Shown here: positions 1-64,000 of the stretch, piece by piece
How positions within the stretch are numbered: the stretch's first letter is position 1
Layout of the letters: each line of letters begins with the position of its first letter
Source: an uncultured Acidimicrobiia bacterium
Lineage (GTDB): Bacteria > Actinomycetota > Acidimicrobiia > IMCC26256 > PALSA-555
Length of the DNA: 64,000 bases
Reading direction: 5' to 3'
Assembly (NCBI GenBank): GCA_963731815.1
Contig: CAVSWW010000011.1
Location: forward strand, 343,466-407,465
Notes under the pieces: model-generated
The model's input: only the letters and a program-made list of their open reading frames with translations
Database searches by the model: none
Told to the model about the DNA's origin: nothing
Program-made: the position numbers and the translations under genes

Positions 1-107
1 AGTCATCATTGTGACGGGCAGGTGGACGGGAGTCAAGTCACGGGGAAACGGCGTCCCGTCGGGCGGGAGCGCACGCGACCCCCAAACTCGGGTCCTACAC
101 TCCGCAC

Positions 108-539
108 GTGCCTCAGCACCCGGGCTCGTTCTCGTGGCCGGCACCCTCGCCGGCGAGCGTCGGCCAGATCGCGGGCCGTCGCCACGTCGACTACGCCCTG
201 GCCCGGCGGGCCACCCTCGAAGACCTGCGCACGGGTCGGCGCGAGCGCGAGGACGTCTGCGACGCGCACCCCGAGCTCCTGCGGGCGGGCCGGCACGTGG
301 GCGACTGGGTCGACGGCGACTGCCCCGTGTGCGGCCATGCGAGCCTGCGCCTCGTCTCCTACGTCTACGGCGACGCGCTGCGCCACGCGAACGGTCGCTG
401 CATCGCGTCGGAGCAGGAGCTCGCCAAGCTCGAGTCGGCGCACGAGGAGTTCTCCCGCTACGTCGTCGAGGTGTGCCTCGACTGCGGGTGGAACCACCTC
501 ACCCGCCACGAGCTCCACGGGCGACGGCACTCCGCCTGA
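108..539 (+). CDS. DUF5318-like conserved actinobacterial protein with two Cys pairs
   Basis: GTG-start 143-aa ORF. It has CPVC and CLDC pairs and the motifs VDYALARRATL, CDAHPELLRAG and VVEVCLDCGWNHL. It sits upstream of the rpsF-ssb block, as in other actinobacteria. Family name is from memory, not searched. Confidence 0.6.
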   Translation: MPQHPGSFSWPAPSPASVGQIAGRRHVDYALARRATLEDLRTGRREREDVCDAHPELLRAGRHVGDWVDGDCPVCGHASLRLVSYVYGDALRHANGRCIASEQELAKLESAHEEFSRYVVEVCLDCGWNHLTRHELHGRRHSA

Positions 540-649
540 CGAGTCGTCCGCAACCATGGGGCTGCGCCGGCGGCGCAGCCCGTCACGACCTATTAGGGTT
601 CTCGGTGCTGCCGGGAGCCGTGCGTGCCCTGGACGGCGGAGGTCACGAG

Positions 650-1579
650 ATGGCCGCAGGGACCACTCACACGAAGCGGGTCACCGCGCCCGACGTCGCG
701 ATGCGCAAGGCCGCGATCCGGGACGGCGAGGCTGCCCCGCTGGTCATGGTCACCGCGTACGACGCGCCATCGGCGCGCGTCGTCGACGGGCGCGGGCGTC
801 GACATGATCCTCGTGGGCGACACGCTCGCGATGGTCGTGCTCGGCTACGACGACACGCTCCAGGTGACGACCGAGGACATGGCGCACCACGTGGGTGCGG
901 TCGCGCGCACGTCGCCACAGGCGCTCGTCGTCGGCGACCTCCCCTGGCTCAGCTACCACGTGTCCACCGCCGAGACCGTCCACAACGCGGCGAGCCTGGT
1001 CCGCGCCGGCGCCGGCGCGGTGAAGCTCGAGGGTGGCCGCAAGCGCCTCGACGCGGTGAACGCGATCCTCGATGCCGAGATCCCGGTCATGGGACACCTC
1101 GGGCTCACGCCGCAGTCGATCCACGCGCTCGGCGGGTTCCGGGTGCAGGGCAAGGACCTCGAGGCCGCCCGGGCGCTGGTCGACGACGCGATCGCGCTGG
1201 CCGAGGCCGGCTGCTTCGCCATCGTGCTCGAGTGCGTGCCCGACGCCGTCGCCCGCCTCGTCACCGACACGGTGCCCGTGCCCACGATCGGCATCGGGGC
1301 GGGCCGCCACTGTGACGGGCAGGTGCTCGTGTACCACGACCTGCTCGGCCTGCAGGACACGCTGAAGCCGAAGTTCGTGCGTCGCTACGCGGAGCTCGGA
1401 CGCGACGCCACGACAGCCGTCGCGCGCTTCGCCGGCGGACGTGCGCGGCGGGCCGCTTCCCCTCGAGCGAAGAGACGTACCACGCAGCCGACCACCTGCC
1501 CGACGAGCTGAAGATCGACGGCTCGGACACGCGGTCGAGCACGGGCGACAGCGAGACCCAGGAGCCCGCTCCGGCGTGA
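650..1579 (+). CDS. panB: 3-methyl-2-oxobutanoate hydroxymethyltransferase, frameshifted as assembled
   Basis: ATG 650 opens MAAGTTHTKRVTAPDV..LVMVTAYDAPSARVVD in frame 2. The body (GVDMILVGDTLAMVVLGYDDTLQVT..PTIGIGAGRHCDGQVLVYHDLLG) is in frame 3. The tail (GRFPSSEETYHAADHLPDEL.., stop 1577-1579) returns to frame 2. Frame breaks lie near 785 and 1445. Confidence 0.85.
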
Positions 1580-2100
1580 CCCGCGGCAACTGGGTCGCGG
1601 CGCTCGCCGCGGGGATCCTCCTGATCGGCGGCGTCGCGATCGTGGTCGTCGCGCTCGCCGGCAACGACGACGACGAGGCGGCGGCCCGACCGAGCGGCCC
1701 GCTCGCCGGCGCGCTCGCCGACGCCGAGCCGGCGCGCGACCCGTTCACCGGCAGCACCTCGACGACGATCGGCGTCGGCGGCGAGCCGTTCGACGTCGTG
1801 CTCGCCGACGAGGGCGACGAGCGGTACCAGGGCCTCCGCGAGCGGGAGGACCTCGGGCCCTACGACGGGATGCTCTTCGTGTTCGACGCGCCCACCCGGT
1901 CGTCGTTCACGATGTCGACCGTGCCGGTGCCCCTCGACATCGGCTTCTACGACGCGCAGGGCGAGGTCGTCGACCGGCTGCTGATGAAGCCGTGCCCCGA
2001 CTCGCAGTCGCAGTGCCCGCTGTACTCCCCCAAGGCCGAGTTCACGTACGCGCTCGAGACGCTGAAAGGCGACCTGCCCGAGGGCCCCCTCTCCCGTTGA
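1576..2100 (+). CDS. DUF192-domain secreted or membrane-anchored protein
   Basis: GTG 1576 overlaps the panB stop (GTGA). It has an N-terminal TM helix (WVAALAAGILLIGGVAIVVVAL) and DUF192-like motifs (YQGLREREDLGPYDGMLFVFD, MSTVPVPLDIGFYD). Confidence 0.7.
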   Translation: MTRGNWVAALAAGILLIGGVAIVVVALAGNDDDEAAARPSGPLAGALADAEPARDPFTGSTSTTIGVGGEPFDVVLADEGDERYQGLREREDLGPYDGMLFVFDAPTRSSFTMSTVPVPLDIGFYDAQGEVVDRLLMKPCPDSQSQCPLYSPKAEFTYALETLKGDLPEGPLSR

Positions 2101-2335
2101 GCCGATTCGAGCGGTGAAGGCCGACGCCACGGAGGTGTCACACCCAGGCCGTACCGTCGTCGTCAGCACGCCGAGGCCGAGCCCCGCGGCGCGCGCTGGT
2201 AGCCTGACCCGCTCGACAACCGAAACGTCCTGCTCTGTCGGCCGGGTCCCCGCGATCGGCAGAGCCCAGGGTGAGGCGCAGGTCCGGTCACCGGGCGGGC
2301 GTCGGCGATCCCTCGGTCCGAAGGAGGAACGGCCA

Positions 2336-2659
2336 ATGAGGCCGTACGAAGTGATGGTCATCTACGACGCGGACCTGGAAGAGAGCGCGGTCCGCGCCTC
2401 GGTCGAAGAGTCGCGCCAGCAGCTCGCGTCCAAGGGCGCCGAGCTCGGCCCCGTCGACTTCTGGGGCAAGCGCCGGCTCGCCTACCGCTTGAAGCACCGC
2501 TGGGAGGGCTACTACGTGGTCCTCCAGGCCAGGGCCGAGCCCGCAGCGATGGACGAGCTCGGCCGCACCCTGTCGCTCGCCGACGAGGTGATGCGCCACA
2601 AGGTGCTGCGCATCCCCGAAGCGGTGTACGGGAAGCTCGGCACACCCGCCGAGCAGTAG
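2336..2659 (+). CDS. rpsF: 30S ribosomal protein S6
   Basis: ATG 2336 follows the RBS AAGGAGGA (2321-2328). Sequence MRPYEVMVIYDADLEES..WGKRRLAYRLKHRWEGYYVV is typical S6. It is in frame with ORF 2114..2659. Confidence 0.95.
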   Translation: MRPYEVMVIYDADLEESAVRASVEESRQQLASKGAELGPVDFWGKRRLAYRLKHRWEGYYVVLQARAEPAAMDELGRTLSLADEVMRHKVLRIPEAVYGKLGTPAEQ

Positions 2660-2707
2660 GTCGACGGACGACGCCCCGGCCGCGCCGGGAGAGGACAGGA
2701 GGCCGCC

Positions 2708-3229
2708 ATGGCCGACAACACAGTGACCCTCGTAGGCAACATCACCCGTGACCCCGAGCTGCGCTACACGGCCGGGGGGCAGGCGACGTCGAGCTTCGGT
2801 CTCGCCGTGAACCGCCGCTGGCAGAACCGCCAGACGCAGGAGTGGGAGGAGCGCGTCAGCTTCTTCAACGTCGTGTGCTGGCGTGAGATGGCCGAGAACG
2901 TCGCGGAGTCGCTCGCCAAGGGCTCGCGCATCGTGGTGACCGGCCGACTCGAGCAGCGCTCGTGGGAGACGGAGCAGGGCGACAAGCGCAGCGTCGTCGA
3001 GATCACCGCCGACGACATCGGCCCGAGCCTGCGCTGGGCGACCGCGCAGGTGACGCGCAACGAGCGCCGCGGCGACTTCGGCGGCGGCGGCGGTGGTGGC
3101 GGCGGCCAGGGTGGCGGCGGTGGCGGCGGCCAGGGCGGCGGCGGTGGCGGCGGTCAGCGACCTGCGCCCGAAGGCGGCGGCGGTCAGGGTGGCGGCGGCT
3201 ACGACGACATGACCGAAGAGCCCTTCTAG
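2708..3229 (+). CDS. ssb: single-stranded DNA-binding protein
   Basis: OB-fold N-terminus (NTVTLVGNITRDPELRYT), a Gly/Gln-rich linker, and an acidic C-terminal tip DDMTEEPF. Confidence 0.95.
   Translation: MADNTVTLVGNITRDPELRYTAGGQATSSFGLAVNRRWQNRQTQEWEERVSFFNVVCWREMAENVAESLAKGSRIVVTGRLEQRSWETEQGDKRSVVEITADDIGPSLRWATAQVTRNERRGDFGGGGGGGGGQGGGGGGGQGGGGGGGQRPAPEGGGGQGGGGYDDMTEEPF
3080..3157 (+). repeat. coding low-complexity tandem repeat in the ssb linker (about 3 x 24 nt, GGGGGGGQ units)
   Basis: The protein reads FGGGGGGGGGQGGGGGGGQGGGGGGGQ. The nucleotide sequence is GGC/GGT runs punctuated by CAG. Confidence 0.85.
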
Positions 3230-3265
3230 GGCCGGCAACGACTTCGAAGAGGACGAACCAGACTC

Positions 3266-3793
3266 ATGGCACGACCCAGGACGAATCGACGCAAGACCGA
3301 GCGCGAGGACCGGAAGCCGAAGCGGAAGATCTCCATCCTCGACCAGGAGTCGGTCACCTACGTCGACTACAAGGACGTCAACCTGCTCCGGCGGTTCATG
3401 TCGGAGCGGGCGAAGATCCGTGCCCGGCGCGTGACCGGCAACGATGCGCAGCAGCAGCGCGAGGTCGCTCGGGCGATCCGCGTCGCCCGTGAGATGGCGC
3501 TGCTGCCGTACTCGGTGCGCCAGGTGACGCACCGGAGCAAGGGCAAGCGCGGCGACCGCGGCGACCGCGAGGGTCCGCTGCGGATGTCCGACACGTCGAG
3601 CCCGCTCCCGTCGCCCGACGCGCCGCCGCCGACCGCCGCCGACGTCGACGTCGAGGCGCTCGACCCGGCGACCGCCGAGCTCGAGACGGCTGCCGCGGTC
3701 GAGACCGAGGTGGACGGCGCCGAGGGCGCAGACGCGGAGGTCGCGGAGGTCGCGGAGGCCGCGGCGCCCGACGACGGTGGCTCCGACGAGTGA
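3266..3793 (+). CDS. rpsR: 30S ribosomal protein S18 with an acidic C-terminal extension of about 95 aa
   Basis: The S18 core runs [43 protein letters not shown]. The ORF then continues 95 codons (Asp/Glu/Ala/Val-rich, third codon positions still G/C-biased) to the stop at 3791-3793. Confidence 0.9.
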
Positions 3794-3802
3794 GGACGAG
3801 TC

Positions 3803-4249
3803 GTGAAGATCGTCCTGCGTGAAGACGTCGAGACGCTCGGCCAGAAGGGCGACATCGTCGACGTGGCCGACGGCTACGCGCGCAACTTCCTGGTGCCGCG
3901 CGGCCTGGCGATGAAGGCGTCGAAGGGCGTCGTCGCCCAGGCCGAGGCCATGCGGCGCAACCGCACCGCACGCGACGTGCGCGAGCGCGAGGCCGCCGAG
4001 GAGATCGCGGGCCGCCTCTCGGCGACTCGGGTCACCGTCACGGCCCGCGCGGGTGAGGGCGGCAAGCTGTTCGGCTCGGTCACGTCCGCCGACGTCGCCG
4101 ACGCCATCGCAGCCGCCGTCGCCGCCGAGATCGACCGGCGCAGCGTGCAGCTCGACGAGCCACTCAAGGAGCTCGGCGAGGTCGAGGTGCCCGTGCGGCT
4201 CCATCCCGAGGTGACGGCGACCGTCAACGTCGAGGTCGTCGCGGGCTGA
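3803..4249 (+). CDS. rplI: 50S ribosomal protein L9
   Basis: GTG start. MKIVLREDVETLGQKGDIVDVADGYARNFLVPRGLA is a classic L9 N-terminus. Confidence 0.95.
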   Translation: MKIVLREDVETLGQKGDIVDVADGYARNFLVPRGLAMKASKGVVAQAEAMRRNRTARDVREREAAEEIAGRLSATRVTVTARAGEGGKLFGSVTSADVADAIAAAVAAEIDRRSVQLDEPLKELGEVEVPVRLHPEVTATVNVEVVAG

Positions 4250-4271
4250 CCCACCGCTGAAGTCCGAAGCC

Positions 4272-4295
4272 GGCCCCGGGCAGCGTCCCGGGGCC
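4272..4295 (+). terminator. stem-loop terminator candidate after rplI
   Basis: GGCCCCGGG-cagcgt-CCCGGGGCC forms a perfect 9-bp stem 23 nt after the rplI stop, followed by TCTTC. Confidence 0.6.
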
Positions 4296-4411
4296 TCTTC
4301 GCGTCCGCTCCCGGGCCCGGAGACGGGCTGTCACACCCCCGCGGGAAGATTCTTTCGCGGGCGCCCGCCGTCCGAACGACGTCAGGCTCAGGAAACAAGC
4401 AGGTGAACGGG

Positions 4412-4475
4412 TTATCCACAGCCCTGGGGAGAGGGAAATGCCGAGTCCACAGGGAAATCGCTCTATCGATCCACA
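4412..4475 (+). promoter_or_regulatory. DnaA-box cluster in the dnaB upstream region
   Basis: A perfect TTATCCACA lies at 4412-4420. Two TCCACA-core boxes are GAGTCCACA (4443-4451) and CGATCCACA (4467-4475), all in the same orientation. AGGGAAAT is duplicated at 4432-4439 and 4451-4458. The stretch is locally AT-richer. Confidence 0.5.
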
Positions 4476-4582
4476 AGCGTCATGTGCGCAGATAGCGACC
4501 TCGCAGTCGGTACGTGAACTGGCGGTGACGCGCCGGAGAACGTCCCGGGTGCCCGGATGAGCGGCAGGGGAGAGGGTACGGG

Positions 4583-5951
4583 GTGGTCCAGGCACTCGAA
4601 GCGACGCCGCGACGCGGCGTAGGGCGGGTCCCGCCGCACAACCTCGAGGCCGAGGAGTCGCTGCTCGGAGCGATGCTCCTCTCGCGCGACGCGATCAGCG
4701 GCGCGACCGAGGTCGGCGTCGACACGGCCGACTTCTACAAGCCCGCGCACGCCAACATCTACGACGCGGTCATGTCGCTCTACGGGCAGGGCGAGCCGGT
4801 CGACCCGGTCACCGTCGCCGACGAGCTGCGCCGCGCCGATCTGCTCGACGGGCTCGGCGGCCGTCAGGCGCTGCTGCGGCTCCAGGCGCAGACGCCCGCG
4901 TCCGCGAACGCGACGCACTACGCGCGAGATCGTCAACGAGCTCGCGCTGCTGCGCCGGCTCATCGCGGTCGCGGGCGAGATCTCCGAGATGGGGTACGAC
5001 GACTCCGGCGAGGTGGCGGAGACCCTCGACCGCGCCGAGTCGCTCGTGTTCGAGGTCGCCGAGCGGCGCGTGTCCGACTCGATGACCGGCGTGTCCGACG
5101 CGCTGCAGGACACCCTCGACCAGCTCGAGGCGCTGTACGGCAGCGACGGCGAGATCACCGGCGTCGAGACCGGCTACGTCGACCTCGACAGCATGCTGCT
5201 CGGTCTCCAGCCGTCGAACCTGCTCGTCGTCGCGGCAAGGCCGGGAGCGGGGAAGACCGCGTGGGCGCTCGGCGCCGCCGCGAACGTGGCGATGGTCGCG
5301 CGCCGGCCGGTCATGTTCTTCTCGATGGAGATGGGGACCCTCGAGCTCACGAAGCGCCTCCTGTCCGGGGAGTCACGCGTCGAGCTGCGCAAGCTCCAGA
5401 CCGGCAAGATCCGCGAGGAGGAGTGGACGCGCCTCTCGCACGCGGTCGGGCGGCTCGCCGAGACGCCGCTGCTCATCGACGACAACCCGCACTGCACCGT
5501 GATGGAGATGCGCGCGAAGGCGCGGCGCACCAAGGCGCGCTACGGCGACCTCGGGCTCGTGGTCGTCGACTACCTCCAGCTGATGACGCCGAGCACGACG
5601 CGCCGCACCGAGAACCGGCAGGTCGAGGTCGCGGAGATCTCGCGTGGCCTGAAGATCCTCGCCCGCGAGCTCGAGTGCCCGGTCGTCGCGCTCTCGCAGC
5701 TCAACCGACAGCTCGAGTACCGCCAGGACAAGCGCCCGATGCTCGCCGACCTCCGTGAGAGTGGATCGCTCGAGCAAGACTCGGACGTCGTGATCTTCCT
5801 GTACCGCGACGAGATCTACAACCCGGAGTCGGATCAGCGCGGCACCGCGGAGATCATCGTGGCGAAGCACAGGAACGGCCCCACCGGCGTGACGCGCCTC
5901 GCGTTCCTCGACCACTTCACGAAGTTCGCCAACATGGCGCGCGACACCTGA
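4583..5951 (+). CDS. dnaB: replicative DNA helicase DnaB, one frame break as assembled
   Basis: The N-terminal domain (PHNLEAEESLLGAMLLSRDAI..) is in the ORF 4583 frame. The RecA-like domain with Walker A (ARPGAGKTAWAL) and SQLNRQLE is in the ORF 4989..5951 frame. The break lies near 4926, in HYA..IVNELALLRRLI. Confidence 0.9.
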
Positions 5952-5961
5952 GCGCGCACGT

Positions 5962-6579
5962 GTGAGCGATCTCGTGCGCGGCGACGACGGGCGTCGTCGC
6001 TGCTCGTGGGGATCCGCGCCGCCCGACTACCTCGAGTACCACGACCGCGAGTGGGGCCGTCCCGTCGCGGACGAGATCCGGCTCTACGAGAAGCTGTGCC
6101 TGGAGGGCTTCCAGTCCGGGCTCTCGTGGCTCACCATCTTGCGCAAGCGCGAGGGCTTCCGTGCCGCGTTCGCCGGCTTCGACCCCGAGAAGGTCGCGCG
6201 GTTCGGCTCGCGCGACGTCACCCGCCTGCTGCGGGACGCGTCGATCGTGCGGCACCGCGGCAAGATCGAGGCCGCCATCGCGAACGCCCGGGCGGTGCTC
6301 GCCGTCCACGACGACGGGCGCAGCCTCGCGGCGCTCGTGTGGTCGCACGAGCCGCGGGGTCGTCGTCGGGCCCCGAAGGCGTTCGTCGACCTCCAGGCGC
6401 AGACGATCGAGTCGCAGGCGCTCGCGAAGGAGCTGAAGCGCTACGGGTTCCGGTTCGTCGGCCCCACGACCGCCTACGCGGCGATGCAGTCGCTCGGCCT
6501 CGTCAACGACCACCTCGTCGGCTGTGCCGCCCGCACCGAGTGCACGAAGGCCCGCAAGGCCTTCACCGCGCCCACCTGA
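5962..6579 (+). CDS. tag: DNA-3-methyladenine glycosylase I
   Basis: YHDREWGRPV, LCLEGFQSGLSWLTILRKREGFR, FVGPTTAYAAMQSLGLVNDH and C-terminal Cys/His residues are typical of Tag. Confidence 0.85.
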   Translation: MSDLVRGDDGRRRCSWGSAPPDYLEYHDREWGRPVADEIRLYEKLCLEGFQSGLSWLTILRKREGFRAAFAGFDPEKVARFGSRDVTRLLRDASIVRHRGKIEAAIANARAVLAVHDDGRSLAALVWSHEPRGRRRAPKAFVDLQAQTIESQALAKELKRYGFRFVGPTTAYAAMQSLGLVNDHLVGCAARTECTKARKAFTAPT

Positions 6580-6591
6580 GCCGGCAGGGCC

Positions 6592-7203
6592 TCAGCAGCG
6601 ACCGCCCCAGGGCTGGTTGCCGCGGCTCTGGTACAGCACGTGGGCGATCTCGTCCTGGTCGCCGGGCGCCGCGCTCGCGGGGTCCAGGCCGACGAGGTCG
6701 TCGCGGCCCGAGGCAGCCGAGTTGGAGTCCCAGGTCGACTGGTCGAACTGCCATGCCCCTCGGTAGGTGCCGCCCGGGCTGACGGCGCCGTAGTTGCCGT
6801 CGCTCTCGATGTCGAGCGTGCACTCCTTGAAGCACGAGAAGTCACCGGCGCAGCGCGAGCCGCCGCCACCCCCGGATCCGCTGCGGCTCCGGAGGAACTG
6901 CGCGAACGCCTCCCGCTTCTGCGCGTCCTCGGCCGCGGCGATGAACTGCGCCCGGGCCATGTTCTCGGCGGCCAGCGTCGCGAGCCCGTTCTCCTGGACC
7001 CCGGTGGCCTCCCAGCTGAGCGCGTACGACATGTCGACGTCGTCGAGCGCCGCGTCGCTGAGCAGCTCGGTGTACACCGTGACCGGGTCGGGCGCGGCCT
7101 GCGCCGCGGCGCGGGCCCCGCTGCCGGCGGTGATCGCCGAGGCGAGCGCGCCGACGACGAGCAGGCCGGCGACGAGCAGCTGCGGGCGTGGGACGGCGGT
7201 CAT
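6592..7203 (-). CDS. secreted transglycosylase-like (Rpf-type domain) protein
   Basis: ATG at 7203 opens a signal/TM region (LLVAGLLVVGALASAITAG). The C-terminal CTLDIESDGNYGAVSPGGTYRGAWQFDQSTWDS..QPWGGRC resembles the Rpf transglycosylase-like domain. It is the 3-prime third of ORF 6592..8028. Confidence 0.65.
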   Translation of the reverse strand: MTAVPRPQLLVAGLLVVGALASAITAGSGARAAAQAAPDPVTVYTELLSDAALDDVDMSYALSWEATGVQENGLATLAAENMARAQFIAAAEDAQKREAFAQFLRSRSGSGGGGGSRCAGDFSCFKECTLDIESDGNYGAVSPGGTYRGAWQFDQSTWDSNSAASGRDDLVGLDPASAAPGDQDEIAHVLYQSRGNQPWGGRC

Positions 7204-8357
7204 CCGGGGACGCGCTCTCCTGATCGGCCGAGGTCGAATCGCTCGGTGTACCGGGCAAATCGCTCGTCGATCGCATCGGCATCGAGGCCCAGCTCCTCGA
7301 GGCGATATCGGTGGCGTCCGTGCTCGCCCGGCGGGTGCTCGGCCATGTACAGGTCCATGGCCTCGTTCGCCGCCGGCGACAGCTCCTCGCCGAAGTGCTC
7401 GTAGACGCGCCGCACGCTGGCGACCGGGTCGGCGACGAGCTCGCCGTAGTCGACGTCGACGAAGCGGTCGTCGCCGTTGGCGTCGCGCCAGTCCATGACG
7501 CGGTCCACCATCTCCTCGGTGATCCGCGTCCAGCGCTCGTTGATCGCGTCGCCGTGGTCGACGTCGCTGAAGGTGCCCGACAGGGAGCGCACCAGGCTGC
7601 AGACCGACGCGACCACGGTCACGGGGTCGCGGTGCGTCATCACGAGGCGCGCGTCCGGGTAGTGCGCGACGACCTCGTCGAGGGCGAGGCAGTGGTTGGG
7701 GGTCTTGAGCGACCAGCGCCCGGGCGCGCTCGACTGCAGCAGCGCGAGCACCGACCGGTGGTAGTCGTAGGCCGTCGACCAGTCGGTCTGCAGCAGCCAC
7801 TCGTCGTACGCGCCGACGTTGGCGACCACCGACCAGAGCTGGCTGCGGAAGTCCTGCGACAGGACGGCGACGTCCTCGGTCGGCCCGTCGGGCGCCTCGT
7901 AGTGGATCGCCTTGAAGCCAGGGTTCAGCGCGTCCATGCCGTCCATGGCGACGCGTGCCTCCGCGATCCGGGGGTCGGTCGCCAGCTCCGCGGCCTTCGG
8001 CGGCGGCACCGAGCTCATCGCCTCCCACCGCAGGAGCGAGCGGTTCGCGGGGTCGCGGTGCAGCAGCTCCGACACGAGCGTCGTGCCCGTGCGGGGGAGG
8101 CCGAGCACGATGATCGGGCGTTCGATCGGCTCGTCGAGGGCGGCGGGGTGCTCCGCCAGCCAGGCGACGACCTGGAGCCGGTTCGTCAGGTTCGTCGTGA
8201 TCTGGGCGCCGATCGCGATCTCACCCAGCTCGCTGAGATCGGCCTCGGCCTCGAGGGAGGCCACGAACGTGTCGAGGCCCTCTCGCCAGCCGTCGGCGCC
8301 GAAGTCGTCGAGCCCCGCCTGCTCGCAGGCGTCGTCGACCAGCCGTCCAGCGTCCAT
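7200..8357 (-). CDS. sulfotransferase family protein
   Basis: Intact 385-aa ORF with a PAPS-binding-like LGLPRTGTTLVSELL and a later THRDPVTVVASV motif. Its stop overlaps the start of the downstream Rpf-like gene (ATGA). Confidence 0.7.
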   Translation of the reverse strand: MDAGRLVDDACEQAGLDDFGADGWREGLDTFVASLEAEADLSELGEIAIGAQITTNLTNRLQVVAWLAEHPAALDEPIERPIIVLGLPRTGTTLVSELLHRDPANRSLLRWEAMSSVPPPKAAELATDPRIAEARVAMDGMDALNPGFKAIHYEAPDGPTEDVAVLSQDFRSQLWSVVANVGAYDEWLLQTDWSTAYDYHRSVLALLQSSAPGRWSLKTPNHCLALDEVVAHYPDARLVMTHRDPVTVVASVCSLVRSLSGTFSDVDHGDAINERWTRITEEMVDRVMDWRDANGDDRFVDVDYGELVADPVASVRRVYEHFGEELSPAANEAMDLYMAEHPPGEHGRHRYRLEELGLDADAIDERFARYTERFDLGRSGERVPG

Positions 8358-8545
8358 GGGCCGACCAGGCTACGGGTGGCAGCGCCCCTGTGGCCAGTGT
8401 CGTCCAGTGTCCTGCTGGCAGTGGGGCTGGAGGCGAAAGGGGGCGGAAATCCACCATTTCGGCGGATCCCTTCAATATCGTCCGAAGCAGCGTTGCGTCG
8501 CCGACGTGACGTCCTTCTGACCGAACTCGACCTTGGGGGAAACCC

Positions 8546-8728
8546 GTGGCGCTCGCCATCGATCTCATGGGCAACACCTGGCAGTTCATCTTCTACGCAA
8601 TCGCGCTCGTGCTGTTCATCGCAGGCGGCATCGGCTTCAAGCCGGGCGGCGAGCGGGTGCAGCTGGTCGGTCTCGGCCTGGCTGCGTTCGTCTTCCCGAC
8701 GTTCTGGGACCGGTTGGCACTCCTGTAG
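8546..8728 (+). CDS. small two-TM hydrophobic protein (hypothetical)
   Basis: 60-aa ORF with a GTG start and two hydrophobic helices (WQFIFYAIALVLFIAGGIGF, LVGLGLAAFVFPTFW). No family recognised. Confidence 0.35.
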   Translation: MALAIDLMGNTWQFIFYAIALVLFIAGGIGFKPGGERVQLVGLGLAAFVFPTFWDRLALL

Positions 8729-8785
8729 TCGAGCCTCTCGGCCGCGGCGCGGGCTCCGCGCCGCGGCCGCGGGCCCGCGCCGTCG

Positions 8786-9445
8786 CTAGAACAGCTTGAG
8801 ATCGTCGGGCGCTCCGCCCCGGAGCTCCTCGAGATCGATCTCGATGCACTCGACGCCCCGGCTCTCCGCGAACACGCGGGCCTGCGGCTTGATGCGGGTC
8901 GCCACGAAGACCCCGCGCGTCGGCGCGAGCGTGCCGTCGCGATCGAGACGCTCCTGGTAGCGGAGCAGCTGCTCGACGCCGGCGATCTCACCGATCCGCT
9001 TCACCTCGACGACCACGGCGCGGCCGTCACCGTCACGACACAGCAGGTCGACGGGCCCCACGTCGGTCGGGTACTCCCGCCGCACGAGCAGGTAGTCGTC
9101 GCGCAGCGCCTGGACGCGCGCCGCGAGCAGCTCCTGCAGCTCGGCCTCCACCCCGTCCTTGGCGAGCCCGGGGTCGTCACCCAGCTCGAAGTCCTCGTCG
9201 AAGAGCACCTCGTGCAGCTCGATGACGAGCGTCTCGCCCTTCGGGTTCGCGACGGTCACCGTGCCGTCGTCCTCGGTGACGGTGCACGGCGGGTTCATCC
9301 AGTTGAGCGGCTTGTACGCCTTGCTGTCGGCGTGGATGGCCAGCGACCCGTCGGCCTTGAAGAGGAGGAGACGCTGCGCGCGCGGCAGGCGCGCGCCGAG
9401 ACGACCCGAGTACTCGACGGTGCAGTCGGCGACGACGAGGCGCAC
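8786..9445 (-). CDS. nucS: endonuclease NucS (EndoMS)
   Basis: GTG 9445 opens VRLVVADCTVEYSGRL. C-terminal motifs are PTDVGPVDLLCRD..VVVEVKR and QLLRYQERL. It is in frame with ORF 8786..9496. Confidence 0.9.
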   Translation of the reverse strand: MRLVVADCTVEYSGRLGARLPRAQRLLLFKADGSLAIHADSKAYKPLNWMNPPCTVTEDDGTVTVANPKGETLVIELHEVLFDEDFELGDDPGLAKDGVEAELQELLAARVQALRDDYLLVRREYPTDVGPVDLLCRDGDGRAVVVEVKRIGEIAGVEQLLRYQERLDRDGTLAPTRGVFVATRIKPQARVFAESRGVECIEIDLEELRGGAPDDLKLF

Positions 9446-9510
9446 GGGCCGACAATAGGATGCGGCCCTCCGGGGGCGGGCCGTCGACAGACACACAGGG
9501 GGGCAGGTAC

Positions 9511-10028
9511 ATGCTCGCAGCGTTCGGGAGCGACGCCTACAAGATCGTCCTGGTGCTCCACATCCTCTGCGCCATCATCGGGTTCGGCGCGGTCTTCCTC
9601 AACGGCCTCTACGGCGCGCAGGCCGCGAAGTACAAGGGGCCCGAGGGTCTCGCGATCACGCGGCGAACTTCTTCGTCTCGTCGATCGGCGAGTACTTCAT
9701 CTACGCGGTCTTCCTCCTCGGCATCGCCTTGGTGCTGATCGGCGACAACATCTTCGACTTCGGCCAGACCTGGATCTGGCTGTCGATGGCGATCTACATC
9801 CTGGCGATCGTCCTCTCGCACGCCGTCCTCCGGCCTGCCGTCCGTCGGATCATCACGCTGCAGGAGGAGCTGGTGAGCGGACCGCCGCCCGCCGGCGGCC
9901 CGCCGCCGCAGGTCGCGGAGATCGAGCAGGTCGGCAAGAAGCTCGCGGTCGTCGGCCCGATCCTCGACCTGGCGATGATCGCCGTGCTGGTGCTGATGAT
10001 CTTCAAGCCCGGTGGGCCGGGGATCTAG
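9511..10028 (+). CDS. polytopic membrane protein (about 4 TM), one frame break
   Basis: MLAAFGSDAYKIVLVLHILCAIIGFGAVFLNG.. is in frame 1. It continues as ANFFVSSIGEYFIYAVFLLGIALVLIGDNIF..MIAVLVLMIFKPGG in frame 3 (ORF 9729..10028). The break lies near 9662. Confidence 0.55.
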
Positions 10029-10049
10029 TCCCGGCCGTACGATCAGCCC

Positions 10050-10322
10050 GTGGACATCTACGGCGACGTCCTCCTCGAGCTCGTCACCGCGCTGGGCGCG
10101 GCGCTCTTCGCCGCGAACGCCTACGCGCTGTTCCGCCGCCGGCGGGATCGCCGCGAGGGAGCGAAGGCCGTGGTCGCCCGTGCCCGCCCGGGGAGCCCGG
10201 TCCGCAAGCAGGCCGAGGCGAGCCGCGGCGTGCTCACCGAGGCGCCCGTCGGGCGCACCGTCATGTTCATGTTGCTGGGCCTGATCGTGTTCGTCTGGGG
10301 CCTGGCCACCATCACGTTCTGA
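10050..10322 (+). CDS. small membrane protein (hypothetical)
   Basis: 90-aa GTG-start ORF with N- and C-terminal TM helices. No family recognised. Confidence 0.4.
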   Translation: MDIYGDVLLELVTALGAALFAANAYALFRRRRDRREGAKAVVARARPGSPVRKQAEASRGVLTEAPVGRTVMFMLLGLIVFVWGLATITF

Positions 10323-10342
10323 CTCTTCAGGAGAAGCAACCG

Positions 10343-10732
10343 ATGACCCGTCGCTGGTGGCTCGCGCCGACGCTCGATCTCGTCTGCATCGTCACGTTCA
10401 TCCTCGTCGGCGCCGGCCGGCACAACATCAACGACGGCGCCGACTGGTTCCTGATGGTGCTGTGGCCGCTCGCCGTCGGCTGGTACGGCGTGGCGCTGGT
10501 GACGCGCCTCTACTTCTCCGACGACCGCCCCTGGCTGCGGCTCACGATCACGCTCGCCGTCGCCACGCTGATCGCGTCGCTCCTGCGCGGCGCGTTCACC
10601 GACCGCCCGACGTTCTCGATCTTCACGGTCGTGTTCGTCGGGTGGATGCTGCTCACCGCGTACGGGTGGCGCCTGGTCGGCCGCTTCTTCAGCGCCCGGC
10701 GCGGCCGCAGCGCGCCGGCGACGTCCGCCTAG
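10343..10732 (+). CDS. DUF3054-like four-TM membrane protein
   Basis: ATG 10343. Sequence DLVCIVTFILVGAGRHN..WPLAVGWYGVALV matches my memory of DUF3054. It is in frame with ORF 9212..10732. Confidence 0.6.
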   Translation: MTRRWWLAPTLDLVCIVTFILVGAGRHNINDGADWFLMVLWPLAVGWYGVALVTRLYFSDDRPWLRLTITLAVATLIASLLRGAFTDRPTFSIFTVVFVGWMLLTAYGWRLVGRFFSARRGRSAPATSA

Positions 10733-10747
10733 CGCTCGCGACGGGGC

Positions 10748-11827
10748 TCAGCCCTCCAGCTGGATCACCACGCGGCCGGACGTGCGCCGGTTGGCGAGGT
10801 CGTCGATCGCCTGTGGCACCGCGTCGAAGCCGACGACGCTCCCGATGACGGGCCGCACCTTGCCCGCGCGCACGAGGTCGATCACCTCGGCAGTGATCTG
10901 CTCGCCGACCTCACGCCCCACGAAGTTGAAGCCCATCGCCTGCTTCACGAACGTGGCGATCGTCGGGTCGGCGTACGACAGCAGCACGCCGCAGAGCTTC
11001 AGGTTGCCCGCGGCGATCGCGCGCGGGACGACGAACGGCTCGTCGACCTTCGACTTGTCGGAGGCGAACCCCATCATCAGGTAGCGACCGTCGTAGGCCG
11101 TGCACTTCAGTGATGCCTCGAAGACGGCCGCGCCCACGTTGTCGAACACGACGTCGACGCCGCGGTTGTCGGTCTCGGCCATCACGACCTCGCCGAAGTC
11201 CTGCTCCCGGTAGTTGATGGCGACGTCGGCCCCGAGGTCGCGGCACAGCTGCACCTTCTCGTCGGTGCCCGCGGTGGCGAAGACGCGCGCGCCGGCGTTC
11301 TTGGCGAGCTGCAGCGCGGCCGTGCCGGATCCGCCGGCCGCCGCGTGGATCAGCACCGACTCGCCCGCCTGGAGGGCGGCGCGGTCGAACAGCCCGAGCC
11401 ACGCGAGGTGGAAGGGGAAGTAGAGCGCGGCGGCGTCGGGCAGCGGGATGTCGTCGGGCATCTCGAACATCGAGATCACCGGGCAGATGGCGGCCTCGGC
11501 GTAGCCGCCGAACGCCTGCTTCGTCGTCGCGACGACGCGCTTGCCCTGCCACGCCTCGGCGCCCTCGCCGCACGCCTCGACGACGCCCATGACCTCCATG
11601 CCCGGGGCGTAGGGCAGCTCGGGCCGCACCATCATGTTGGCGCCGGTGATGCGCTCGAGGTCGTTGAGGTTGAGCGGGATCGCCTGCACCCGGACGAGCG
11701 CCTCGCCGGCCTCCGGCTCGGGAACGGGCACCTCGTCGAGCTGCAGCACGTCGAGCGGCTGCCCGTACTCGTGGAGGCGCCAGGCCTTCATCGTCTGTTC
11801 GGTCATCCGGGCAACGTACCCAGACAT
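10748..11827 (-). CDS. zinc-type alcohol dehydrogenase / NADPH:quinone oxidoreductase family protein
   Basis: MKAWRLHEYGQPLDVLQLDEVPVPEP.., Rossmann motif HAAAGGSGTAALQLAK, intact ORF. The start may be the internal ATG at 11806. Confidence 0.8.
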   Translation of the reverse strand: MSGYVARMTEQTMKAWRLHEYGQPLDVLQLDEVPVPEPEAGEALVRVQAIPLNLNDLERITGANMMVRPELPYAPGMEVMGVVEACGEGAEAWQGKRVVATTKQAFGGYAEAAICPVISMFEMPDDIPLPDAAALYFPFHLAWLGLFDRAALQAGESVLIHAAAGGSGTAALQLAKNAGARVFATAGTDEKVQLCRDLGADVAINYREQDFGEVVMAETDNRGVDVVFDNVGAAVFEASLKCTAYDGRYLMMGFASDKSKVDEPFVVPRAIAAGNLKLCGVLLSYADPTIATFVKQAMGFNFVGREVGEQITAEVIDLVRAGKVRPVIGSVVGFDAVPQAIDDLANRRTSGRVVIQLEG

Positions 11828-11894
11828 CCGGGGGTCCCGTCGCCGTTGCGCCGATGACAGACTCGGCGAGCTGCGAGCTGGACGGAGGTGGAGC

Positions 11895-12296
11895 GTGACC
11901 GGTGACGACGCGGTCGAGCGGGTCCGGCAGCTCTTCGACGCGTTCTACGCGGCCGACGAGGCGAGGTTGACCGCGCTGATCGGCGACGACTTCGTCACGC
12001 ACGGACCGGGGGGCGGTACCGGGAACGCCGAGGGGTGGAAGGCGATGGCGAAGCAGATCGCCGCGGCGCTGCCCGACAACCGCACCGAGATCGACGACAT
12101 CTTCGCCGCCGGCGACCGGGTCACGGTTCGCTACACGTCGAGGGGCACGCACTCCGGCGCCGAGCTGTTCGGCGTCGCGCCGACGGGCAAGCAGGTCACG
12201 ACGAGTGGCATCGAGATCTACCGCGTCGACGGCGGTCGCATCGTGGAGTGCTGGGGTGCGTACGACATGAGCGACCTGTTCTCGCCCCAGTCGTAA
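11895..12296 (+). CDS. SnoaL-like / ester cyclase family protein
   Basis: GTG 11895 follows GGAGGTGGAG. DDFVTHGPGG..DRVTVRYTSRGTHSGELFGVAPTGKQVTTSGIEIYRVDGGRIVECW is typical of SnoaL-like cyclases. Confidence 0.65.
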   Translation: MTGDDAVERVRQLFDAFYAADEARLTALIGDDFVTHGPGGGTGNAEGWKAMAKQIAAALPDNRTEIDDIFAAGDRVTVRYTSRGTHSGAELFGVAPTGKQVTTSGIEIYRVDGGRIVECWGAYDMSDLFSPQS

Positions 12297-12298
12297 CG

Positions 12299-13214
12299 TC
12301 AGCCGGTGAAGCTCGGTTCGACGACCAGCGGGCTCACGCAGGTGCTGATCGTGGGGTCGTAGGTGATCGTGACGAGCCCGTCGCCCGTTCGCACCCCGGT
12401 CTCGAACGCCACGCCTGCGGGCCCGAAGCCGGAGCCTCCCCCTCCGCCGGCGCCGTCGGGATTCGGGGGCGCGCTTCCCGCGCCGCCACCTCCGCCGAAG
12501 AGCCCGCCGCCGCCCCCGCCGCCGTTGTCTCCGCTGTCGATGCCCGCGCCGTCGCCACCTTGTCCGAGGCTCCCCGACTCGCCCGGCGCGCCGGCCAAGT
12601 CGCCGCCCGCGCCGCCGGTCGTCTGCGTGCCGCCACCGCCGCCGGGCGTCGCGGTCGCGCCGCCGCTCGGCAACCCGTCCTCACCGGTCGCGCCACCGCC
12701 GGCTCCGCCGGCCCCGTTGTCGGTCGAGTCGACGCCGCCGCCGCCTCCGCCGCCCGCGACGAGCGCCCGGTGCTCGAGACCGGTACCACCCTGGCGCACG
12801 TCGGACGCGCCACCGCCGCCGCCGCCGAAGAAGTCGGCGTTCTCGTCCGACGTTGCCGTTGCCGCCGCCGTTGAACCCACCGGCGCCGGCCCCGGTGCCC
12901 GCATCGCCGTCCACGCCCGCGCCGCCGACGTTGACCTGAAGCGTCTCACCCGGGATGACCGGGATCGTGGCCGTGGCGTGACCGCCGAGTCCGCCGGCCG
13001 GTCCCGTGTCACCGCCCGCGCCACCTTCGGCACCGAACGCATCGACGGTCACCGCGCACACGTCGGCCGGCACCACGAACGTCTGCGGCCCGCCGGTGGC
13101 CTCGAACGTCTCGCTCACCGGCGCGGCCTGCGCAGGGGCGGCGAGGACCAGTGCTCCCGCGACCAACCCCGCGGAGAGCGCTGCCCAGCGGGCGCGTCGG
13201 AGCGTCACTTGCAT
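12299..13214 (-). CDS. secreted glycine-rich domain protein, paralog 1, one frame break
   Basis: ATG 13214 opens a signal peptide (AALSAGLVAGALVLAAPAQA). The pattern ETFEATGGPQTFVVPADVCAVTVDAFGAEGGAGG..IPGETLQVNVGGAG..GGFNGGG matches bacterial glycine-rich domain proteins. The frame break lies near 12850. The C-terminus is GDGLVTITYDP..VVEPSFTG. Confidence 0.75.
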
Positions 13215-13266
13215 GATCGTTCCTCTCGTCCGGGCCGGTCGACGAACGGATCGACAGTAGTGACGA

Positions 13267-14193
13267 TCAGCCGGTGAAGCGCGGCTCCACCGCGATGCAC
13301 GGCGACACGAGCGGGTCGTAGGCGATGACGAGCACGCCGTTGCCTGCATCGCCGGAGTTGATCCCGGTCTCGAACAGCGTGCCGGCCGGGCCGAGGCTCG
13401 AGCCGCCACCGCCGCCACCACCACCGTCGGCGGCCCCCTCCGCGTTCGCGCCGCCGCCGCCACCGCCGGTCGCGCCGCCGCCGCCGCCACCACCACCGTC
13501 GATGGGCTCGCCGTCGCCACCCGCGCCGCCCTGGGAGCCGGTCGCGTCCTGGCCCGCGGGTGCGCCGGCGAAGCCGGCGCCGCCGATGCCACCGTTGCCA
13601 CCGCTCGACCCGCCGGACCCGCCCTCCTCGGAGGCCGCGGTGCCGTCGTCGCCGCCCTCGCCGCCGGCGCCGCCGTCGCCGCCACCGCCGAAGCCGCCGC
13701 CGCCGCCACCACCACCGGCGATGACGATCGGCGCGCCGGCGCGGTTGATCTGGGTCGCGCCGCCGCCGCCGCCGCCGATGCCGTCGTCGCCGTCGCCGCC
13801 GTCACCGCCGCCGTTGAAGCCACCCGCGTTGTTCTGGGTGCCTGCGGCCGGCGCGACCCCGTCGCGGACCGTTTCCTGCATCGGTCCCTCGCTTTCCGGG
13901 GTCTGCCCTGCGCCGCCGACGACCACCTCGAGCGTCTCGCCCGGCGTCACGGGCACCGTCGCGCTCGCCTTGGCACCGAAGGCGCCCTCGCCGTTCGACT
14001 CGCCGTCGCCGCCGGCAGCACCGACCGCGAAGACCTGGATCGAGCAGACGTTCTCGGGCACGACGTAGGACGCGGGTGCTCCCGTGTACGAGAAGGTCTC
14101 TTCGGACTGGGCCCCGGCCCCGCCGCTGGTCGCGGCCGCGAGGGCTGCGGTCGCCAGCCCGGCGACACCGATGACTGCAAGGAAACGTCGCAC
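13267..14193 (-). CDS. secreted glycine-rich domain protein, paralog 2
   Basis: Intact 308-aa ORF with a signal peptide (AVIGVAGLATAALAAATSGGAGA). It has the same architecture as paralog 1 (FSYTGAPASYVVPENVCSIQVFAVGAAGG..VTPGETLEVVVGGAG..GGFNGGG) and the C-terminus VLVIAYDP..AVEPRFTG. Confidence 0.8.
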   Translation of the reverse strand: MRRFLAVIGVAGLATAALAAATSGGAGAQSEETFSYTGAPASYVVPENVCSIQVFAVGAAGGDGESNGEGAFGAKASATVPVTPGETLEVVVGGAGQTPESEGPMQETVRDGVAPAAGTQNNAGGFNGGGDGGDGDDGIGGGGGGATQINRAGAPIVIAGGGGGGGGFGGGGDGGAGGEGGDDGTAASEEGGSGGSSGGNGGIGGAGFAGAPAGQDATGSQGGAGGDGEPIDGGGGGGGGATGGGGGGANAEGAADGGGGGGGGSSLGPAGTLFETGINSGDAGNGVLVIAYDPLVSPCIAVEPRFTG

Positions 14194-14279
14194 GAGACCT
14201 GCCTCCGCTCAGCCCGAGCACCTGCCCGGAGATGGCGGAGACCATAGCGCCCGATCGGCGACTTGTACCGGTTTCCGAG

Positions 14280-14350
14280 AGCGGGTGACGGGAATCGAAC
14301 CCGCGTTCTCAGCTTGGGAAGCTGATGTTCTGCCTCTGAACTACACCCGC
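14280..14350 (-). tRNA. tRNA-Gly (anticodon CCC)
   Basis: The reverse complement folds as GCGGGTG/CACCCGC acceptor, GTTC..GAAC D-arm, TCAGC-TTCCCAA-GCTGA anticodon arm, and GCGGG-TTCGATT-CCCGT T-arm. It is 71 nt with no encoded CCA. Confidence 0.9.
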
Positions 14351-14394
14351 GTGGAGCCGGATCGTACAGCGACCACCCTTTAGGCTCCGCTGCC

Positions 14395-14967
14395 GTGATC
14401 CTGTCGGACCGCACGATCCGTGAGGAGCTCGACGCGGGCCGCATCGCGATCGACCCGCTCGCCGACGGCGCGGTGCAGCCGTCGTCGGTCGACCTGCGGA
14501 TCGACCGCTACTTCCGCGTGTTCCGAAACGACACGACGCCCTTCATCGATCCGAAGGAGCCGCAGGAGGACCTCACCGAGCTCGTCGAGGTCGCCGACGA
14601 CGGTCGCTTCATCCTCCATCCCGGCGAGTTCGCGCTCGCGTCCACGTTCGAGGTGGTGACGATCGCCGACGACATCGTCGCCCGCCTCGACGGCAAGTCG
14701 TCGCTCGCTCGCCTCGGGCTGCTCACCCACGTCACCGCCGGGTTCGTCGACGCCGGCTTCAGCGGGCACCTCACGCTCGAGCTGTCGAACGTCGCGACGC
14801 TGCCGATCGCGCTGTACCCGCGCATGAAGATCGGCCAGATCTCGTTCCTGCGGATGACCACCCCGGCGGAGCACCCGTACGGCTCGGGCGAGGCCGGCTC
14901 GAAGTACCAGGGTCAGCGCGGGCCGACGCCGTCGCGCTACTACCTCAACTTCCGCGACGGCGATTGA
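14395..14967 (+). CDS. dcd: dCTP deaminase
   Basis: [74 protein letters not shown] is typical Dcd. Confidence 0.9.
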
Positions 14968-14976
14968 GCGACGGCG

Positions 14977-16944
14977 TCAGCCGTACTCCTCTTCGCGCAC
15001 CGGGAGGCGGCGCAAAGCTTGTGCGGCGGCGCGCATCAGCAGGACGCACGAGAACGCGAGGCCCGCGAACCCGACGATCCACAGTGCCTCCTGGATGTCG
15101 GAGTCGTCGGTGATCGCGGCGGCGAGCAGCAGGATCGCGCACGCGATCGAGCCCAGCAGTCCCGTCGCCGCGAGCGTCACGCGGTCGATCCACGTCTCGA
15201 CGACGCGACGGTCGCCGCCCGAGTAGCGCTCCGTCCGCACGGTGAGGCGACCGGAGCGCAGCTGGTTCGCGATGGCCTCGGTGTGCTCGGGGAGCGTGCG
15301 CAGCGACGGCAGGGCGCGGAGCAGCTCGTGCTGCAAGAGCTCCTGTGGGTCCGCCTTGTCGCGCTCGTCGGCCAGCACCTGGCCGCCCTGGCGCGCGAGG
15401 TCGAACCCCGGGTCGACGACCATCAACGTGCCCTCGAGCGTGAGCAGGGCACGGGAGAGGATCGTGATCGATCCCGGCGGGAAGAGGTCGTGGCGCTCCA
15501 TGACGTCGAGCACCTCGCCGATCATCTTGGGGTCCATCCCGCCGCCTGCGTCGAGGTCGCCGAGCAGCTGGGCGAGGTCGATCTCCAGCGCACGCACGTC
15601 GACGTTGAGCGCGTCGCCGCCGGCGAGGTGGCGCACCGCGCGGGCCAGCACGCTGGCGTCGCGCATGGCGAAGCCGATGCCGAGCCCCTGGAGCCCCTCC
15701 AGGCTGACCGCGTCGAGCCGGCCGACGGCACCGAAGTCGAGGAACCAGATCTTCCCTTGCACGTCGATGAAGAGGTTCCCGGGGTGCGGGTCGCCGTGGT
15801 ACAGGCCGTCGTGCAGCACCTGCGCGAGGAAGGACGCGAGCAGCCGGTTCGCGAGGTCGACCCGCGGCACGCCCGTGGCGTCGACGGCCGCCGAGTCGTC
15901 GATCGGGCGGCCCGGCACCTCTTCCATCACCAGGACGCGCGGGGTCGAGAGCGTCGCGTGCACGACCGGGACGCCGATGCCCGGCTGCTCGCCGAGGTTC
16001 TCGCGCAGCCGTATGCCCGACGACGCCTCGTGGAGGTAGTCGAGCTCCTCTTCGATGCCTTCGATCAGCTCCTCCACCAGGACCCGGGCGCGGACCCGTC
16101 GCGCCGCCTCGGACCGCCGCTCGGCCTGGCGCGCCGCGAGCCGGAGCACCGCCGCGTCGCGTTCGACGACCTCGTCGATGTGCGGCCGCTGGACCTTCAC
16201 GACGACCTTCGTGCCGTCGCGGAGCACGGCGCGGTGCGTCTGACCGATGGACGCGGCGGCGAGCGGCTCGAAGTCGAACGAGGCGAACGCAGTCTCGACC
16301 GGCTCTCCCAGCTCGCTCTCCAGCACCTCGCGTATCTGGTCGGCCGGCACCGGCCTGACGTCGGCGCGCAGCTGGGCGAGCTCCGTCGTGAGCGTCTCGG
16401 GGAGCAAGTCGCTGCGCGTCGACGCGATCTGCCCGAACTTCACGAGCATCCCGCCCGAGTCCTCGAGCGTCTTGCGCAACCGCGCCGCGAACTCGGGGGA
16501 GTCGAGCGCGTTGGCCGATGCGTAGCGCAGGTGCAGCAGGCCCTCGCGGCGCGCGTTCCCGGCGACTTCGCGCAGTCGGCCGTACGGGGCGAGGGCGGCC
16601 TTGGTCGCGCGCACCGGGTGCAGCCAGCGCCGCTTTCGCTTCCGTGGGCGACCGGCGGGCCGGCGCGTCAGGAGGTCGACCGTGATCGCGATCGGCAGCG
16701 CGGCGAGCATCCCGAAGCCGATCGTGACGGCGATGACGCCGATGACCTCGTCGAAGTCGCTGACCTCGAGCGTGCCGTCGTCGCCGAGCACATAGATGGC
16801 GACGACCGCTCCGGCGAACCAGCCCATGGCACCGACGAAGAGCCGCTCCCAGCGCCCGAGCCGCACGCCGAGGACGCGTCCGCACAGCCAGCCGACCGTC
16901 GTGATGAAGACGATGAGCAGGAGGATCGAAAGGAGGAGCTCCAT
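14977..16944 (-). CDS. ABC1/UbiB (AarF) atypical kinase family membrane protein
   Basis: Intact 655-aa ORF with LVKFGQIASTRSDLLP, PLAAASIGQTHRAVLRDGTKVVVKVQRP, HGDPHPGNLF, and flanking TM helices. Confidence 0.85.
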   Translation of the reverse strand: MELLLSILLLIVFITTVGWLCGRVLGVRLGRWERLFVGAMGWFAGAVVAIYVLGDDGTLEVSDFDEVIGVIAVTIGFGMLAALPIAITVDLLTRRPAGRPRKRKRRWLHPVRATKAALAPYGRLREVAGNARREGLLHLRYASANALDSPEFAARLRKTLEDSGGMLVKFGQIASTRSDLLPETLTTELAQLRADVRPVPADQIREVLESELGEPVETAFASFDFEPLAAASIGQTHRAVLRDGTKVVVKVQRPHIDEVVERDAAVLRLAARQAERRSEAARRVRARVLVEELIEGIEEELDYLHEASSGIRLRENLGEQPGIGVPVVHATLSTPRVLVMEEVPGRPIDDSAAVDATGVPRVDLANRLLASFLAQVLHDGLYHGDPHPGNLFIDVQGKIWFLDFGAVGRLDAVSLEGLQGLGIGFAMRDASVLARAVRHLAGGDALNVDVRALEIDLAQLLGDLDAGGGMDPKMIGEVLDVMERHDLFPPGSITILSRALLTLEGTLMVVDPGFDLARQGGQVLADERDKADPQELLQHELLRALPSLRTLPEHTEAIANQLRSGRLTVRTERYSGGDRRVVETWIDRVTLAATGLLGSIACAILLLAAAITDDSDIQEALWIVGFAGLAFSCVLLMRAAAQALRRLPVREEEYG

Positions 16945-16953
16945 GCCCGGAGA

Positions 16954-17766
16954 CTAAGGGCCGTGCACGCCAGCAGCCATCAGCGCGCGGCGCGGAAGCG
17001 GATGAACTCCCTGATCGGGTCGTCGGTCACGCGGATCAGACCGCTGAACGGGTAGTCGAGCGTGATCACCAGGGCGATCGTCGAGCCAGATCACGAGCGC
17101 GAGCGCCGACAGGATGAACAGGTGCGACTTCCGATGTCGGGTGTCGAGGAACGTCGCGACCGCCATCACGACGAGCCCGATGACGACGAGGAGCACCAGC
17201 AGCGTGACGGGGATCGTCGCGCGGGCGGAGTCGAGCAGCTTCGCCCGGGTCTCGACCACCTGGTCGAGTCCGCGGATCAGGCTCTCGTACGCGGCGCGCT
17301 GCGACTCCGACTGCGGTTCGTAGCGCTGCGCCGTGCGGAAGATGGTTTCGAGCGCGTCGTCCGTGTGCCGGTCCGGCTTCGAGGCGTCCTCGAGGCTCGG
17401 GATGCCGCGGCGCACCACGGCGCGCGCGTAGTCGAGCGTCACCTGGCGGATCTCGTTGCCGGCCGGCTCGGGGATGTCGCGGCTGTTCTCGTAGACGACG
17501 GCGAGCCCCGACGCCTTCCCGGAGATCGTCGACTGGGTGTCGCGCAGCTGGCTGTACGCGTCGACGATGACGAAGGCGATGAGGATCGCGTAGATCGTCG
17601 CGGTCACTTGCAGCGTGACGGAGGCGGTGGCGCTCGCGCGCTCGCGCACTTCGGGGGCCACGAACTTGCGCATGATCATGTCGAACAGGAACGTGAGCCC
17701 GATCGCGATCACCGCGAAGATGATGAAGATCAGGCCCGCCGGGAGCGATGCGAGCCAATGGATCAC
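16954..17766 (-). CDS. DUF4239-like membrane protein, probable frame break near the 3-prime end
   Basis: The N-terminal TM and helical core are intact. After ..SALALVIW the ORF frame turns Arg/Pro-rich. A shifted frame reads ALVITLDYPFSGLIRVTDDPIREFIRFRAPR with a stop at 16980-16982, which is the likely true end. Confidence 0.6.
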   Translation of the reverse strand: MIHWLASLPAGLIFIIFAVIAIGLTFLFDMIMRKFVAPEVRERASATASVTLQVTATIYAILIAFVIVDAYSQLRDTQSTISGKASGLAVVYENSRDIPEPAGNEIRQVTLDYARAVVRRGIPSLEDASKPDRHTDDALETIFRTAQRYEPQSESQRAAYESLIRGLDQVVETRAKLLDSARATIPVTLLVLLVVIGLVVMAVATFLDTRHRKSHLFILSALALVIWLDDRPGDHARLPVQRSDPRDRRPDQGVHPLPRRALMAAGVHGP

Positions 17767-17793
17767 GGCGTTGCGAGCCCCGTGCCCAAGGTC

Positions 17794-20007
17794 CTAGATG
17801 CCGGGCGTGAAGCTGGCCGACGCCGGTGCCGCCTTCTCGGACTCGATGGCCTCGAGCAGGACCTCGGCGATGTCCTGGACCTTGACCTCTTCGTCCTTGC
17901 CCTTGGCCTTCACGCCGTCTTCCATCATCACGTAGCAGAAGGGGCACGCGACCGCGATGCGCGACGCGCCGGTCGCGAGCGCCTCTTCGGAGCGCTCGTC
18001 GTTGACCTTCTTCCCGACGTGCTCCTCCATCCACATGCGCGCGCCGCCGGCACCGCAGCACATGCCGCGGGTGCCGTTGCGCGGCATCTCGACGATGTCG
18101 ATGCCGGCGAGCGAGCCGATCACCTTCCGCGGCGCCATGTACACGTCGTTGTGCCGGCCGAGGTAGCAGGAGTCGTGGTACGTGACGCGCTCCGCGAGCG
18201 ACGCGCCCTCCATCGAGAGGCGGCCGTCCTCGAGCAGCTCGGTGAGCAGCTGTGAGTGGTGGACGACCTCGTACTGGCCGCCGTACTGCGGGTACTCGTT
18301 CTTCAGCGTGTTGAAGCAGTGCGGGCACTGCGTGACGATCTTCGTGACCTCCATGCCGCCGAGCGTCTCGATGTTCTGCATCGCCAGCATCTGGAAGATG
18401 TACTCGTTGCCCGAGCGGCGAGCGGGGTCACCGGTGCAGAGCTCGCTCGGGCCGAGGATCGCGAAGTCGATGCCGGCGCGCTGGAGCAGCTTGGCCACCG
18501 CGCGCGTCGTCTTCTTGTTGCGGTCGTCGAACGACCCGGCGCACCCGACCCACATCAGGTACTCGTGCTCGAGCTTGCTGCTCCCGTCGACGATCGGCAC
18601 GTCGTCGAGGTCCTTGGCCCAGTCGGCGCGCTCGCCCTGGTTCATGCCGTAGACGTTGGACGTGTTCTCCATCGAGCGGTACGTGTTGCCGAGCTCGACG
18701 GGGAAGTCGCTCTCCATCAGCGACAGGTAGCGCCGCATGTCGAGGATCTTGTCGAGGATCTCGATGTTGACCGGGCAGATCTCGTCACACGCCTTGCACG
18801 TGGTGCACGCCCACAGCTCGGCCGACGTGACGCGCTCGAAGACCGAGTCGGCCTCGATCGTGATCTCGGGGTCGACGCCCACCGGCGGCGAGATCGCCGG
18901 GTCGGCGGTCGCCGACATCACCTCGCCGACCTTCAGCACGATCTCGCGGGGTCGAGCGGCTTGCCGGTCGCGTGCGCCGGGCACACCGACGTGCAGCGGC
19001 CGCAGATCGTGCACGCATCGGTGTCGAAGAGCTGCTTCCAGGTGAAGTCCTCGATCGTCGAGGCACCGAACGTGTCGAGCTCCGTCTCCATCAGGTTCGG
19101 CAGGGGCTTCATCGCGCCCTTCGGCCGGTCCGTGTCGGAGAGGTACATGTTCATCGGCGACGTGATCATGTGGCGCAGCTTCGTGATCGGCAGGATGACG
19201 ATGAACGCCACGAACGCGGCGAAGTGCACGATCCACATGGTCGTGTGCAGGTCGGCGAGCGTGCCGTTCGACCAGTCGAAGCTCTCGAACAGCTGACCGA
19301 TCGGGTAGCCGACGAGCGACCACCGCTCGAACGACGGCGTGCCCTCCTCGGCGAGGCGGATGCCCTCGGTGAGGAAGCCGGTGAGCCCGATGACGAGGAA
19401 CGTGCCGAGGATGACCGCGTCCTCCGGCTTCGTCTTGATCCGGATGCGGTACGGGCGCTGCACGTACCGACGGACGATCGCCCACACGATGCCGACGACG
19501 AAGATCACGCCGAAGATGTCGGCGGTCGCGGAGTACGCCTGGTACACGTCGCCCGTGCAGGAACTTCAGGTCGTCGGGGAGCTGGTGATCGATCTCGAGG
19601 ATGATCGTGGCGGCGAACAGCACCAGGAAGCCGAAGTAGATGAAGGAGTGCATGACGCCCGCGGCGGGGTCGCGCAGCAGCGTCTGCATCCACACGCCGG
19701 AGCGGAAGTCGCGCATCCGGTGCTCGACGTTGCTCTTCTTCGTGCGGCGGTCGTCGGGACGCCCGCGCTCGTAGTTCTGCACGCGCAGCGAGACGAGCCA
19801 CGCGCACACGAGGAGCACGACGGGGACCGTCGTGTAGAAGAGCCAGTAGATCGGGTCGGGCACCCCACCGAAGACGTGCCGGCTGATCGGCGACGCCTCT
19901 TCCCAGCCGGTGAGGCGCGGGAGGATCCCCGAGGCGATCGTCCCGAGCGCCACGAGCACGCCGACGACGAGGACGGCCTGGTGCGGCTTGATCGCGAGCC
20001 TGCGCAC
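17794..20007 (-). CDS. membrane-bound (Fe-S)-binding reductase (Rv0338c-like; cytochrome-b-like TM + 2x[4Fe-4S] + CCG domains), two frame breaks
   Basis: The N-terminal polytopic part is in the ORF 17794..20007 frame. The middle part ([36 protein letters not shown]) is in the ORF 18933..19547 frame. The C-terminal part carries [12 protein letters not shown] and Cys-rich CCG repeats ([38 protein letters not shown]). Breaks lie near 19555 and 18945. Confidence 0.8.
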
Positions 20008-20041
20008 AGGCGCAACCTACCCGTGCGGGTCGGAGAACCGG

Positions 20042-20467
20042 CTACTGGACGGTCTGGGCGTCGTAGGCGCGCAGACGGCGCGCGAGCCCCGCCATGAGCT
20101 TGTGCGCGAAGCCGGGCACCTCGTCGATCAGCGCCGAGAACTCACGCTGGCCGAGGACGACGAGCTCCATCGGGGTGACCGCGGTGATCGTGGCGTTGCG
20201 GGGAGCGCGGTCGAGGAGCGCGAGGTCGCCGAAGAAGTCGCCCGCTCCGACTCTGGCGACCTCCTGGCCGTGCCGGGTGATCGAGGCCTCACCGTCGAGG
20301 ATCACGAAGAACTCGGCGCCGGCCGACCCCTCGCTGACGATCACCTTGCCCGCCTCGACCTTCACGTCCTCCGCCCGCTTGGCGACGTGCTGCAGGTCCT
20401 TCTTCGAGCAGGCCGCGAAGAGGGGGACCTTGGCGAGGTGTTCGGTGAACGCGTCGTGCTTGGCCAT
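20042..20467 (-). CDS. cyclic-nucleotide-binding domain protein
   Basis: 141-aa ORF that is a stand-alone cNMP-binding fold ([46 protein letters not shown]). Confidence 0.8.
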
Positions 20468-20587
20468 GCCGGGAATGTAGCGAGTCGCTGCCGTTTCCGC
20501 TCGTGGTCATGGGGCACAGCCGCGTCCGCGGCCGCCGCCCGCAGCGAGATGGACCCAGAAATCGGGAATGGAGCCGGGCGCAGGAAA

Positions 20588-20608
20588 GTTGATAGCGTCA
20601 CACTCAAG
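20588..20608 (+). promoter_or_regulatory. HAIR-like HspR operator upstream of dnaK
   Basis: GTTGATA-gcgtcac-ACTCAAG, i.e. TTGA-N11-TCAA, compared with the HAIR consensus CTTGAGT-N7-ACTCAAG. The right half is perfect. It lies 25 nt upstream of the dnaK ATG. Confidence 0.55.
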
Positions 20609-20632
20609 ATCGCTCCAATGGAGGAAAACCTC

Positions 20633-22492
20633 ATGTCCAAGGCCGTCGGCATCGACCTCGGCACCACGAACTCGGTCGTCTCCAGCCTCGAGGCGGGCGA
20701 GCCCACCGTCATCCCCAACGCCGAGGGGTCCCGCACGACCCCGTCCGTCGTGGCGTTCTCGAAGACCGGCGAGGTGCTGGTCGGCGAGGTCGCCAAGCGG
20801 CAGGCGATCACCAACCCCGACCGGACGATCCGGTCGGTCAAGCGCCACATGGGCACGTCCTGGTCGATCGACATCGACGGGAAGAAGTACAGCGCCCAGG
20901 AGATCTCGGCCCGCATCCTCCAGAAGCTCAAGCGCGACGCCGAGGCGTACCTCGGTGACACGGTCACGCAGGCCGTGGTCACGGTCCCCGCCTACTTCGA
21001 CGACGCGCAGCGCCAGGCCACCAAGGAGGCCGGCGAGGTCGCGGGGCTCGAGGTGCTCCGCATCATCAACGAGCCGACCGCGGCCGCGCTCGCGTACGGG
21101 CTCGACAAGGAGCAGGACCTCACGATCCTCGTCTTCGACCTCGGTGGCGGCACGTTCGACGTGTCGATCCTCGAGCTCGGTGACGGCGTCTTCGAAGTGA
21201 AGTCGACCGCCGGCAACACGGCGCTCGGTGGCGACGACTGGGACCAGCGCGTCATCGACTGGATGGTCTCCGAGTTCAAGAACGCGCACGGCGTCGACCT
21301 CGGCGCCGACAAGATGGCCGCGCAGCGCCTGAAGGAGGCGGCGGAGAAGGCGAAGGTCGAGCTCTCCTCGCTGCAGGAGACGTCCATCAACCTCCCCTTC
21401 ATCACCGCGACGCAGGAGGGCCCGCTCCACCTGGAGCTGACCCTCTCGCGGGCGAAGTTCCAGGAGCTCACGGCCGATCTCGTCGACGCCACGAAGGGCC
21501 CGTTCGATCAGGCGATCAGTGACGCCGGCATGACGAAGGACGACATCGACCGCGTGATCATGGTCGGCGGCTCGACGCGCATGCCCGCGGTCCAGGACCT
21601 CGTGCACTCGCTCACCGGCAAGGAGGGCGACAAGGGCGTCAACCCCGACGAGGCCGTCGCGGTCGGCGCGGCGATCCAGGCCGGCGTGCTCAAGGGCGAC
21701 GTCAAGGACGTGCTGCTCCTCGACGTCACGCCGCTGTCGCTCGGCATCGAGACAAAGGGTCAGATCATGACCCGACTGATCGAGCGCAACACGACGATCC
21801 CGACGAAGCGCTCGGAGGTCTTCACGACCGCCGACGACAACCAGCCAAGCGTCGAGATCAAGGTGCTCCAGGGCGAGAGCGACATGGCGTACCGCAACAA
21901 GCTGCTCGGCACGTTCCAGCTCGTCGGCATCCCGCCCGCGCCCCGGGGCGTCCCGCAGGTCGAGGTGACGTTCGACATCGACGCGAACGGCATCGTGCAC
22001 GTGTCCGCCAAGGACCTGGGCACGGGCCAGGAGCAGCAGATGACGATCACCGGCGGCACTGCGCTCGACAAGGACGAGATCGAGCGGATGATGAAGGAGG
22101 CCGAGGCGCACGCCGACGAGGACCGGCAGCGTCGCGAGGCCGCCGAGGTGCGCAACAACGCCGACGCGCTCGTGTACCAGACGGAGAAGCTGCTCAAGGA
22201 CCAGGCCGACAAGGTCACCGACGACGACAAGAACAAGATCGAGTCGGCGCTCGGTGAGCTCAAGGAGGCCTTGCAGGGTGAGGACGTCGAGGCCATCCGT
22301 GCCAAGCACGAGGCGTTGATCCAGGCGAGCCAGGAGTTCGCGCAGCGCCTCTACCAGGCGGCCCAGGCCAACCAGCAGGCGGCGGGCGGCGCGCCCGGCG
22401 GTGACGCCGGTGCGGCCGGCGCCCAGCCGCCATCGGACGACGAGGTGGCCGACGCCGAGATCGTCGACGAGGGCGAAGAGAAGAGCGCGTGA
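20633..22492 (+). CDS. dnaK: molecular chaperone DnaK (Hsp70)
   Basis: [16 protein letters not shown].., [12 protein letters not shown], full substrate-binding domain, Gly/Ala-rich tail ending EEKSA. The gene is intact. An RBS (GGAGGAAAA) lies upstream. Confidence 0.98.
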
Positions 22493-23055
22493 GCCGGAGC
22501 CCCGACGAGCGCGAGTCGTGGGTCACGCCGTCGGCTGAAGAGGACCCGCTCGGCCCTTCAGAGAGCGAGCGCGACGAGGTCGACTCCGATGTGGAGCAAG
22601 CGCCCGCGGCCGGGGTGTCCCCGGCCGCAGCGGACGACGCAGAGGAGGTCCAGCAGTACCGCGAGCTCGCGCAGCGTGTGCAGGCCGACTTCGAGAACTA
22701 CCGCAAGCGCGTGCTGCGTGAGCAGACCGCGATGGTCGAGCGGGCGAACGAGGCGCTCCTCGAGGCGGTCCTGCCCGTGCTCGACAGCTTCGAGCTCGCG
22801 CTCCCGATGCTCGACGACGCGGAGGAGAAGGTCCGCAAGGGCGTCGAGCTCGTCTACGCGGAGCTCGTCAGCGTCCTCGAGAAGAACGGTCTCGAGCGCA
22901 TCGACACCGACGGCAAGCCGTTCGACCCGAACGTGCACGAGTGCGTGCTGCAAGAAGACGGTGACGGCGAGCCCGTCGTCGCCGAGACCATGCGCACCGG
23001 GTACCGCCTGAAGGGACGCGTGCTCCGGCCTGCGATGGTCAAGGTCACGAGGTAA
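22489..23055 (+). CDS. grpE: nucleotide exchange factor GrpE
   Basis: The GTG start overlaps the dnaK stop (GTGA). [43 protein letters not shown] is typical GrpE. Confidence 0.95.
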
Positions 23056-23061
23056 CCGACC

Positions 23062-24336
23062 GTGGCGCCGCAACGGGAGTGGTTCGAGAAGGACTACTAC
23101 GCCGCGCTCGGGATCTCGTCGGACGCGAGCGACAAGGACGTCCAGAAGGCGTACCGGAAGCTCGCGAAGCAGTACCACCCCGACGCGAACGCGGGTGACG
23201 CGAACGCGGAGGAGCGCTTCAAGGACGTGTCGGCCGCGCACGACGTGCTCGGCGACCCGGAGAAGCGCAAGGAGTACGACCAGGTCCGCGAGATGGTCGC
23301 CAACGGCGCGGGGCCGGGAGGCTACGGCGGCTTCGGTCCCGGCTTCGAGAACGCGAACTTCCACTTCGACGACGGCGGCGGACTCGGCGACCTGTTCGGC
23401 AACCTCTTCGGCGGTGGTGCCGGCGGCGGTCGCGGGTTCGGTCGCCGCGGGCGTGGTCGCGGCGCGGGGCCGGTCGGCCCGGTGCGCGGCGAAGACCTCG
23501 AGACCGAGCTGCACCTCGACTTCCTCGACGCAGTCCATGGCATCACGACGACGGTCAACCTGACGTCCGACGCGGTGTGCTCGGTGTGCGGCGGGACCGG
23601 CGCCGAGCCCGGCACGTTCCCGGAGACGTGCACGACGTGCGGCGGCTCGGGCGCGGTCGCCGTCGACCAGGGACCGTTCTCGTTCTCGCAGGTGTGCCCC
23701 ACCTGCGGCGGGCGCGGCCAGATCGTCACGCACAAGTGCAAGAAGTGCCGATCGACCGGCGTCGAGCGGCGTCGGCGCGAGGTGAAGGTGCGCATCCCGG
23801 CCGGCGTGAAGGACGCGCAGCGGATCCGCGTGAAGGGCCGAGGCGGCGCGGGGCGCAACGGCGGTCCGCCGGGCGACCTGTTCGTCGTCGTCCACGTCGG
23901 CAAGCACCCGGTCTTCGGTCGAGCGCGGCGCGCCAACCTCACCGTCAACGTGCCGGTGACGTTCGCGGAGGCCGCGCTCGGGGCGCAGGTGAAGGTCCCG
24001 ACGCTCGAGGAGCCCGTGACCGTGAAGGTGCCCGCCGGAACCCAGCCCGGCACCACGGTGCGGGTGCGTGGCCGCGGCATCAAGCCCGCGAAGGGCGAGC
24101 CCGGCGACCTCATGGTGACGTTCGACGTGAAGGTGCCCGAGCGCCTCACCGCCGACGAGCGCGAAGCGGTCGAGTCGCTCGCCGAGAAGCTCAGCGAGAA
24201 CCCGCGCGACGGAGCTGGGGGTCTGACATGGCCACACGTGACGACCGGGAGCGAGCCCTCTACATCATCTCCGTGGCGGCGGAGCTGGCCGGCGTGCACG
24301 CGCAGACGCTGCGGATCTACGAGCGCAAGGGCCTGA
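23062..24336 (+). CDS. dnaJ: molecular chaperone DnaJ
   Basis: J-domain (DYYAALGISSDASDKDVQKAYRKLAKQYHPD), G/F region, and four CxxCxGxG zinc motifs. The last 35 codons overlap hspR and look out of frame. A 1-nt slip near 24212 would give ..ENPRDELGV with a stop at 24224-24226, just before the hspR ATG. Confidence 0.9.
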   Translation: MAPQREWFEKDYYAALGISSDASDKDVQKAYRKLAKQYHPDANAGDANAEERFKDVSAAHDVLGDPEKRKEYDQVREMVANGAGPGGYGGFGPGFENANFHFDDGGGLGDLFGNLFGGGAGGGRGFGRRGRGRGAGPVGPVRGEDLETELHLDFLDAVHGITTTVNLTSDAVCSVCGGTGAEPGTFPETCTTCGGSGAVAVDQGPFSFSQVCPTCGGRGQIVTHKCKKCRSTGVERRRREVKVRIPAGVKDAQRIRVKGRGGAGRNGGPPGDLFVVVHVGKHPVFGRARRANLTVNVPVTFAEAALGAQVKVPTLEEPVTVKVPAGTQPGTTVRVRGRGIKPAKGEPGDLMVTFDVKVPERLTADEREAVESLAEKLSENPRDGAGGLTWPHVTTGSEPSTSSPWRRSWPACTRRRCGSTSARA

Positions 24337-24791
24337 TCGAGCCGGAGCGCACCGAGGGCGGCAGCCGTCGCTACTCCGACAACGACATCGCGCTCCTCCG
24401 CCGGATCCAGGAGCTCACCAACGAAGGCGTGAGCCTCGTCGGCGTCCGCAAGGTCCTGGCGCTGGAGGCCGAGCTCGAGCGCGCCCGCGCCCGGATCGCC
24501 GAGCTCCAGCGGTCGCTCGACGCCGCCCACGACGAGCTCGCCCGGGCGGTCGAGGCGGCCCACCGCGAGCACCGCCGCGACCTCGTGCCGGTGCCGGCCC
24601 TCGACGGTCGTTCGCCGGAGGACCGGGTAGGGCACCGCCGCCGCCGGCGCCGGCCGCGATCATGCTCGAACCCACCTTCACCGGCTAGGCGCGAGCGGCC
24701 AGCTTCCCCGAGCGGAGCGACGCGAGGAAGTCGCCCAGCTCCGTCGCGGTCGGCGCGGTCCGCGGCTCGCGGATCGTCACCGTCACCGTGA
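24228..24791 (+). CDS. hspR: heat-shock transcriptional repressor HspR (MerR family); 3-prime end uncertain
   Basis: MATRDDRERALYIISVAAELAGVHAQTLRIYERKGLIEPERTEGGSRRYSDNDIALLRRIQELTNEGV is a MerR-type HTH. After about residue 125 the ORF turns Arg/Pro/Ser-rich and overlaps a convergent gene. The true stop is probably at 24630 or 24688 in another frame. Confidence 0.85.
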   Translation: MATRDDRERALYIISVAAELAGVHAQTLRIYERKGLIEPERTEGGSRRYSDNDIALLRRIQELTNEGVSLVGVRKVLALEAELERARARIAELQRSLDAAHDELARAVEAAHREHRRDLVPVPALDGRSPEDRVGHRRRRRRPRSCSNPPSPARRERPASPSGATRGSRPAPSRSARSAARGSSPSP

Positions 24792-25797
24792 GCGGACGTC
24801 CGTTCGCGGTCTGTCCGACGTACTGCTCGATGCGCGTCGGCGGGCGACGAGCTGGGATCACGGAACTCGAACCGGAATCCGGGAGCGTCCGCGATGCGCA
24901 TGCGCGTGGCCGCGGTCGAGCTGCACGTCGGGAAGCTTCTTCCGCGAGCGTCTCGGTGAGCTGGTCGGCGAGGCGTGTGCAGCGGCGGGATGTCGCGCTG
25001 CGTTCGCGCCGACGACGACGGACACGGTGTTGGTCTCGCTCGCCGGCGCTCCCGGCGACGCGATCGCGAACCTGATCGAGCTGCCGCGCTCGCGGCGCAG
25101 GACGCGCCATTCGTCGGGGTAGCGCAGCGCGAACTCCGCGTCGCCGTCGCGGTACGCGAGGGCGTGCTCGACCTGGGGCCGCTCGGCGGTCGAGCGTGAA
25201 GACGCCCGCGCCCGCCGCGGCGGCGGCGGCGATGAGCGCGGCACGCGGCCGCGACGGCGACGGTCACGATGCGCCGGCGCGCGAGCCCGGCACGCTCGCC
25301 TCGGGGACAGACGCGCGGGTCGTCGCCGAACGCCGCGACCATCGGGTCGACGGCGGAGGAGTGGGGTCGGCCTCGGTCACCCACCGCAGATCGTCGACCG
25401 CGTCGTCTTCGGGGAGCGGTTCGGGCTCGGGCAGCGGCTCGGCCTCGGCCTCCGTGGCGGGCACCGACCGCGAGGAGCGGCTGGGTGAGGACGACGGGCG
25501 GGAACGAGATCGACGGGAGGGTCGGCGCGTCGGGCTCGGGCGCGGGCGCGCGAGCAGGGGCTCGGTGAGGAGGAGCGGACTCGGGAAGAGCTGCGGGAGG
25601 GTCGGCGCCTCGGGCTCCCCCGGTCGCTGGATGTCGATGAGGTAGGGGGTCCAATGCAGGCCCTCCTCCTCGTCTTCACCGTCACGGACGCGCGCGGTCC
25701 AGTGCCAGCCGTCCCACCAGCGCTCACGGCCCGGGCACAGAGGGTCCGGCGCGAAGCGCGGCCCCCGGCTCCAGACCACATCAGCAACATCCGTCAC
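24685..25797 (-). pseudogene. DUF2510-domain / Pro-rich / single-TM protein, fragmented by several frame breaks
   Basis: The N-terminus [37 protein letters not shown] carries a DUF2510-like WxDP..RxWDGxxWT motif. Then come a Pro-rich linker, a TM region (IVTVAVAAA..), and a C-terminal domain split over three frames (EHALAYRDGDAEFALRYPDEWRV.. / TRMRIADAPGFRFEF / IEQYVGQTANGRPLTVTVTIREP..). I count at least 5 breaks. Confidence 0.5.
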
Positions 25798-25880
25798 AGG
25801 GCCGTCCAGCGTGGCATGTTGGGCGGAGGCGATTCCAGGGGCAGATCTCCTGGATTCATGAGCGCGATCCCGGGAATCGT

Positions 25881-25907
25881 GAAGTTGACAACCCCGTTGT
25901 CAACTTC
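25881..25907 (+). promoter_or_regulatory. HAIR-like palindromic operator upstream of clpB
   Basis: GAAGTTGACAAC-ccc-GTTGTCAACTTC has perfect 12-bp arms and contains TTGA-N11-TCAA, the same spacing as the dnaK site. It lies 52 nt upstream of the clpB ATG. Confidence 0.6.
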
Positions 25908-25958
25908 GACACTCTGCAGACCGAGGCAGCCACACAAGAGACGGGGAAGACCAGCCGC

Positions 25959-28634
25959 ATGGCACTCGATCCCAACAAGTTCACCCGCAAGACGGGCGAG
26001 GCCCTCCAGGCCGCGCAGGCGCTCGCCCGCGAGCGGAACCACACCCAGGTCACGCCCGAGCACCTGCTCGCGGCGCTTCTCGGGCAGCCCGAGAGCGTCG
26101 TGCTGCCGGTGCTCGAGCGCCTCGGTGTGGCACCCAAGACCCTCGTCGACCGGGTCGACGAGGCGATCGGCGCGCTGCCGCAGGTCTACGGCCAGACGAC
26201 CCAGACGGCGCAGCTCGCGCCCGACGCGTACCAGGTGCTCGAGGCGGCCGACCGCCAGCGCGAGGACCTCGGCGACGACTACCTCTCCACCGAGCACGTC
26301 CTGCTCGCGATGTCCGACGTCGCGGGCGGTGTCGGCGACCTCCTGCGCAGCAGTGGCGTCGCGCACGACGCGCTGCTCGGTGCGCTCAAGGAGGTGCGCG
26401 GCAGCCACCGCGTGACGAGCGAGAACCCCGAGGACCAGTACCAGGCGCTCGAGCGCTTCGGCCGCGACCTCACCGAGGAGGCGCGCAAGGGCAAGCTCGA
26501 CCCGGTCATCGGACGCGACGAGGAGATCCGGCGCGTCATCCAGGTGCTCTCGCGCCGCACGAAGAACAACCCCGTCCTCATCGGCGAGCCCGGCGTCGGC
26601 AAGACCGCGATCGCCGAGGGCCTGGCGCGCCGCATCGTCGAGGGCGACGTGCCCGAGTCGCTGCGCGACAAGCGGCTCATCTCGCTCGACATCAGCGCGA
26701 TGGTCGCGGGCTCGAAGTACCGCGGTGAGTTCGAGGACCGCATGAAGGCCGTCCTCAAGGAGATCACCGACTCCGACGGCGAGGTCATCACGTTCGTCGA
26801 CGAGCTGCACACGATCGTCGGCGCCGGTGGTGCCGAGGGCGCGGTCGACGCCGGCAACATGATCAAGCCGATGCTGGCGCGCGGCGAGCTGCGCATGATC
26901 GGCGCGACGACGCTCGACGAGTTCCGCAAGCACATCGAGAAGGACGCCGCGCTCGAGCGCCGCTTCCAGCAGGTGTTCGTGGGTGAGCCGTCGGTCGACG
27001 ACACGATCGCGATCCTCCGCGGGCTCAAGGAGCGCTACGAGGTGCACCACGGTGTCCGAATCCAGGACGCCGCGCTCGTCGCGGCCGCGGTGCTGTCGCA
27101 CCGCTACATCACGGGTCGCCAGCTGCCCGACAAGGCGATCGACCTCGTCGACGAGGCCGCGTCGCGCCTGCGGATCGAGATCGACTCGATGCCGTTCGAC
27201 ATCGACGTCGTCGAGCGGCGCATCCGCCAGCTGGAGATCGAGAAGGCCGCGCTCGCCAAGGAGACCGATGAGGTCTCGAAGGGCCGGCTCGAGGCGATCG
27301 ACGCCGAGCTCGCCGAGCTCGCGGAGGAGCGCGACGCGAAGGTCGCCCACTGGCAGAACGAGAAGGACGCGATCACCGAGATCCGGGCGCTGAAGGAGCA
27401 GCTCGAGAACGCGCGTACCGAGGCGGAGCGGGCCGAGCGCGAGGGGAACCTCGAGCAGGCCGCGCAGCTCCGCTACGGCACCATGCGCGAGCTCGAGACC
27501 GAGATCGAGGAGAAGACCGTCCGCCTCAACGAGCTCCAGGCCGACGAGCAGATGCTCAAGGAGGAGGTCGACGAGGAGGACGTCGCCGAGATCGTCGCCA
27601 AGTGGACCGGCATCCCCGTGAGCCGCCTCATGGAGGGCGAGATGGCCAAGCTCGTGCGCCTCGAGGAGGTGCTGCACGAGCGCGTCATCGGGCAGGACGA
27701 CGCGGTGAGCGCCGTCGCCAACGCGATCCGGCGGTCGCGCGCGGGCCTGTCCGACCCCAACCGGCCGATCGGCTCGTTCCTCTTCCTCGGGCCCACGGGC
27801 GTGGGCAAGACCGAGCTCGCGCGGACGCTGGCCGACTTCCTGTTCGACGACGAGCGGGCGATGGTCCGCATCGACATGTCGGAGTACATGGAGAAGCACT
27901 CGGTGTCGCGCCTCGTCGGCGCGCCCCCGGGCTACGTCGGGTACGACGAGGGCGGTCAGCTCACCGAAGCCGTCCGCCGTCGCCCGTACGCGGTCGTGCT
28001 GCTCGACGAGGTCGAGAAGGCACACCCCGACGTGTTCAACGTGCTGCTCCAGCTCATGGACGACGGTCGGCTGACCGACGGTCAGGGGCGCACGGTCGAC
28101 TTCACCAACGTCGTGCTGATCATGACGAGCAACCTCGGCACTCAGTCCTTGACGGGAGGCGATGGTGACGAGCGAGCGGTGATGGCCGCGGTGCACAGCC
28201 ACTTCAAGCCGGAGTTCCTGAACCGCATCGACGAGATCGTGGTGTTCCACCGGCTCGACGAGTCGCACATCGAGCGCATCGTCGAGATCCAGGTGGAGCA
28301 GCTGCGTCGACGTCTGGCCGACCGGAGCCTCGGGCTCGAGATCACCGAGGCCGCGCTCGCGCACCTGGCGAAGATCGGGTACGACCCCGACTTCGGGGCG
28401 CGCCCGCTCAAGCGGGTGCTCCAGAAGGAGGTCGCCGACCCGATCGCGCTCGGGCTGCTCAAGGGCGAGTACCACGACGGTGACGTCGTGGTCGTCGACG
28501 CCACGAGCGACGGCACGCTGGCGTTCAGCAGCGAAGTCGAGCGTCAGCGCCTGAGCGGACGCGCTCAGAGCCAGCGTCGGCGCAGGAGCTCGCGCGCGTC
28601 GCGAACCAGCCGGGGATGGCCGGCACGTAGCTGA
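25959..28634 (+). CDS. clpB: ATP-dependent chaperone ClpB
   Basis: Clp N-domain, two AAA+ modules ([21 protein letters not shown]), a long coiled-coil middle domain, intact 891-aa ORF. The last 30 residues are Arg/Ser-rich, so the exact stop is slightly uncertain. Confidence 0.97.
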
Positions 28635-30974
28635 CCGCGAGCTGGTGCGCGAGGACGGCCGCCGCGGTGGCCGCCTCGGGGACGCCGAACGCGGTGAGCA
28701 GGCCCGGCGAGCCCGATGGCCGACACCGCGGTGCCGCCCCCCGGGAGCGGGACGAGCGACGCGATCAGCGAGATGCCGATGTTGAGCGGCGAGCAGCGTC
28801 CAGAAGTTGACGCTCTCGCCGAACGCGGCGAGGCAGGCGAGCAGCGACGCGGCGTAGAAGCACTGCGCCGCGACGTTGCCGACGAGCAGCAGCGCCGAGC
28901 TTCTGCGGCGTCTTGACCGCTTCCCACACCGTGCGCGCCGCGCGCACGACCGCCGGGACGACGGCACGCCGGATGCCGCGGATGCTGAACACGACCGCGA
29001 TCGACGACCCCGATCACGAACACCGCGATCGAGCGCGATCAGGAGGATCTGGTCGGTGTTGATGTTCCCGAAGTCGATCGAGTCGGGCGCGAGCCAGAGC
29101 GCGAGGAACAGCAGCCCGACCTGCACGATGATCTCCGAGACGCTGCTGAGCACGCCGCCGGTCGGCGACGGCCGACGTGAGATCGAGGCCCTGGCGCTGG
29201 AGGAAGCGGATCTGCATCGCGGCGTCGGCGGCGACCGGCACCGCGAGGTTCGAGAACGACATCGACGACTGCAGCAGCATCGACGGCCAGAGCGCGACCC
29301 GGATCGGCACGGTGCCGAGGAACGCCACGGCGAACGCCGCGTCGGTCAGCATGCCGAGCACGAAGGCGAGCAGCACGTACTCCCAGCTCGCGTCGCGCAC
29401 CGAGTTCCAGAACTCGCCGGGTCGCCGATCCGGCTGAGCAGGAAGCCGACCGCGAACAGCGCGGCGACGGCCATGATGATCGAGCGCGGGTGCACTCGGT
29501 AGAGCTGGCGGAGCTCGGGCGGATCGTGGCTGCAGCGCCTGGGCGCCGCGCGTCGCGCAGCTGCTCGAGCGCTGCCGCCGTCGAGCGGCGTCGCGGGTCG
29601 CGCTCGTCATGACCGATGGCTGGAGGTAGCGGGAGCGCCTCGTGCAACGCGTCGTCGCCGATCGCGCGCGTCCGAGCGGCGGCGCAGCGCCCTCGTCGGC
29701 GACGACGAAGCACGCCGGCATGCCGAGCAGCTGTGCGACGTCGCGAGCGCATCTGGCCCGACGTCGGCGCTCGTCGACTGCCGCCTCGAACCCCACGATC
29801 GTCGGTCGGTTCCCGCTCGCCGATCACGAGGTGCCCCGCGTCGAGCGCGCCGTGCGCGATGCGCGCGGCGTGGAGCTGGTCGACCTCGCGCCAGACGCGA
29901 TCGCAGCAGCGCGTCGGTGAGCTTCGCCTTCGGTGCTAGGTCCCCGAGCGAGCGTCCCGACCGGGACCTCCTCGACGAGGACCGCGAGCCCGCGTGGCCG
30001 ATCCCGCGGCGACGATGCCCGGCGCGCGCGACGCCGCGGTCGCGGGCGAGCAGCTCGACATACGCCTCGTACTCGACCTGCTGCCGGCGGGTCGGGAAGA
30101 GCAGTGGGTGTCGTCTCGCGGTACGCGAGGTAGCGCCACAGCGCGAGCGATGAACTGCGCGTCGGCTTCGTCGCGGCCGATCGCGGTGACCTGGATCCGG
30201 CCCGTCGGTGGTGTCGCGCCGACGAACAGCGCTCGCCCGACCGGCTGGTCGGCACCGAGGTGGAGGTCGAGTGACCGCGACGCCGAGCCGCGCGAGCGCG
30301 CGGTGCACCTGCGCGACGGTCGGACGTCTGTCGGGCGTGCCGAACGCGAAGTGCACCGCGGCGGCGACGCCCCAGCCGAGGACGATCGCGCCGAGGAGGT
30401 CGGTCGGGAACGCCCGCCCGAGGTACATCGCGCTCGAGCGCGAGCAGGACCACGAGCACCTGGCCGACCCGGCGCACCGGTCGCGTCAGATGGGGGGAGG
30501 CGACGATGATCATCGCGACCGCGATCCCGACGCGCACCGTCGGGAAGCGCGGCGCGTCGTCGAAGTCGAAGACACCTCGAACGCGCCCGCCAGCGACGTA
30601 CGACCCCAGACGTACGCGAGGAGTCGCCCGAGCAGCCACGCCAGCGCGCCGGCGACGACGAGGTCGCGTGCGAGCTTCCAGCGGCGGACGAGGAGCACGG
30701 TCACCGCGAGGAGCGGACCGCCCAGAGCGCGAGCAGGTCGTAGAAGACGAGGAAGAACGTGTCGGCTGCCGACGGGAGGGTCTCGAACCACCGCACCACC
30801 GCACGCTCGGTCGCCGTCGGGCTGTCGGCGTGGAAGGCGAGCCCGACGAGGATCGCGGCGGCCACGACCACGCGGACGGCGTCGCTCGGCCGTCGACGGC
30901 TCGTGCCGCCCGAACGCACCCGGACGAGGCGCCGCCGGAGTCGCGTCGTACTGGCTGCGCATCCAGCGGATCAC
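28565..30974 (-). pseudogene. multidomain membrane protein (PAP2-like TM region + kinase-like middle + UPF0104/LPG-synthase-TM flippase-like C-terminus), heavily frame-broken
   Basis: Recognisable pieces lie in all three minus frames: MRSQYD..RRRPSDAVRVVVAAAILVGLAF; LLAVTVLLVRRWKLARDLVVAGALAWLLG; FDFDDAPRFPTVRVGIAVAMIIV; MYLGRAFPTDLLGAIVLGWGVAAAVHFAFG (PAP2-like); LALWRYLAYRE..LFPTRRQQVEYEAYVELLARDRGV; WEYVLLAFVLGMLTDAAFAVAFLG; NIGISLIASLVPLPGGGTAVSAIGLAG (UPF0104-like). I count at least 10 breaks. Confidence 0.55.
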
Positions 30975-30999
30975 GCAGGGTGTTCTATAGCCTCCGGCC

Positions 31000-32231
31000 G
31001 TGTCGCGAGCGGAGACAGACGTCGATGCGGTCCGCGCGACCGAACGATGGTTCGTGAGCCGGGGGCTGCCTCACTTCGTCTACCAGTTCCGCTCCTCACG
31101 CGACGTCTGGGTCGCGGTGGTGCCGATCGTCCTGCTGCTGTTCGTGATCGAGATCGGGGTGCTCGCACCCAACGAGGAGTACCCGGTGCTCGGCAGCATC
31201 GCGGCCGTGGTGGGCGGGGTCGTGGTGCTCGTCGCGATCTGGATGGTGACGAACAGGCTCCGGGGCCGGTCCTGGATCGCCCGGCCCGACCGGATCGGGC
31301 CCGTCGAGGTGCTGCTGTTCGTGCTCGGGCCCGCACTGATCCCGGTCGCGTTCGGTGGGCAGTGGCGGTCGGCGGTGGTCACCGCCGCCATCAACTTCGT
31401 CGTCCTCTCGCTCGCCTACCTCGAGCGGCGGTACGCCGTCGTGTCGCTCGCGCGGTGGACGCTGGCGCACCTCGCCAGACCGCATCCGCAGCGTCTCGGG
31501 CGTCATCCTTCGCGCGCTGCCCGCTGCTGCTGATCGTCGTCGTGCTCGTCTTCTACACGGTCGAGACGTGGCAGCTCGCGTACGAGCTGCGTTGGCCGGT
31601 CCTGCTGCTCGGCGCGGTGCTGTTCGTCGGCCTCGGACTCGTGTTCGCCGTGATCCGGGCGCCCGAGCAGATCGGTGAGATCGAGGCCGACGTCGACCCG
31701 TCGTCGATCCGTGACCTGGTCGAGGCGACGCCCTGCGAGCCGCTCGCCGCGCGCGGCGGCTCGTACTCGTCGCCACCGCTGTCGAAGAGCGAACGGCGCA
31801 ACGTGCGCATGGTGGTCGTCGTCAGCGAGGCCACCCTCGTCGCCATCGTCGGCGTGCGCGATGTTCCTCTTCTTCGTGGTGCTCGGCATGATCACGGTGC
31901 CGCCCTACCTCCAGGCGACGTGGATCGGTCAGCCGCCGAACGTCCTGTTCACGTTCGACCTGTTCGGCGAGCGAGATGGGGATGACGACCGAGCTCATCA
32001 AGGTCGCCGGCTTCGTGGCCTCGTTCTCGGCGCTGCAGTTCACCGTGTCGTTGCTCTCCGACCGCGGCGTACGAGGACGAGTTCCTGCAGGGCCTGCGCG
32101 CCGACCTGCGCCAGGCGTTCGCGGTCCGCGCCGTCTACCTCAAGACCGTCTTGGTCGGATCGAGCCCGGGTGAGGTACCCCGAAACCGCTGTGCGCGCAC
32201 GGATATCTCCACTACCCTGCACTCAACGTGA
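31000..32231 (+). pseudogene. polytopic membrane protein of unknown family, at least 4 frame breaks
   Basis: MSRAETDVDAVRATERWFVSRGLPHFVYQF.. plus TM segments continue through the frames of ORFs 31000, 30759..31985, 31675..32295 and 31976..32173 (LLLIVVVLVFYTVETWQLAYELRWPVLLLGAVLFVGLGLVF; MFLFFVVLGMITVPPYLQATWIG; TTELIKVAGFVASFSALQFTVSLLSD; AYEDEFLQGLRADLRQAF). Confidence 0.45.
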
Positions 32232-32295
32232 CTGCAGTTGCGTGCTCGCGGCCCCGCCCGAACGTCTTCGAGTCGGGGCCGCTCGTCGTGTGTGA

Positions 32296-33608
<1,313 letters not shown>

Positions 33609-33624
<16 letters not shown>

Positions 33625-34890
33625 TCGGCGGCGGCGGGCGCGAGCACGCGCTGGCGTGGGGCCTCGCCCGTGCCCGTCCGTCGACGAGGTCGTCGCCGCG
33701 CCGGGCAGTCCCGGGACCGAGGCGGTCGCGCGGAACGTGCCGGTCGACCCGAAGGACCCGGCGGCGGTCGCGTGCGCTGGCGGACGAGCTCGACGCCGAC
33801 CTGGTCGTCGTCGGACCGGAGGAGCCGCTCGTGCGGGGCGTCGTCGACGCCGTCCAGGCCGCGTGGTCGCCTCGCCTTCGGCCCGACGAGCGACGGTGCG
33901 CGCCTCGAGGGCTCGAAGCGGTGGATGAAGGAGCTCCTGGCCGGCGCCGGCGTGCCGACGGCCGCGCACGGGTCGTTCGAGGCCGGCGAGGAGGATGCGG
34001 CGTTCGCCTTCCTCGGCACGCTCGACGGCCTCTACGTCGTGAAGACCGACGGGCTCGCGGCGGGGAAGGGCGTCGTCGTGACCGAGTCGCTCGACGAGGC
34101 CGCCGCCGGCGGTGCGGAGCTACCTGTCGGGCGACGCGTTCGGCGACGCCGGTCGCACGCTCGTCATCGAAGAGGGGCTGCGGGGGCCGGAGCTCTCGTT
34201 GCTCGTGGTGTGCAACGGCGATCCGGACGGCGCGCGTGCCGCTCGCACCCGCGCAGGACTTCAAGCGCATCGGCGACGACGACGCCGGCCCGAACACCGG
34301 CGGGATGGGTGCGTACTCACCGGTCCCGATCGTCGACGACGAGATGGTCGAGCAGGTCATGCTCACCGTCGGTGCAGCCGACGCTGCGCACGCTGCTCGA
34401 CGAGGGAGTCGAGTACCGCGGCGTCCTCTACGCCGGGATCATGCTCACCGACGACGGCCCGAAGGTGCTCGAGTACAACGTGCGCTTCGGTGACCCGGAG
34501 TGCCAGGTCGTGGTGCCGCGCCTCGCCTCTGACCTCGGGGCGCTGTGTCGCGCCGTCCGCCGCAGGGGAGGCCCTGCCCGACATCGAGTTCCGCGACGAC
34601 GCGTGCGTCACCGTCGTGCTCGCGTGCGAGGGCTACCCGAACGCCCCCCGGACCGGCGACGTGATCGAGGGCATCGACGACCGCGTCCGCGCTCGACGAC
34701 GTGGTCGTGTTCCACGCCGGGCACGGCCCGTCGCGACGACGGTGCGCTCGTGACGGCCGGCGGGCGGGTGCTCGATGTGACGGCGACGCGGGCCGACGAT
34801 CGCCGACGCGCGACGGCAGGCCTACGAGGCGGCGTCGCGATCACGTGGCCGGGTGTGCAGCACCGCACCGACATCGCGGCGGCGGCCTGC
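33609..34890 (+). pseudogene. purD: phosphoribosylamine--glycine ligase, many frame breaks as assembled; 3-prime end approximate
   Basis: GTG 33609 opens [20 protein letters not shown]. Later fragments in all three frames include [152 protein letters not shown] and WPGVQHRTDIA. I count at least 8 breaks. Confidence 0.8.
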
Positions 34891-34942
34891 GGCGCGCGTG
34901 CGAGGCGCTACCACATGCTGGTCGGGCGGTGCTGTGCGCGGC

Positions 34943-35170
34943 TCAGGCTGGTCGAGCGTCCGCTTCTGGCCCGCGGCCCGCACGCCGGCCGCGACGAGCG
35001 CGCAGTCGATGCAGCGCGTCGGCATCCGCTTCCGCGTCGGCGGCACGAGGCACTGCGTGGCAGAAGAGATCACCGCAGTCCGCGACAGGTCCACTTCGGC
35101 GCGCTCGGTGAAGTGCTTCGCGCACGCACCGAGGAACGGTCTCGGCTTCTCGTCGCCACGATCCCCGCTC
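34943..35170 (-). CDS. possible small Cys-containing protein encoded antisense between purD and purB (boundaries unresolved)
   Basis: The minus-frame segment DEKPRPFLGACAKHFTERAEVDLSRTAVISSATQCLVPPTRKRMPTRCIDCALVAAGVRAAGQKRTLDQ has near-uniform G/C at third codon positions, unlike the other frames here. No in-frame start was found nearby and no family was recognised. Confidence 0.25.
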   Translation of the reverse strand, partial: ERGSWRREAETVPRCVREALHRARRSGPVADCGDLFCHAVPRAADAEADADALHRLRARRGRRAGRGPEADARPA

Positions 35171-35239
35171 CTCCAGGGCTCGCACCGTCGGTCGTGGAAT
35201 TGGTGATCGGTACGATGTTCGGCAGGGAGGAACCGGCAC

Positions 35240-36530
35240 TTGATCCCCCGATACTCACTGGCACCCATGGCGGAGCTGTTCTCCGACGAGGCCCGGTACG
35301 CCACCTGGCTCGAGGTCGAGCTGCTCGCCGTCGAGGCGCAGGCCAAGCTCGGCGTCGTCCCCGCCGAGGCGGTCGCCGTCGTCCGGGAGCGGGCGAGCGT
35401 CGACGCCGCAGCCGTCGAGGAGCGCGAACGGGTCACCGACCACGACGTCGCCGCGTTCGTCGACGTCGTCCAGGAGCGGGTCGGGCCGCCGCACGGCGCC
35501 TGGATCCACCACGGCCTCACGTCGAGCGACGTCGTCGACACCGCGCTGTCGGTCACGCTCGTGCGGGCGACCGATCTCCTGCTCGAGACGGTCGACGAGC
35601 TCGAGGTCGCGATCGTGGCGCGGGCGCGCGAGCAGCGCGACACCCCGATGATCGGTCGCACGCACGGCATCCACGCCGAGCCCACGACGTTCGGCGCCAA
35701 GGTCGCGCTGTGGGCGCTCCAGCTGCGGCGCGATCGCGCGCGCCTCGTCGCGTGCCCGCACGGCCATCGCGGTCGGGAAGCTCTCGGGCGCGGTCGGCAC
35801 GTACTCCAACATCGATCCGGAGGTCGAGGCGTTCGTGTGCGAACGACTCGGCCTGGAGCCGGTGCCCGCGACGCAGGTGATCGCACGCGACCGCCACGCC
35901 GAGCTCCTGTACGCGTGCGCGTCGCTGGGCGCGGCGATCGAGACGTTCGCGCTCGAGATCCGTCACCTGCAGCGCACCGAGGTCGGCGAGGTCGCCGAGC
36001 CGTTCCGCACGGGTGAGCAGAAGGGCTCGAGCGCGATGCCCCACAAGCGGAACCCGGTGAAGTGCGAGCAGCTCTGCGGCCTGGCCCGGGTCCTGCGTGG
36101 CTACGTCACGCCCGCGCTCGAGAACGTCGCGCTCTGGCACGAGCGTGACATCTCGCACTCGTCCGTCGAGCGGATCGTGCTGCCCGACGCGTTCCAGCTC
36201 GCGCACTACATGACGGTCCGCTTCCGGACGATCGTCCAGGGCATGACCGTCGACGCCGATCGGATGCGCGCCAACCTCGACTCCACGCGCGGGCTCGTGT
36301 TCAGCCAGCCCGTGCTCCTCGCGCTGGTCGAGTCGGGGATGACGCGCGACGAGGCGTACCGCGCGGTGCAGCGGAACGCGACCGCCGCCACCGAGCAGGG
36401 CCGTGAGTTCGAGGCCGTCCTCGCCGAAGACCCCGACGTCACCGGCGCGCTCTCCGCCGAGCGGCTGGCGGAGTGCTTCGACCTGGGTCACGCGCTGGAG
36501 CACGCGACGCACGCGGTCGACGCGCTGTGA
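35240..36530 (+). CDS. purB: adenylosuccinate lyase, one frame break
   Basis: TTG 35240 follows GGGAGGA and opens MIPRYSLAPMAELFSDEARY... The break lies near 35755. The remainder is in ORF 35835..36530 (GSSAMPHKRNPVKCEQLCGLARVLRG, signature SSxMPxKxNP). Confidence 0.9.
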
Positions 36531-37415
36531 CGCGCATCGCGCTGCCGCACCACTACACGGGCAAGGTCCGCGACCTGTACGAGGTCGATCACGACCGGAT
36601 GCTGATGGTGGCGTCCGACCGCATCTCGGTCTTCGACGTCGTCCTCCCCGACGAGATCCCCGACAAGGGTGCCGCGCTCACCGCGCTCTCGACGTTCTGG
36701 TTCGACCAGACCGCCGGCGTGTGGGCCGAACCACCTCGTGTCGTCCGACCCGACCGACTTCCCGGAGACGGCCGGGCCCGACGTCGCCGGCCGGGCGATG
36801 CTCGTGCGCGCGGCGCGCCCCGTCCGCCTCGAGTGCATCGCGCGGGGCTACCTGTTCGGGTCGGCGTGGTCGGAGTACGAGGCGACCGGTGACGTGAACG
36901 GCCGCGGCCTCCCGAGCGGGCTGCGCCAGGCCGAGCGGCTCCCCGAGCCGATCTTCACGACGACGACGAAGGCCGAGTCCGGTCACGACGAGCCGCTGAC
37001 GGAGTCGGAGGCCGAGGCGCTCGTCGGCGCCGGCGTCTACGAGCAGGCACGCGCGGCGTCGCTCGCGATCTACGCCCATGTCGCTGCCCACGCCGAGCGG
37101 TGCGGGCTGATCCTCGCCGACACGAAGCTCGAGTTCGGGCTGCTCGGTGACGACCTCGTCGTCATCGACGAGATGTGCACGTCCGACTCGTCGCGCTACT
37201 GGGCCGCCGACCAGTACCAGGTCGGGTCGTCGCCGGCGTCGTTCGACAAGCAGTTCGTGCGCGACCACTACCTCGACCTCGGCTGGGACCAGCAGCCGCC
37301 GGTGCCGCGGCTCCCCGCTGGCGTCATCGACGGCACGCGGGCGCGCTACATCGAGGCCTACGAGATGCTCACCGGGAACAGCTTCGACGAGTGGTACGGC
37401 AACGAGGACGGCTGA
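36527..37415 (+). CDS. purC: SAICAR synthase, one frame break
   Basis: GTG 36527 overlaps the purB stop (GTGA) and opens HHYTGKVRDLYEVDHDRMLMVASDRISVFD. The break lies near 36720. The remainder is in ORF 36669..37415 (LECIARGYL.GS.WSEY, ILADTKLEFG, DEMCTSDSSRYW). Confidence 0.9.
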
Positions 37416-37463
37416 GATGGCCAGAGACGCAACCAGGAGAAGGCTCGTCGCTACGATCGCCGG

Positions 37464-37721
37464 GTGAGGTACGCGGCGCACGTCGACGTGACGCACCTGC
37501 CCGGGGTGCTCGACCCGCAGGGCGCGACCGTCCAGCGCGCGCTCCCGGCGCTCGGATACGACAACGTCTCGGACGTTTCCATCGGCAAGACCATCCGCCT
37601 CGTCGTCGACGCACCCGACGAGGGCGCGGCACGGGCGCAGGTCGAGGAGATGTGCGAGCGGCTCCTGGCCAACCCGGTGATCGAGGCCTACGAGATCTCG
37701 ATCAGCGAGCTCGGCCTCGGC
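37464..37721 (+). CDS. purS: FGAM synthase subunit PurS (no stop codon before purQ as assembled)
   Basis: MRYAAHVDVTHLPGVLDPQGATVQRALPALGYDNVSDVSIGKTIRLVVDAPDEGAARAQVEEMCERLLANPVIEAYEISI is typical PurS. It reads straight into purQ in the same frame. Confidence 0.75.
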
Positions 37722-38517
37722 ATGAGCCTCGACGTCGCGATCGTGCTGTTCCCGGGCACGAACTGCGAGCTCGACGTCGCGTACGCAGTGGACCGGCTCG
37801 GGGGAACACCGACGATCGTGTTCCACACCGAGCGCGACCTCGGCGGAGCCGACGCGGTGATCGTGCCGGGTGGGTTCGCGCACGGCGACTACCTGCGCAC
37901 CGGGGCGATCGCGCGCTTCTCGCCGATCATGGATGCCGTCGCCGCGTTCGCGCGTGACGGAGGCCCGGTGGTCGGCATCTGCAACGGGTTCCAGGTGCTC
38001 ACCGAGGCGCAGCTGCTGCCCGGCGCGCTGCAGAAGAACGCGGGGCTGCGCTTCCTGTGCACGACGGTCGAGGTCGAGATCGCGAGCACCCGTTCGGCGC
38101 TCACGAACAGCGCCGCCGTCGGCGACGTGCTGCGGCTCCCGATCAACCACTTCGAGGGCAACTACACGTGCGACGCCGCGACGCTCGAGCGCCTGCGCGA
38201 CGGCGACTGCGTCGTCGCCCGCTACGTCGACAACCCCAACGGCATCGCTCGACGACATCGCCGGCATCAGCAACGACGCCGGCAACGTCGTCGGGCTCAT
38301 GCCGCACCCCGAGCGCGCGGTCGAGGCGATCCTCGGCTCGGACGACGGCGCGGTGCTGCTGCGGTCGCTCCTCGCCGCGGCCGCGACGTCCGCGCCGATC
38401 GCGCCCAAGCCTCCACGGCGTCTCTGCACGCCGGCGCTGCAGGCGCTAGCGGGTGATCCCGGCCTGCTCGAGGACCTTGGCCGGGACGCCGAGCTCGCGC
38501 CAGGTCGCCGTACGTGA
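37722..38517 (+). CDS. purQ: FGAM synthase glutaminase subunit PurQ, one frame break; 3-prime end uncertain
   Basis: ATG 37722 opens [15 protein letters not shown], followed by [17 protein letters not shown] (catalytic Cys). The break lies near 38245, after which [11 protein letters not shown] is in the ORF 37870..38517 frame. The three frames stop at 38449, 38456 and 38517. Confidence 0.85.
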
Positions 38518-38845
38518 TGCCCTTCGAGTCGCCGTAGGCCTTCGCCACTCGCACGAAGTCGTCCTCCAAGGACGACAGGTCGACCTTCCCGGCCGTCTTC
38601 GCGGCGAGCTCGACCTCGAGGTCGCGCCGCTCCTGCACGAGCTGGAGCCGCTTCAGCGACGACGCGTCCTGTGACTCCTTCTCGATCGCGGCGAGGCGCG
38701 CCTTGATCGAGTCAGGCGTGCGCTGACGGCCGCGGCGCGGGCGGTGCTGCTCGAGCGCGTCGAGGTACGTCTTCACCGCTCGGCCCTGCTCCCGGCCCAC
38801 GGCCAGCTTCCGCTTGTGCTCGTCGGTCATGCCCTTTGGTGCCAT
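38446..38845 (-). CDS. conserved hypothetical protein (coiled-coil, C-terminal HTH-like tail), one frame break
   Basis: ATG 38845 follows GGAGATAAGG and opens [40 protein letters not shown]... An extra base near 38505 breaks the frame. The shifted frame gives ..[24 protein letters not shown] with a stop at 38446-38448. Confidence 0.5.
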
Positions 38846-38934
38846 CGGTCCCTTATCTCCAAATCCGCCCGCGGGCATGCCAGGATAATCGAGGAAGGCC
38901 ATTTGGCGAAATAGGGTCCCGATAGTCTCGCCAG

Positions 38935-41234
38935 GTGGCCCGAGCGAGCGACGCCACTCCACCGCCAGCTCGGGCTCACCGACGAGGAGCTCGCCGACAT
39001 CGTCGGGCTCCTGGGTCGCGACCCCAGCGAGCTCGAGCTCGCCATGTACGCCGTGATGTGGTCGGAGCACTGCTCCTACAAGTCGTCGAAGATCCACCTG
39101 AAACGGCTCCCCATCGAGGCACCGTGGGTGCTCGTCGGCCCGGGCGAGGGCGCCGGCGTGATCGACGTCGGCGACGGCCTCGCACTCGCGGTCCGCATCG
39201 AGAGCCACAACCACCCGTCCGCGATCGAGCCGTACCAGGGCGCGGCCACCGGCGTCGGCGGCATCATCCGCGACATCTTCTCGATGGGTGCCCGCCCGAT
39301 CGCGTTGATGGACCCGTTGCGCTTCGGACCGCTCGACGACCCGCGCACGCGGTACCTCTTCGAGGGCGTCGTGTCGGGCATCAGCGGCTACGGCAACTCC
39401 GTGGGCGTCCCGACGGTCGGCGGCGAAGCGGTGTTCGACTCCTGCTACCGCGACAACCCGCTCGTGAACGTGCTCTGCCTCGGCATCCTCGACGTCGACG
39501 ACCTCGCGCTTCGCGCGCGCCGAAGGCGCCGGCAACCTCGCGGTGCTGCTCGGGTCGTCGACCGGTCGTGACGGCATCGGCGGCGCGAGCGTGCTCGCGT
39601 CCGCGGCGTTCGACGCCGAGGCCGGCAGCGCTCCGCCCGTCGGTCCAGGTGGGCGACCCGTTCGAGGAGAAGCGGCTCATCGAGGCGACGCTCGAGCTGC
39701 TCGCGCAAGGGCTCGCGGTCGGCATGCAGGACCTCGGCGCGGCGGGCCTGTCGTGCGCGGCGTCCGAGACCGCGGCGAAGGCCGGTGCAGGCATGGACGT
39801 CGACGTCGCCCGCGTCGCCAAGCGCGAGCCGGGCATGAACGCGGTCGAGGTGCTGACCTCGGAGAGCCAGGAGCGGATGCTGGCGATCGTCGAGCCGGAG
39901 AACCTCGACCAGGTGCTCGCGCTGTGCGAGCGGTGGGAGGTGCGCGCGACGGTCGTCGGACAGGTCACGGACACCGGCCGCTTCCGCGTCTTCGACGGTC
40001 GCTTCGACGCCGTCGGCGTCGCCGGTGAGAACCCGCCACCGCCGAGCGGCGACGCCGCCCCATCGACGTCGTCGGACTCCCCGCCGCTCGCCGACATCCC
40101 CTGCGACAGCCTCGGCGACGGCCCGGTGTACGACCGTGAGCGCGCGCGGCCGGCCGACCAGGACGCGCGCCTCGCCGACGACCCTGCGCCCGCCCTGTTC
40201 GAGCGGTTCCCGGCCGGCAGCGACCTCGGCCCGGAGCTGCTCGCCCTGCTCGCGACGCCGACCGTCGCCGACAAGTCCTGGATCTGGCACCAGTACGACC
40301 ACCAGCTGTTCCTCAACACCGTCGTCGGGCCGGGCGGCGACGCGACCGTGCTCCGGCTGAAGGGCACGCCGCGCGCGATTGCCCTGTCGACCGACGGCAA
40401 GGCGCGCTTCTGCCGACTCGACCCCCGGACGGGTGCGCGGCTCGTCGTGCTCGAGGCGGCGCGCAACGTCGCGTGCGCCGGCGCCCAGCCGCGCGCCCTC
40501 GTCAACTGCCTCAACTTCGGCAACCCCGAGCACCCCGAGGTCATGTGGCAGTTCGCCGAGGTCATCGACGGCATGGCCGAGGCGTGCGCCGCGCTGAACA
40601 TCCCCGTGGTCGGGGGCAACGTGAGCTTCTACAACACGTCGGAAGGGCGCGACATCGACCCCACGCCGGTCGTGGGCGTCGTCGGCATCGTCGACTCGCT
40701 CGACGAGCCGCCCCCGGGCCCGGCGTTCGTGCCCGGCCACCACGTCGTCCTGCTCGGCACGACCGGAACCGACCTCGGTGGGTCGGAGTGGGCGTCGGTC
40801 CTGCACGGCCTCGACGCGGGACCGCCACCTGCGGCCGACCTCGACGTCGCCGCGGCGGTGCACGCGCTCGTGCGCGACCTGGTCGTCACCCGGCGCGTCG
40901 AGCGCGGTGCACGACGTCGCGGACGGCGGGCTCGCGGTCGCGATCACCGAGATGGCGATCCACGGAGACTGCGGCGCCGCCGTCGTGCCCGACGGGGACG
41001 TCCCGGCGCCCGCGTGGTGCTTCGGCGAGTCGGCGTCACGCGTCGTCGTGGCCGTCGACCCGGTCGGACCTCGACGACGTGCTCACCCGGGCGCGCGACG
41101 CGCGGATCCCGGCGCGCGATGCCGGCATGACGGGCGGCACGCGCGTGATCGTCGACGGTGTGCTGGACGTCGCGCTCGACGATGCCCGCGCCGCGTGGCG
41201 CGGCGCGATCCCGAGCCTCTTCGCCCCGACCTGA
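38935..41234 (+). pseudogene. purL: FGAM synthase subunit PurL, about 5 frame breaks as assembled
   Basis: GTG 38935 opens the gene. [45 protein letters not shown].. is in frame 2, [19 protein letters not shown] in frame 3, and VQVGDPFEEKRLIEATLEL..LNFGNPEHPEVMWQF..VVGGNVSFYN in frame 1. The tail runs through ORFs 40778 and 40473..41234. Breaks lie near 38960, 39520, 39640, 40900 and 41065. Confidence 0.85.
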
Positions 41235-41237
41235 CCG

Positions 41238-42846
41238 CTACGGCCCAGTCGTCGGCGGCGCCGTCGTCGGCGGAGCCGTGGTGGTCGTCGCCGGCGCCGT
41301 CGTGGTCGTCGCCTGCGTGCGAGGCGTCGTCCGCGGCGTGGTCGGCGGCACGGTCGTGATGGTCGTCGCGGTGGTGGTCGACGTCGACGACGTGGTCGTC
41401 GTGGTCGTGTCGTCGCCCCCGCCGCCGGCTGCGAGCACGACGCCGCCCCCGATGAGCAGCAGCGCCACCAGTGCGGCGGCGGCGATGATCAGTCCTCGCC
41501 GCTGCGGCGAGTTGTCCTCGGGGTCGCCCCCGCGACCACGCGGTGGCGGCGTCCCGCCTCCCGGGGGCGGACTGCCTCCCGGCGGCGGACCGACGACCAC
41601 AGGGTCGGTCGGCGCGCCCGAGCCGCCGCCGGCCTCGGCGCCGACGCCGGCGAGCTCGCCGGTCTCGTCAACGCCTCCTCCGCCGGCACCCGCGGCTGCC
41701 GCGGCCGCGGCAGCGGTGATGCCACCGGCCGCGGCGGCGGTCGCGACGCCCGCACCGGTCGCCGCGGCACCTGCGCGCCGGTCGGCCTCACCCGCGGCCG
41801 CGAGCGCCGCGCCGAGCGCGATTGCGTGCTTCGGGTGCACGTCGACGTTCACGGGACGGCCGAGGTCGGCCGTGATCATCTGCGAGACGAGCGGGATCCG
41901 CGACGACCCGCCGACGAGCAGCACCACCTTCACCTGGTCGGCGGTGACGCCTGCGCCCGTCGAGCGCGCGTCGCATCGCGTCGAGCGTCATCGACACCTG
42001 CGGGCGGATCATGTCCTCGAACTCGCCGCGCGTCAGCCGCACCTGGGTCTGCAGGTTCGGCAGCAGCACCGGGATCGACGCGTCGGTGTCGGACGACAGC
42101 GCCTCCTTGGCTGCGCTGCACTCCTGACGCAGACGGCCCACCGCGGCCATGGCCGTGGGGTCGTCCTCGTCGAGCTCTTCGAGCGCGCCACCGAGCGAGC
42201 GCTGCACGTGCGCGAACACCGCGGCGTCGAAGTCGATGCCGCCGAGGCGCTCGATGCCCTCGGGGGTGCCGAGGGTCTGCCAACCGGTCTCGGTCTTGCG
42301 GAGCACTGCCGAGTCGAACGTGCCGCCACCGAGGTCGTACACCGCGATCGTGTCGCCGACGTCGACACGCTCGGTCGATGCGTAGTGGATGGCGGCGGCC
42401 TCGGGCTCGGACAACGTGATCGCGTTGGTGAGGTTCGCCTGGCGGATCGCGTTGTCGAGCAGCTCGCGCTTGTACGCACCCCAGTTCGCGGGGTGTGACA
42501 CGGCGACGCGATCGGGCTCGCTGCCTTCGCGCTGCGCGACCTCGGCCACCACCCACCGGAGGAGCTCGCTCATCAGCAGCTCCGCCGAGTACGGCGAGCC
42601 GCCGAGGAAGATCGGCGTGGTGTCGCCGACGCGGCGCTTGAACTCGCGCGCGACCCGGTCGGGTTCGGTCGCCGCTCGGCGCTCGGCGGCCTCACCGGTG
42701 AGGACGGTGTCGGCGTCGCGCACGAGCACGATCGACGGGACCGAAGAGCTCCGGCTGCCGAGCGTGGCGACCTCCGTCTGGCCGTCACGCCAGGTCGCCG
42801 CCGCGGTGTAGGTCGTCCCGAGGTCGACTCCCAGCGAATACGCCAC
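41238..42846 (-). CDS. Hsp70-family NBD-only protein with Ala/Gly/Pro linker, one TM helix and Thr/Pro-rich tail; one frame break
   Basis: GTG 42846 follows GGAGAGGG and opens VAYSLGVDLGTTYTAAA... [12 protein letters not shown] and VLLVGGSSRIPLV are actin-like ATPase motifs. There is no substrate-binding domain. The break lies near 41950. The C-terminal part (ORF 41238..41933) has an AAAAGGITAAAAAAAAGAGGGG linker, the TM helix LIIAAAALVALLLIGGGVVLAA, then TTTTTTSSTSTTTATTITTVPPTTPRTTP... Confidence 0.8.
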
Positions 42847-42942
42847 GTCCTCATCCCTCTCCGGTCGTCGGCCGTCGGCGACGGCCTCGTTGCGCGGCAC
42901 AGTAGGCGAACCCCACCCCACCCGTCCTCGGGGTCAGACCCA

Positions 42943-42970
42943 GAGATCCGGAATGCCATTAGGGGATCTC
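42943..42970 (+). promoter_or_regulatory. inverted repeat in the divergent Hsp70-like / IniB-N intergenic region (candidate operator)
   Basis: GAGATCC-N14-GGATCTC sits in a locally AT-richer stretch (CCGGAATGCCATTAGGGG) between the divergent starts at 42846 and 43030. Confidence 0.3.
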
Positions 42971-43029
42971 CCCGATGGAACGACCGGCGGCGCTGCGTAC
43001 CCTGCGAGAGCAGAAGGGAGGAGGAAGCC

Positions 43030-43809
43030 GTGAGCGGCGGGACGTTCCTGGAGATGGCCCAGGACCTGGTGCACGACGCCGGGGCCAAGGCTGCGTTCGA
43101 CGCGGACCCCGACGGGTTCCTGGCCGAGCGCGGCTTCGACGGCCTCACAGCCGCCGACGTCACCGACGCCGTCGGCTTCGTCGCCGACACCCTTCCCGCC
43201 GACGCCGCCCGCCAGCTCACCGAGACGGAGGGCGACGGCGAGGGCCTGGCCCGCCTGGCCCAGCTCGACCCGAGCGACGTCGACTCCGAGCAGGAGCCCG
43301 ACTTCCTCGACAACGACCCGAGCGGGGAGCTGGATCTCCCCGACGAGAGCGCCGCGCCGGACGAACCCGGCACCGAAGACGCAGCAGGAGAGGAGGAGAC
43401 GATGGCAGCGGAGGCCGACGATGACGATCTCGACCCGGATCCCGTGGCCACGCACCACGTGGGGGCAGAGGAAGGTGGGTTCTGGCGGCAGGACGAGAAC
43501 GAGCAGGACCCGGGCTTCGGCGTCGGGTACACCCCGGAGGACGTCGACGACGTGTCGCCGGCAGCGCCGGAGATCGCGAACGTGCTCGACCACCCGCTCG
43601 ACCTGACGCTCGACGCGACGCATGTGCCTGATCTCGCCCTCGACGCGTCCGACCCGATCAGTGAGGCCTTCGCCTACGCCGAGCACGACGACACGGCCGC
43701 GCACCATGCGGACGCCGTCGAGCACGACGCGGGGCACGAGGTGCACGACGCCGGTGCGGACCACCACCACGACGGCGACCACGACGGTCACCTCGACCTC
43801 GACCTCTGA
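43030..43809 (+). CDS. IniB-N-terminal-domain protein with a long acidic disordered region and Asp/His-rich C-terminus
   Basis: GTG 43030 follows GGGAGGAGGAAG. The N-terminus FLEMAQDLVHDAGAKAAFDADPDGFLAERGFDGLTAADVTDAV parallels the N-termini of the two downstream paralogs and my memory of the IniB/Rv0340 N-terminal domain. The rest is Asp/Glu/Pro-rich and ends HHADAVEHDAGHEVHDAGADHHHDGDHDGHLDLDL. Confidence 0.65.
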   Translation: MSGGTFLEMAQDLVHDAGAKAAFDADPDGFLAERGFDGLTAADVTDAVGFVADTLPADAARQLTETEGDGEGLARLAQLDPSDVDSEQEPDFLDNDPSGELDLPDESAAPDEPGTEDAAGEEETMAAEADDDDLDPDPVATHHVGAEEGGFWRQDENEQDPGFGVGYTPEDVDDVSPAAPEIANVLDHPLDLTLDATHVPDLALDASDPISEAFAYAEHDDTAAHHADAVEHDAGHEVHDAGADHHHDGDHDGHLDLDL

Positions 43810-44008
43810 GCCGCCGCCCGAGGGAACGCGTGGGAGCTGGATGGCGGTCTGTTCATCGACGCGTCACCGACCCGCCGCTAGACCGACGCGCCGTCTTCCC
43901 GTATGGTCCCGGCACTGGAAGCGGGGAGTCTTCGATCCGTAGGGCGCGGGCGATCTGCACATCTCATCGTGGCTCCCGGTTCGCGGGAGCACGATCGCAG
44001 GAGGGGAA

Positions 44009-44580
44009 ATGCCGATCACACAGGTGGACATCGAGGGTGCCGAGAAGCTGCTCGAGGACCTCATGGGCAACCAGGAAGCAGCGGAGAGCTACTCGAAGGA
44101 CCCGGAAGGCTGGCTCAACGAGCACGGCTACGCCGACCTGAACCCCGAGGCGGTGGCGCAGTGCGGCGCGGCCTACGGCGGTGCGGGTGTGGCGACCGCG
44201 GGTGCCGGGGCCGCGAGCTCGGGCGTCGCGGGCGTGGTCGCGCAGCTCGACCCGGTCGTCTACAACAACTACTACGAGATCGACAACTCGATCACGAACA
44301 ACATCGAGAACCACGGGGACCTGGACTTCAACCAGCAGATCGGCGACGGGAACGTCAACGTCAACGACTCGACATCGACGGTGACATCCAGACCCAGACC
44401 GGTGACGGGATCCAGATCAACGACTCGGACATCGACAACTCGAACCTGTCCAGTGGTGACGACAACCAGCAGGCGATCGACCAGTCGACGAACACCGACG
44501 TCGACATCGACGTCGGCGCGCCGGAGGTGCCCACGAACGGCGCAACGAACGGCGAAGCCGAGGAGCTGGACCTGACCTAG
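44009..44580 (+). CDS. IniB-N-terminal-domain protein with Ala/Gly segment and Asn/Asp-rich repeat tail, paralog A, one frame break
   Basis: ATG 44009 follows GGAGGGGAA and opens MPITQVDIEGAEKLLEDLMGNQEAAESYSKDPEGWLNEHGYADLNPEAVAQC... This is followed by AYGGAGVATAGAGAASSGVAG, then VVYNNYYEIDNSITNNIENHGDLDFNQQIGDGNVNVNDS. The frame breaks at 44371/44372. The tail IDGDIQTQTGDGIQINDSDIDNSNLSSGDDNQQAIDQSTNTDVDIDV..EELDLT is in frame 1, with a stop at 44578-44580. Confidence 0.7.
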
Positions 44581-44615
44581 GCCGTCGGCTCCGTCCGACG
44601 CCACCGATCACGCGC

Positions 44616-44638
44616 GGCCCCGGACCCGGTCCGGGGCC
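44616..44638 (+). terminator. GC-rich hairpin after iniB-like paralog A (terminator or attenuator candidate)
   Basis: GGCCCCGGA-cccgg-TCCGGGGCC forms a 9-bp stem 36 nt after the stop. There is no U-tract. Confidence 0.4.
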
Positions 44639-44726
44639 GTCGCAAGCTCGACCGTGTGCTGTAAGCGGGCGAGGGGGGTCGGGCTCAGTCCTTCGGACTG
44701 GGACGACCACACAGGAGGGAACAGCT

Positions 44727-45321
44727 ATGCCGATCACGCAGGTGGACATCGAGGGTGCCGAGCAGCTGCTCGAGGACCTCATGGGCAACCAGGCCGAGGC
44801 CGAGGCGTACGCCAAGGACCCGCAGGGTTGGATCACCGAGCACGGGTACGAGAACGTGAACCCGGAGGCGGTGGCGCAGTGCGGTGCCGCGTACGGCGGT
44901 GCCGGTGCGGCGTCGGCGGGTGCCGGTGCGGCGACCTCGGGTGTCGCGGGTGTCGTGGCCCAGCTCGATCCGGTCGTCTACAACAACTACTACGACGTCG
45001 ACAACTCGATCACGAACAACATCGAGAACCACGGGAACCTGGACTTCAACCAGCAGATCGGCGACGGGAACGTCAACGTCAACGACTCGAGACATCGACG
45101 GTGACATCCAGACCCAGACGGGCGACGGGATCCAGATCAACGACTCGACGATCGACGACTCGAACCTGTCCAGTGGTGACGACAACCAGCAGGCGATCGA
45201 CCAGTCGACGAACACCGATCTCGACATCGACGTCGACGGTGGGCTCGAGCCCGTTCGGACGCTCGAGGCCGACGCGCCCGACGCGGCGGCGCCACCCGAA
45301 GACCTCGACGACGTCAACTGA
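44727..45321 (+). CDS. IniB-N-terminal-domain protein, paralog B, one frame break at the homologous site
   Basis: About 85% identical to paralog A by eye, with the same N-terminus and repeats. The frame breaks at 45089-45091 (GACTCG-A-GACATCGAC). The tail DIDGDIQTQTGDGIQINDSTIDDSNLSSGDDNQQAIDQSTNTDLDIDV..PEDLDDVN is in frame 1, with a stop at 45319-45321. Confidence 0.7.
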
Positions 45322-45344
45322 CGGAGCGAGCTCGCGCGCTCGAC

Positions 45345-45369
45345 GCGGCCCCGGATCCACCGGGGCCGC
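45345..45369 (+). terminator. GC-rich hairpin after iniB-like paralog B, upstream of DLP1 (terminator or attenuator candidate)
   Basis: GCGGCCCCGG-atcca-CCGGGGCCGC forms a 10-bp stem 24 nt after the stop and 44 nt before the DLP1 ATG. There is no U-tract. Confidence 0.4.
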
Positions 45370-45412
45370 GCCTCGGCGCGTCGCGCGACTGCGTGAGCCA
45401 GGATGGCGCCCG

Positions 45413-47303
45413 ATGACCACGACCTCTGAGCCCGCGTCGCCGGCCGAAGCCGAAGAGCACCCGACGCCGCCCAGCCCGGCCGTCGACGCGACCATGGCCG
45501 CGCTGCACCTCACGACGAAGGCCACCACGGCCTACGGCCGGGACGACCTCTCCTCGCGGCTCAACATGGCCAAGCGCCGCCTCGACGACCCGGCGTTCCG
45601 TGTCCTCGTGGTCGGTGAGTTCAAGCAGGGCAAGAGCTCGCTCGTGAACGCGCTCCTGAACGCGCCGGTCTGCCCGGTCGACGACGACATCGCGACGTCG
45701 GCGCCCACCGCGGTGCAGTACGCCGAGCAGCTCGGCGCCCGGGTGCTCTACGCGCCGACCGACGACGATCCCGATGCCGAGCCCGAGACGGTCGACATCC
45801 CCGTCGACCGCGTGCGGGAGTACGTGACCGAGGCCGCGAACCCGGCGAACGAGCGGCGCGTCCAGTGGGTGGAGATCGGGGTGCCGCGCAAGCTCCTCGC
45901 GGACGGGCTGGTGCTCGTCGACACGCCCGGTGTCGGTGGCCTCGGCTCGGTGCACGGCGCGATCACCGCCGCCGCGCTCCCGATGGCCGACGGCGTCCTG
46001 TTCCTCTCGGACGCGTCGCAGGAGTTCTCCGAGCCCGAGATGACGTTCCTGAAGCAGGCGCTCTCGCTGTGCCCGAACGTGTGCTGCGTGCTGACGAAGA
46101 CCGACTTCTACCCGGCGTGGCGCAAGATCCTGGACCTCGACACCGAACACCTCGCGGCCCAGAAGCTCGACCTCCAGATCCTGCCGGTGTCGTCGGTCCT
46201 CCGGCAGCAGGCCCTCGAGACCGAAGATCGGGAGCTCAACACCGAGTCCGGGTTCCCGGCACTCCTCGAGTCGCTGCGCACCGAGATCGTCGGTGATGGC
46301 GAGCGCCGCGGGGTGCAGGCCGTCTGCTCGGAGATCCTCGCGGTCGTCGACCAGCTCGAGTCGCACTTCCGCTCCGAGGAGAAGGCGCTCGGTGGCACCG
46401 CGGAGAGCGCCGCCGAGCTCCAGCGCGACCTCGACCTGGCCCGCGCGAAGTCGGAGAAGCTCAAGAGCCAGACCGCGCGGTGGGCCCAGACGCTCAACGA
46501 CGGCATCGGCGACCTGAGCTCCGACGTCGACCACGACCTCCGCGGCCGCTTCCGCGAGATCATCCGCGAGGCCGACGAGGTCATCGAGGAGGGCGACCCG
46601 GCCGAGTTCTGGGAGGAGTTCGAGCCGTGGCTCTACCGCCGCACGGCCGAAGACGTCGTGTACTCCTTCCGTGTCCTCCAGGGACGCGCGGAGGAGCTCA
46701 GCGCGCAGGTCGCGGACCTGTTCGAGGTCGACCAGGAGGAGCTCGCGTTCCACCCCGACCTCATCGAGGGAGGCAGTGCGCTGGGTCGAGCCAACGCCAC
46801 CGCGTCGGCCGAGTTCAAGATCATGACCAAGGGCCAACGGATGATGACCGGCTTCCGCGGCGGGTACATCGGCGTGCTGATGTTCGGCGCGCTCGGTTCG
46901 ATGATCGGCCTCGCCATCGGTGCGCTGCCGGTCGCGGCCGGCCTGTTGATGGGCCGCAAGTCGCTGCGCGACGAGCAGGAGCGGCAGCTCAGCATCCGGC
47001 GCACGACGGCGAAGAACGCGATCCGCAAGTACCTCGACGAGGCGCAGTTCCTCGCAGGCAAAGAGCAGCGCGACACGCTGCGCCTGGTCCAGCGCCAGCT
47101 CCGCGACTACTACAGCACGCCGCGCCGAGGAGCTGCACCGCTCGGTCGCGGAGGCAGCCGGCGCGGCGGCGCAGGCACTGAAGTCCGACGAGGCGACGCG
47201 CACCAAGCGCCTGAAAGACGTGCAGTCGGAGCTCCAGCGGATCCTCGGGCTGCGCAAGATGGCGCTCGAGGCCCGTTCGATGGCGACCGAGGAAGAGACG
47301 TGA
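45413..47303 (+). CDS. iniA: dynamin-like GTPase with membrane hairpin (IniA-like), one frame break
   Basis: ATG 45413. GTPase motifs are G1 GEFKQGKSSLVNALL, G3 LVDTPGVGG and G4 TKTD. It has a long helical stalk and a hydrophobic paddle, GGYIGVLMFGALGSMIGLAIGALPVAAGLLMG. An extra base near 47118 breaks the frame. The tail RAEELHRSVAEAAGAAAQALKSDE..LEARSMATEEET is in frame 3 with a stop at 47301-47303. Total length is about 630 aa. The gene symbol rests on architecture and context only. Confidence 0.75.
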
Positions 47304-48766
47304 GCGACGCCCTGCTCGCGCGGGTGAAGGGGCTGCTCGACGACGCCGTCGGCGTCTACCAGGGCACGGAAGTCGCCGATCGACTGGCGGCCCAGCGGGC
47401 CCGGCTCGACGAGCCGCTGCGCGTCGCGATCGCCGGCCGCGTGAAGGCGGGGAAGTCGACGCTGCTGAACGCGCTCGTCGGCGAGCCGCTCGCGCCGACC
47501 GACGAGGGCGAGTGCACGCGCATCGTCACCTGGTACCACGACGGCGTCACCTACCGCGTGACGATCCACCCGCGGCAGGGCGAGGCCCACCCCGCGCGCT
47601 TCGACCGCCTCGACGACTCCGTGGTCGTCGACCTCGCCGGGCTCTCGCCCGACGACGTCGAGCGTCTCGACGTGGAGTGGCCGTCGTCGTCCCTCCGCGA
47701 GATGACGTTGATCGACACGCCGGGCATCGGCGCGCTCTCGGCCACGCCGTCGGCGGCCACCGTCGAGTTCCTCACCCCGGGTGAGGGGCGCGAGACCGAC
47801 GCCGACGCGGTGCTCTACCTGATGAAGCACCTCCACACGACCGACGTCGACTTCCTCTCGACGTTCCACGACGAGGAGGTGTCCCAGGCGACGCCGGTGA
47901 ACGCCGTGGCGGTGCTCTCACGCGCCGACGAGGTCGGCGGCGGACGGCTCGACTCCCTCGAGTCGGCCGCGACGGTCGCGGCCCGGTACGCACACGACGC
48001 GAAGGTGCGGCGCCTCGCGCAGACGGTCGTGCCCGTCGCCGGGCTGCTCGCGCAGACGGGCGTCACGCTCCGCGAGGCCGAGTACCAGGCCCTCGCGACC
48101 CTCGGACGCGCACCCGCCGACGACGTCGACAAGCTCCTCCTCTCCGCGGACCGGTTCGCCAACTCCGATGCGCACGTGGGCCTGACGACGATGGAGCGCC
48201 AGGCGCTGCTCGAGCGCTTCGGGCTCTTCGGCGTACGGCTCGTCGTCCATCTGATCCGTGAGGGCACGGTGACGAACGCCGATGCGCTGTCGAAGGAGCT
48301 CGAGTCACGCAGCGGGCTGCCGGAGCTGCGCGACGTGCTGCTCACACAGTTCGCCGAGCGGCGCGACCTGCTGAAGGCGCGCTCCGGCCTGCTCGCAGTC
48401 GAGTCCGCGGCCCGCGCCGATGGCCGCCCCGGATCGGACGCGCTGCTCGCGGACGTCGAGCAGATCACCGCGGGTGCGCACGAGCTGGCCGAGCTCCAGC
48501 TGCTCGCGTCGCTGCGAGCCGGCTCCGTGGACGCGAAGCCCGACGACCTGGAGGCGATGGAGCGTCTCGTCGGTGGCGAGGGTGCGACCACGCCGGCGCG
48601 CCTCGGGCTGTCGCCCGACGCCGACGCCGACGCGGTGCGTGCTGCGGCCGGCGCGGAGCTCGCGCGCTGGCAGAAGCGCGCCGAGAGCCCGATGGCGACT
48701 CGGGAGGCGGCGGACGCGGCGCGACTGCTGTGCCGGACCTGCGAGGCGATGCTCGCCTCGGCCTGA
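47300..48766 (+). CDS. iniC: dynamin-like GTPase without TM segment (IniC-like)
   Basis: GTG 47300 overlaps the DLP1 stop (GTGA). G1 is GRVKAGKSTLLNALVG, G3 is LIDTPGIGA, and a G4-like SRAD is present. The gene is intact at 488 aa. The gene symbol rests on architecture and context only. Confidence 0.75.
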   Translation: MSDALLARVKGLLDDAVGVYQGTEVADRLAAQRARLDEPLRVAIAGRVKAGKSTLLNALVGEPLAPTDEGECTRIVTWYHDGVTYRVTIHPRQGEAHPARFDRLDDSVVVDLAGLSPDDVERLDVEWPSSSLREMTLIDTPGIGALSATPSAATVEFLTPGEGRETDADAVLYLMKHLHTTDVDFLSTFHDEEVSQATPVNAVAVLSRADEVGGGRLDSLESAATVAARYAHDAKVRRLAQTVVPVAGLLAQTGVTLREAEYQALATLGRAPADDVDKLLLSADRFANSDAHVGLTTMERQALLERFGLFGVRLVVHLIREGTVTNADALSKELESRSGLPELRDVLLTQFAERRDLLKARSGLLAVESAARADGRPGSDALLADVEQITAGAHELAELQLLASLRAGSVDAKPDDLEAMERLVGGEGATTPARLGLSPDADADAVRAAAGAELARWQKRAESPMATREAADAARLLCRTCEAMLASA

Positions 48767-48769
48767 CGA

Positions 48770-49472
48770 TCAGCCCTGCTGGGTGTCGGCCGGGTTCGGG
48801 AGCACGGCGAGCACTTCAGCCGGTGGCTCGGGGATCGGCTCACCATCGGGCAGGAACGCGATCTCGATCACGTCCTGGTCATCGGGCTTGTAGTCGGCGG
48901 GGTTCCCGTCCTGCTCCTCGCCGTTCACGGCCCACCGGACGTTGCCGGGACGCCCGTCGGGGCACGGGTCGCCGTTGGTCACGTTGAGGTCGGCCCACAG
49001 CGGTGAGGTGGTCGTCGGCGACCTCCCAGCCGCCGTAGTCCATGAACCGTCCGACCGTCGCCCCGTCACCGGCCTCCTCCTCGGTGAACGGGTGGATGTG
49101 CAGGAGACCGTCGCCGTGCGAGTGGAGACCGGCCTTGGTCTCGGTGCCGGCCTGGACCTCGAACGTGGGCGCGTTCTCGGCGGGGAACCCGCAGATGCTG
49201 ATGCCGAGCGCGGCGTGGATGTGGTCGCCGATCGCGGGCTCGTCGGACTTCGTGAACTGCTCGTACAGCTGCCACGCGGCGACCAGCACCGCGATCCCGA
49301 TGATCGCGACGAAGGCGTACGTACCGAAGCCCTTGCGCTGGACCTTCGGCTTCTTCGGCTTCCCGCGCTTGGTCGTGGGGCGCGGCGGCGGCGTGGGCAC
49401 CGGCTGCTGCGGCGTGCCGCCGCCCGAGGCGGGCGGCGAACCGGGCGGTGGCGTCGGGGGCGGCTCGGACAC
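48770..49472 (-). CDS. single-TM protein with Pro-rich N-terminus and His-rich extracytoplasmic domain, one frame break
   Basis: GTG 49472 opens VSEPPPTPPPGSPP..KRGKPKKPKVQRKG, followed by the TM helix FGTYAFVAIIGIAVLVAAW, then DHIHAALGISICGFP..LHSHGDGLLHIHPF. The break lies near 49010. The tail SPLWADLNVTNGDPCPDGRPGNVRWAVNGEEQDGNPADYKPDDQDVIEIAF.. is in the ORF 48770 frame. It is convergent with iniC, 3 nt apart. Confidence 0.55.
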
Positions 49473-49482
49473 GGCCCGGAGC

Positions 49483-51984
49483 CTAGGTGTCGGCGGCGGC
49501 GAGGGTCGTGCGAAGCCCGGCGAGCAGCTCGGCGCGACTGGTCGCGCCGAGCTTCTGGCGGATCCGCGCGACGTGGTGCTCGACCGTCTTGGGCGAGATG
49601 AACAGCATCGCCCCGATCTCCTTGTGCGTGAGCCCGTCGACGACGCACGCCGCGACCTCGCGCTCGCGTGCCGAGAGGACCGTGCCGGTCGGCGCGCCCG
49701 ACTCGTCGACGACGGGGAGCGTCCCGTGCAGCTCGCGGGCGCGGCCCAGCAGCGACGCGTGTCGCATCCGCGTCGTCGGCGCGGATCGCGGCGTGTCCGA
49801 CGAGCCGGGACGCCTCCCAGACGAGGCCGGCCTGCTCCAGGCCCTCCACGCCGGTGTCGAGCATCGTCGAGTCGCCGGCGACGACGCCGCCCCACGCCTC
49901 GGCCGCCGCGTCGAGCCCGGCGAGGCGTGGATGCGCCGGCTGCGTGGCCTGGACCGCGACGACTGCGTCGCCGAGCGCCGCGTGGTCGTCGGCTGCGATC
50001 GCCGCTTCGAGGCGTGCCCACGCGAACGGGCGCATCCAGAGCCCCGGCCGATCGAGGCCCTCGACGACCGCCTCGAGCTCGGCCTCCCGCTCGCTCATCA
50101 CGTCGCGCTGGCGGAGCCGGGCCGCGGCGACGAGGAGCTCGGTGAGCGCGGGGAGGAGGTAGAGGTCGCCGCGCGTCGCGGCGATGGCCGGCGTCGCGCT
50201 GTCCCAGGCCGACGTGAGGCGACCGACGTCACCGAGGCGACGGGCGAGACCGACCGAGAGCGCGGCCCGGAGCAGCGCGTCGCGCGTCGTGCCCGGCCCG
50301 CGGGCCTCATCGAGGACGCGCTGCACGCGGTCGTACCGTCCCGCACGCAGCGCGGCGAGACCGGCGAGGAGCCGGTGGCGCATCGCGGCCGCGGGACCAC
50401 CCACGCCGGCGTCGAGCGCGCGGGTGGCCAGCAGCTCGGCGCCGTCGCTGTCGCCCGTGACCAGCGCCACGAGTGCTCCCAGCGCGTGCGGCGTCTCCGG
50501 CAGGACGGTCGTGGCCGTCCCCGCCTCGAGCAGGTCCGCGGCCTCGCCTGCGGCCCGCCGGGCCACGACGACGTCTCCGGCACTCATCGCGACGGCGACG
50601 TCCCCGAGGAGTCGCGCGACGTCGGCGGCGAGCGTCCCGGGCGCCGTGAGTGCGGCGGGGCCGCTCGCGGGACGGCCGACGGCCACGCCGGCGACCGCAC
50701 CCAGGGCGCGGATCGCGTCGTCGGGCAGGCTCGGGTGCCCGGTCGTCGTGTCGTACGCGCGCCCCGCACGTGCCCACAGGCCGCGGCGCGCGAGCACGCC
50801 GGCGAGCACGATCGCGCCCCGCGCCACCGAGTCGGGCGGGCCGGCCATCGCGCCGTCGGCGAGGGCGACCGCCGCGTCCTCGTCTCCGGCGAGCGCGGCC
50901 GCCTCGGCTCGCGCGCCCCGAGCGCATCGGCGTCCGCGCCCGCGTCGACGGCCCGCTCGAACAGCTCCGCCGCGACCTCCGGCGCGTCCGCGAGCTGCGC
51001 TTCGCCCGCAGCCACCAGCGTGTCGGCCACGTCGGAGCCGCGCGCCTCCGACGCGACGAGATGCTCGGCGACGTGCGCCGGCGGAGCACCACGCGCGGCG
51101 AGGAGCTCGGCGAGGCGGCGGTGCATGTCGCGCCGAGTGGCGGCGTCCGTCCGCGCCTCGACCACCGACGCGACGATCGACACCGGTTCGTCGTGGCCAG
51201 GGACGAGCACACCGACGCAGGTGAGCTCGGCCCACAGGTTCGGCACGTCCTTGGGCTTCACGCCGACGAGTGCCGCGAGCAGCTCGTCGTCGGGACCGGT
51301 GCCGAGGGCCAGCGCGACGAGCGCCTCACGCGCTTCGGGTGACAAGTCGCTGGTCGCCGCGACGACGGTGTCGGTCGCGGCGACCGTGAGCGCGTCCTCG
51401 TCCTCGTCCTCGGGCCACGCGGCGGCCAGCGTGTCCACCAGTCGTGCGTGTCCGGCCGTCCGGTCGAGCAGCGCGTCGACGACGCCCGCATCGAGCTGGT
51501 GACCGGCGACGCGCGCGGCGCGCTCGGCCACGTCCGCGTCGTCGAGGGGGTCGGGCGCCACGATCGTGCCCGCGCGCGCGACGGCTCCGACGATCTCGTC
51601 GCCGTCGCGCGGCACCGCCGGTCGTGTCGCCACGATCACGCCGACGTCGCGCTGCGCGGCGTCCTCCGTGAGCGCCGCGAGCACGCGGCGCGACGCGTCG
51701 TCGAGCCAGTGCGCGTCGTCGACGACGAGCACCGCCCCGGCGCAGCGCTCGGCGAGCTGCGTCCGACCCGAGCGTTCACCCGAGGAGCCCTTGCCCGGGA
51801 CGTTCCCGTCGAAGAGATCCTCGAACGCGGCGAAGCGCACGTCGCGATCCGCGCGCCGTCCGGCGACCCGGACGGCGCGGATGTCGCGTGCTTCGAGCGT
51901 CTCGACGATGCAGGTGAGGGTCTCGGTCCGCCCGGTGCCGTCAGGCGCGACGAGCACGGCGACGGGGAGCGGCGCGTCGCCCAC
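49483..51984 (-). CDS. large P-loop NTPase / helical-repeat / LuxR-HTH regulator (LAL or STAND type, IniR-like), two frame breaks
   Basis: GTG 51984. It has a degenerate Walker A (VLVAPDGTGRTETL) and Walker B (AVLVVDDAHWLDDAS), followed by about 550 aa of Ala/Leu-rich helical repeats and a C-terminal LuxR HTH (LSAREREVAACVVDGLTHKEIGAMLFISPKTVEHHVARIRQKLG). Frames switch near 50930 and 49770. Total length is about 833 aa. Confidence 0.75.
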
Positions 51985-52108
51985 GACGCGCGCGGCGGTC
52001 CGCTCGACGTGACCCGGCCAGCCGCGCCATCACGCAGCTCCGACCGCGGTCGCGATCCCGCGAGTCCCCGCCGCGCTCCCCACGACGCGAATCCCCACCA
52101 CGAAGACC

Positions 52109-52558
52109 TTACGAACGGTCGACGAGATCGCGCTCTTCCAGGTCAGAGAGGACCTGGGCGATCGACGCGCTCGGATCACGGTCGTGTGTCGGCACCCGGA
52201 GGTCGGCTGCATAGGGCTCCTCGAACCCGGCGTCCGCCCGACCCGATCGGGTCTCGCACTGCTCGGCGGGCGCGTCGACGTACACCTCGACGACGGCGTT
52301 CACGGCGGCCCGGAAGCGCTCGCGCTCGTCGCGCCCGGGCACCGGCGCCGACACGAGGACCACCACGCCGCTCTCGACGAGCAGCGAGCAGAGCCAGGTG
52401 AGCGGCTCGATCCCGGGGCCGAGGTGGTGCTCGACCGAGTCACGATCGACGAGCGCGCTCGGCTGGCCACGCGATCGCAGCTCCTGGAGGACTCCGCGCC
52501 CGATCGTCTGCTTCCCCGCTCCGGCCCGACCGGTGAGGAGCACGCACGCTGCTCGCAC
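52109..52558 (-). CDS. adenylyl-sulfate kinase-like P-loop protein
   Basis: GTG 52558 opens VRAACVLLTGRAGAGKQTIGRGVLQEL (P-loop), then ALVDRDSVEHHLG and VVLVSAPVPGRDERERF, ordered as in APS kinase. It is short (149 aa) and divergent. Confidence 0.5.
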   Translation of the reverse strand: MRAACVLLTGRAGAGKQTIGRGVLQELRSRGQPSALVDRDSVEHHLGPGIEPLTWLCSLLVESGVVVLVSAPVPGRDERERFRAAVNAVVEVYVDAPAEQCETRSGRADAGFEEPYAADLRVPTHDRDPSASIAQVLSDLEERDLVDRS

Positions 52559-52617
52559 GGCGTGACCGTAGCGTCGCCCTGTCGGGCAGGGATGCGGGCA
52601 GATGGGATACTGGAGTC

Positions 52618-54159
52618 GTGGATCCGCGCTCGTCACCCGGCTCGCGGACGCCGCAAGGGCTGGCCCATGCGTGCGGCGTGTTCGGCGTGTACACGCCCGG
52701 GGAGCCCGTCGCACAGCTCACCTATCTCGGCCTCTATGCCCTCCAGCACCGCGGGCAGGAGTCGGCCGGGATCGCGGTGAGCGACGGTGAGACGATCACC
52801 GTCGTCAAGGACATGGGGCTCGTCACGCAGGTGTTCGACGAGCGCCGTCTCGCGCCGCTCGAGGGCCACCTCGCGATCGGGCACAACCGCTACTCGACGA
52901 CGGGCTCGAGCACGTGGCGCAACGCGCAGCCGGTGTACCGCTCGGTCGGTGACGCGGGCTTCGCGCTCGGGCACAACGGGAACCTCACCAACACCGCCGA
53001 CCTCGCGGAGAACCTCGGGATGCTGCCCGGGCTCGGCGCGCCGACCACCGACGTCGACTCCACCACCGACTCCGCGCTGATCGCCGAGCTCGTGGCCAAC
53101 GAGTACCCGTCGGAGCCGCGCTCCGACGGTCGCGACCTCGAGGTCGCGCTCGAGCGCGTGCTGCCAAGGCTCAAGGGCGGCTTCTCACTCGTGCTCATGG
53201 ACGACGCGCGCCTCATCGGCGTGCGCGACCGCCACGGGTTCTGGCCCCTGGTGCTCGGACGGCTCGAAGGCGGTTGGGTCTTCGCCAGCGAGACGGCCGC
53301 GCTCGACATCATCGGCGCGCACTTCGTCCGCGAGGTGCTGCCCGGCGAGATGGTCGTGATCGACGCGAACAAGCTGCGCGAGTCGCGCTTCGCCGAACCA
53401 GACCCGAAGCTCTGCCTCTTCGAGTTCGTCTACTTCGCACGGCCCGACACGAACCTGTTCGGGAAGGGCGTGCACGCCGCGCGTCAGCGGATGGGCGAAG
53501 AGCTCGCTCGGCAGGCGCCCGTCAAGGCCGACATGGTCATGCCCATCCCCGAGTCGGGCATCCCCGCGGCGCAGGGGTACGCGCGCGAGTCCGGCATCCC
53601 GTACGGCGACGGTCTCGTGAAGAACCGTTACGTCGGTCGCACGTTCATCCAGCCGAGTCAGAAGGACCGCGTCGGCGGCGTCCGCCTCAAGCTCAACCCG
53701 CTGCCGGAGAACATCCGCGGGAAGCGCCTGATCGTCGTCGACGACTCGATCGTCCGGGGCACCACGACCCGCCAGGTCGTGGCGATGCTGCGGGAGGCGG
53801 GTGCCGCTGAGGTGCACTTCCGGGTCTCGTCGCCGCCGTACCGCTGGCCGTGCCACTACGGGATGGACACCGGGCGGCGCTCCGAGCTGCTCGCCGCCGA
53901 CCTCACCGTCGGCGAGATCGCCGACTACCTCAAGGTCGACTCGCTCGCGTACCTCGAGCTCGACCGCCTCGTCCGGGCCACCGAGACGCCGAAGCAGTCG
54001 TTCTGCGCGGCATGCCTCACGGGCGACTACCCCGTCCCGATCCCCGACCTCGCCGACGCGAAGCTCGTGCTCGAGGAGACGAGCGAGTCGACCAGTGCAC
54101 AGGAGACGACGTCGACCGACATCTCCATCGGCGTCCCTTCCGCCAGCCGACAGCAGTGA
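52618..54159 (+). CDS. purF: amidophosphoribosyltransferase
   Basis: A propeptide is followed by CGVFGVY (Ntn Cys). Other motifs are YALQHRGQESAGI, the PRTase motif LIVVDDSIVRGTT, and C-terminal Fe-S Cys ligands. Intact 513-aa ORF. Confidence 0.95.
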   Translation: MDPRSSPGSRTPQGLAHACGVFGVYTPGEPVAQLTYLGLYALQHRGQESAGIAVSDGETITVVKDMGLVTQVFDERRLAPLEGHLAIGHNRYSTTGSSTWRNAQPVYRSVGDAGFALGHNGNLTNTADLAENLGMLPGLGAPTTDVDSTTDSALIAELVANEYPSEPRSDGRDLEVALERVLPRLKGGFSLVLMDDARLIGVRDRHGFWPLVLGRLEGGWVFASETAALDIIGAHFVREVLPGEMVVIDANKLRESRFAEPDPKLCLFEFVYFARPDTNLFGKGVHAARQRMGEELARQAPVKADMVMPIPESGIPAAQGYARESGIPYGDGLVKNRYVGRTFIQPSQKDRVGGVRLKLNPLPENIRGKRLIVVDDSIVRGTTTRQVVAMLREAGAAEVHFRVSSPPYRWPCHYGMDTGRRSELLAADLTVGEIADYLKVDSLAYLELDRLVRATETPKQSFCAACLTGDYPVPIPDLADAKLVLEETSESTSAQETTSTDISIGVPSASRQQ

Positions 54160-54218
54160 GCCCCCGACGCCGGCGTTCGGCGTCGCGATCGTCCCGATCG
54201 CGGCCGCCCGACGTTCCG

Positions 54219-55279
54219 ATGCCGCCCCCGCGCCCGGGTGACGGCCCCGGTGCGTCCTACGCCGACGCCGGGGTCGACATCGCGGCGGGGGAGAAGGCCG
54301 TCGAGCTCATCAAGGCAGCACGTCCGCTCGACGTTCCGTCCCGAGGTCATCGGCGACATCGGTGGCTTCGGTGGGCTGTTCGCGCTCGGACGGCTGCCCT
54401 ACCGCGACCCGCTCCTCGTCGCGTCGACCGACGGCGTCGGCACCAAGACCTTGGTCGCCGCCGAGCTCCGCCGGTTCGAGACGATCGGGCTCGACGTCGT
54501 CGCGATGTGCGTCGACGACATCGCCACGACCGGCGCCGAACCGCTCTTCTTCCTCGACTACATCTCCGTCGGCAAGCTCGTGCCCGAGCAGATCGACCAG
54601 ATCGTCGAAGGCGTCGCGCACGGCTGCCGGCAGGCGGGGTGCGCTCTGCTCGGCGGGGAGATGTCCGAGCATCCCGGCGTGATGGACGAGGGTGAGTTCG
54701 ACCTCGTCGGGTTCGCGGTCGGCGTGGTCGAAGAGAGCGCCGTGCTGCCGCGCCAGGTGCAACCCGGCGACCGCATCATCGGCCTCGCGAGTCCGGGGCT
54801 GCGCAGCAACGGCTACTCGCTCGCGCGGCACGTCTTCGCGAACGCGGGGCACTCACTCGACGCGCCGGCGTGGCGCGGCGCGCGTCACTCGCTCGGCGCG
54901 GAGCTGCTGCGTCCGAGCGTGATCTACGCGCCGTCCCTCGCGCACCTGCGCCGTCACGCCGACGTCCACGCGTTCTCGCACGTCACGGGTGGCGGCATCG
55001 CCGACAACCTCGCGCGCGGCGCTGCCCGACGACTGCGACGCCGTCGTGCAACGCGGGCGGTGGGAGGAGCCGCGCATCTTCTCGGTGATCCAGCACGAGG
55101 GTCAGGTGCCCGACGACGAGATGGAGCACGTCTTCAACCTCGGGCTCGGGATGCTGGCCGTCGTCGCAGGGGCCGACGCCCGGCCGGCGCTCGACGCCGT
55201 GCGCAGCGCCGGAAACGAAGCGTGGATCGTGGGCGCGGTCGTGGAGGGCCACGGGCGCGCGATCATCGAAAGAGGATGA
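54219..55279 (+). CDS. purM: phosphoribosylformylglycinamidine cyclo-ligase (AIR synthase), two frame breaks
   Basis: ATG 54219 opens MPPPRPGDGPGASYADAGVDIAAGEKAVELIK in frame 3. The body (IGDIGGFGGLF..STDGVGTKT..GGEMSEHPGV) is in ORF 54238..55350. The tail (ALPDDCDAVVQRGRWEEPRIFSVIQ..NLGLGMLAVV) is in ORF 54989..55279. Breaks lie near 54320 and 55020. Confidence 0.9.
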
Positions 55280-55297
55280 ACGAACCGCCAACCCCCC

Positions 55298-55564
55298 GTG
55301 AATCCTCGCAACACCCCTTTGGTACCCTCCGACCACATGCCCCCCACTGACCACGACGACGCGCGCGACGCCGAACGCGCCGACGAGGAGCCCGAAGAGC
55401 TCCTGACGCCGTCCGAGGTCGCCGCGATGTTCCGCGTGAACCCGAAGACGGTGACGCGCTGGCACCGCACCGGAAAGGTGTCGGCGATCCGCACGCTCGG
55501 CGGTCACCGCCGGTTCAAGGCGAGTGAGATCCGCCGTCTCCTCGCGCAGGGCGAAGGCGCGTAG
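55298..55564 (+). CDS. bldC: BldC-like small MerR/excisionase-type DNA-binding protein
   Basis: LLTPSEVAAMFRVNPKTVTRWHRTGKVSAIRTLGGHRRFKASEIRRLL closely matches my memory of Streptomyces BldC. The true start may be the ATG at 55337. Confidence 0.7.
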   Translation: MNPRNTPLVPSDHMPPTDHDDARDAERADEEPEELLTPSEVAAMFRVNPKTVTRWHRTGKVSAIRTLGGHRRFKASEIRRLLAQGEGA

Positions 55565-55573
55565 CGAGAGACT

Positions 55574-55648
55574 TGGTGGCCGGGACCGGCGTCGATCCGG
55601 TGACCTCGCGCTTTTCGGCGCGCGCTCTGCCAACTGAGCTACCCGGCC
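55574..55648 (-). tRNA. tRNA-Phe (anticodon GAA) with a 6-nt anticodon loop as assembled
   Basis: The reverse complement is GGCCGGG TA GCTC AGTTGGCA GAGC G CGCGC CGAAAA GCGCG AGGTC ACCGG ATCGACG CCGGT CCCGGCC A CCA. It is 75 nt where 76 are expected, and U33 is missing from the loop (CGAAAA instead of CTGAAAA). The underlying bases are confirmed by the overlapping ORF-track translation (ERAPKSARS). Confidence 0.85.
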
Positions 55649-55680
55649 GTCGCAGGCGACGACTCGGTCGTCACCTCGAG

Positions 55681-55755
55681 CGGTCCTGACGGGATTTGAA
55701 CCCGCGGCCTCCGCCTTGACAGGGCGGCGTGCACTCCAAACTGCACCACAGGACC
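55681..55755 (-). tRNA. tRNA-Asp (anticodon GTC)
   Basis: The reverse complement is GGTCCTG TG GTGC AGTTTGGAGT GCAC G CCGCC CTGTCAA GGCGG AGGCC GCGGG TTCAAAT CCCGT CAGGACC G. Confidence 0.9.
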
Positions 55756-55848
55756 TTGCACTTCTGGAGACCTCGCAAGCTTCGGTCTCCGTCGTCACCG
55801 GGACGGCAAAGCCGCCCGTCGACTCTTGCTGCTTGCCTTGATGTGTCG

Positions 55849-55921
55849 TGCCCCCAGGGGAATTCGAATCCCCGTTACCGCCTTGAAAGGGCGGCGTCCT
55901 GGGCCGCTGGACGATGGGGGC
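55849..55921 (-). tRNA. tRNA-Glu (anticodon TTC)
   Basis: The reverse complement is GCCCCCATCGTCCAGCGGCCCAGGACGCCGCCCTTTCAAGGCGGTAACGGGGATTCGAATTCCCCTGGGGGCA, with anticodon loop CTTTCAA. Confidence 0.9.
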
Positions 55922-56067
55922 CCGTACTCCCGGGGGAGCGGTCCATCGTAGCAACGGGCTCCAGTCGCAGTCCCTGCGAACCGACACCCCGTGTTCACCC
56001 ACTGACGCTTACGGTGGGAGGCGACCGTCCGCACCGTGACGGTCGCTGGTCACAGCTGGAGGGGCAC

Positions 56068-56523
56068 GTGCACGCAAGGTTCGCGAAGTGGGGGACGGCG
56101 TTGGCACTGAGCGCCGTCATGGTCGTCGGCACCGCCGGTGTCGGCGGTGCGAGCGTCGACGCCAAGGGCACCAAGGCGAAGTTCTGCAAGCAGGCCGCCA
56201 ACGTGGGCGAGGATGCCACGTCCGCGGGCGACGACATCTCCGAGGAGTCCGCGGCGAAGCTCGAGAAGCAGCTCAACAAGCTCTCGAAGCAGGCGCCGTC
56301 CAAGAACCTCCAGAGCGCGACGAAGGAGATGGCGAGCTACTTCGGCAAGATCGCCGATGGTGACATCGACGACATCACGGCGGAGGAGGCGAAGGACTTC
56401 GGCGTCGCCGCCGGCACGTTCGGCATCTACGTGACGACGAAGTGCATCACCGAGGCGATTCCCGACATCACGCTGCCGGACATCACCCTGCCCGACATCT
56501 CGTTGCCCGAGCTGAACACCTGA
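56068..56523 (+). CDS. small secreted protein (hypothetical) with C-terminal PDITL repeats
   Basis: GTG 56068 follows CTGGAGGGG. The signal peptide is WGTALALSAVMVVGTAGVGGASV. The body is Lys/Glu-rich and helical with two Cys, and the tail is PDITLPDITLPDISLPELNT. Confidence 0.6.
   Translation: MHARFAKWGTALALSAVMVVGTAGVGGASVDAKGTKAKFCKQAANVGEDATSAGDDISEESAAKLEKQLNKLSKQAPSKNLQSATKEMASYFGKIADGDIDDITAEEAKDFGVAAGTFGIYVTTKCITEAIPDITLPDITLPDISLPELNT
56461..56505 (+). repeat. 3 x 15-nt in-frame tandem repeat (PDITL units)
   Basis: CCCGACATCACGCTG / CCGGACATCACCCTG / CCCGACATCTCGTTG. Confidence 0.85.
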
Positions 56524-56544
56524 TCCAGACCCGTCGTCGTCCGG

Positions 56545-57267
56545 TCAGGGCGTCGTGTGCTCGATCAGCTCGACACGCTCGCCGCCACTCGACAGGGTCA
56601 CCTCGAGCACCAGGCCGACGTCCTTGGCGTAGCGCTTGTGCTCGACGACGTCCGGCTCGAGCGGGTTGATGTCGTTCGTCTTCACGACGTCGCCGCGGAA
56701 CGTGCCGGCCGGCACCCGTGCCGACGCGTGCACGCTCAGCACCTCGGCCCGGTCCTCGGCGACGCCGCGCAGGTACTCCTGCCGGTACCGGTCGCCGGCG
56801 CGCGGATGCGCGGGCATCACGATCCCGGGCTTCGCGCCGTCGACGCCGGCCTCCCAGGCGCCCTTGGCGTTGACCGCGACGCCGTGCTCGTACTCGTGCG
56901 TGTCCTCGCCGAGGTACCACACGTTCCCGGCCCGGTCCTGGGCGTACCAGTCGTAGGTGTCCTCGATGACCTGTCCTTCGAGCGAGACGGTGTCGTGCAC
57001 GACCACCGCATCGGTGCCCATCACGCGCTTGGTCTCGGGCAGCACCTCGACGACCGTGCGCTCGAGCCCGTCGGCGGTCTGCCCCTCGTAGACCCAGCGC
57101 TCGCCCGGCGCGAGCGGGAAGTACGGGTTGTCGACCGTGCTCGAGAGCTCGCTCGGGCTCGGAACGGGCGGCGTGCGTGCGCTCGCGACGCCCGCCGTCA
57201 GCGCGAACGCGCCGATCGCCGTGAGCGTCGCGGCGGCTGCGCGTCGCAGGTTGCTCTGATGCTGCAT
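56545..57267 (-). CDS. secreted protein of unknown function
   Basis: ATG 57267 follows GAGGAGGA. The signal peptide is AAATLTAIGAFALTAGVASA. The mature part (VDNPYFPLAPGERWVYEG..YDWYAQDRAGNVWYLGEDT) has no family that I recognise. It is in frame with ORF 56545..57525. Confidence 0.65.
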   Translation of the reverse strand: MQHQSNLRRAAAATLTAIGAFALTAGVASARTPPVPSPSELSSTVDNPYFPLAPGERWVYEGQTADGLERTVVEVLPETKRVMGTDAVVVHDTVSLEGQVIEDTYDWYAQDRAGNVWYLGEDTHEYEHGVAVNAKGAWEAGVDGAKPGIVMPAHPRAGDRYRQEYLRGVAEDRAEVLSVHASARVPAGTFRGDVVKTNDINPLEPDVVEHKRYAKDVGLVLEVTLSSGGERVELIEHTTP

Positions 57268-57352
57268 GTCGGTGTCCTCCTCGTGCCGGTGTCGGCTGGC
57301 GCGAGCATGCGGAATCGACGGTGCCGCGGACGTGTGAGCGAGATGTCGGTCC

Positions 57353-58726
57353 TCACACGTCCGGCAGGTCGAGCACGACCGCCGCTCCTCCGCCGTCCCG
57401 GTTCTCGGCGCGTGCGGTGCCGCCGTGGGCGACCGCGACCGATCGCACGATCGCCAGACCGAGGCCGGTACCACCTCCGTCGCACGACCGTGCGTCGTCC
57501 GCTCGCCGGAAGCGCTCGAACGCATGCGGCAGGAAGTCGGGCGGGAAACCGGGACCGTCGTCGAGCACGACGATCTCGACGCCTTCCGCGGTCCTGGTCG
57601 CGCGCACCGACACGGAGGATCCGGGTGGCGCGTGCCGCACGGCGTTGCCGACGAGGTTGTCGAGCGCGCGACCGGTCAGGTCCGCGTCGAGCGGCGCCCG
57701 GAGGCCGGTGTCGGCCTCGGCGCTGACCTGCACGCCGCGGTCCGCCGCAGCTTCGTGGTTTCGGGCGACGGCGGCCTCCAGCACGCCCAGCACGTCGACG
57801 GGCTCCCTCCGTGCGACGTGACCTGCTTCGTCGTCCTGCGCGAGGAAGAGGAGGTCCTCGGTGAGGCGGATCACGCGCTCGGTCTCGACGACCGCGTGGT
57901 CGATCGCGTCGCGCAGCTCGTCGGGTGTGCGGCCGGGGCGGCTCGCGAGCTCGAGCTCGGCCCGCAGCACGGCGAGTGGCGTTCGCAGCTCGTGGCTCGC
58001 GTCGGCAACCAGCGTCTTCTGCTGGACGAGCGCGCCCTGCAGTCGCGCCAGGAGCTCGTTCATCGTCGTGGCGAGCGCCGTCAGCTCGTCGCGGCGTCGC
58101 GGGACGTCGAGTCGGGCACCGGGGTCGTGGGCGGAGATCGCGGCCGCCTTTCGACGCATGTGCTCGACGGGGCGCAGCGCGGCGCCGGCCAGGAACCACG
58201 CGCCGATCCCCACGAGCAGGACCGCCGCGAGTCCGCCGATCAGGAGTGCGCGCTCGACGCGGTCGACCGAGCTCTCGGTTGCCTCGAGCGATGCCCCGAT
58301 GACGGCGACCCGGGTCTGACCGTCGACGCGCACCGGCGCGGCGAGGACACGGAACGGCTCGGACTCGTCGTTCACCGTCATGTCGGCGAACACCCGCTCG
58401 GCCGACGCGCGCCGGGCCTCGTCGCGCGTGATGGCGGCTGCTCTGCCGGCTTCGCGGGTGGAGTCGACGACGGCGCCGTCGGCGTCCAGGACCTGTGCGA
58501 CCACTTCCGACGTCGCGACGACTGCGTTGTTGCGGTCGCGCAGGTCGGTGGCGTCACCGACCCGCTCGATCTGTCGAACGAAGGTGGCGCTCTGGGCGCG
58601 CAGGCCGTCGTCGACCGAGTCGCGCAGCCCGTCTTCGAACGACCGCACGAACAGCACCGCGGTGATCGCGAACACGACTGCAGTCGCGATGGCGGCCGCG
58701 AGCGCGAGGCGTGCCCGGATCGGCAC
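57353..58726 (-). CDS. sensor histidine kinase (two TM, HAMP, HisKA, HATPase)
   Basis: H-box ADASHELRTPLAVLRAELELA, N-box LDNLVGNAVRHAP, G-boxes DDGPGFPP and GGTGLGLAIV. Intact 457-aa ORF. Confidence 0.9.
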   Translation of the reverse strand: MPIRARLALAAAIATAVVFAITAVLFVRSFEDGLRDSVDDGLRAQSATFVRQIERVGDATDLRDRNNAVVATSEVVAQVLDADGAVVDSTREAGRAAAITRDEARRASAERVFADMTVNDESEPFRVLAAPVRVDGQTRVAVIGASLEATESSVDRVERALLIGGLAAVLLVGIGAWFLAGAALRPVEHMRRKAAAISAHDPGARLDVPRRRDELTALATTMNELLARLQGALVQQKTLVADASHELRTPLAVLRAELELASRPGRTPDELRDAIDHAVVETERVIRLTEDLLFLAQDDEAGHVARREPVDVLGVLEAAVARNHEAAADRGVQVSAEADTGLRAPLDADLTGRALDNLVGNAVRHAPPGSSVSVRATRTAEGVEIVVLDDGPGFPPDFLPHAFERFRRADDARSCDGGGTGLGLAIVRSVAVAHGGTARAENRDGGGAAVVLDLPDV

Positions 58727-58729
58727 GCC

Positions 58730-59410
58730 TCAGCCCGCGGTGCTCGAGCGGAGGCGGTACCCGACGCCGCGCACCGTCTCGATGTCGCTGCGACCGAAGG
58801 GCCGGTCGACCTTGCGGCGCAGGTAGGCGATGTACTGGTCGACGACGTTCGACACGCCGTCGTACGCGAAGTCCCAGGCCCGATCGAGGATCTGGGTGCG
58901 GGTGACGACCTCGCCCTCGTGGCGCATGAGCAGCTCGAGCACCGCCATCTCCTTGGGCGACAGCTGGAGCTCCTCGACGCCGCGCCAGGCTCGGTGGGCG
59001 GCGGGGTCGAGACGCAGGTCGCCGACCTCGAGCACGGTGGGACGGGCTGCGCCGCCGCGCCGCACGAGCGCACGGATCCGGGCTGCGAGCTCGACGAAGC
59101 TGAACGGCTTCGTGAGGTAGTCGTCGGCGCCGGCATCGAGCCCGCGCACCCGGTCGTCCACGCCGTCGCGCGCCGTGAGCATCAGCACCGGCGCCCAGCG
59201 CCCGGCCACGCGCACCTGGCGGCACACCTCGAAGCCGTCGAGACCCGGCAGCAGCGCGTCGAGCACGATCGCGTCGTACTCCTGCTCGGTCGCGAGCCAC
59301 AGCCCGTTCGTGCCGTCGACCGCGACGTCGACCGAGTAGCCCTCTTCCCGCAGGCCGCGCTCGAGGAGCGTCGCCATGCGGGCCTCGTCCTCGACGACCA
59401 GGACGCGCAC
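58730..59410 (-). CDS. OmpR/PhoB-family response regulator
   Basis: MRVLVVEDEARMATLL..AIVLDALLPGLDGFEV..LMLTARD..GADDYLTKPF forms the receiver domain, with a winged-helix C-terminus (TVRGVGYRL). It lies 3 nt upstream of the kinase gene. Confidence 0.92.
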   Translation of the reverse strand: MRVLVVEDEARMATLLERGLREEGYSVDVAVDGTNGLWLATEQEYDAIVLDALLPGLDGFEVCRQVRVAGRWAPVLMLTARDGVDDRVRGLDAGADDYLTKPFSFVELAARIRALVRRGGAARPTVLEVGDLRLDPAAHRAWRGVEELQLSPKEMAVLELLMRHEGEVVTRTQILDRAWDFAYDGVSNVVDQYIAYLRRKVDRPFGRSDIETVRGVGYRLRSSTAG

Positions 59411-59455
59411 GACGACGAGCGTACGGCCGCCTTCGTGTGAATCAGATGTGAGCCG

Positions 59456-60172
59456 CTAGTTCGACTCGCAGGCCTTCTGGTAGATGGCTGCGGGCACCTC
59501 GCCGTTGTCGCAGTAGACGCCGCGGTCGACGACCTGCCACGCGCTGCCGTTCCACCGCAAGAGCACGGTGATCTCGACCGCGTTGTCCTGCGTCGTCCCC
59601 ACGGTCGGCGTCGAGACCGCCCAGGTGATCGCGCAGTTGAACTCGTTGAGCTTGAACATCTGCTCGCCGGGGCTCAGCGACGCCTGGACGACCGGACGGA
59701 TCGCCGCCTCGGTGCACGGCGGCGTGCCGCCACCGCCACCGCCACCGCCACCGCCGCCACCCGTCGTCGGCGTGGTCGTCGGCGGGGGTGGGGGAGGTGT
59801 CGCCGGGCAGCGCGGCTGGCCCGACTGCGACGCGCTCGAGAGCGCGGCGCGCGTCTGCGGGCCGACGATCCCGTCGACCGTGAGGCCGGCCACCGACTGG
59901 AAGTGACGGATGCCGGCTTCGGTGTCGGGGCCGAGGGTGCCGTCGAGCGGGCCGGGATCGCAGCCGAGCGCGGTCAGCTCGCGCTGGACCTGGAGGACAT
60001 CGTTGCCGTCGCCGCCGTCTGCGCCGCCGTCGTTGCTCGCGGCCGTCGTGGTCGTGCTGTCGCCGGTGCTGACCGAGTCGTCGTCACCACCACCGCACGC
60101 CGCGCCGAGCAGCGCGACCGCGAGCACGAGTGCTCCCAGCGTGGTGAACCAACGGACCTTGCGCTGCGACAT
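59456..60172 (-). CDS. lipoprotein with peptidoglycan-binding (PG_binding_1-like) domain
   Basis: ATG 60172 opens MSQRKVRWFTTLGALVLAVALLGAACGGG, which carries a lipobox (LLGAAC). VLQVQRELTALGCDPGPLDGTLGPDTEAGIRHFQSVAGLTVDGIVGPQTRAAL is PG-binding-like. It is followed by a PPPPPPTTTPTT-G12 linker and a Cys-containing C-terminal domain. Confidence 0.75.
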   Translation of the reverse strand: MSQRKVRWFTTLGALVLAVALLGAACGGGDDDSVSTGDSTTTTAASNDGGADGGDGNDVLQVQRELTALGCDPGPLDGTLGPDTEAGIRHFQSVAGLTVDGIVGPQTRAALSSASQSGQPRCPATPPPPPPTTTPTTGGGGGGGGGGGGTPPCTEAAIRPVVQASLSPGEQMFKLNEFNCAITWAVSTPTVGTTQDNAVEITVLLRWNGSAWQVVDRGVYCDNGEVPAAIYQKACESN

Positions 60173-60213
60173 CGAACGCACCCCCCTCGGGCTGATGCAG
60201 CACACTACAGAGT

Positions 60214-60286
60214 GGGTCGCTAGCTCAACTGGCAGAGCAACGGGCTTTTAACCCGGAGGTTCGGGGTTCGATCCCCCGGCGGCCCA
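60214..60286 (+). tRNA. tRNA-Lys (anticodon TTT)
   Basis: GGGTCGC TA GCTC AACTGGCA GAGC A ACGGG CTTTTAA CCCGG AGGTT CGGGG TTCGATC CCCCG GCGGCCC A. Confidence 0.9.
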
Positions 60287-60351
60287 CCCCACTGTTCGCT
60301 CGGCTGCACCTCGCTCACGCGCGGAGCTCACCGTTCAGCTGGTTCGGCATC

Positions 60352-61493
60352 TCAGGCGGCGGCGAGCGCGTCGGCGAGGTCCGTCGCCGGACGACCGAGC
60401 GCCTCGGCGACCACCGCGTTCGTCACGTTGCCCGCCACCGTGTTGACGCCCGCGGCCAGCTCCGGATCGACCTCGGTCGCGCCGCTCACGCCCTTGGTCG
60501 CCAGCGCGAGCGCGTACGGCAGCGTGGCGTTGGTGAGCGCGTACGTCGACGTGTGCGGCACCGCCGCCGGGCATGTTGCCGACGCCGTAGTGGAGCACGC
60601 CGTGCAGCTCGTAGACGGGGTCGGCGTGCGTCGTCTCGCGGATCGTCTCGATGCAGCCACCCTGGTCGACGGCGACAGTCGACGATGACCGAGCCGGGCT
60701 TGCATCGACCGCACCATGTCCTCGGTGACGACGATCGGGGCGCGTCCGCCGGGCACGAGCACCGCGCCGACGACGAGGTCGGCCTCGGCGACGGCGCGCG
60801 CGACGGCGCCGCGGTTGCTCGCGAGCGTCACGATGCGCCCCTGGTGGATCTGGTCGACCAAGCGCAGACGGTCGAGGTTCTTGTCGAGCAGCGTGCACCT
60901 CGGCCTCCATGCCCTGCGCGATCCACGCCGAGTTCCACCCGACGTTGCCGGCGCCGAGCACGACGACGCGAGCCGGGCGCACGCCGGGGACGCCCCCGAG
61001 CAGGACGCCGCGGCCCCCGTGCTCGCGCTCGAGGAAGTGCGCGCCGATCTGGGTCGCCATGCGGCCCGCGACCTCGCTCATCGGCGCGAGCAGCGGCAGC
61101 GCGCCGTTCGTCGAGCTGCACCGTCTCGTACGCGACGCCCGGTCACCTTCTGCTCGAGCAGCGCGTCGGCGACCGCGGGGTACGCGGCGAGGTGCAGGTA
61201 GGTGAAGAGGACGAGCCCGGGCCGGAGGTGCCGCGAGCTCCTCGTCCTGCGGCTCCTTCACCTTCAGCACGATGTCGGCGCGCGCCCACACGTCGTCGGC
61301 GCCGTCGACGATCTCGGCGCCGGCGCGGCGGTAGTCGTCGTCGGTGATCGACGAGTCGGCGCCCGCGTCCGTGCTCGACGAGCACGTCGACGCCGTGCGC
61401 GCGCGAGCTCGTGCACGCCGTCGGGAGTGATCGCGACGCGGTGCTCGCCCTCCTTGACCTCGCGGGCACGCCGACCGTGCGCACTGCCGCCAT
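60352..61493 (-). pseudogene. ald: alanine dehydrogenase, about 9-10 frame breaks as assembled
   Basis: Fragments in all three minus frames, in order: MAAVRTVGVP / REVKEGEHRVAITPDGVHELARA / HGVDVLVEHG / AGADSSITDDDYRRAGAEIVDGADDVWARADIVLKVKEPQDEE / LRPGLVLFTYLHLAAYP / LLAPMSEVAGRMATQIGAHFLEREHGGRGVLLGGVPGV.PARVVVLGAGNVG / DQIHQGRIVTLASN / [24 protein letters not shown] / AVPHTSTYALTNATLPYALALA. Confidence 0.8.
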
Positions 61494-61507
61494 CTCGTCG
61501 CCTCTCG

Positions 61508-62950
61508 TCAGGTGCCGGAGCGCTGCCAGGCCCGGCCGGTCGTTCGCCCGCCGGCCGGTGCCATGGCGCTTCCACGCCTCGGTCAGGCACGGTGCGCAAC
61601 GTGGACTCGATGATGTCGAGCTCGGCGTCGCCGGCGATCAGCGGCGGTGAGAGCTGCACGACCGGGTCGCCACGGTCGTCGGTGCGGCAGATCAGGCCGG
61701 CCTCGTACAAGGCGGGGCGAGAGGAACCCGCGCAGCAGGTCTCGGACTCGCTCGTCGTGAACGTCGCCTTCGTGTCGCTGGTCCGCGACGAGCTCGAGCG
61801 CCCAGGAAGTAGCCGGCGCCGCGGACGTCGCCGACGATCGGGATGTCGCGCAGGCCCTCGAGCCGCTCGCGGAAGCCGGCCTCGTTGCGGCGCACGTTCT
61901 CGAGCACGTCCTCCTCGCTCGAACACTCGAGGTTGGCGAGCCCGACCGCGCAGCTCACCGGGTGGCCGCCGAACGTGATGCCGTGCAGGAACGAGCTGTG
62001 CCCCTCGAGGAACGGCTCGGCCAGGTGGTCGCGGCAGATCACCGCGCCGAGCGGCGAGTAGCCGCTGGTGAGGCCCTTCGCGCACGTGATCATGTCGGGC
62101 AGGTAGTCGTACCGCGTCCGCGCCGAACCACTCGCCGAGCCGGCCGAACGCGCAGATCACCTCGTCGGAGACGAGCAGCACGCCGTACTGGTCGCAGATC
62201 TCGCGGACGCGCTGGAAGTAGCCCTCGGGCGGCACGAAGCAGCCGCCCGCGTTCTGCACCGGCTCGAGGTACACCGCGGCGACCGTCTCGGGCCCCTCCG
62301 CAGAGGATCGCCTCCTCGATCGCGTCGGTCACCGCGAGCATGAACGCCTTCGTCGTCCTCGCCCAGCGGGTGGCGGTAGCGGTTCGTGTTCATCGACGTG
62401 CGACGCGCCGGGCGTCAGCGGCTCGAACGGCGTCCGCAGCGCGGGGACGCCGGTGATCGCGAGCGCACCGAGCGTGGTGCCGTGGTACGCGGTCTCGCGC
62501 GCGATCACCTTGTAGCGCTGACCCTCGCCGCGCACGCGGAGGTACTGGCGCGCGAGCTTCCACGCCGACTCGACCGCTTCGGAGCCGCCGGTGGTGAAGA
62601 AGACGCGGTTGAGGTCGCCGGGCGCGAGCTCGGCGAGGCGCGCCGCGAGCTCGATCGCCGGCGGGTGCGCGTACTCCAGATCGGGAAGTACTCGAGCGTC
62701 TCGGCCTGCTCGCGCCGCGGCCTCGCGCGAGCTCGCGCCGACCGTGACCGAGCTGCACGGTGAAGAGCCCCGACAGGCCGTCGAGGTAGCGCTTGCCGTT
62801 CGCGTCCCAGACGTAGCAGCCCTCGCCGCGCGCGATGATCGGGACGTCGCGCCCGCCTGCGTACGCGCCGAGGCGGCTGAAGTGCATCCAGAGGTGACGG
62901 CGCGCCAGCTCCTCGAGCGTCGACGTCGTGGACGTGAGCGCTTGCGTCAC
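61508..62950 (-). pseudogene. class-III (omega) PLP aminotransferase, many frame breaks; 3-prime end uncertain
   Basis: GTG 62950 opens MTQALTSTTSTLEELARRHLWMHFSRLG..PIIARGEGCYVWDANGKRYLDGLSGLFTVQLGHGR. Later fragments are FFTTGGSEAVESAWKLARQY, KVIARETAYHGTTLGALAITG, VYLEPVQNAGGCFVPPEGYFQRVREICDQYGVLLVSDEVICAFGRLG, ITCAKGLTSGYSPLGAV, HGITFGGHPVSCAVGLANL and LICRTDDRGDPVVQLSPPLI. Candidate stops lie at 61508 or 61583. Confidence 0.75.
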
Positions 62951-63425
62951 TCATCGGGTACCCCATGCGTAGGTCTGCTTGTACAGACGGAGATAGGTGA
63001 AGGTCTCGGTCGCTGCGCACACCGGGGATGGCGCGGATCTTGTCGTTGAGCAGCGCGAGGAGGTGGTCGTCGTCCTCGCACACGACTTCGAGCAGCAGGT
63101 CGAACGAGCCGCCCACGATGACCACGTAGTCGACCTCGGGGATCGACGAGATCGTGTCGGCCGCGGCCGCGGAGGTCGCCCTCGACGCTCAGCCCGACCA
63201 TCGCCATGCGCCGGAACCCGAGCGTCAGCGGGTCGGTGACCGCGACGATCTGGGTGACGCCCGACTCGATGAGCCGCTGCACCCGCTGACGCACGGCGGC
63301 CTCGCGAGAGGCCGACCCGCGTGCGCGAGGCGCGTGTACGGCAGCCGACCGTCCTGCTGGAGCGCCTCGATGAGCGCCTTGTCGGTCTCGTCGAGGACGA
63401 CGGGGTCGGACGCCGACCGGGCCAT
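62951..63425 (-). pseudogene. Lrp/AsnC-family transcriptional regulator, about 3-4 frame breaks
   Basis: ATG 63425 opens MARSASDPVVLDETDKALIEALQQDGRLPYTRLA. It continues as AVGLSEAAVRQRVQRLIESGVTQIVAVTDPLTLGFRRMAMVGLSVEGDL / YVVIVGGSFDLLLEVVCEDDDHLLALLNDKIRAIPGV / TETFTYLRLYKQTYAWGTR in other frames. The stop abuts the aminotransferase start. Confidence 0.75.
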
Positions 63426-63567
63426 GCCCCGACGATGGCACGAGCGCGGGACCGCGCGCAAGGGATTCCGTGGTCTTTACCGCCGAGACACGTGGATTCC
63501 ACGGTTCGGGCGGGCCTGAACTGCGGATCACGTCGTAGCCGTGTGCCGGCCCTCCTAGGATGCCCTC

Positions 63568-64000
63568 GTGGTGCCACCCACACCCCCGCTCGCTCCGGGC
63601 TTTCGCACCGAGCCGCTCTGGCACGTCGGCGTCGAGCTCCCGGACGAGGTGCACGAGCGGCGACCGCTGCCCGCCGAGGCGGACGTCGCGATCGTCGGTG
63701 CCGGCTACTGCGGCGTGATGGCCGGGGCCCGGCTCGCCGAGCGTGGACGTGCGGCCGTCGTGCTCGAGGCCGACCCGATCGGCGTCGGCGCGAGCACCCG
63801 CAACGGCGGGATGGTCATCCCGGAGCTGAAGCACGGTCCCGAGTGGCTGACGGGCAAGTACGGGTCGCTCGGCGCGGAGCTGGTCGACTGCGTGTTCGAC
63901 GCCTTCGATCTCGTCGAGCGGCTCGTCGACGAGTGGTCGATCGACTGCGACTACGCGCGCACCGGCGGCCTGTTGCTCGCGCACCACGAGCGGCACGTCC
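63568..64000 (+). CDS. FAD-dependent oxidoreductase (DAO family), 5-prime part only; runs off the window
   Basis: GTG 63568 is the first start after the in-frame TAG at 63556-63558. It has the dinucleotide-binding motif DVAIVGAGYCGVMAGARLAERG and ASTRNGGM. It is not in the ORF track because no stop falls within the window. It is divergent from the lrp-like gene. Confidence 0.7.
   Translation, partial: MVPPTPPLAPGFRTEPLWHVGVELPDEVHERRPLPAEADVAIVGAGYCGVMAGARLAERGRAAVVLEADPIGVGASTRNGGMVIPELKHGPEWLTGKYGSLGAELVDCVFDAFDLVERLVDEWSIDCDYARTGGLLLAHHERHV

Follow-up and report, generated by a model that had tools for sequence, protein, structure and literature searches.

The window analyzed here, a stretch of 64,000 nucleotides from an uncultured Acidimicrobiia bacterium, contains four adjacent genes whose reading frames are each broken several times (Table 1). 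The first encodes a flippase-like protein with a weak PAP2-like N terminus, a variable middle, and a C-terminal LPG_synthase_TM ("flippase-like") domain; its frame-corrected translation matches PF03706 in Pfam (E = 7e-18), with the PAP2 match falling below the Pfam cut-off. Orthologues of this gene are present as intact single ORFs of 773 to 791 aa in many Acidimicrobiia contigs. The second gene is its conserved neighbor and encodes a membrane protein for which no Pfam family was found on the corrected translation. Both genes are missing from one relative, L001. They are followed by purA, the corrected translation of which covers positions 1 to 416 of the 416 positions of PF00709 (E = 4e-173), and by purD, for which GARS_N, GARS_A, and GARS_C were all matched after correction. 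Intact reference orthologues were taken from three related Acidimicrobiia contigs that are independent of one another, L081, L082 (an Illumina megahit contig), and L083. In these contigs all four genes are intact single ORFs in identical order, the membrane protein, for example, measuring 389, 391, and 388 aa, respectively.

Table 1. Frame-broken features of the window (positions numbered from its first nucleotide)
Feature	Coordinates	Strand	Frame breaks
Second hot zone, poorly conserved hypothetical protein (~313–341 aa in relatives)	24629..25797	-	10–13
Left edge of the main zone	28530	+	Extra base six codons ahead of the clpB stop; remainder of clpB (25959–28529) without a break
Flippase-like gene, ~790-aa membrane protein	28568..30971	-	26–29
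Membrane gene, ~390-aa multi-pass protein	31000..32165	+	5 single-base insertions, at about 31477, 31520, 31851–31857, 31972, 32065–32069
purA, adenylosuccinate synthetase, 430 aa	32302..33594	+	3 single-base insertions, at about 33061–33064, 33188–33191, 33482–33486
purD, phosphoribosylamine-glycine ligase, ~425 aa	33609..34887	+	11 (9 single-base insertions, 2 single-base deletions): 33674, 33773, 33861, 34105, 34235, 34368, 34555, 34682, 34719, 34789, 34840
Third hot zone: alanine dehydrogenase, AsnC/Lrp regulator, class-III aminotransferase	60353..63426	-	About 20 frame switches

Number and Distribution of the Frame Breaks

Breaks were counted mainly with a purpose-written frameshift-aware protein-to-DNA aligner, since a tblastn search with ORFs from L001 had been dominated by low-complexity matches in the wrong frames and was only roughly informative. 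Alignment to the intact orthologues from L081, L082, and L083 places 45 to 48 frame breaks at 28568–34887. The initial annotation, which had reported at least 30 breaks between 28565 and 35000, was thus right about their existence and location, but its count was too low and its spacing of one break every 150 to 250 bp too wide, as the mean spacing is ~135 bp and the median ~100 bp. The purD breaks fall at the same positions whether L081 or L082 serves as reference, and tblastn and tblastx comparisons confine the purA frame changes to the window sequence. When the sequence was segmented by codon usage with a Viterbi model trained on long ORFs of the window itself, 31 frame switches appeared in 28521–34900. 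These are 31 of 80 such events window-wide, inside 10% of the window (P = 9e-12). By the same alignment test, the zone has 7.3 to 7.8 breaks/kb compared with 0.62/kb in nine neighboring genes, a ~12-fold difference (binomial P ~ 1e-13). The zone is itself uneven, with 31 events at 28.53–30.45 kb, none at 32.07–33.06 kb, and 16 at 33.06–34.89 kb, and density peaks at one break per ~36 bp in the stretch from 29.5 to 30.3 kb.

Two further zones of the window are broken in a similar way, single-base insertions predominating in all three. The similarly dense breakage that had been noted at 24.7–25.8 kb is borne out by the 10 to 13 breaks of the second hot zone, and in the third the alanine dehydrogenase gene alone contains 10 breaks, nine insertions and one deletion. 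Outside the three patches, the "cold" parts of the window have about 0.4 to 0.7 breaks/kb of the same insertion-biased type, a rate exceeded more than 10-fold in the patches. Single breaks occur in purB, purC, purQ, dnaJ, and merR, and every one is an insertion. Damage to dnaB, the pur genes, and a tRNA, as originally described, was also found: the N- and C-terminal domains of dnaB lie in different frames, and in the tRNA-Phe(GAA) gene the anticodon loop is only 6 nt long and U33 is missing, which corresponds to a one-base deletion and hence not to the dominant error type. The genes previously listed as intact are indeed so, with no breaks in dnaK and grpE, none or one in clpB, and a single frame segment each in the ABC1 kinase, purF, and two-component genes. 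Exact matches to the clpB and dnaK products, sought as a route to another assembly of this strain, were not on record.

Character of the Breaks

The breaks are strongly biased toward insertions, which make up 40 of 45 (~89%; five deletions; sign test, P = 8e-8) and in the zone are almost all one base long. Consistent with this bias, "+1" frame switches outnumber "+2" switches window-wide by 61 to 19 in the Viterbi segmentation. All four bases are inserted, in proportions that follow genome composition (G, 15; C, 16; A, 6; T, 6). Homopolymers are depleted at the break sites, 20 of 47 having no run of at least two identical bases within 3 nt (background, 27%) and only four lying near a run of three. 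Homopolymer-length error was rejected as the mechanism. A search of the 47 sites for a slippery heptamer or homopolymer tract revealed no shared slippery motif. GCG is enriched near the sites (33 of 47 versus 19.4 expected), and the motif search as a whole gave only a moderate GCG/CGC enrichment, with gap placement uncertain by 1 to 3 nt at 80 to 89% identity. Some sites are only 13 to 40 nt apart.

The Corrected Genes Evolve as Intact Genes Do

Once corrected, the genes align end to end with their orthologues at 79 to 93% identity, with no in-frame stops in about 2,000 codons. At the two ends of this range, the flippase-like translation is 79 to 85% identical to those of L081, L082, and L083, and purA is 93% identical to its L081 and L082 orthologues. 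The dN/dS ratios of the window against the references resemble those between the references: 0.16/0.26 versus 0.22 for the flippase-like gene, 0.19/0.18 versus 0.18 for the membrane gene, 0.10/0.11 versus 0.08 for purA, and 0.16/0.18 versus 0.17 for purD. On the window branch, dN is not above that of the intact relatives. Lineage-specific substitutions are fewer in the window than in the intact L083 (69 versus 90 in the flippase-like gene, 16 versus 32 in the membrane gene, and 18 versus 36 in purA), with equal third-codon-position bias in the two, though the power of these tests to rule out a minor contribution of substitution errors, up to about 1%, is low. At the level of sequence evolution, these comparisons show that the organism carries four normal genes under selection here, the flippase-like gene, the membrane protein gene, purA, and purD.

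These data bear directly on genuine regional gene decay, in which the four genes would be pseudogenes with real frameshifts in this lineage. The deposited sequence does contain the breaks, in strong clusters, and, as L001 lacks both, at least one relative can dispense with the flippase-like and membrane genes. However, the lack of stops, the unchanged dN/dS, which gives no sign of relaxed selection, and the presence of fewer lineage-specific substitutions than in the closest intact relative despite 45 to 48 indels together argue that this is not gene decay. Bacterial pseudogenes have a known deletion bias, whereas 89% of the breaks here are insertions. Moreover, the same signature appears in dnaB and in unrelated genes of the two other zones, and the tRNA-Phe gene carries its one-base deletion. 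Decay is thus highly unlikely.

Origin of the Breaks and Their Patchiness

The absence of stops after correction, the unchanged dN/dS, the lack of a substitution excess, the uniform insertion type, and the involvement of dnaB all favor the initial proposal of consensus error over pseudogenization. From these evolution-based tests we infer, with a probability of about 0.93, that the breaks arose as errors of the deposited consensus and do not exist in the organism's DNA. The assembly would have added roughly one spurious base, of any kind and mostly outside homopolymers, per 135 nt. The insertion-biased pattern runs through the whole window and is steeply raised in the three patches. Several observations place such errors in context. 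Among related genomes, the nearest are soil MAGs built from Nanopore reads alone, and they contain isolated single-base insertions of this kind. Such insertions occur in purA and dnaK of the Nanopore-only relatives L001, L004, and L012, which were assembled with Flye and given one round of Medaka polishing (PMC12313526); the short-read MAG L006 shows none. Long-read metagenomics has been described as suffering from indel-driven frameshifts and from regions that stay "unpolishable" where coverage is low or the local population heterogeneous (bioRxiv 10.1101/2021.08.23.457338). Counting against consensus error, the profile is unlike that of textbook nanopore sequence, with its homopolymer-length errors that are often deletions. 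A literature search on whether partial-order-alignment consensus favors insertions when coverage is low found nothing usable.

Why the errors should be concentrated in patches is a separate question, for which extreme GC content and misassembly had been put forward. On such a reading, the patches would be extreme-GC segments or a misassembled join at which the chemistry or the assembler failed. Across 1-kb bins, break count does rise weakly with GC (rho = 0.32, P = 0.01), and the densest 800 bp (29.5–30.3 kb) are 74.5% GC. Windowed GC nevertheless speaks against the first possibility, as the zone, at 71.9% GC, barely differs from the window (71.4%), and the bins richest in GC (79.6% at 50–51 kb, 77.4% at 41–42 kb, and 76.7% at 13–14 kb) contain zero to two breaks each. 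Against misassembly, the genes are collinear with those of L083 over 23.4–34.1 kb and with those of L081/L082 over 20–41 kb, and order and orientation across both zone edges agree with L083 and L082. A search of the zone edges for repeats or inverted repeats found none. We therefore consider both variants very improbable. A short-read-polished assembly with unpolished gaps, as initially suggested, is likewise doubtful, since the cold parts retain breaks of the same type.

The breaks instead follow the variability of the locus among relatives. Breaks are denser where two intact relatives diverge more from each other locally (rho = 0.52 to 0.55, P = 2e-4 to 0.01), which suggests that the errors arise at the consensus step and not from chemistry alone. 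The hot zone begins exactly at the 3' end of clpB, where relatives differ in gene content. The purB–purQ stretch has only three breaks in 3.2 kb although relatives diverge there as much as in purD, and conservation thus accounts for only part of the pattern. Because break density tracks variability among relatives and the zone starts at the clpB 3' end, the patches most likely reflect poor read support at the consensus step. Either few reads of this population would have covered them, or reads of co-occurring relatives, differing in sequence and gene content, would have been piled up together. Low local read support, also among the causes initially suggested, would fit the observed patchiness.

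Two readings would make the extra bases real. That variable segments in a living Acidimicrobiia population underwent a very recent local burst of +1 insertions, too young for stops or substitutions to have followed, or that the genes are expressed despite their breaks, strikes us as exceedingly improbable. That real frameshifts are decoded anyway, by programmed ribosomal frameshifting, transcriptional slippage, or RNA editing, is next to impossible: the coding signal is fully kept on either side of each break, but there are 45 to 48 closely spaced sites with neither homopolymers nor shared slippery motifs, A, C, G, and T all occur among the extra bases, and the orthologues of close relatives need no correction.

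Our verdict is that the region is an artefact that calls for re-polishing rather than a biological explanation; its biological interest is low, and it matters for annotation. Taken at face value, the contig would yield dozens of fragment "genes" and an organism falsely lacking purA, purD, dnaB, alanine dehydrogenase, and a tRNA-Phe, and this would bias pseudogene counts, estimates of completeness, and the reconstruction of metabolism. The near-pure single-base insertions outside homopolymers, and an error density that follows segment variability among related populations, may be useful to those who polish long-read metagenomes.

Comparison with Known Systems

The closest parallel is with long-read consensus frameshifts, the targets of proovframe, Medaka, and Polypolish. 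There too, 1-nt indels cut genes into short ORFs, the protein is recoverable by frameshift-aware alignment, and related Nanopore-only MAGs show similar isolated single-base insertions; we count as a further shared trait that severity is set by coverage and local population heterogeneity. The errors that remain in long-read sequence are typically presented as errors in homopolymer length, as for Polypolish. The window events differ in avoiding homopolymers, in being almost all insertions, and in their enrichment near GCG, and the more than 10-fold patchiness inside one contig is more pronounced than a uniform residual error rate would give. The frameshift pseudogenes of reductive genome evolution in bacteria likewise involve several adjacent frameshifted genes. 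In contrast to these, stops, relaxed selection, and deletion bias are all absent here, dnaB is affected in the same manner, and a tRNA carries a one-base deletion. Finally, in rescue by transcriptional slippage or programmed frameshifting, coding potential also resumes in another frame past each break, but those processes need homopolymeric or slippery sites, one or a few per gene, whereas here up to 29 breaks occur in a gene without such motifs.

Frame Breaks in a Conserved Gene Cluster

The gene order at 20.6 to 38.4 kb, with gene identities checked by Pfam search on frame-corrected translations, recurs with every gene as one intact ORF on three independent contigs from related Acidimicrobiia: L081 (a 253-kb contig of GCA_964501785.1), L082 (a megahit contig from ENA) and L083 (a JGI contig with 89% DNA identity, collinear with window positions 23402 to 34089). 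The closest relatives of the window in public collections are uncultured Acidimicrobiia or Actinomycetota from soil metagenomes. At a GC content of 71.4% for the whole window, ORF lists alone are uninformative, since long ORFs arise in all frames, and breaks were counted in two independent ways: by reference-free Viterbi segmentation on codon usage, trained on long ORFs of the window itself, and by reference-guided, frameshift-aware protein-to-DNA alignment.

The segmentation returned 31 frame switches at 28521 to 34900 and 80 frameshift-like switches across the whole window. The alignments returned 45 to 48 breaks in the 6142 coding nt of the four genes of hot zone 1, at positions consistent from one reference to another, compared with 6 in 9636 nt of nine neighbors (dnaK, grpE, dnaJ, merR, clpB, purB, purC, purS and purQ), a 12-fold contrast in the same test (P ~ 1e-13). 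Both counts bear out the dense breaks that the initial annotation had noted in these four genes, and its figure of at least 30 was conservative. When translated against five relatives by tblastx, the window changes frame while the subject keeps one. Within the zone, 31 events lie at 28.53 to 30.45 kb, peaking at one per ~36 bp at 29.5 to 30.3 kb; 32.07 to 33.06 kb holds none and 33.06 to 34.89 kb holds 16.

Features of the window, with breaks from frameshift-aware alignment to intact orthologs and substitution measures for the genes of hot zone 1
Feature	Coordinates	Strand	Breaks	dN/dS, window vs. L082 / L081	dN/dS, L082 vs. L081	Unique substitutions, window / L083	Description
dnaB	4635-5947	+					
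Repeat-rich gene	12350-14170	-					Long GCC/GCCGCC-type repeats; glycine-rich low-complexity protein; among the GC-richest parts, no frameshift hot spot
dnaK, grpE, dnaJ, merR	from 20.6 kb	+					First genes of the order
Hot zone 2	24629-25797	-					
Hypothetical gene	24.69-25.80 kb	-					Between merR and clpB
clpB	25959-28551						
clpB-purA junction	28552-32301						
Hot zone 1	28568-34887						
Flippase-like gene	28568-30971	-	26-29	0.16 / 0.26	0.22	69 / 90	~790-aa membrane protein; C-terminal LPG_synthase_TM "flippase-like" domain (PF03706)
Membrane gene	31000-32165		5	0.19 / 0.18	0.18	16 / 32	~390 aa; without Pfam family
purA	32302-33594		3	0.10 / 0.11	0.08	18 / 36	Pfam model positions 1-416 of 416 covered (frame-corrected)
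purD	33609-34887		11	0.16 / 0.18	0.17		All three GARS domains by Pfam (frame-corrected)
purB, purC, purS, purQ	after purD, to 38.4 kb						
Joined purS-purQ ORF	37464-38456	+					
Tandem paralogs	44007-44575, 44725-45316	+					Adjacent, from tandem duplication; 300-nt and 148-nt stretches 86% and 94% identical; one frame switch in each
tRNA-Phe(GAA)	55577-55648	-					In Glu-Asp-Phe cluster
Hot zone 3	60353-63426	-					Alanine dehydrogenase, AsnC/Lrp regulator, class-III aminotransferase

In the window purS and purQ form a single ORF because the purS stop region falls short of those of L081 and L082 by ~8 to 11 nt; the joined ORF could be a natural fusion or a further consensus error.

Insertions in Genes under Normal Constraint

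We consider hot zone 1 to be a consensus-sequence artifact, with a probability of roughly 0.93. Real decay at 45 to 48 indels in 6 kb should have brought many unconstrained substitutions and stops, and neither is present. The four frame-corrected genes contain zero in-frame stops in ~2000 codons, and in each the dN/dS of the window against intact orthologs matches that of L082 against L081. When substitutions unique to each sequence were counted in four-way codon columns, the closest intact relative, L083, exceeded the window, with equal third-position bias. The preference of the initial annotation for consensus error over pseudogenization is thus upheld, and the pattern is that of a nearly pure insertion process overlying normally evolving genes. 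The biological interest of the zone is low; frame-corrected translations should serve as the basis for annotating its four genes, and the contig needs re-polishing.

The type of change was read from DNA alignments to L081, L082 and L083. Insertions in the window account for 40 of 45 breaks (38 single-base and 2 two-base; P = 8e-8), the other five being single-base deletions. The inserted bases (G15, C16, A6, T6) follow the composition of the genome, and an identical base adjoins only about one-quarter of them. Homopolymers are underrepresented at break sites relative to random positions of the zone, with no run of at least two within 3 nt at 20 of 47 sites versus 27% of background positions. 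GCG lies nearby at 33 of 47 sites versus 19.4 expected (P = 6e-5 before correction for 52 tests), which is only a lead, as gap placement at such identity can be off by a few bases.

The same kind of change is found elsewhere in the window. Frame switches of the "+1" type outnumber "+2" by 61 to 19, whereas neither type dominates at true gene boundaries (9 vs. 14). Isolated breaks in purB, purC, purQ, dnaJ, merR and the clpB end are single-base insertions throughout. Hot zone 3 carries ~20 frame switches; its alanine dehydrogenase gene, free of stops and 85 to 89% identical to five intact homologs, has 10 breaks relative to them (nine single-base insertions and one deletion). In dnaB, a switch near 4920 places the DnaB N-terminal and DnaB_C domains in different frames. 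The tRNA-Phe(GAA) has a 6-nt anticodon loop (C-GAAAA) without U33, in this case a one-base deletion, and is given a 2-base anticodon by ARAGORN; it scores 50.4 bits in a sensitive Rfam search and is absent from the whole-window gathering run. Such damage in indispensable genes suggests a fault in the sequence record, not in the organism.

In hot zone 2, a poorly conserved hypothetical gene carries 10 to 13 breaks, 2-nt deletions among them, and when set against L083 it also has insertions of 28, 58 and 68 nt. In contrast to hot zone 1, nonsynonymous change is raised on the window branch (dN 0.23 to either relative vs. 0.08 between relatives), which may reflect misalignment or real divergence.

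Placement of the Patches

Break density tracks how far the window and L083 diverge locally (rho 0.61 to 0.84) and, more tellingly, how far two intact relatives do so with the window left out (rho 0.52 to 0.55, P = 2e-4 to 0.01). Hot zone 1 begins exactly at the clpB 3′ end, a site of gene-content differences among relatives: at the clpB-purA junction the related MAG L001 passes directly from clpB to purA, lacking both the flippase-like gene and the membrane gene; L082 carries an additional CN-hydrolase gene after clpB, and L081 an additional SpaA-domain gene before purA. The other flank of clpB, likewise variable, is hot zone 2. From the divergence correlation and these variable flanks we infer that poor or heterogeneous read support may underlie the patches: where co-occurring populations differ, the consensus step would have been short of reads or supplied with heterogeneous ones, and the highly conserved clpB and dnaK would have been well supported. 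The fit is imperfect, as purB to purQ match purD in divergence among relatives but show only 3 breaks in 3.2 kb.

Misassembly, raised as an option in the initial annotation, is unlikely to lie behind the patches, since gene order and orientation match the relatives over both edges of hot zone 1 and a search for repeats flanking it found none. Extreme GC, another option raised there, fails as a cause on windowed GC: hot zone 1 stands at 71.9%, close to the window value, the GC-richest kilobases (79.6%, 77.4% and 76.7%) contain 0 to 2 breaks each, and break count correlates weakly with GC (rho 0.32).

Comparison with Long-Read Metagenome Errors

Nanopore consensus error is usually described as error in homopolymer length, from which the profile in the window differs, and a raw error profile dominated by insertions has been reported for PacBio continuous long reads; we therefore assign no platform. 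Among genomes of the species-representative collection, the closest is L001 (clpB 85% identical to the window), a Microflora Danica MAG; the MAGs of that project derive from Nanopore reads alone, with assembly by Flye and a single round of Medaka polishing (PMC12313526). In three of them, purA or dnaK is broken by isolated single-base insertions, one or two per MAG (L001 at 3632 and 13929, L004 at 15493, L012 at 6862 and 13146), whereas the short-read MAG L006 has none in the purA and dnaK comparison; in this small sample, the Nanopore-only relatives thus show the error type of the window at much lower density. In long-read metagenomes, low coverage or localized intrapopulation heterogeneity produces "unpolishable" regions (bioRxiv 10.1101/2021.08.23.457338), the same situation as that proposed here for the patches of the window.

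Follow-up and report, generated by a model that had tools for sequence, protein, structure and literature searches.

A conserved Asn/Asp/Ile-rich acidic core in tandem IniB-like proteins encoded beside a dynamin operon of an Acidimicrobiia bacterium

Two small IniB-like paralogs, P1 and P2, are encoded in tandem beside a dynamin (IniA/IniC) stress operon in the 64-kb window, i.e., the whole stretch of DNA analysed here, and judged by sequence the proteins appear to be a new tail variant of the IniB family with a narrow distribution. Their domain order is a helical IniB_N-like head, an Ala/Gly linker, the VVYNNYY-DNSITNNIENHG motif, three imperfect units started by G(D/E)G, and a variable acidic tail (Table 1). 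As a whole the data are best explained, with a probability of about 0.6, by acidic IniB-type paralogs in which the frame breaks are artefactual and the core (residues 83-168) is an interaction or assembly module. The IniB-type head and the operon context are kept in these proteins and the glycine-rich tail is replaced by a short, sharply conserved, repeat-containing acidic module, and at about 190 aa they offer a compact model for asking what the variable IniB tails do.

Table 1. Position of the IniB-like genes, their parts, and neighbouring genes in the 64-kb window
Feature	Position	Strand	Remarks
Divergent Hsp70-like ATPase, C-terminal membrane segment, Thr/Pro-rich tail	41238..42977	-	Frame breaks
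Third IniB_N-domain gene, Rv0340-like, upstream, acidic His/Asp-rich tail	43030..43809	+	
P1, IniB-like	44009..44580	+	190 aa once repaired; stop codon 44578-44580
P1 N-terminal helical domain, IniB_NTERM-like	44009..44176	+	Residues 1-56
P1 Ala/Gly linker	44177..44254	+	Residues 57-82; from translation
P1 VVYNNYYEIDNSITNNIENHG-DLDFNQQI segment	44255..44341	+	Residues 83-111; most conserved part of the protein
P1 unit 2, GDGNVNVNDS/DIDGDIQTQT	44342..44400	+	Frame break inside
P1 unit 3, GDGIQINDSDIDNSNLSS	44401..44454	+	hhalign against unit 2
P1 unit 4, GDDNQQAIDQSTNTDVDIDV	44455..44514	+	Carries invariant G150 and D158
P1 variable acidic C-terminal tail	44515..44577	+	AlphaFold2 pLDDT below 45
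GC-rich hairpin, 11-bp perfect stem	44612..44643	+	Between P1 stop and P2 start
P2, IniB-like	44727..45321	+	197 aa once repaired; stop codon 45319-45321
P2 VVYNNYYDVDNSITNNIENHG-NLDFNQQI segment	44973..45059	+	Residues 83-111
P2 units 2-4: GDGNVNVNDS(a)DIDGDIQTQT, GDGIQINDSTIDDSNLSS, GDDNQQAIDQSTNTDLDIDV	45060..45234	+	Extra base 45090
IniA-like dynamin GTPase	45413..47300	+	Frame break near 47120; tblastn synteny
IniC-like dynamin-family GTPase	47297..48766	+	6J72 E 8.4e-9; BDLP 2J68 E 1e-7
IniR-like STAND ATPase, LuxR-type DNA-binding domain	49510..52020	-	Frame breaks

Each of the two genes is read through after a single repair. P1 from its start reads ...VVYNNYYEIDNSITNNIENHGDLDFNQQIGDGNVNVNDS and, past a -1 frame change caused by one base missing between 44371 and 44372, continues as DIDGDIQTQTGDGIQINDSDIDNSNLSSGDDNQQAIDQSTNTDVDIDV..., and P2 encodes a P1-like sequence with D/V and N variants that requires a +1 change for one extra base at 45090; in P1 the GC3 phase switches at the break. 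If the breaks are artefactual, the in-frame sequence expected across the break site of both copies is GACTCGGACATCGAC. The peptides on which the original prediction was built are present in the translations of P1 and P2, and its island of 44260-45250 runs from the core and tail of P1 across the intergenic hairpin to the head and core of P2. The repaired proteins of 190 and 197 aa carry a net charge of about -36 and -38, respectively.

In both paralogs the breaks most probably arose as indel errors in this assembly and are not biological, because the relatives are in frame and about 15 other frame switches occur in conserved genes. The break site is 47 nt long in all 12 other copies versus 46 nt in P1 and 48 nt in P2; the P1 orthologs in loci L001 and L012 are continuous, P0007 is an intact 190-aa relative, and P0001 is an intact 197-aa ORF that is 98% identical to the repaired P2 over 100% of its length. 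Thus the tail frame is conserved as one continuous ORF in relatives, and orthologs do not end at the frame break. The further switches, revealed by comparison with the intact L004 and L007 orthologs, are spread over 34-52 kb, where purL is read in five frame segments and IniA is also broken, and related long-read-like contigs are indel-rich as well (81 gap openings in 11 kb). The feature of the breaks that counts against an artefact is their location at exactly one homologous site with opposite sign, a coincidence with a chance of about 1e-3 as estimated from the overall break rate of the window, and therefore a systematic cause is needed, since random errors do not explain it; no convincing motif is shared by the 15 frame-switch sites, several of which lie near TCG/CTCGAC-like contexts. 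This coincidence, together with the out-of-frame reading of P2, which runs into a rare AGA codon and ends 4 codons further on, is what speaks for biological breaks, that is, programmed ribosomal frameshifting, phase variation, or parallel pseudogenisation at a shared hot spot. Such an origin is nevertheless very improbable, as 12 of 12 other copies are in frame, including both in the 96.5%-identical L001, the opposite shift directions would require two different mechanisms, and the window and related contigs are rich in indels elsewhere; the site contains neither a slippery heptamer nor a simple repeat, and programmed frameshifting in particular was judged unlikely. The public genome record gives one of the two genes as a protein of 188 aa that ends in an out-of-frame Ser/Thr/Arg tail and the other as a protein truncated to 125 aa, and the region and much of the 64-kb window need indel correction before the annotation can be trusted.

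The Asn/Asp/Ile-rich stretches, located at about 44255-44514 and 44973-45234, were originally described as an A-rich compositional island, and this proved accurate in windowed analysis: among all 200-nt windows of the 64 kb the GC content is lowest at 44256-44455 (0.550) and 44968-45167 (0.560), both about 4 sd below the mean GC of 0.714 (sd 0.040), and the highest A content is found at the same two places (0.315 versus a mean of 0.147). The GC content of the cores by codon position is 0.46-0.54, 0.15-0.33, and 0.91-1.0, so that GC3 is the same as in the host genes of this high-GC lineage and the AT shift affects positions 1 and 2 alone. Since third positions stay at this level, the GC dip is attributable to amino-acid composition, as had been suggested, and not to foreign DNA, the local GC drop and A excess being produced by AAC, GAC, and ATC codons. 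Residues 83-168 consist of 21% D, 17% N, and 12-13% I, contain no K, R, or P, and carry a net charge of -19 or -20. In GC and A content the stretch deviates further than anything else in the window, as might be expected of horizontally acquired or mobile DNA inserted in a GC-rich genome; yet the probability of such an origin is practically negligible, because the GC3 values match those of host genes, the stretch lies inside a conserved ORF whose place is kept in five related loci, and its synonymous divergence is ordinary (4-fold site identity of 0.62 in the core versus 0.54 in the N-domain), and horizontal transfer was ruled out by the codon-position analysis. The same 4-fold values, and a 2-fold identity of 0.92 in core and N-domain alike, led to the rejection of an overlapping element or of unusual constraint on synonymous sites; that the core DNA is nearly identical follows from amino-acid conservation and from the GC3 bias on two-fold codons.

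In total 98 homologs were found, mostly of 185-210 aa, the relatives of this high-GC lineage are for the most part labelled Acidimicrobiia, and the core itself is represented by only 13 representative clusters among 1.84 billion proteins. The core has no family match in Pfam, NCBIfam, or PDB: Pfam scans of both repaired proteins and five relatives with E up to 1-10 gave one chance FOXO-TAD match alone, and the PDB sequence-profile search gave chance matches in the Ala/Gly linker alone. The claim of a tail type new for the family is supported by these results. For P0045 and P0012 exact look-ups gave no contigs.

Conservation of the core is at least as strong as in the folded N-domain, and the C tail varies freely: the frequency of the major residue is 0.82 in the NNYY-DNSITNN segment, 0.66-0.67 in the three units, and 0.71 in the N-domain versus 0.29 in the C tail. 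The segment of residues 83-111, from the VVYNNYY motif to DFNQQI, has an entropy of 0.67 bits and invariant V84, Y85, N86, Y88, T96, and G103, and the core alignment contains 10 invariant and 18 nearly invariant columns of 90. Asn is retained at Asn positions in 73% and Asp at Asp positions in 60% of sequences versus 34% in the tail, and the alignment suggests that purifying selection acts on specific residues in the core.

The relation to IniB is supported both by the head and by the gene neighbourhood. The NF038175 IniB_NTERM profile matches P1 with 18.9 bits (E 1.1e-3) and P2 with 20.1 bits (E 4.4e-4), and matches at E <= 0.01 were obtained for 51 of 56 family members with the best E of 3.3e-6; all these matches are sub-threshold, P1, P2, and P0001 (about 19-20 bits) lying below the curated cut-off of 40 bits, and PF27122 IniB was recorded only as a "faint" precomputed match. 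The upstream Rv0340-like gene is matched by the same NF038175 profile with E 1.4e-8 and 34.5 bits, which is also the score of its L004 counterpart, and by NF038176 Rv0340_fam with E 5.5e-4; it is syntenic in 5 loci and is related to the family N-domain in hhalign comparison (E 3e-4). IniA and IniC are bacterial dynamins induced by cell-envelope stress and isoniazid in mycobacteria. Here the intact L004 IniA ortholog matches M. smegmatis IniA 6J72 with E 7.7e-127, and the dynamins match LeoA and LeoBC in PADLOC, as expected of bacterial dynamin-like proteins, with nothing found by PADLOC for the IniB-like protein. The L004 IniR ortholog is covered by NF038181 reg_ATPase_IniR over profile positions 52-826 of 827 (E 5.5e-66, below the equivalog cut-off), and the regulator was confirmed in L004 and aligned in L007. 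The Hsp70-like gene (Pfam HSP70 E 2e-34) is syntenic in 5 loci, and the order Hsp70-like, Rv0340-like, IniB-like, IniA, and IniC is kept in L004, L007, L009, L010, and L011, i.e., in 5 loci from 4 MAGs. P1 and P2 are among the "IniB-type" accessory genes of an ini-like dynamin operon (IniR/Rv0340-like/IniB-like/IniA/IniC), and their designation as IniB-like is supported by this context together with the consistent sub-threshold matches of the head. The genes lie upstream of iniA-iniC with iniR and the Rv0340-like gene in the cluster, while in three of the 8 genomic loci the gene stands alone, a dynamin gene being absent from the 10 kb around it, and consequently the IniA/IniC link is not obligatory. 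Both the scores below 40 bits and the three solo loci count against the proposal.

Between the two genes an 88-nt stretch (44578-44665) folds at -45.3 kcal/mol (z -2.65), which was matched by 0 of 200 shuffles. The hairpin inside it has no U tract and was missed by the terminator scan, and the scan of 42900-45500 for sigma-70 promoters and intrinsic terminators found nothing.

The tail was originally thought to consist of repeats, and this is true for units 2 and 3, which are related with 72% probability in hhalign profile comparison, a score reached by 0 of 120 column shuffles, and for the spacing, because G[DES][GDN] starts occur at 17-20 residues family-wide (e.g., 20/18, 18/18, 17/18/17, 20/18/17); for unit 4 the shuffle tests are marginal, since its score was reached by 4 of 120 shuffles versus unit 2 and by 12 of 120 versus unit 3. 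Ungapped profile autocorrelation has peaks at lags 18, 20, and 38 with z of just about 2.1. More GD/DDS-type stretches are carried by distant members, namely, P0099, P0103, and P0105 with 4 matched stretches.

The beta-solenoid fold once proposed for these repeats is weakened by structure prediction, where no periodic structure was obtained, the model being a monomer without ions. In full-length AlphaFold2 with the family alignment the P1 N-terminal domain forms helices with pLDDT of 80-88, the linker has pLDDT of 44-61 at its start and a helix at 73-88, and the core has pLDDT of 46-67 and no strands; core-only AlphaFold2 resulted in one weak hairpin, pTM of 0.25, and five disagreeing models with mean pLDDT of 38-66, and the structural neighbour search found none for the core. 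The lack of a confident core structure in two runs and of a structural neighbour counts against the proposed module, as does the charge of -19 or -20 over 86 residues, which disfavours autonomous folding. These predictions, the absence of K and R at such a negative charge, the low z of ungapped periodicity, and the bare relation of unit 4 to the others agree with an intrinsically disordered, polyanionic stretch in which a few short linear motifs are conserved and the spacing is a structurally meaningless remnant of old duplication. This reading is possible but doubtful, because the residue-specific conservation matches that of the folded N-domain and is far above that of the variable C tail, Asn and Asp are not freely interchanged, and the 86 residues contain no proline and alternate Ile/Val with polar residues. 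Proline absence and Ile/Val-polar alternation are typical of beta strands and not of disordered acidic tails.

At the other extreme the core may be regarded as a self-assembling beta-solenoid or beta-arch module, functional-amyloid-like or Ca-roll-like, where each G(D/E)G unit is one coil. The conserved spacing, the homology of units 2 and 3, the more numerous GD/DDS-type stretches of distant relatives, and the STAND ATPase in the cluster (L004 and the 64-kb window) are in its favour, and the increase of N, G, V, I, and Q with the decrease of P, K, and L resembles the beta-helical/amyloid-signalling composition given in one report (bioRxiv 10.1101/2020.01.06.895854). Such a fold is unlikely, given the two AlphaFold2 runs without periodic structure, the RTX nonapeptide and the curlin-type motif in 0 of 105 family proteins, the lack of HemolysinCabind or Curlin_rpt Pfam matches at E up to 10, and the lack of a second motif copy on the neighbouring STAND protein, in the window, or in the loci; also an in-register stack of about 20 acidic side chains would require charge neutralisation.

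The preferred reading of an interaction or assembly module is suggested by the conserved polar core itself, with no P, K, or R and with alternating Ile/Val. The core would probably become ordered (beta-rich) only on binding divalent cations, an IniA/IniC-type partner or membrane, or itself, and the IniB_N head would then link the module with the dynamin machinery when the envelope is stressed. The more specific variant, a cation-dependent or self-templating beta-arch/solenoid assembly domain acting in the cytoplasm or at the membrane with IniA/IniC GTPases, is distinctly unlikely; if true, it would be the first structural handle on IniB-type proteins in envelope-stress membrane remodelling.

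Among the known repeat systems, the RTX/beta-roll is built of the nonapeptide GGxGxDxUx with two copies per 18-residue turn. The core is similar in being free of basic residues and Gly/Asp-rich, with a period near 18 and disorder expected without cations; however, the regular-expression scan found the strict nonapeptide in none of the 105 proteins, only three units are present, AlphaFold2 builds no roll, and reading the sequence by eye revealed neither a signal peptide nor a secretion signal at the C-terminus. Curli CsgA is likewise composed of imperfect repeats, about 20 residues long, in which Gln, Asn, and Gly are conserved (compare QxGDGN in the core), but the consensus S-x5-Q-x-G-x-G-N-x-A-x3-Q was absent from all 105 proteins in the same type of scan, no signal peptide was evident by eye, and nothing like csgB/E/F/G was noticed among the genes of the locus. 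A third comparison is with the bacterial amyloid signalling sequences (BASS) and fungal HET-s-type pseudorepeats described by Dyrka et al. (bioRxiv 10.1101/2020.01.06.895854): there too a helical domain at the N-terminus is joined by a flexible linker to pseudorepeats at the C-terminus, about 20-25 residues long, rich in N, Q, G, V, and I and poor in K and P. A STAND ATPase gene is close by here as well, in L004 and the 64-kb window. The differences are the very high Asp content and net negative charge, the IniB_N-like N-domain, and the STAND protein, which is an IniR-type transcription regulator. The core profile searched against six-frame translations of the 64-kb window and 12 loci was found in IniB-like genes alone. 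In BASS pairs one short motif occurs both at the C-terminus of the effector and at the N-terminus of a neighbouring NLR/STAND protein; since the IniR-like STAND protein carries no such copy, the paired-motif logic of amyloid signalling is absent, and this idea was rejected.

The closest system remains IniB (Rv0341) and Rv0340 of M. tuberculosis, where IniB is described as glycine-rich (PMC7350357) and its function is still unknown (PMC10240201). The likeness includes a small N-terminal domain of the IniB_N type with a repetitive or low-complexity region after it, two IniB_N genes in a row as in Rv0340/Rv0341, and, as in the iniBAC locus, iniA and iniC directly downstream and a STAND/LuxR regulator of the IniR type in the cluster. 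The proteins described here differ in the N-domain scores below the curated cut-off, in the lineage labelled Acidimicrobiia and not Mycobacterium, and in the absence of the long Gly/Ala-rich C-terminal region of Rv0341: the Ala/Gly-rich part is limited to residues 57-82 (about 26 residues), and the place of the tail is taken by an acidic, Asn/Asp/Ile-rich, conserved module of its own, with no known family match.

P1 and P2, two tandem IniB-like genes, are conserved IniB-type accessory genes of an ini-like dynamin operon, and the compositional island of this region stems from the acidic Asn/Asp/Ile-rich module of their proteins. Each gene is preceded by its own Shine-Dalgarno-like sequence; both N-termini begin MPITQVDIEGAE, followed by an Ala/Gly stretch and then by VVYNNYY(E/D)(I/V)DNSITNNIENHG(D/N)LDFNQQIGDGNVNVNDS, up to the point where the frame fails. 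Beyond the repaired break both proteins continue DIDGDIQTQT GDGIQINDS.ID.SNLSS GDDNQQAIDQSTNTD.DIDV and end in acidic C-terminal tails that differ between the paralogs (stops 44578-80 and 45319-21). The GC-rich hairpin between the genes (88-nt context: -45.3 kcal/mol, z -2.65) was missed by the terminator scan because it has no U tract.

The GC content of the window is 71.4% (200-nt windows: mean 0.714, sd 0.040), and the original prediction of a compositional island proved solid, since the two cores (residues 83-168) coincide with the lowest-GC 200-nt windows of all 64 kb, 44256-44455 (0.550) and 44968-45167 (0.560), and with the peaks of A content (0.315 vs. a mean of 0.147). Codon positions 1, 2 and 3 of the cores have GC contents of 0.46-0.54, 0.15-0.33 and 0.91-1.0, respectively; therefore the dip is an amino-acid effect of AAC, GAC and ATC codons, set at the protein level as had been proposed, and the same figures rule out foreign DNA as its cause. 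Lys, Arg and Pro are absent from the core, in which Asp makes up 21%, Asn 17% and Ile 12-13% of the residues; its net charge is -19 or -20 (whole proteins -36 and -38).

Both genes are interrupted within the core: P1 between GACTCG and ACATCGAC (44371/44372), which needs a -1 change, and P2 at GACTCGaGACATCGAC (45090), which needs a +1 change. In the codon-position GC plot the high-GC3 phase shifts exactly at both breaks, thus the frames first proposed are the coding ones. The search with repaired P2 returned 98 homologs, mostly of 185-210 aa; the family protein P0001 matches all 197 aa of repaired P2 at 98% identity, and an intact P1-type protein of 190 aa is also among them (P0007). The distance from GGN to CAGAC across the break site is 46 nt in P1 and 48 nt in P2 vs. 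47 nt in 12/12 other copies, which were all that could be fetched from the related loci (both of L001, both of L012, and L002-L008). When intact orthologs in the short-read MAG loci L004 and L007 were taken as reference, about 15 frame switches were found in conserved genes at 34-52 kb, purL (38939-41228) being read in five frame segments and the Hsp70-like gene, the IniA C-terminus and the IniR-like gene being affected as well, apparently about 1 indel per 1.2 kb. Indels also abound in the closest relative, L001 (96.5% identical; 81 gap openings over 11 kb), and public protein sets contain the broken ORFs P0045 (188 aa, with an out-of-frame Ser/Thr/Arg-rich tail) and P0110 (125 aa, truncated), both from one contig of 828,689 bp. 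Similar frame errors occur in other assemblies (P0102, P0104).

The parsimonious and most likely reading is that the double break is an artefact of assembly indel error. Programmed frameshifting as the source of both breaks is unlikely, for there is no slippery site at either, the two shifts are opposite in direction, and all relatives are in frame at the site. That the breaks of the two paralogs fall on one homologous site, with opposite sign, has a probability of about 1e-3 at the overall break rate of the window. Random error does not account for such a coincidence, and the assembly error likely stems from a context-specific consensus error or from paralog read mixing; no convincing shared motif was found at the other frame-break sites.

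The tandem duplication is specific to the lineage of the window (L001, L012). Within each genome the core DNA of P1 hardly differs from that of P2 (44243-44511 vs. 44961-45231), but it varies from genome to genome (DSDID in L001 and the window, ESTIE in L012), a sequence pattern which indicates concerted evolution of the tandem copies by gene conversion. One further protein, P0002, joins a P1-type head to a P2-type tail.

The N-terminal domain was predicted by AlphaFold2 (56-sequence alignment) to be helical at residues 5-56 (pLDDT 80-88), with another helix at 73-88. The IniB_NTERM profile (NF038175) matches P1 and P2 below the 40-bit cut-off (18.9 and 20.1 bits), and matches 51/56 family members at E <= 0.01 (best E 3.3e-6); PF27122 'IniB' gives a faint precomputed match for some members. 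Downstream of P1/P2 lie an IniA ortholog, whose intact L004 copy matches M. smegmatis IniA (6J72) over the full length (E 7.7e-127), and an IniC-like dynamin GTPase. The IniR-like regulator is confirmed for the L004 locus and aligns in the L007 locus. The order Hsp70-like gene (divergent), Rv0340-like gene, P1/P2-family gene, IniA and IniC recurs in five loci of four MAGs, the L009 sequence stopping within IniA so that IniC is not visible there, and the position of the Hsp70-like gene is kept in 5/5 syntenic loci (L004, L007, L009, L010, L011).

Features of the P1/P2 region (window positions)
Feature	Position	Strand	Remark
P1	44009-44580	+	190 aa once repaired
P2	44727-45321	+	197 aa once repaired
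Second IniB_N protein, upstream gene	43030-43809		IniB_NTERM 34.5 bits; weak Rv0340_fam match
Hsp70-like ATPase	41238-42977	-	C-terminal hydrophobic segment and long Thr/Pro-rich tail; divergently adjoins ini-like cluster
IniR-like STAND/LuxR regulator		opposite	L004 copy: NF038181 E 5.5e-66, nearly whole profile
GC-rich hairpin	44612-44643		11-bp perfect stem (GGCCCCGGACC/GGUCCGGGGCC), P1 stop to P2 start interval
Frame-switch points	~34108, ~34232, ~35747, ~38238, ~39507, ~39645, ~40890, ~41069, ~41961, ~47123, ~49001, ~49756, ~50918		vs. L004/L007 orthologs

Three further copies of the family gene stand alone, apart from the ini-like cluster; this multi-copy family has no strict linkage to iniA/iniC. 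These are the solo copies (L005, L006, L008 = L002/L003) of which the same MAGs carry one or two in addition to the syntenic gene, far from any dynamin gene; the neighbours of the L002 copy are an esterase gene and a PIG-L deacetylase gene. The MAGs with the closest intact orthologs, CAZCUD01 and CAZHKE01 (L004-L008), are labelled 'uncultured Bifidobacteriaceae bacterium', which looks doubtful; other members are labelled Acidimicrobiia.

The core module is real and undescribed. Conservation in the protein is highest in the NNYY-DNSITNN-NQQ segment (major-residue frequency 0.82); the three following units (0.66-0.67) are roughly on a par with the folded N-domain (0.71), and the C tail varies freely (0.29). 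At Asn positions 73% of sequences have Asn, and at Asp positions 60% have Asp (tail 34%); the core thus differs from ordinary low complexity. The core-only profile found only 13 clusters among 1.84 billion representative proteins (E <= 1e-3) and the module has no family match in Pfam, NCBIfam, PADLOC or PDB, in agreement with the proposal that this tail type is new for the IniB family. GD/DDS-type stretches are more numerous in more distant members.

Repeats of about 18-20 residues had also been proposed, and this stood for the spacing (G[DES][GDN] starts lie 17-20 residues apart throughout the family) and for two units: units 2 and 3 are related with 72% probability in profile-profile comparison, a score reached by 0/120 column shuffles. 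Unit 4 is related to them only marginally, its scores being reached by 4/120 and 12/120 shuffles. In the ungapped profile autocorrelation, lags 18, 20 and 38 stand out, with z only about 2.1. Copies of a [VI][ND][DNQ]S element lie at residues 91, 118, 137 and 157, with IDDS at 142 in addition. In some relatives the DNSITNN motif is directly preceded by one to three additional tandem copies of DNS[VI] (e.g. ...YYEVDNSVDNSVDIVDNSITNN...), a small-scale repeat expansion within the most conserved segment.

The suggested beta-solenoid was left without support by structure prediction: the full-length AlphaFold2 run gave no strands in the core (pLDDT 46-67), and the core-only run gave one weak hairpin (VYNNY / ITNNI; pTM 0.25) and five disagreeing models (mean pLDDT 38-66). 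Folding of such a polyanionic core may require cations, partners or further copies of the same segment. As a tentative alternative, the acidic region may be purely disordered and carry linear motifs, and a true solenoid or amyloid-like assembly appears less probable still; the two alternatives are overlapping sub-readings of the core. The preferred reading is that of an IniB-type accessory gene with a docking head and a conditional, beta-prone core module (probability roughly 0.6), where the head would serve for docking, either to the IniA/IniC system or to another copy of the protein, and the core would mediate interaction or assembly, probably in a cation- or partner-dependent manner.

Among known systems, the core composition resembles that of beta-helical proteins and bacterial amyloid signalling motifs (BASS), reported by Dyrka et al. 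(bioRxiv 10.1101/2020.01.06.895854) to be enriched in N, G, V, I and Q and depleted in P, K and L. The defining paired motif is absent from the neighbouring STAND protein. Membership in BASS was rejected, as it was for RTX and curlin proteins, whose nonapeptide and consensus each occurred in 0/105 family proteins. M. tuberculosis IniB, which is glycine-rich (PMC7350357) and whose function is not known (PMC10240201), has the head and the operon context in common with the P1/P2 family, but not the tail. The most fitting place for the family is among the IniB_N-domain proteins, as a new tail variant of narrow distribution.

Follow-up and report, generated by a model that had tools for sequence, protein, structure and literature searches.

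Frame breaks at one shared column of two tandem iniB-like genes are very probably consensus errors of the contig

Two adjacent iniB-like genes lose their reading frame at the same column in the DNA analyzed here, a stretch of 64,000 nucleotides with 71% GC (the window). One copy lacks a base and the other has one too many. Is this a trait of the organism, such as inactivation or recoding, or a trace of how the contig was built? We consider it very likely that both frame breaks are consensus or assembly artefacts and do not exist in the organism’s DNA; the assembly is metagenome-derived and error-prone, probably built from long reads.

The lesions and their gene neighborhood

The two paralogs and the structures that follow them are arranged as listed below.

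44009..44371, plus strand: copy A, 5′ part, codons 1–121, ending in ...GNVNVNDS; window frame 2; IniB_NTERM 18.9 bits
44366..44379, plus strand: copy A lesion, reading GACTCGACATCGAC, i.e., GACTCG-ACATCGAC, with the GG of TCGGAC reduced to a single G
44372..44580, plus strand: copy A, 3′ part, (D)IDGDIQTQTGDGIQINDSDIDNS…EELDLT, stop TAG at 44578–44580; window frame 1
44612..44640, plus strand: GC-rich hairpin after copy A; −31.6 kcal/mol, z = −3.6; no U tract
44727..45089, plus strand: copy B, 5′ part, codons 1–121; window frame 0
45084..45099, plus strand: copy B lesion, reading GACTCGAGACATCGAC, i.e., GACTCG[A]GACATCGAC, with a surplus A at 45090
45091..45321, plus strand: copy B, 3′ part, DIDGDIQTQ…PPEDLDDVN, stop TGA at 45319–45321; window frame 1
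45345..45370, plus strand: GC-rich hairpin after copy B; −38.7 kcal/mol, z = −4.5; no U tract

When the two sites were read again, both lesion sequences were as an earlier sequence-only reading of this DNA had given them. Frame assignment bore out its claim that the copies need opposite corrections: copy A passes from frame 2 to frame 1, which requires a −1 shift or one added base, and copy B from frame 0 to frame 1, which requires a +1 shift or the removal of one base. Its spacing of 718 nt likewise holds from ATG (44009) to ATG (44727), and an RBS-like GGAGG lies upstream of the start of copy A. In a pairwise alignment, the copies differ at the lesion by a 2-nt ‘GA’ indel. After the shift, copies A and B alike encode DIDGDIQTQTGDGIQINDS…. 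The tail of copy A has 93–98% identity to P0001 and P0113, two homologs without a break, and the 3′ part of copy B is near-identical to P0004, an intact protein of 197 aa. As had been noted, the unshifted frame of copy A stays open to a TGA at 44573, 5 nt short of the true-frame TAG at 44578. The window’s own ORF at this place (P0040) is not read through at the junction, and P0103 is the annotated, shortened product of copy B, present in the protein collection and derived from the same contig of 828,689 bp.

Once repaired, the proteins consist of a helical N-domain of ~55 aa, a short Gly/Ala stretch followed by a helix, and an Asp/Asn-rich low-complexity C-terminal half. The NCBIfam model NF038175 (IniB_NTERM) scored 18.9 bits for copy A, 20.1 for copy B and 34.5 for the gene upstream, all under its cutoff of 40, and the E-values of 1e-3 to 1e-8 suggest distant homology only. 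A Pfam search of the iniB-like proteins gave no match; PF27122, precomputed on some homologs, went unmatched in the local copy. The AlphaFold2 model had a mean pLDDT of 69, with confident N-terminal helices and values of about 50 in the C-terminal half, junction included, and a Foldseek search of this model against the PDB returned no match.

The neighboring genes are the following.

41788..42980, minus strand: divergent Hsp70-like gene; breaks at 41961 and ~42854; frames −3 / −2 / −3; PF00012 on the L012 ortholog
43030..43809, plus strand: intact 259-aa gene of IniB N-terminal type (Rv0340/IniB-related); Rv0340_fam 20.6 bits; 98% to the L001 ortholog
45413..47303, plus strand: dynamin-like GTPase 1 (dyn1, IniA-like); Dynamin_N 4e-36
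47300..48766, plus strand: dynamin-like GTPase 2 (dyn2, IniC-like); begins with a GTG that shares bases with the stop codon of dyn1 (GTGA)

This layout recalls that of mycobacteria. The iniB-like pair lies directly upstream of the two dynamin-like GTPase genes, so that small proteins with an IniB-type N-domain are followed by two GTPases with overlapping stop and start, and a further IniB-related gene stands upstream, comparable to Rv0340. M. tuberculosis IniB has a long Gly/Ala-rich body; in its place, the proteins described here have a short Gly/Ala linker and an Asp/Asn-rich tail. Their N-domains score only 18.9–34.5 bits, the host belongs to an uncultured high-GC actinobacterial group, and an Hsp70-like gene is part of the conserved neighborhood. 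We find it reasonable to use ‘iniB-like’ as a description of context; the scores stay below the curated threshold for family membership. The mycobacterial iniBAC operon (Rv0340-iniB-iniA-iniC) likewise encodes two dynamin-like proteins, namely IniA and IniC (PMC6715688, PMC10240201); its regulation is treated in PMC5760070.

The order purB … purL, hsp70-like gene, IniB-domain gene(s), dyn1, dyn2 is conserved in five short-read MAGs (L003, L006, L008, L009 and L010), whose records are labelled Acidimicrobiia or ‘uncultured Bifidobacteriaceae’. In L003 and L006, only one iniB-like gene stands at the syntenic site, and at least two further copies lie on other contigs (L004, L005, L007). The tandem duplication is seen only in assemblies closely related to the window; alternatively, short-read assembly may have collapsed it. 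The hairpins may act as terminators or attenuators between the iniB-like and dynamin genes. Between purL and the hsp70-like gene, the plus strand of 41233–41792 is coding-like, extremely rich in Pro, Ala, Gly and Val, and aligns poorly to L003 and L006.

The paralogs themselves (44009–45321) form a mosaic, with about 85% identity over codons 1–89, 95% over codons 90–170, and unrelated C-terminal tails. Chimeric relatives exist (P0002, P0111), e.g., with the head of copy A and the tail of copy B. As judged from these sequences, mosaic identity and chimeras point to probable gene conversion or recombination between the copies.

Intact relatives and the question of recoding

The sequence-only reading had postulated an intact form of the junction, GACTCGGACATCGAC, and this form does exist, in 8 of 10 copies from five closely related assemblies. 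L001, L011, L012 and L013 have it at both copies, copy B of L011 with ATCGGC; the other two copies, in L002, carry GAGTCGACGATCGAG, an in-frame Thr allele. The lesion site is in frame in all ten, as TCGGACATCG in eight and TCGACGATCG in two, and GACTCGGACATCG is present exactly in eight. L011, L012 and L013 come from near-identical strains and L002 is more distant; the identity of L001 to the window is 96.5% over 10 kb. No codon of the family varies more than the one that follows ‘NDS’ (D, T, V, A, S, N or W), and both TCGGACATC and TCGACGATC are found among co-occurring strains. Two scans of JGI metagenome contigs with junction patterns allowing 1–4 variable bases found neither the broken nor the intact allele.

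A protein search with repaired copy A returned 102 homologs, mostly about 185–220 aa in length. In an alignment of 24 sequences, all homologs except P0040 cross the junction in a single frame. Orthologs sharing the split arrangement had been named as the mark of a real feature; all orthologs proved to be single-frame.

These data bear directly on programmed recoding, by which ribosomal frameshifting (−1 in copy A, +1 in copy B) or transcriptional slippage would yield both full-length and truncated products. One base re-read in copy A, or skipped in copy B, restores exactly NDSDIDGD, and the 0-frame codon after Ser in copy B is AGA, presumably a rare codon at 71% GC. Against this, the two copies would need to shift in opposite directions, and the mechanism would also have to cover purB, purC, purL and others. 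Neither a slippery heptamer (X XXY YYZ) nor a homopolymer is present at either junction (AAC GAC TCG ACA in copy A, GAC TCG AGA CAT in copy B), and UCG is unable to re-pair in the +1 frame (CGA). Compared with shuffled sequences, the 80 nt downstream showed no stimulatory RNA structure (z = +2.05 for A, +0.69 for B). The two-frame arrangement is not conserved in orthologs: those with 96–98% identity and about 100 homologs are all single-frame, by which recoding is effectively refuted, and we regard it as extremely improbable. The earlier rejection of a shared programmed frameshift therefore stands, on the missing slippery site and stimulatory structure as well as on the in-frame relatives.

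Phase variation was considered and discarded as well. Phase-variable contingency genes offer a likeness, in that small indels switch the frame in a putative envelope-associated paralog family, whereas here no tract is present, and TCGGAC falls outside the length series of TCGAC and TCGAGAC. The site has no homopolymer or short tandem repeat tract, and no length variants occur among the 10 related copies. The proposal of a genuine, possibly phase-variable inactivation thus finds no support, given the missing repeat tract and the intact state of all ten further copies from five close relatives.

Frameshift load and recurrent error columns

The frameshift density of the window is about 1 per kb. 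A GC3 frame-HMM proposed 64 candidate frameshifts in the 64 kb, counted as same-strand switches not coinciding with stop codons. In the interval 33.6–53.7 kb, ~21 frame changes were verified by homology (tblastn; the queries were ORFs from L003, a short-read MAG with synteny to the window): two lie in the hsp70-like gene, one in dyn1 at about 47119, and several in minus-strand genes at 49–52 kb. Two further features illustrate the load.

35267–41231, plus strand: purB, purC, purS/purQ and purL; breaks at ~35748, 36728, 38244, 39511, 39627, 40899 and 41064–41068
55574–55648, minus strand: tRNA-Phe-like gene adjoining tRNA-Asp and tRNA-Glu; 6-nt anticodon loop CGAAAA, without the near-universal U33

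The NCBIfam profiles of the pur genes continue over the frame changes: purB matches profile positions 10–171 and then 175–433, purC 12–70 and then 74–296, and purL, with four breaks, 1–178, 182–215, up to 606, and 612–665. PurQ is also split between frames, and dyn1 passes from frame 2 to frame 0 by an extra base at about 47115–47120, in a CG-rich stretch. Identity to orthologs is equal on either side of a break (purB 86.6 and 86.5%, dyn1 89.8 and 89.5%), which argues for consensus errors and is unlike decaying pseudogenes. Many frameshifts thus fall in conserved essential genes that bear no other sign of decay. Among the localized errors of the window, ~21 of 24 are single-base insertions, mostly outside homopolymers. 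For the tRNA-Phe-like gene, ARAGORN reported the anticodon ‘aa’, and the gene is absent from the Rfam listing at the gathering threshold; its missing U33 is probably another 1-nt deletion error.

The candidate frameshifts are unevenly spread, with 30 in 24–40 kb, 14 in 56–64 kb and only 3 in 8–24 kb. Such an uneven density speaks against one uniform error rate and for causes that act locally, e.g., coverage or strain-variable segments. On the minus strand of 60300–63450, a putative gene for an Lrp/AsnC-type regulator, a putative one for a class-III aminotransferase and a putative alanine-dehydrogenase-like gene each extend over three frames, as seen by eye.

Several of these errors recur in other assemblies at the very same column, as seen in five- to eleven-way alignments in which the short-read MAGs L003, L006 and L008–L010 were taken as truth. 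At column 41961, in the hsp70-like gene, the window has one additional base (CGTCAGCG to CGTCGAGCG), and so has L011, while L002 is longer and L001 shorter; L012 and the five short-read MAGs aligned (L003, L006, L008, L009, L010) are correct. At column 47117 of dyn1, the window, L001, L002 and L013 share a +1, and L011, L003 and L006 are intact. At column 45657, L001 and L002 have +1 and L013 has −1. Indels of opposite sign at one column are therefore a documented behavior in data of this type. The assemblies with recurrent columns come from different samples, with strains differing by 4–13%. Such coincidences would be very rare if errors were uniform and independent, so that indels at identical columns in independent assemblies indicate a strongly site-dependent error process. 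Sibling assemblies also have the same iniB-like genes frameshifted in their tails at other places (P0110, P0115). As arbiters of window-specific indels, L001 and L002 are misleading, since they contain more noise than the window does and share errors. The site 49001–49005 seemed to be shared with L002 in one alignment, did not in a tighter one, and was left uncounted.

How surprising, then, is the shared column? For two ORFs of ~580 nt and a density of ~1 frameshift per kb, the expected count is roughly 1.2; the number of breaks is unremarkable, and the shared column alone needs explaining. Under uniform, independent errors at this rate, a double hit on one column has a probability of roughly 5e-4, a figure that overstates the surprise, since the errors are demonstrably non-uniform. 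With site-specific errors, one column hit in two copies that have identical flanks is hardly a surprise. Identity between the copies is 94.6% over codons 90–170, compared with 85.4% over codons 1–89, and tens of bases flanking the site are identical. With flanks so alike, a difficulty that depends on context or sample would be met twice in one read set. In such data, ‘the same position twice’ is weak evidence for biology.

Sources of the two lesions

Taken as errors, the two lesions can be accounted for as follows. In the organism, both tandem paralogs most likely have TCGGACATC at the junction, so that their products would be intact, with lengths of 190 and 197 aa. The same column would have been affected in both copies through the site-dependent error process acting on near-identical local sequence. 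As to the exact step, whether base-calling, strain mixture or polishing, we infer a possible contribution from the strain alleles TCGGACATC and TCGACGATC, because aligners may write a variant of several bases as a deletion paired with an insertion. If the deletion were accepted without the insertion, exactly the TCGACATC of copy A would result. The TCGAGACATC of copy B follows from this allele mixture only if a further allele is assumed (AAC or AGC at the variable codon), and we retain the idea as a partial, candidate contributor. By our own arithmetic with minimap2 default parameters, an indel pair outscores three mismatches in long-read alignment. Nearby allelic variants have been described to cause wrong read alignments and, through these, INDEL errors in collapsed long-read assemblies (PMC8445201), and indels in long-read consensus sequences lead to frameshifts in gene calls (PMC9262707; proovframe preprint 10.1101/2021.08.23.457338).

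The window resembles error-prone long-read assemblies and MAGs in its ~1 indel per kb, which breaks well-conserved genes with unchanged identity across the breaks, and in errors at fixed sites, with sibling assemblies breaking the same genes elsewhere. It differs from the classic nanopore error, a homopolymer deletion, in that single-base insertions outside long homopolymers predominate. In one sibling sample, two consecutive contigs of a single assembly (L012, ERZ25039531 contig_79551, and L001, contig_79552) both cover the locus, and L012 ends inside it. The pair shows strain heterogeneity at this locus, apparently as a strain bubble in the iniB-like / dynamin cluster.

A narrower form of the artefact explanation is a deterministic base-calling error at the motif CTCGGACATC, e.g., through a DNA-modification motif, acting independently of strain mixture or duplication. 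It fits the way in which independent assemblies show indels at the same columns, as well as the several insertions creating TCGA(G/A), at 40899, 41961 and 45090 in the window and at 45657 in L001 and L002. The outcomes at the two lesions are nevertheless unlike, with a G lost in one and an A gained in the other, and the motif is correct in 8 other instances in sibling assemblies. Moreover, an identical 18-mer, AACGACTCGGACATCGAC, was read correctly at 44420–44437 in copy A, 54 nt downstream of the lesion. We regard this narrower form as rather unlikely, though it deserves serious consideration. Polishing artefacts and systematic motif error had both been proposed earlier. The window-wide frameshifts and recurrent columns strongly favor them in general, while an error determined purely by the k-mer is weakened by the intact 18-mer and by the intact site in other error-prone assemblies. 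Cross-mapping within the 718-bp duplication, also proposed, is neither shown nor needed.

Three caveats apply to the artefact reading: the lesion site is no general hot spot, being intact in 10 of 10 instances in five other error-prone assemblies; the 18-mer was read correctly nearby; and the lesion of copy A is a deletion, the rarer type of error here (insertions ~21/24). For these reasons we leave a small chance that at least one of the lesions is real.

Genuine strain-specific inactivation would require that a fragile site mutated twice, or that gene conversion carried a single mutation from one copy to the other, where it was later altered. In that case both genes would be pseudogenes or sources of truncated N-domain proteins. 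The lesions are confined to this assembly (2 of 2 copies, against 0 of 10 elsewhere), and the raised inter-copy identity over the surrounding 240 nt, together with the chimeras P0002 and P0111, indicates active conversion that could couple the copies. Conversion would, however, give identical copies and not a −1 in one and a +1 in the other. The site offers no repeat tract as a mutational hot spot, and protein conservation is undiminished past the break in both copies. With ~1 frameshift per kb in essential genes, an error is likelier by orders of magnitude than a fixed real indel, and we consider strain-specific inactivation very unlikely. More specifically, real lesions in this strain could mean two hits on a site, fragile or targeted, within the codon that varies most in a pair of recombining paralogs, which seems to us a slim prospect indeed. 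Both paralogs of an envelope-stress operon would in that case be silenced, by a repeat-independent on/off switch or by convergent loss.

Rates lead back to consensus or assembly error as the preferred reading. The measured error rate here is about 1e-3 per base, and a fixed coding indel, by our own rough guess, has a rate of 1e-5 per base or less, so that two artefacts are favored by well over one order of magnitude against any real-mutation scenario. We are accordingly highly confident that both lesions belong among the several dozen consensus indels of a low-accuracy contig and do not reflect real biology.

The main value of the result is a quality flag of about one frameshift per kb on this contig. 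P0040 (188 aa) and P0103 (125 aa) are artefact ‘proteins’ already present in public protein collections, and claims of pseudogenes or recoding derived from this contig are not trustworthy without reads. The lesson for method is that indel errors can fall at fixed columns across independent samples, with either sign. Separate from this finding, the cluster of Hsp70-like and IniB-domain genes with two dynamins, conserved in uncultured high-GC actinobacteria, is mildly interesting in itself.
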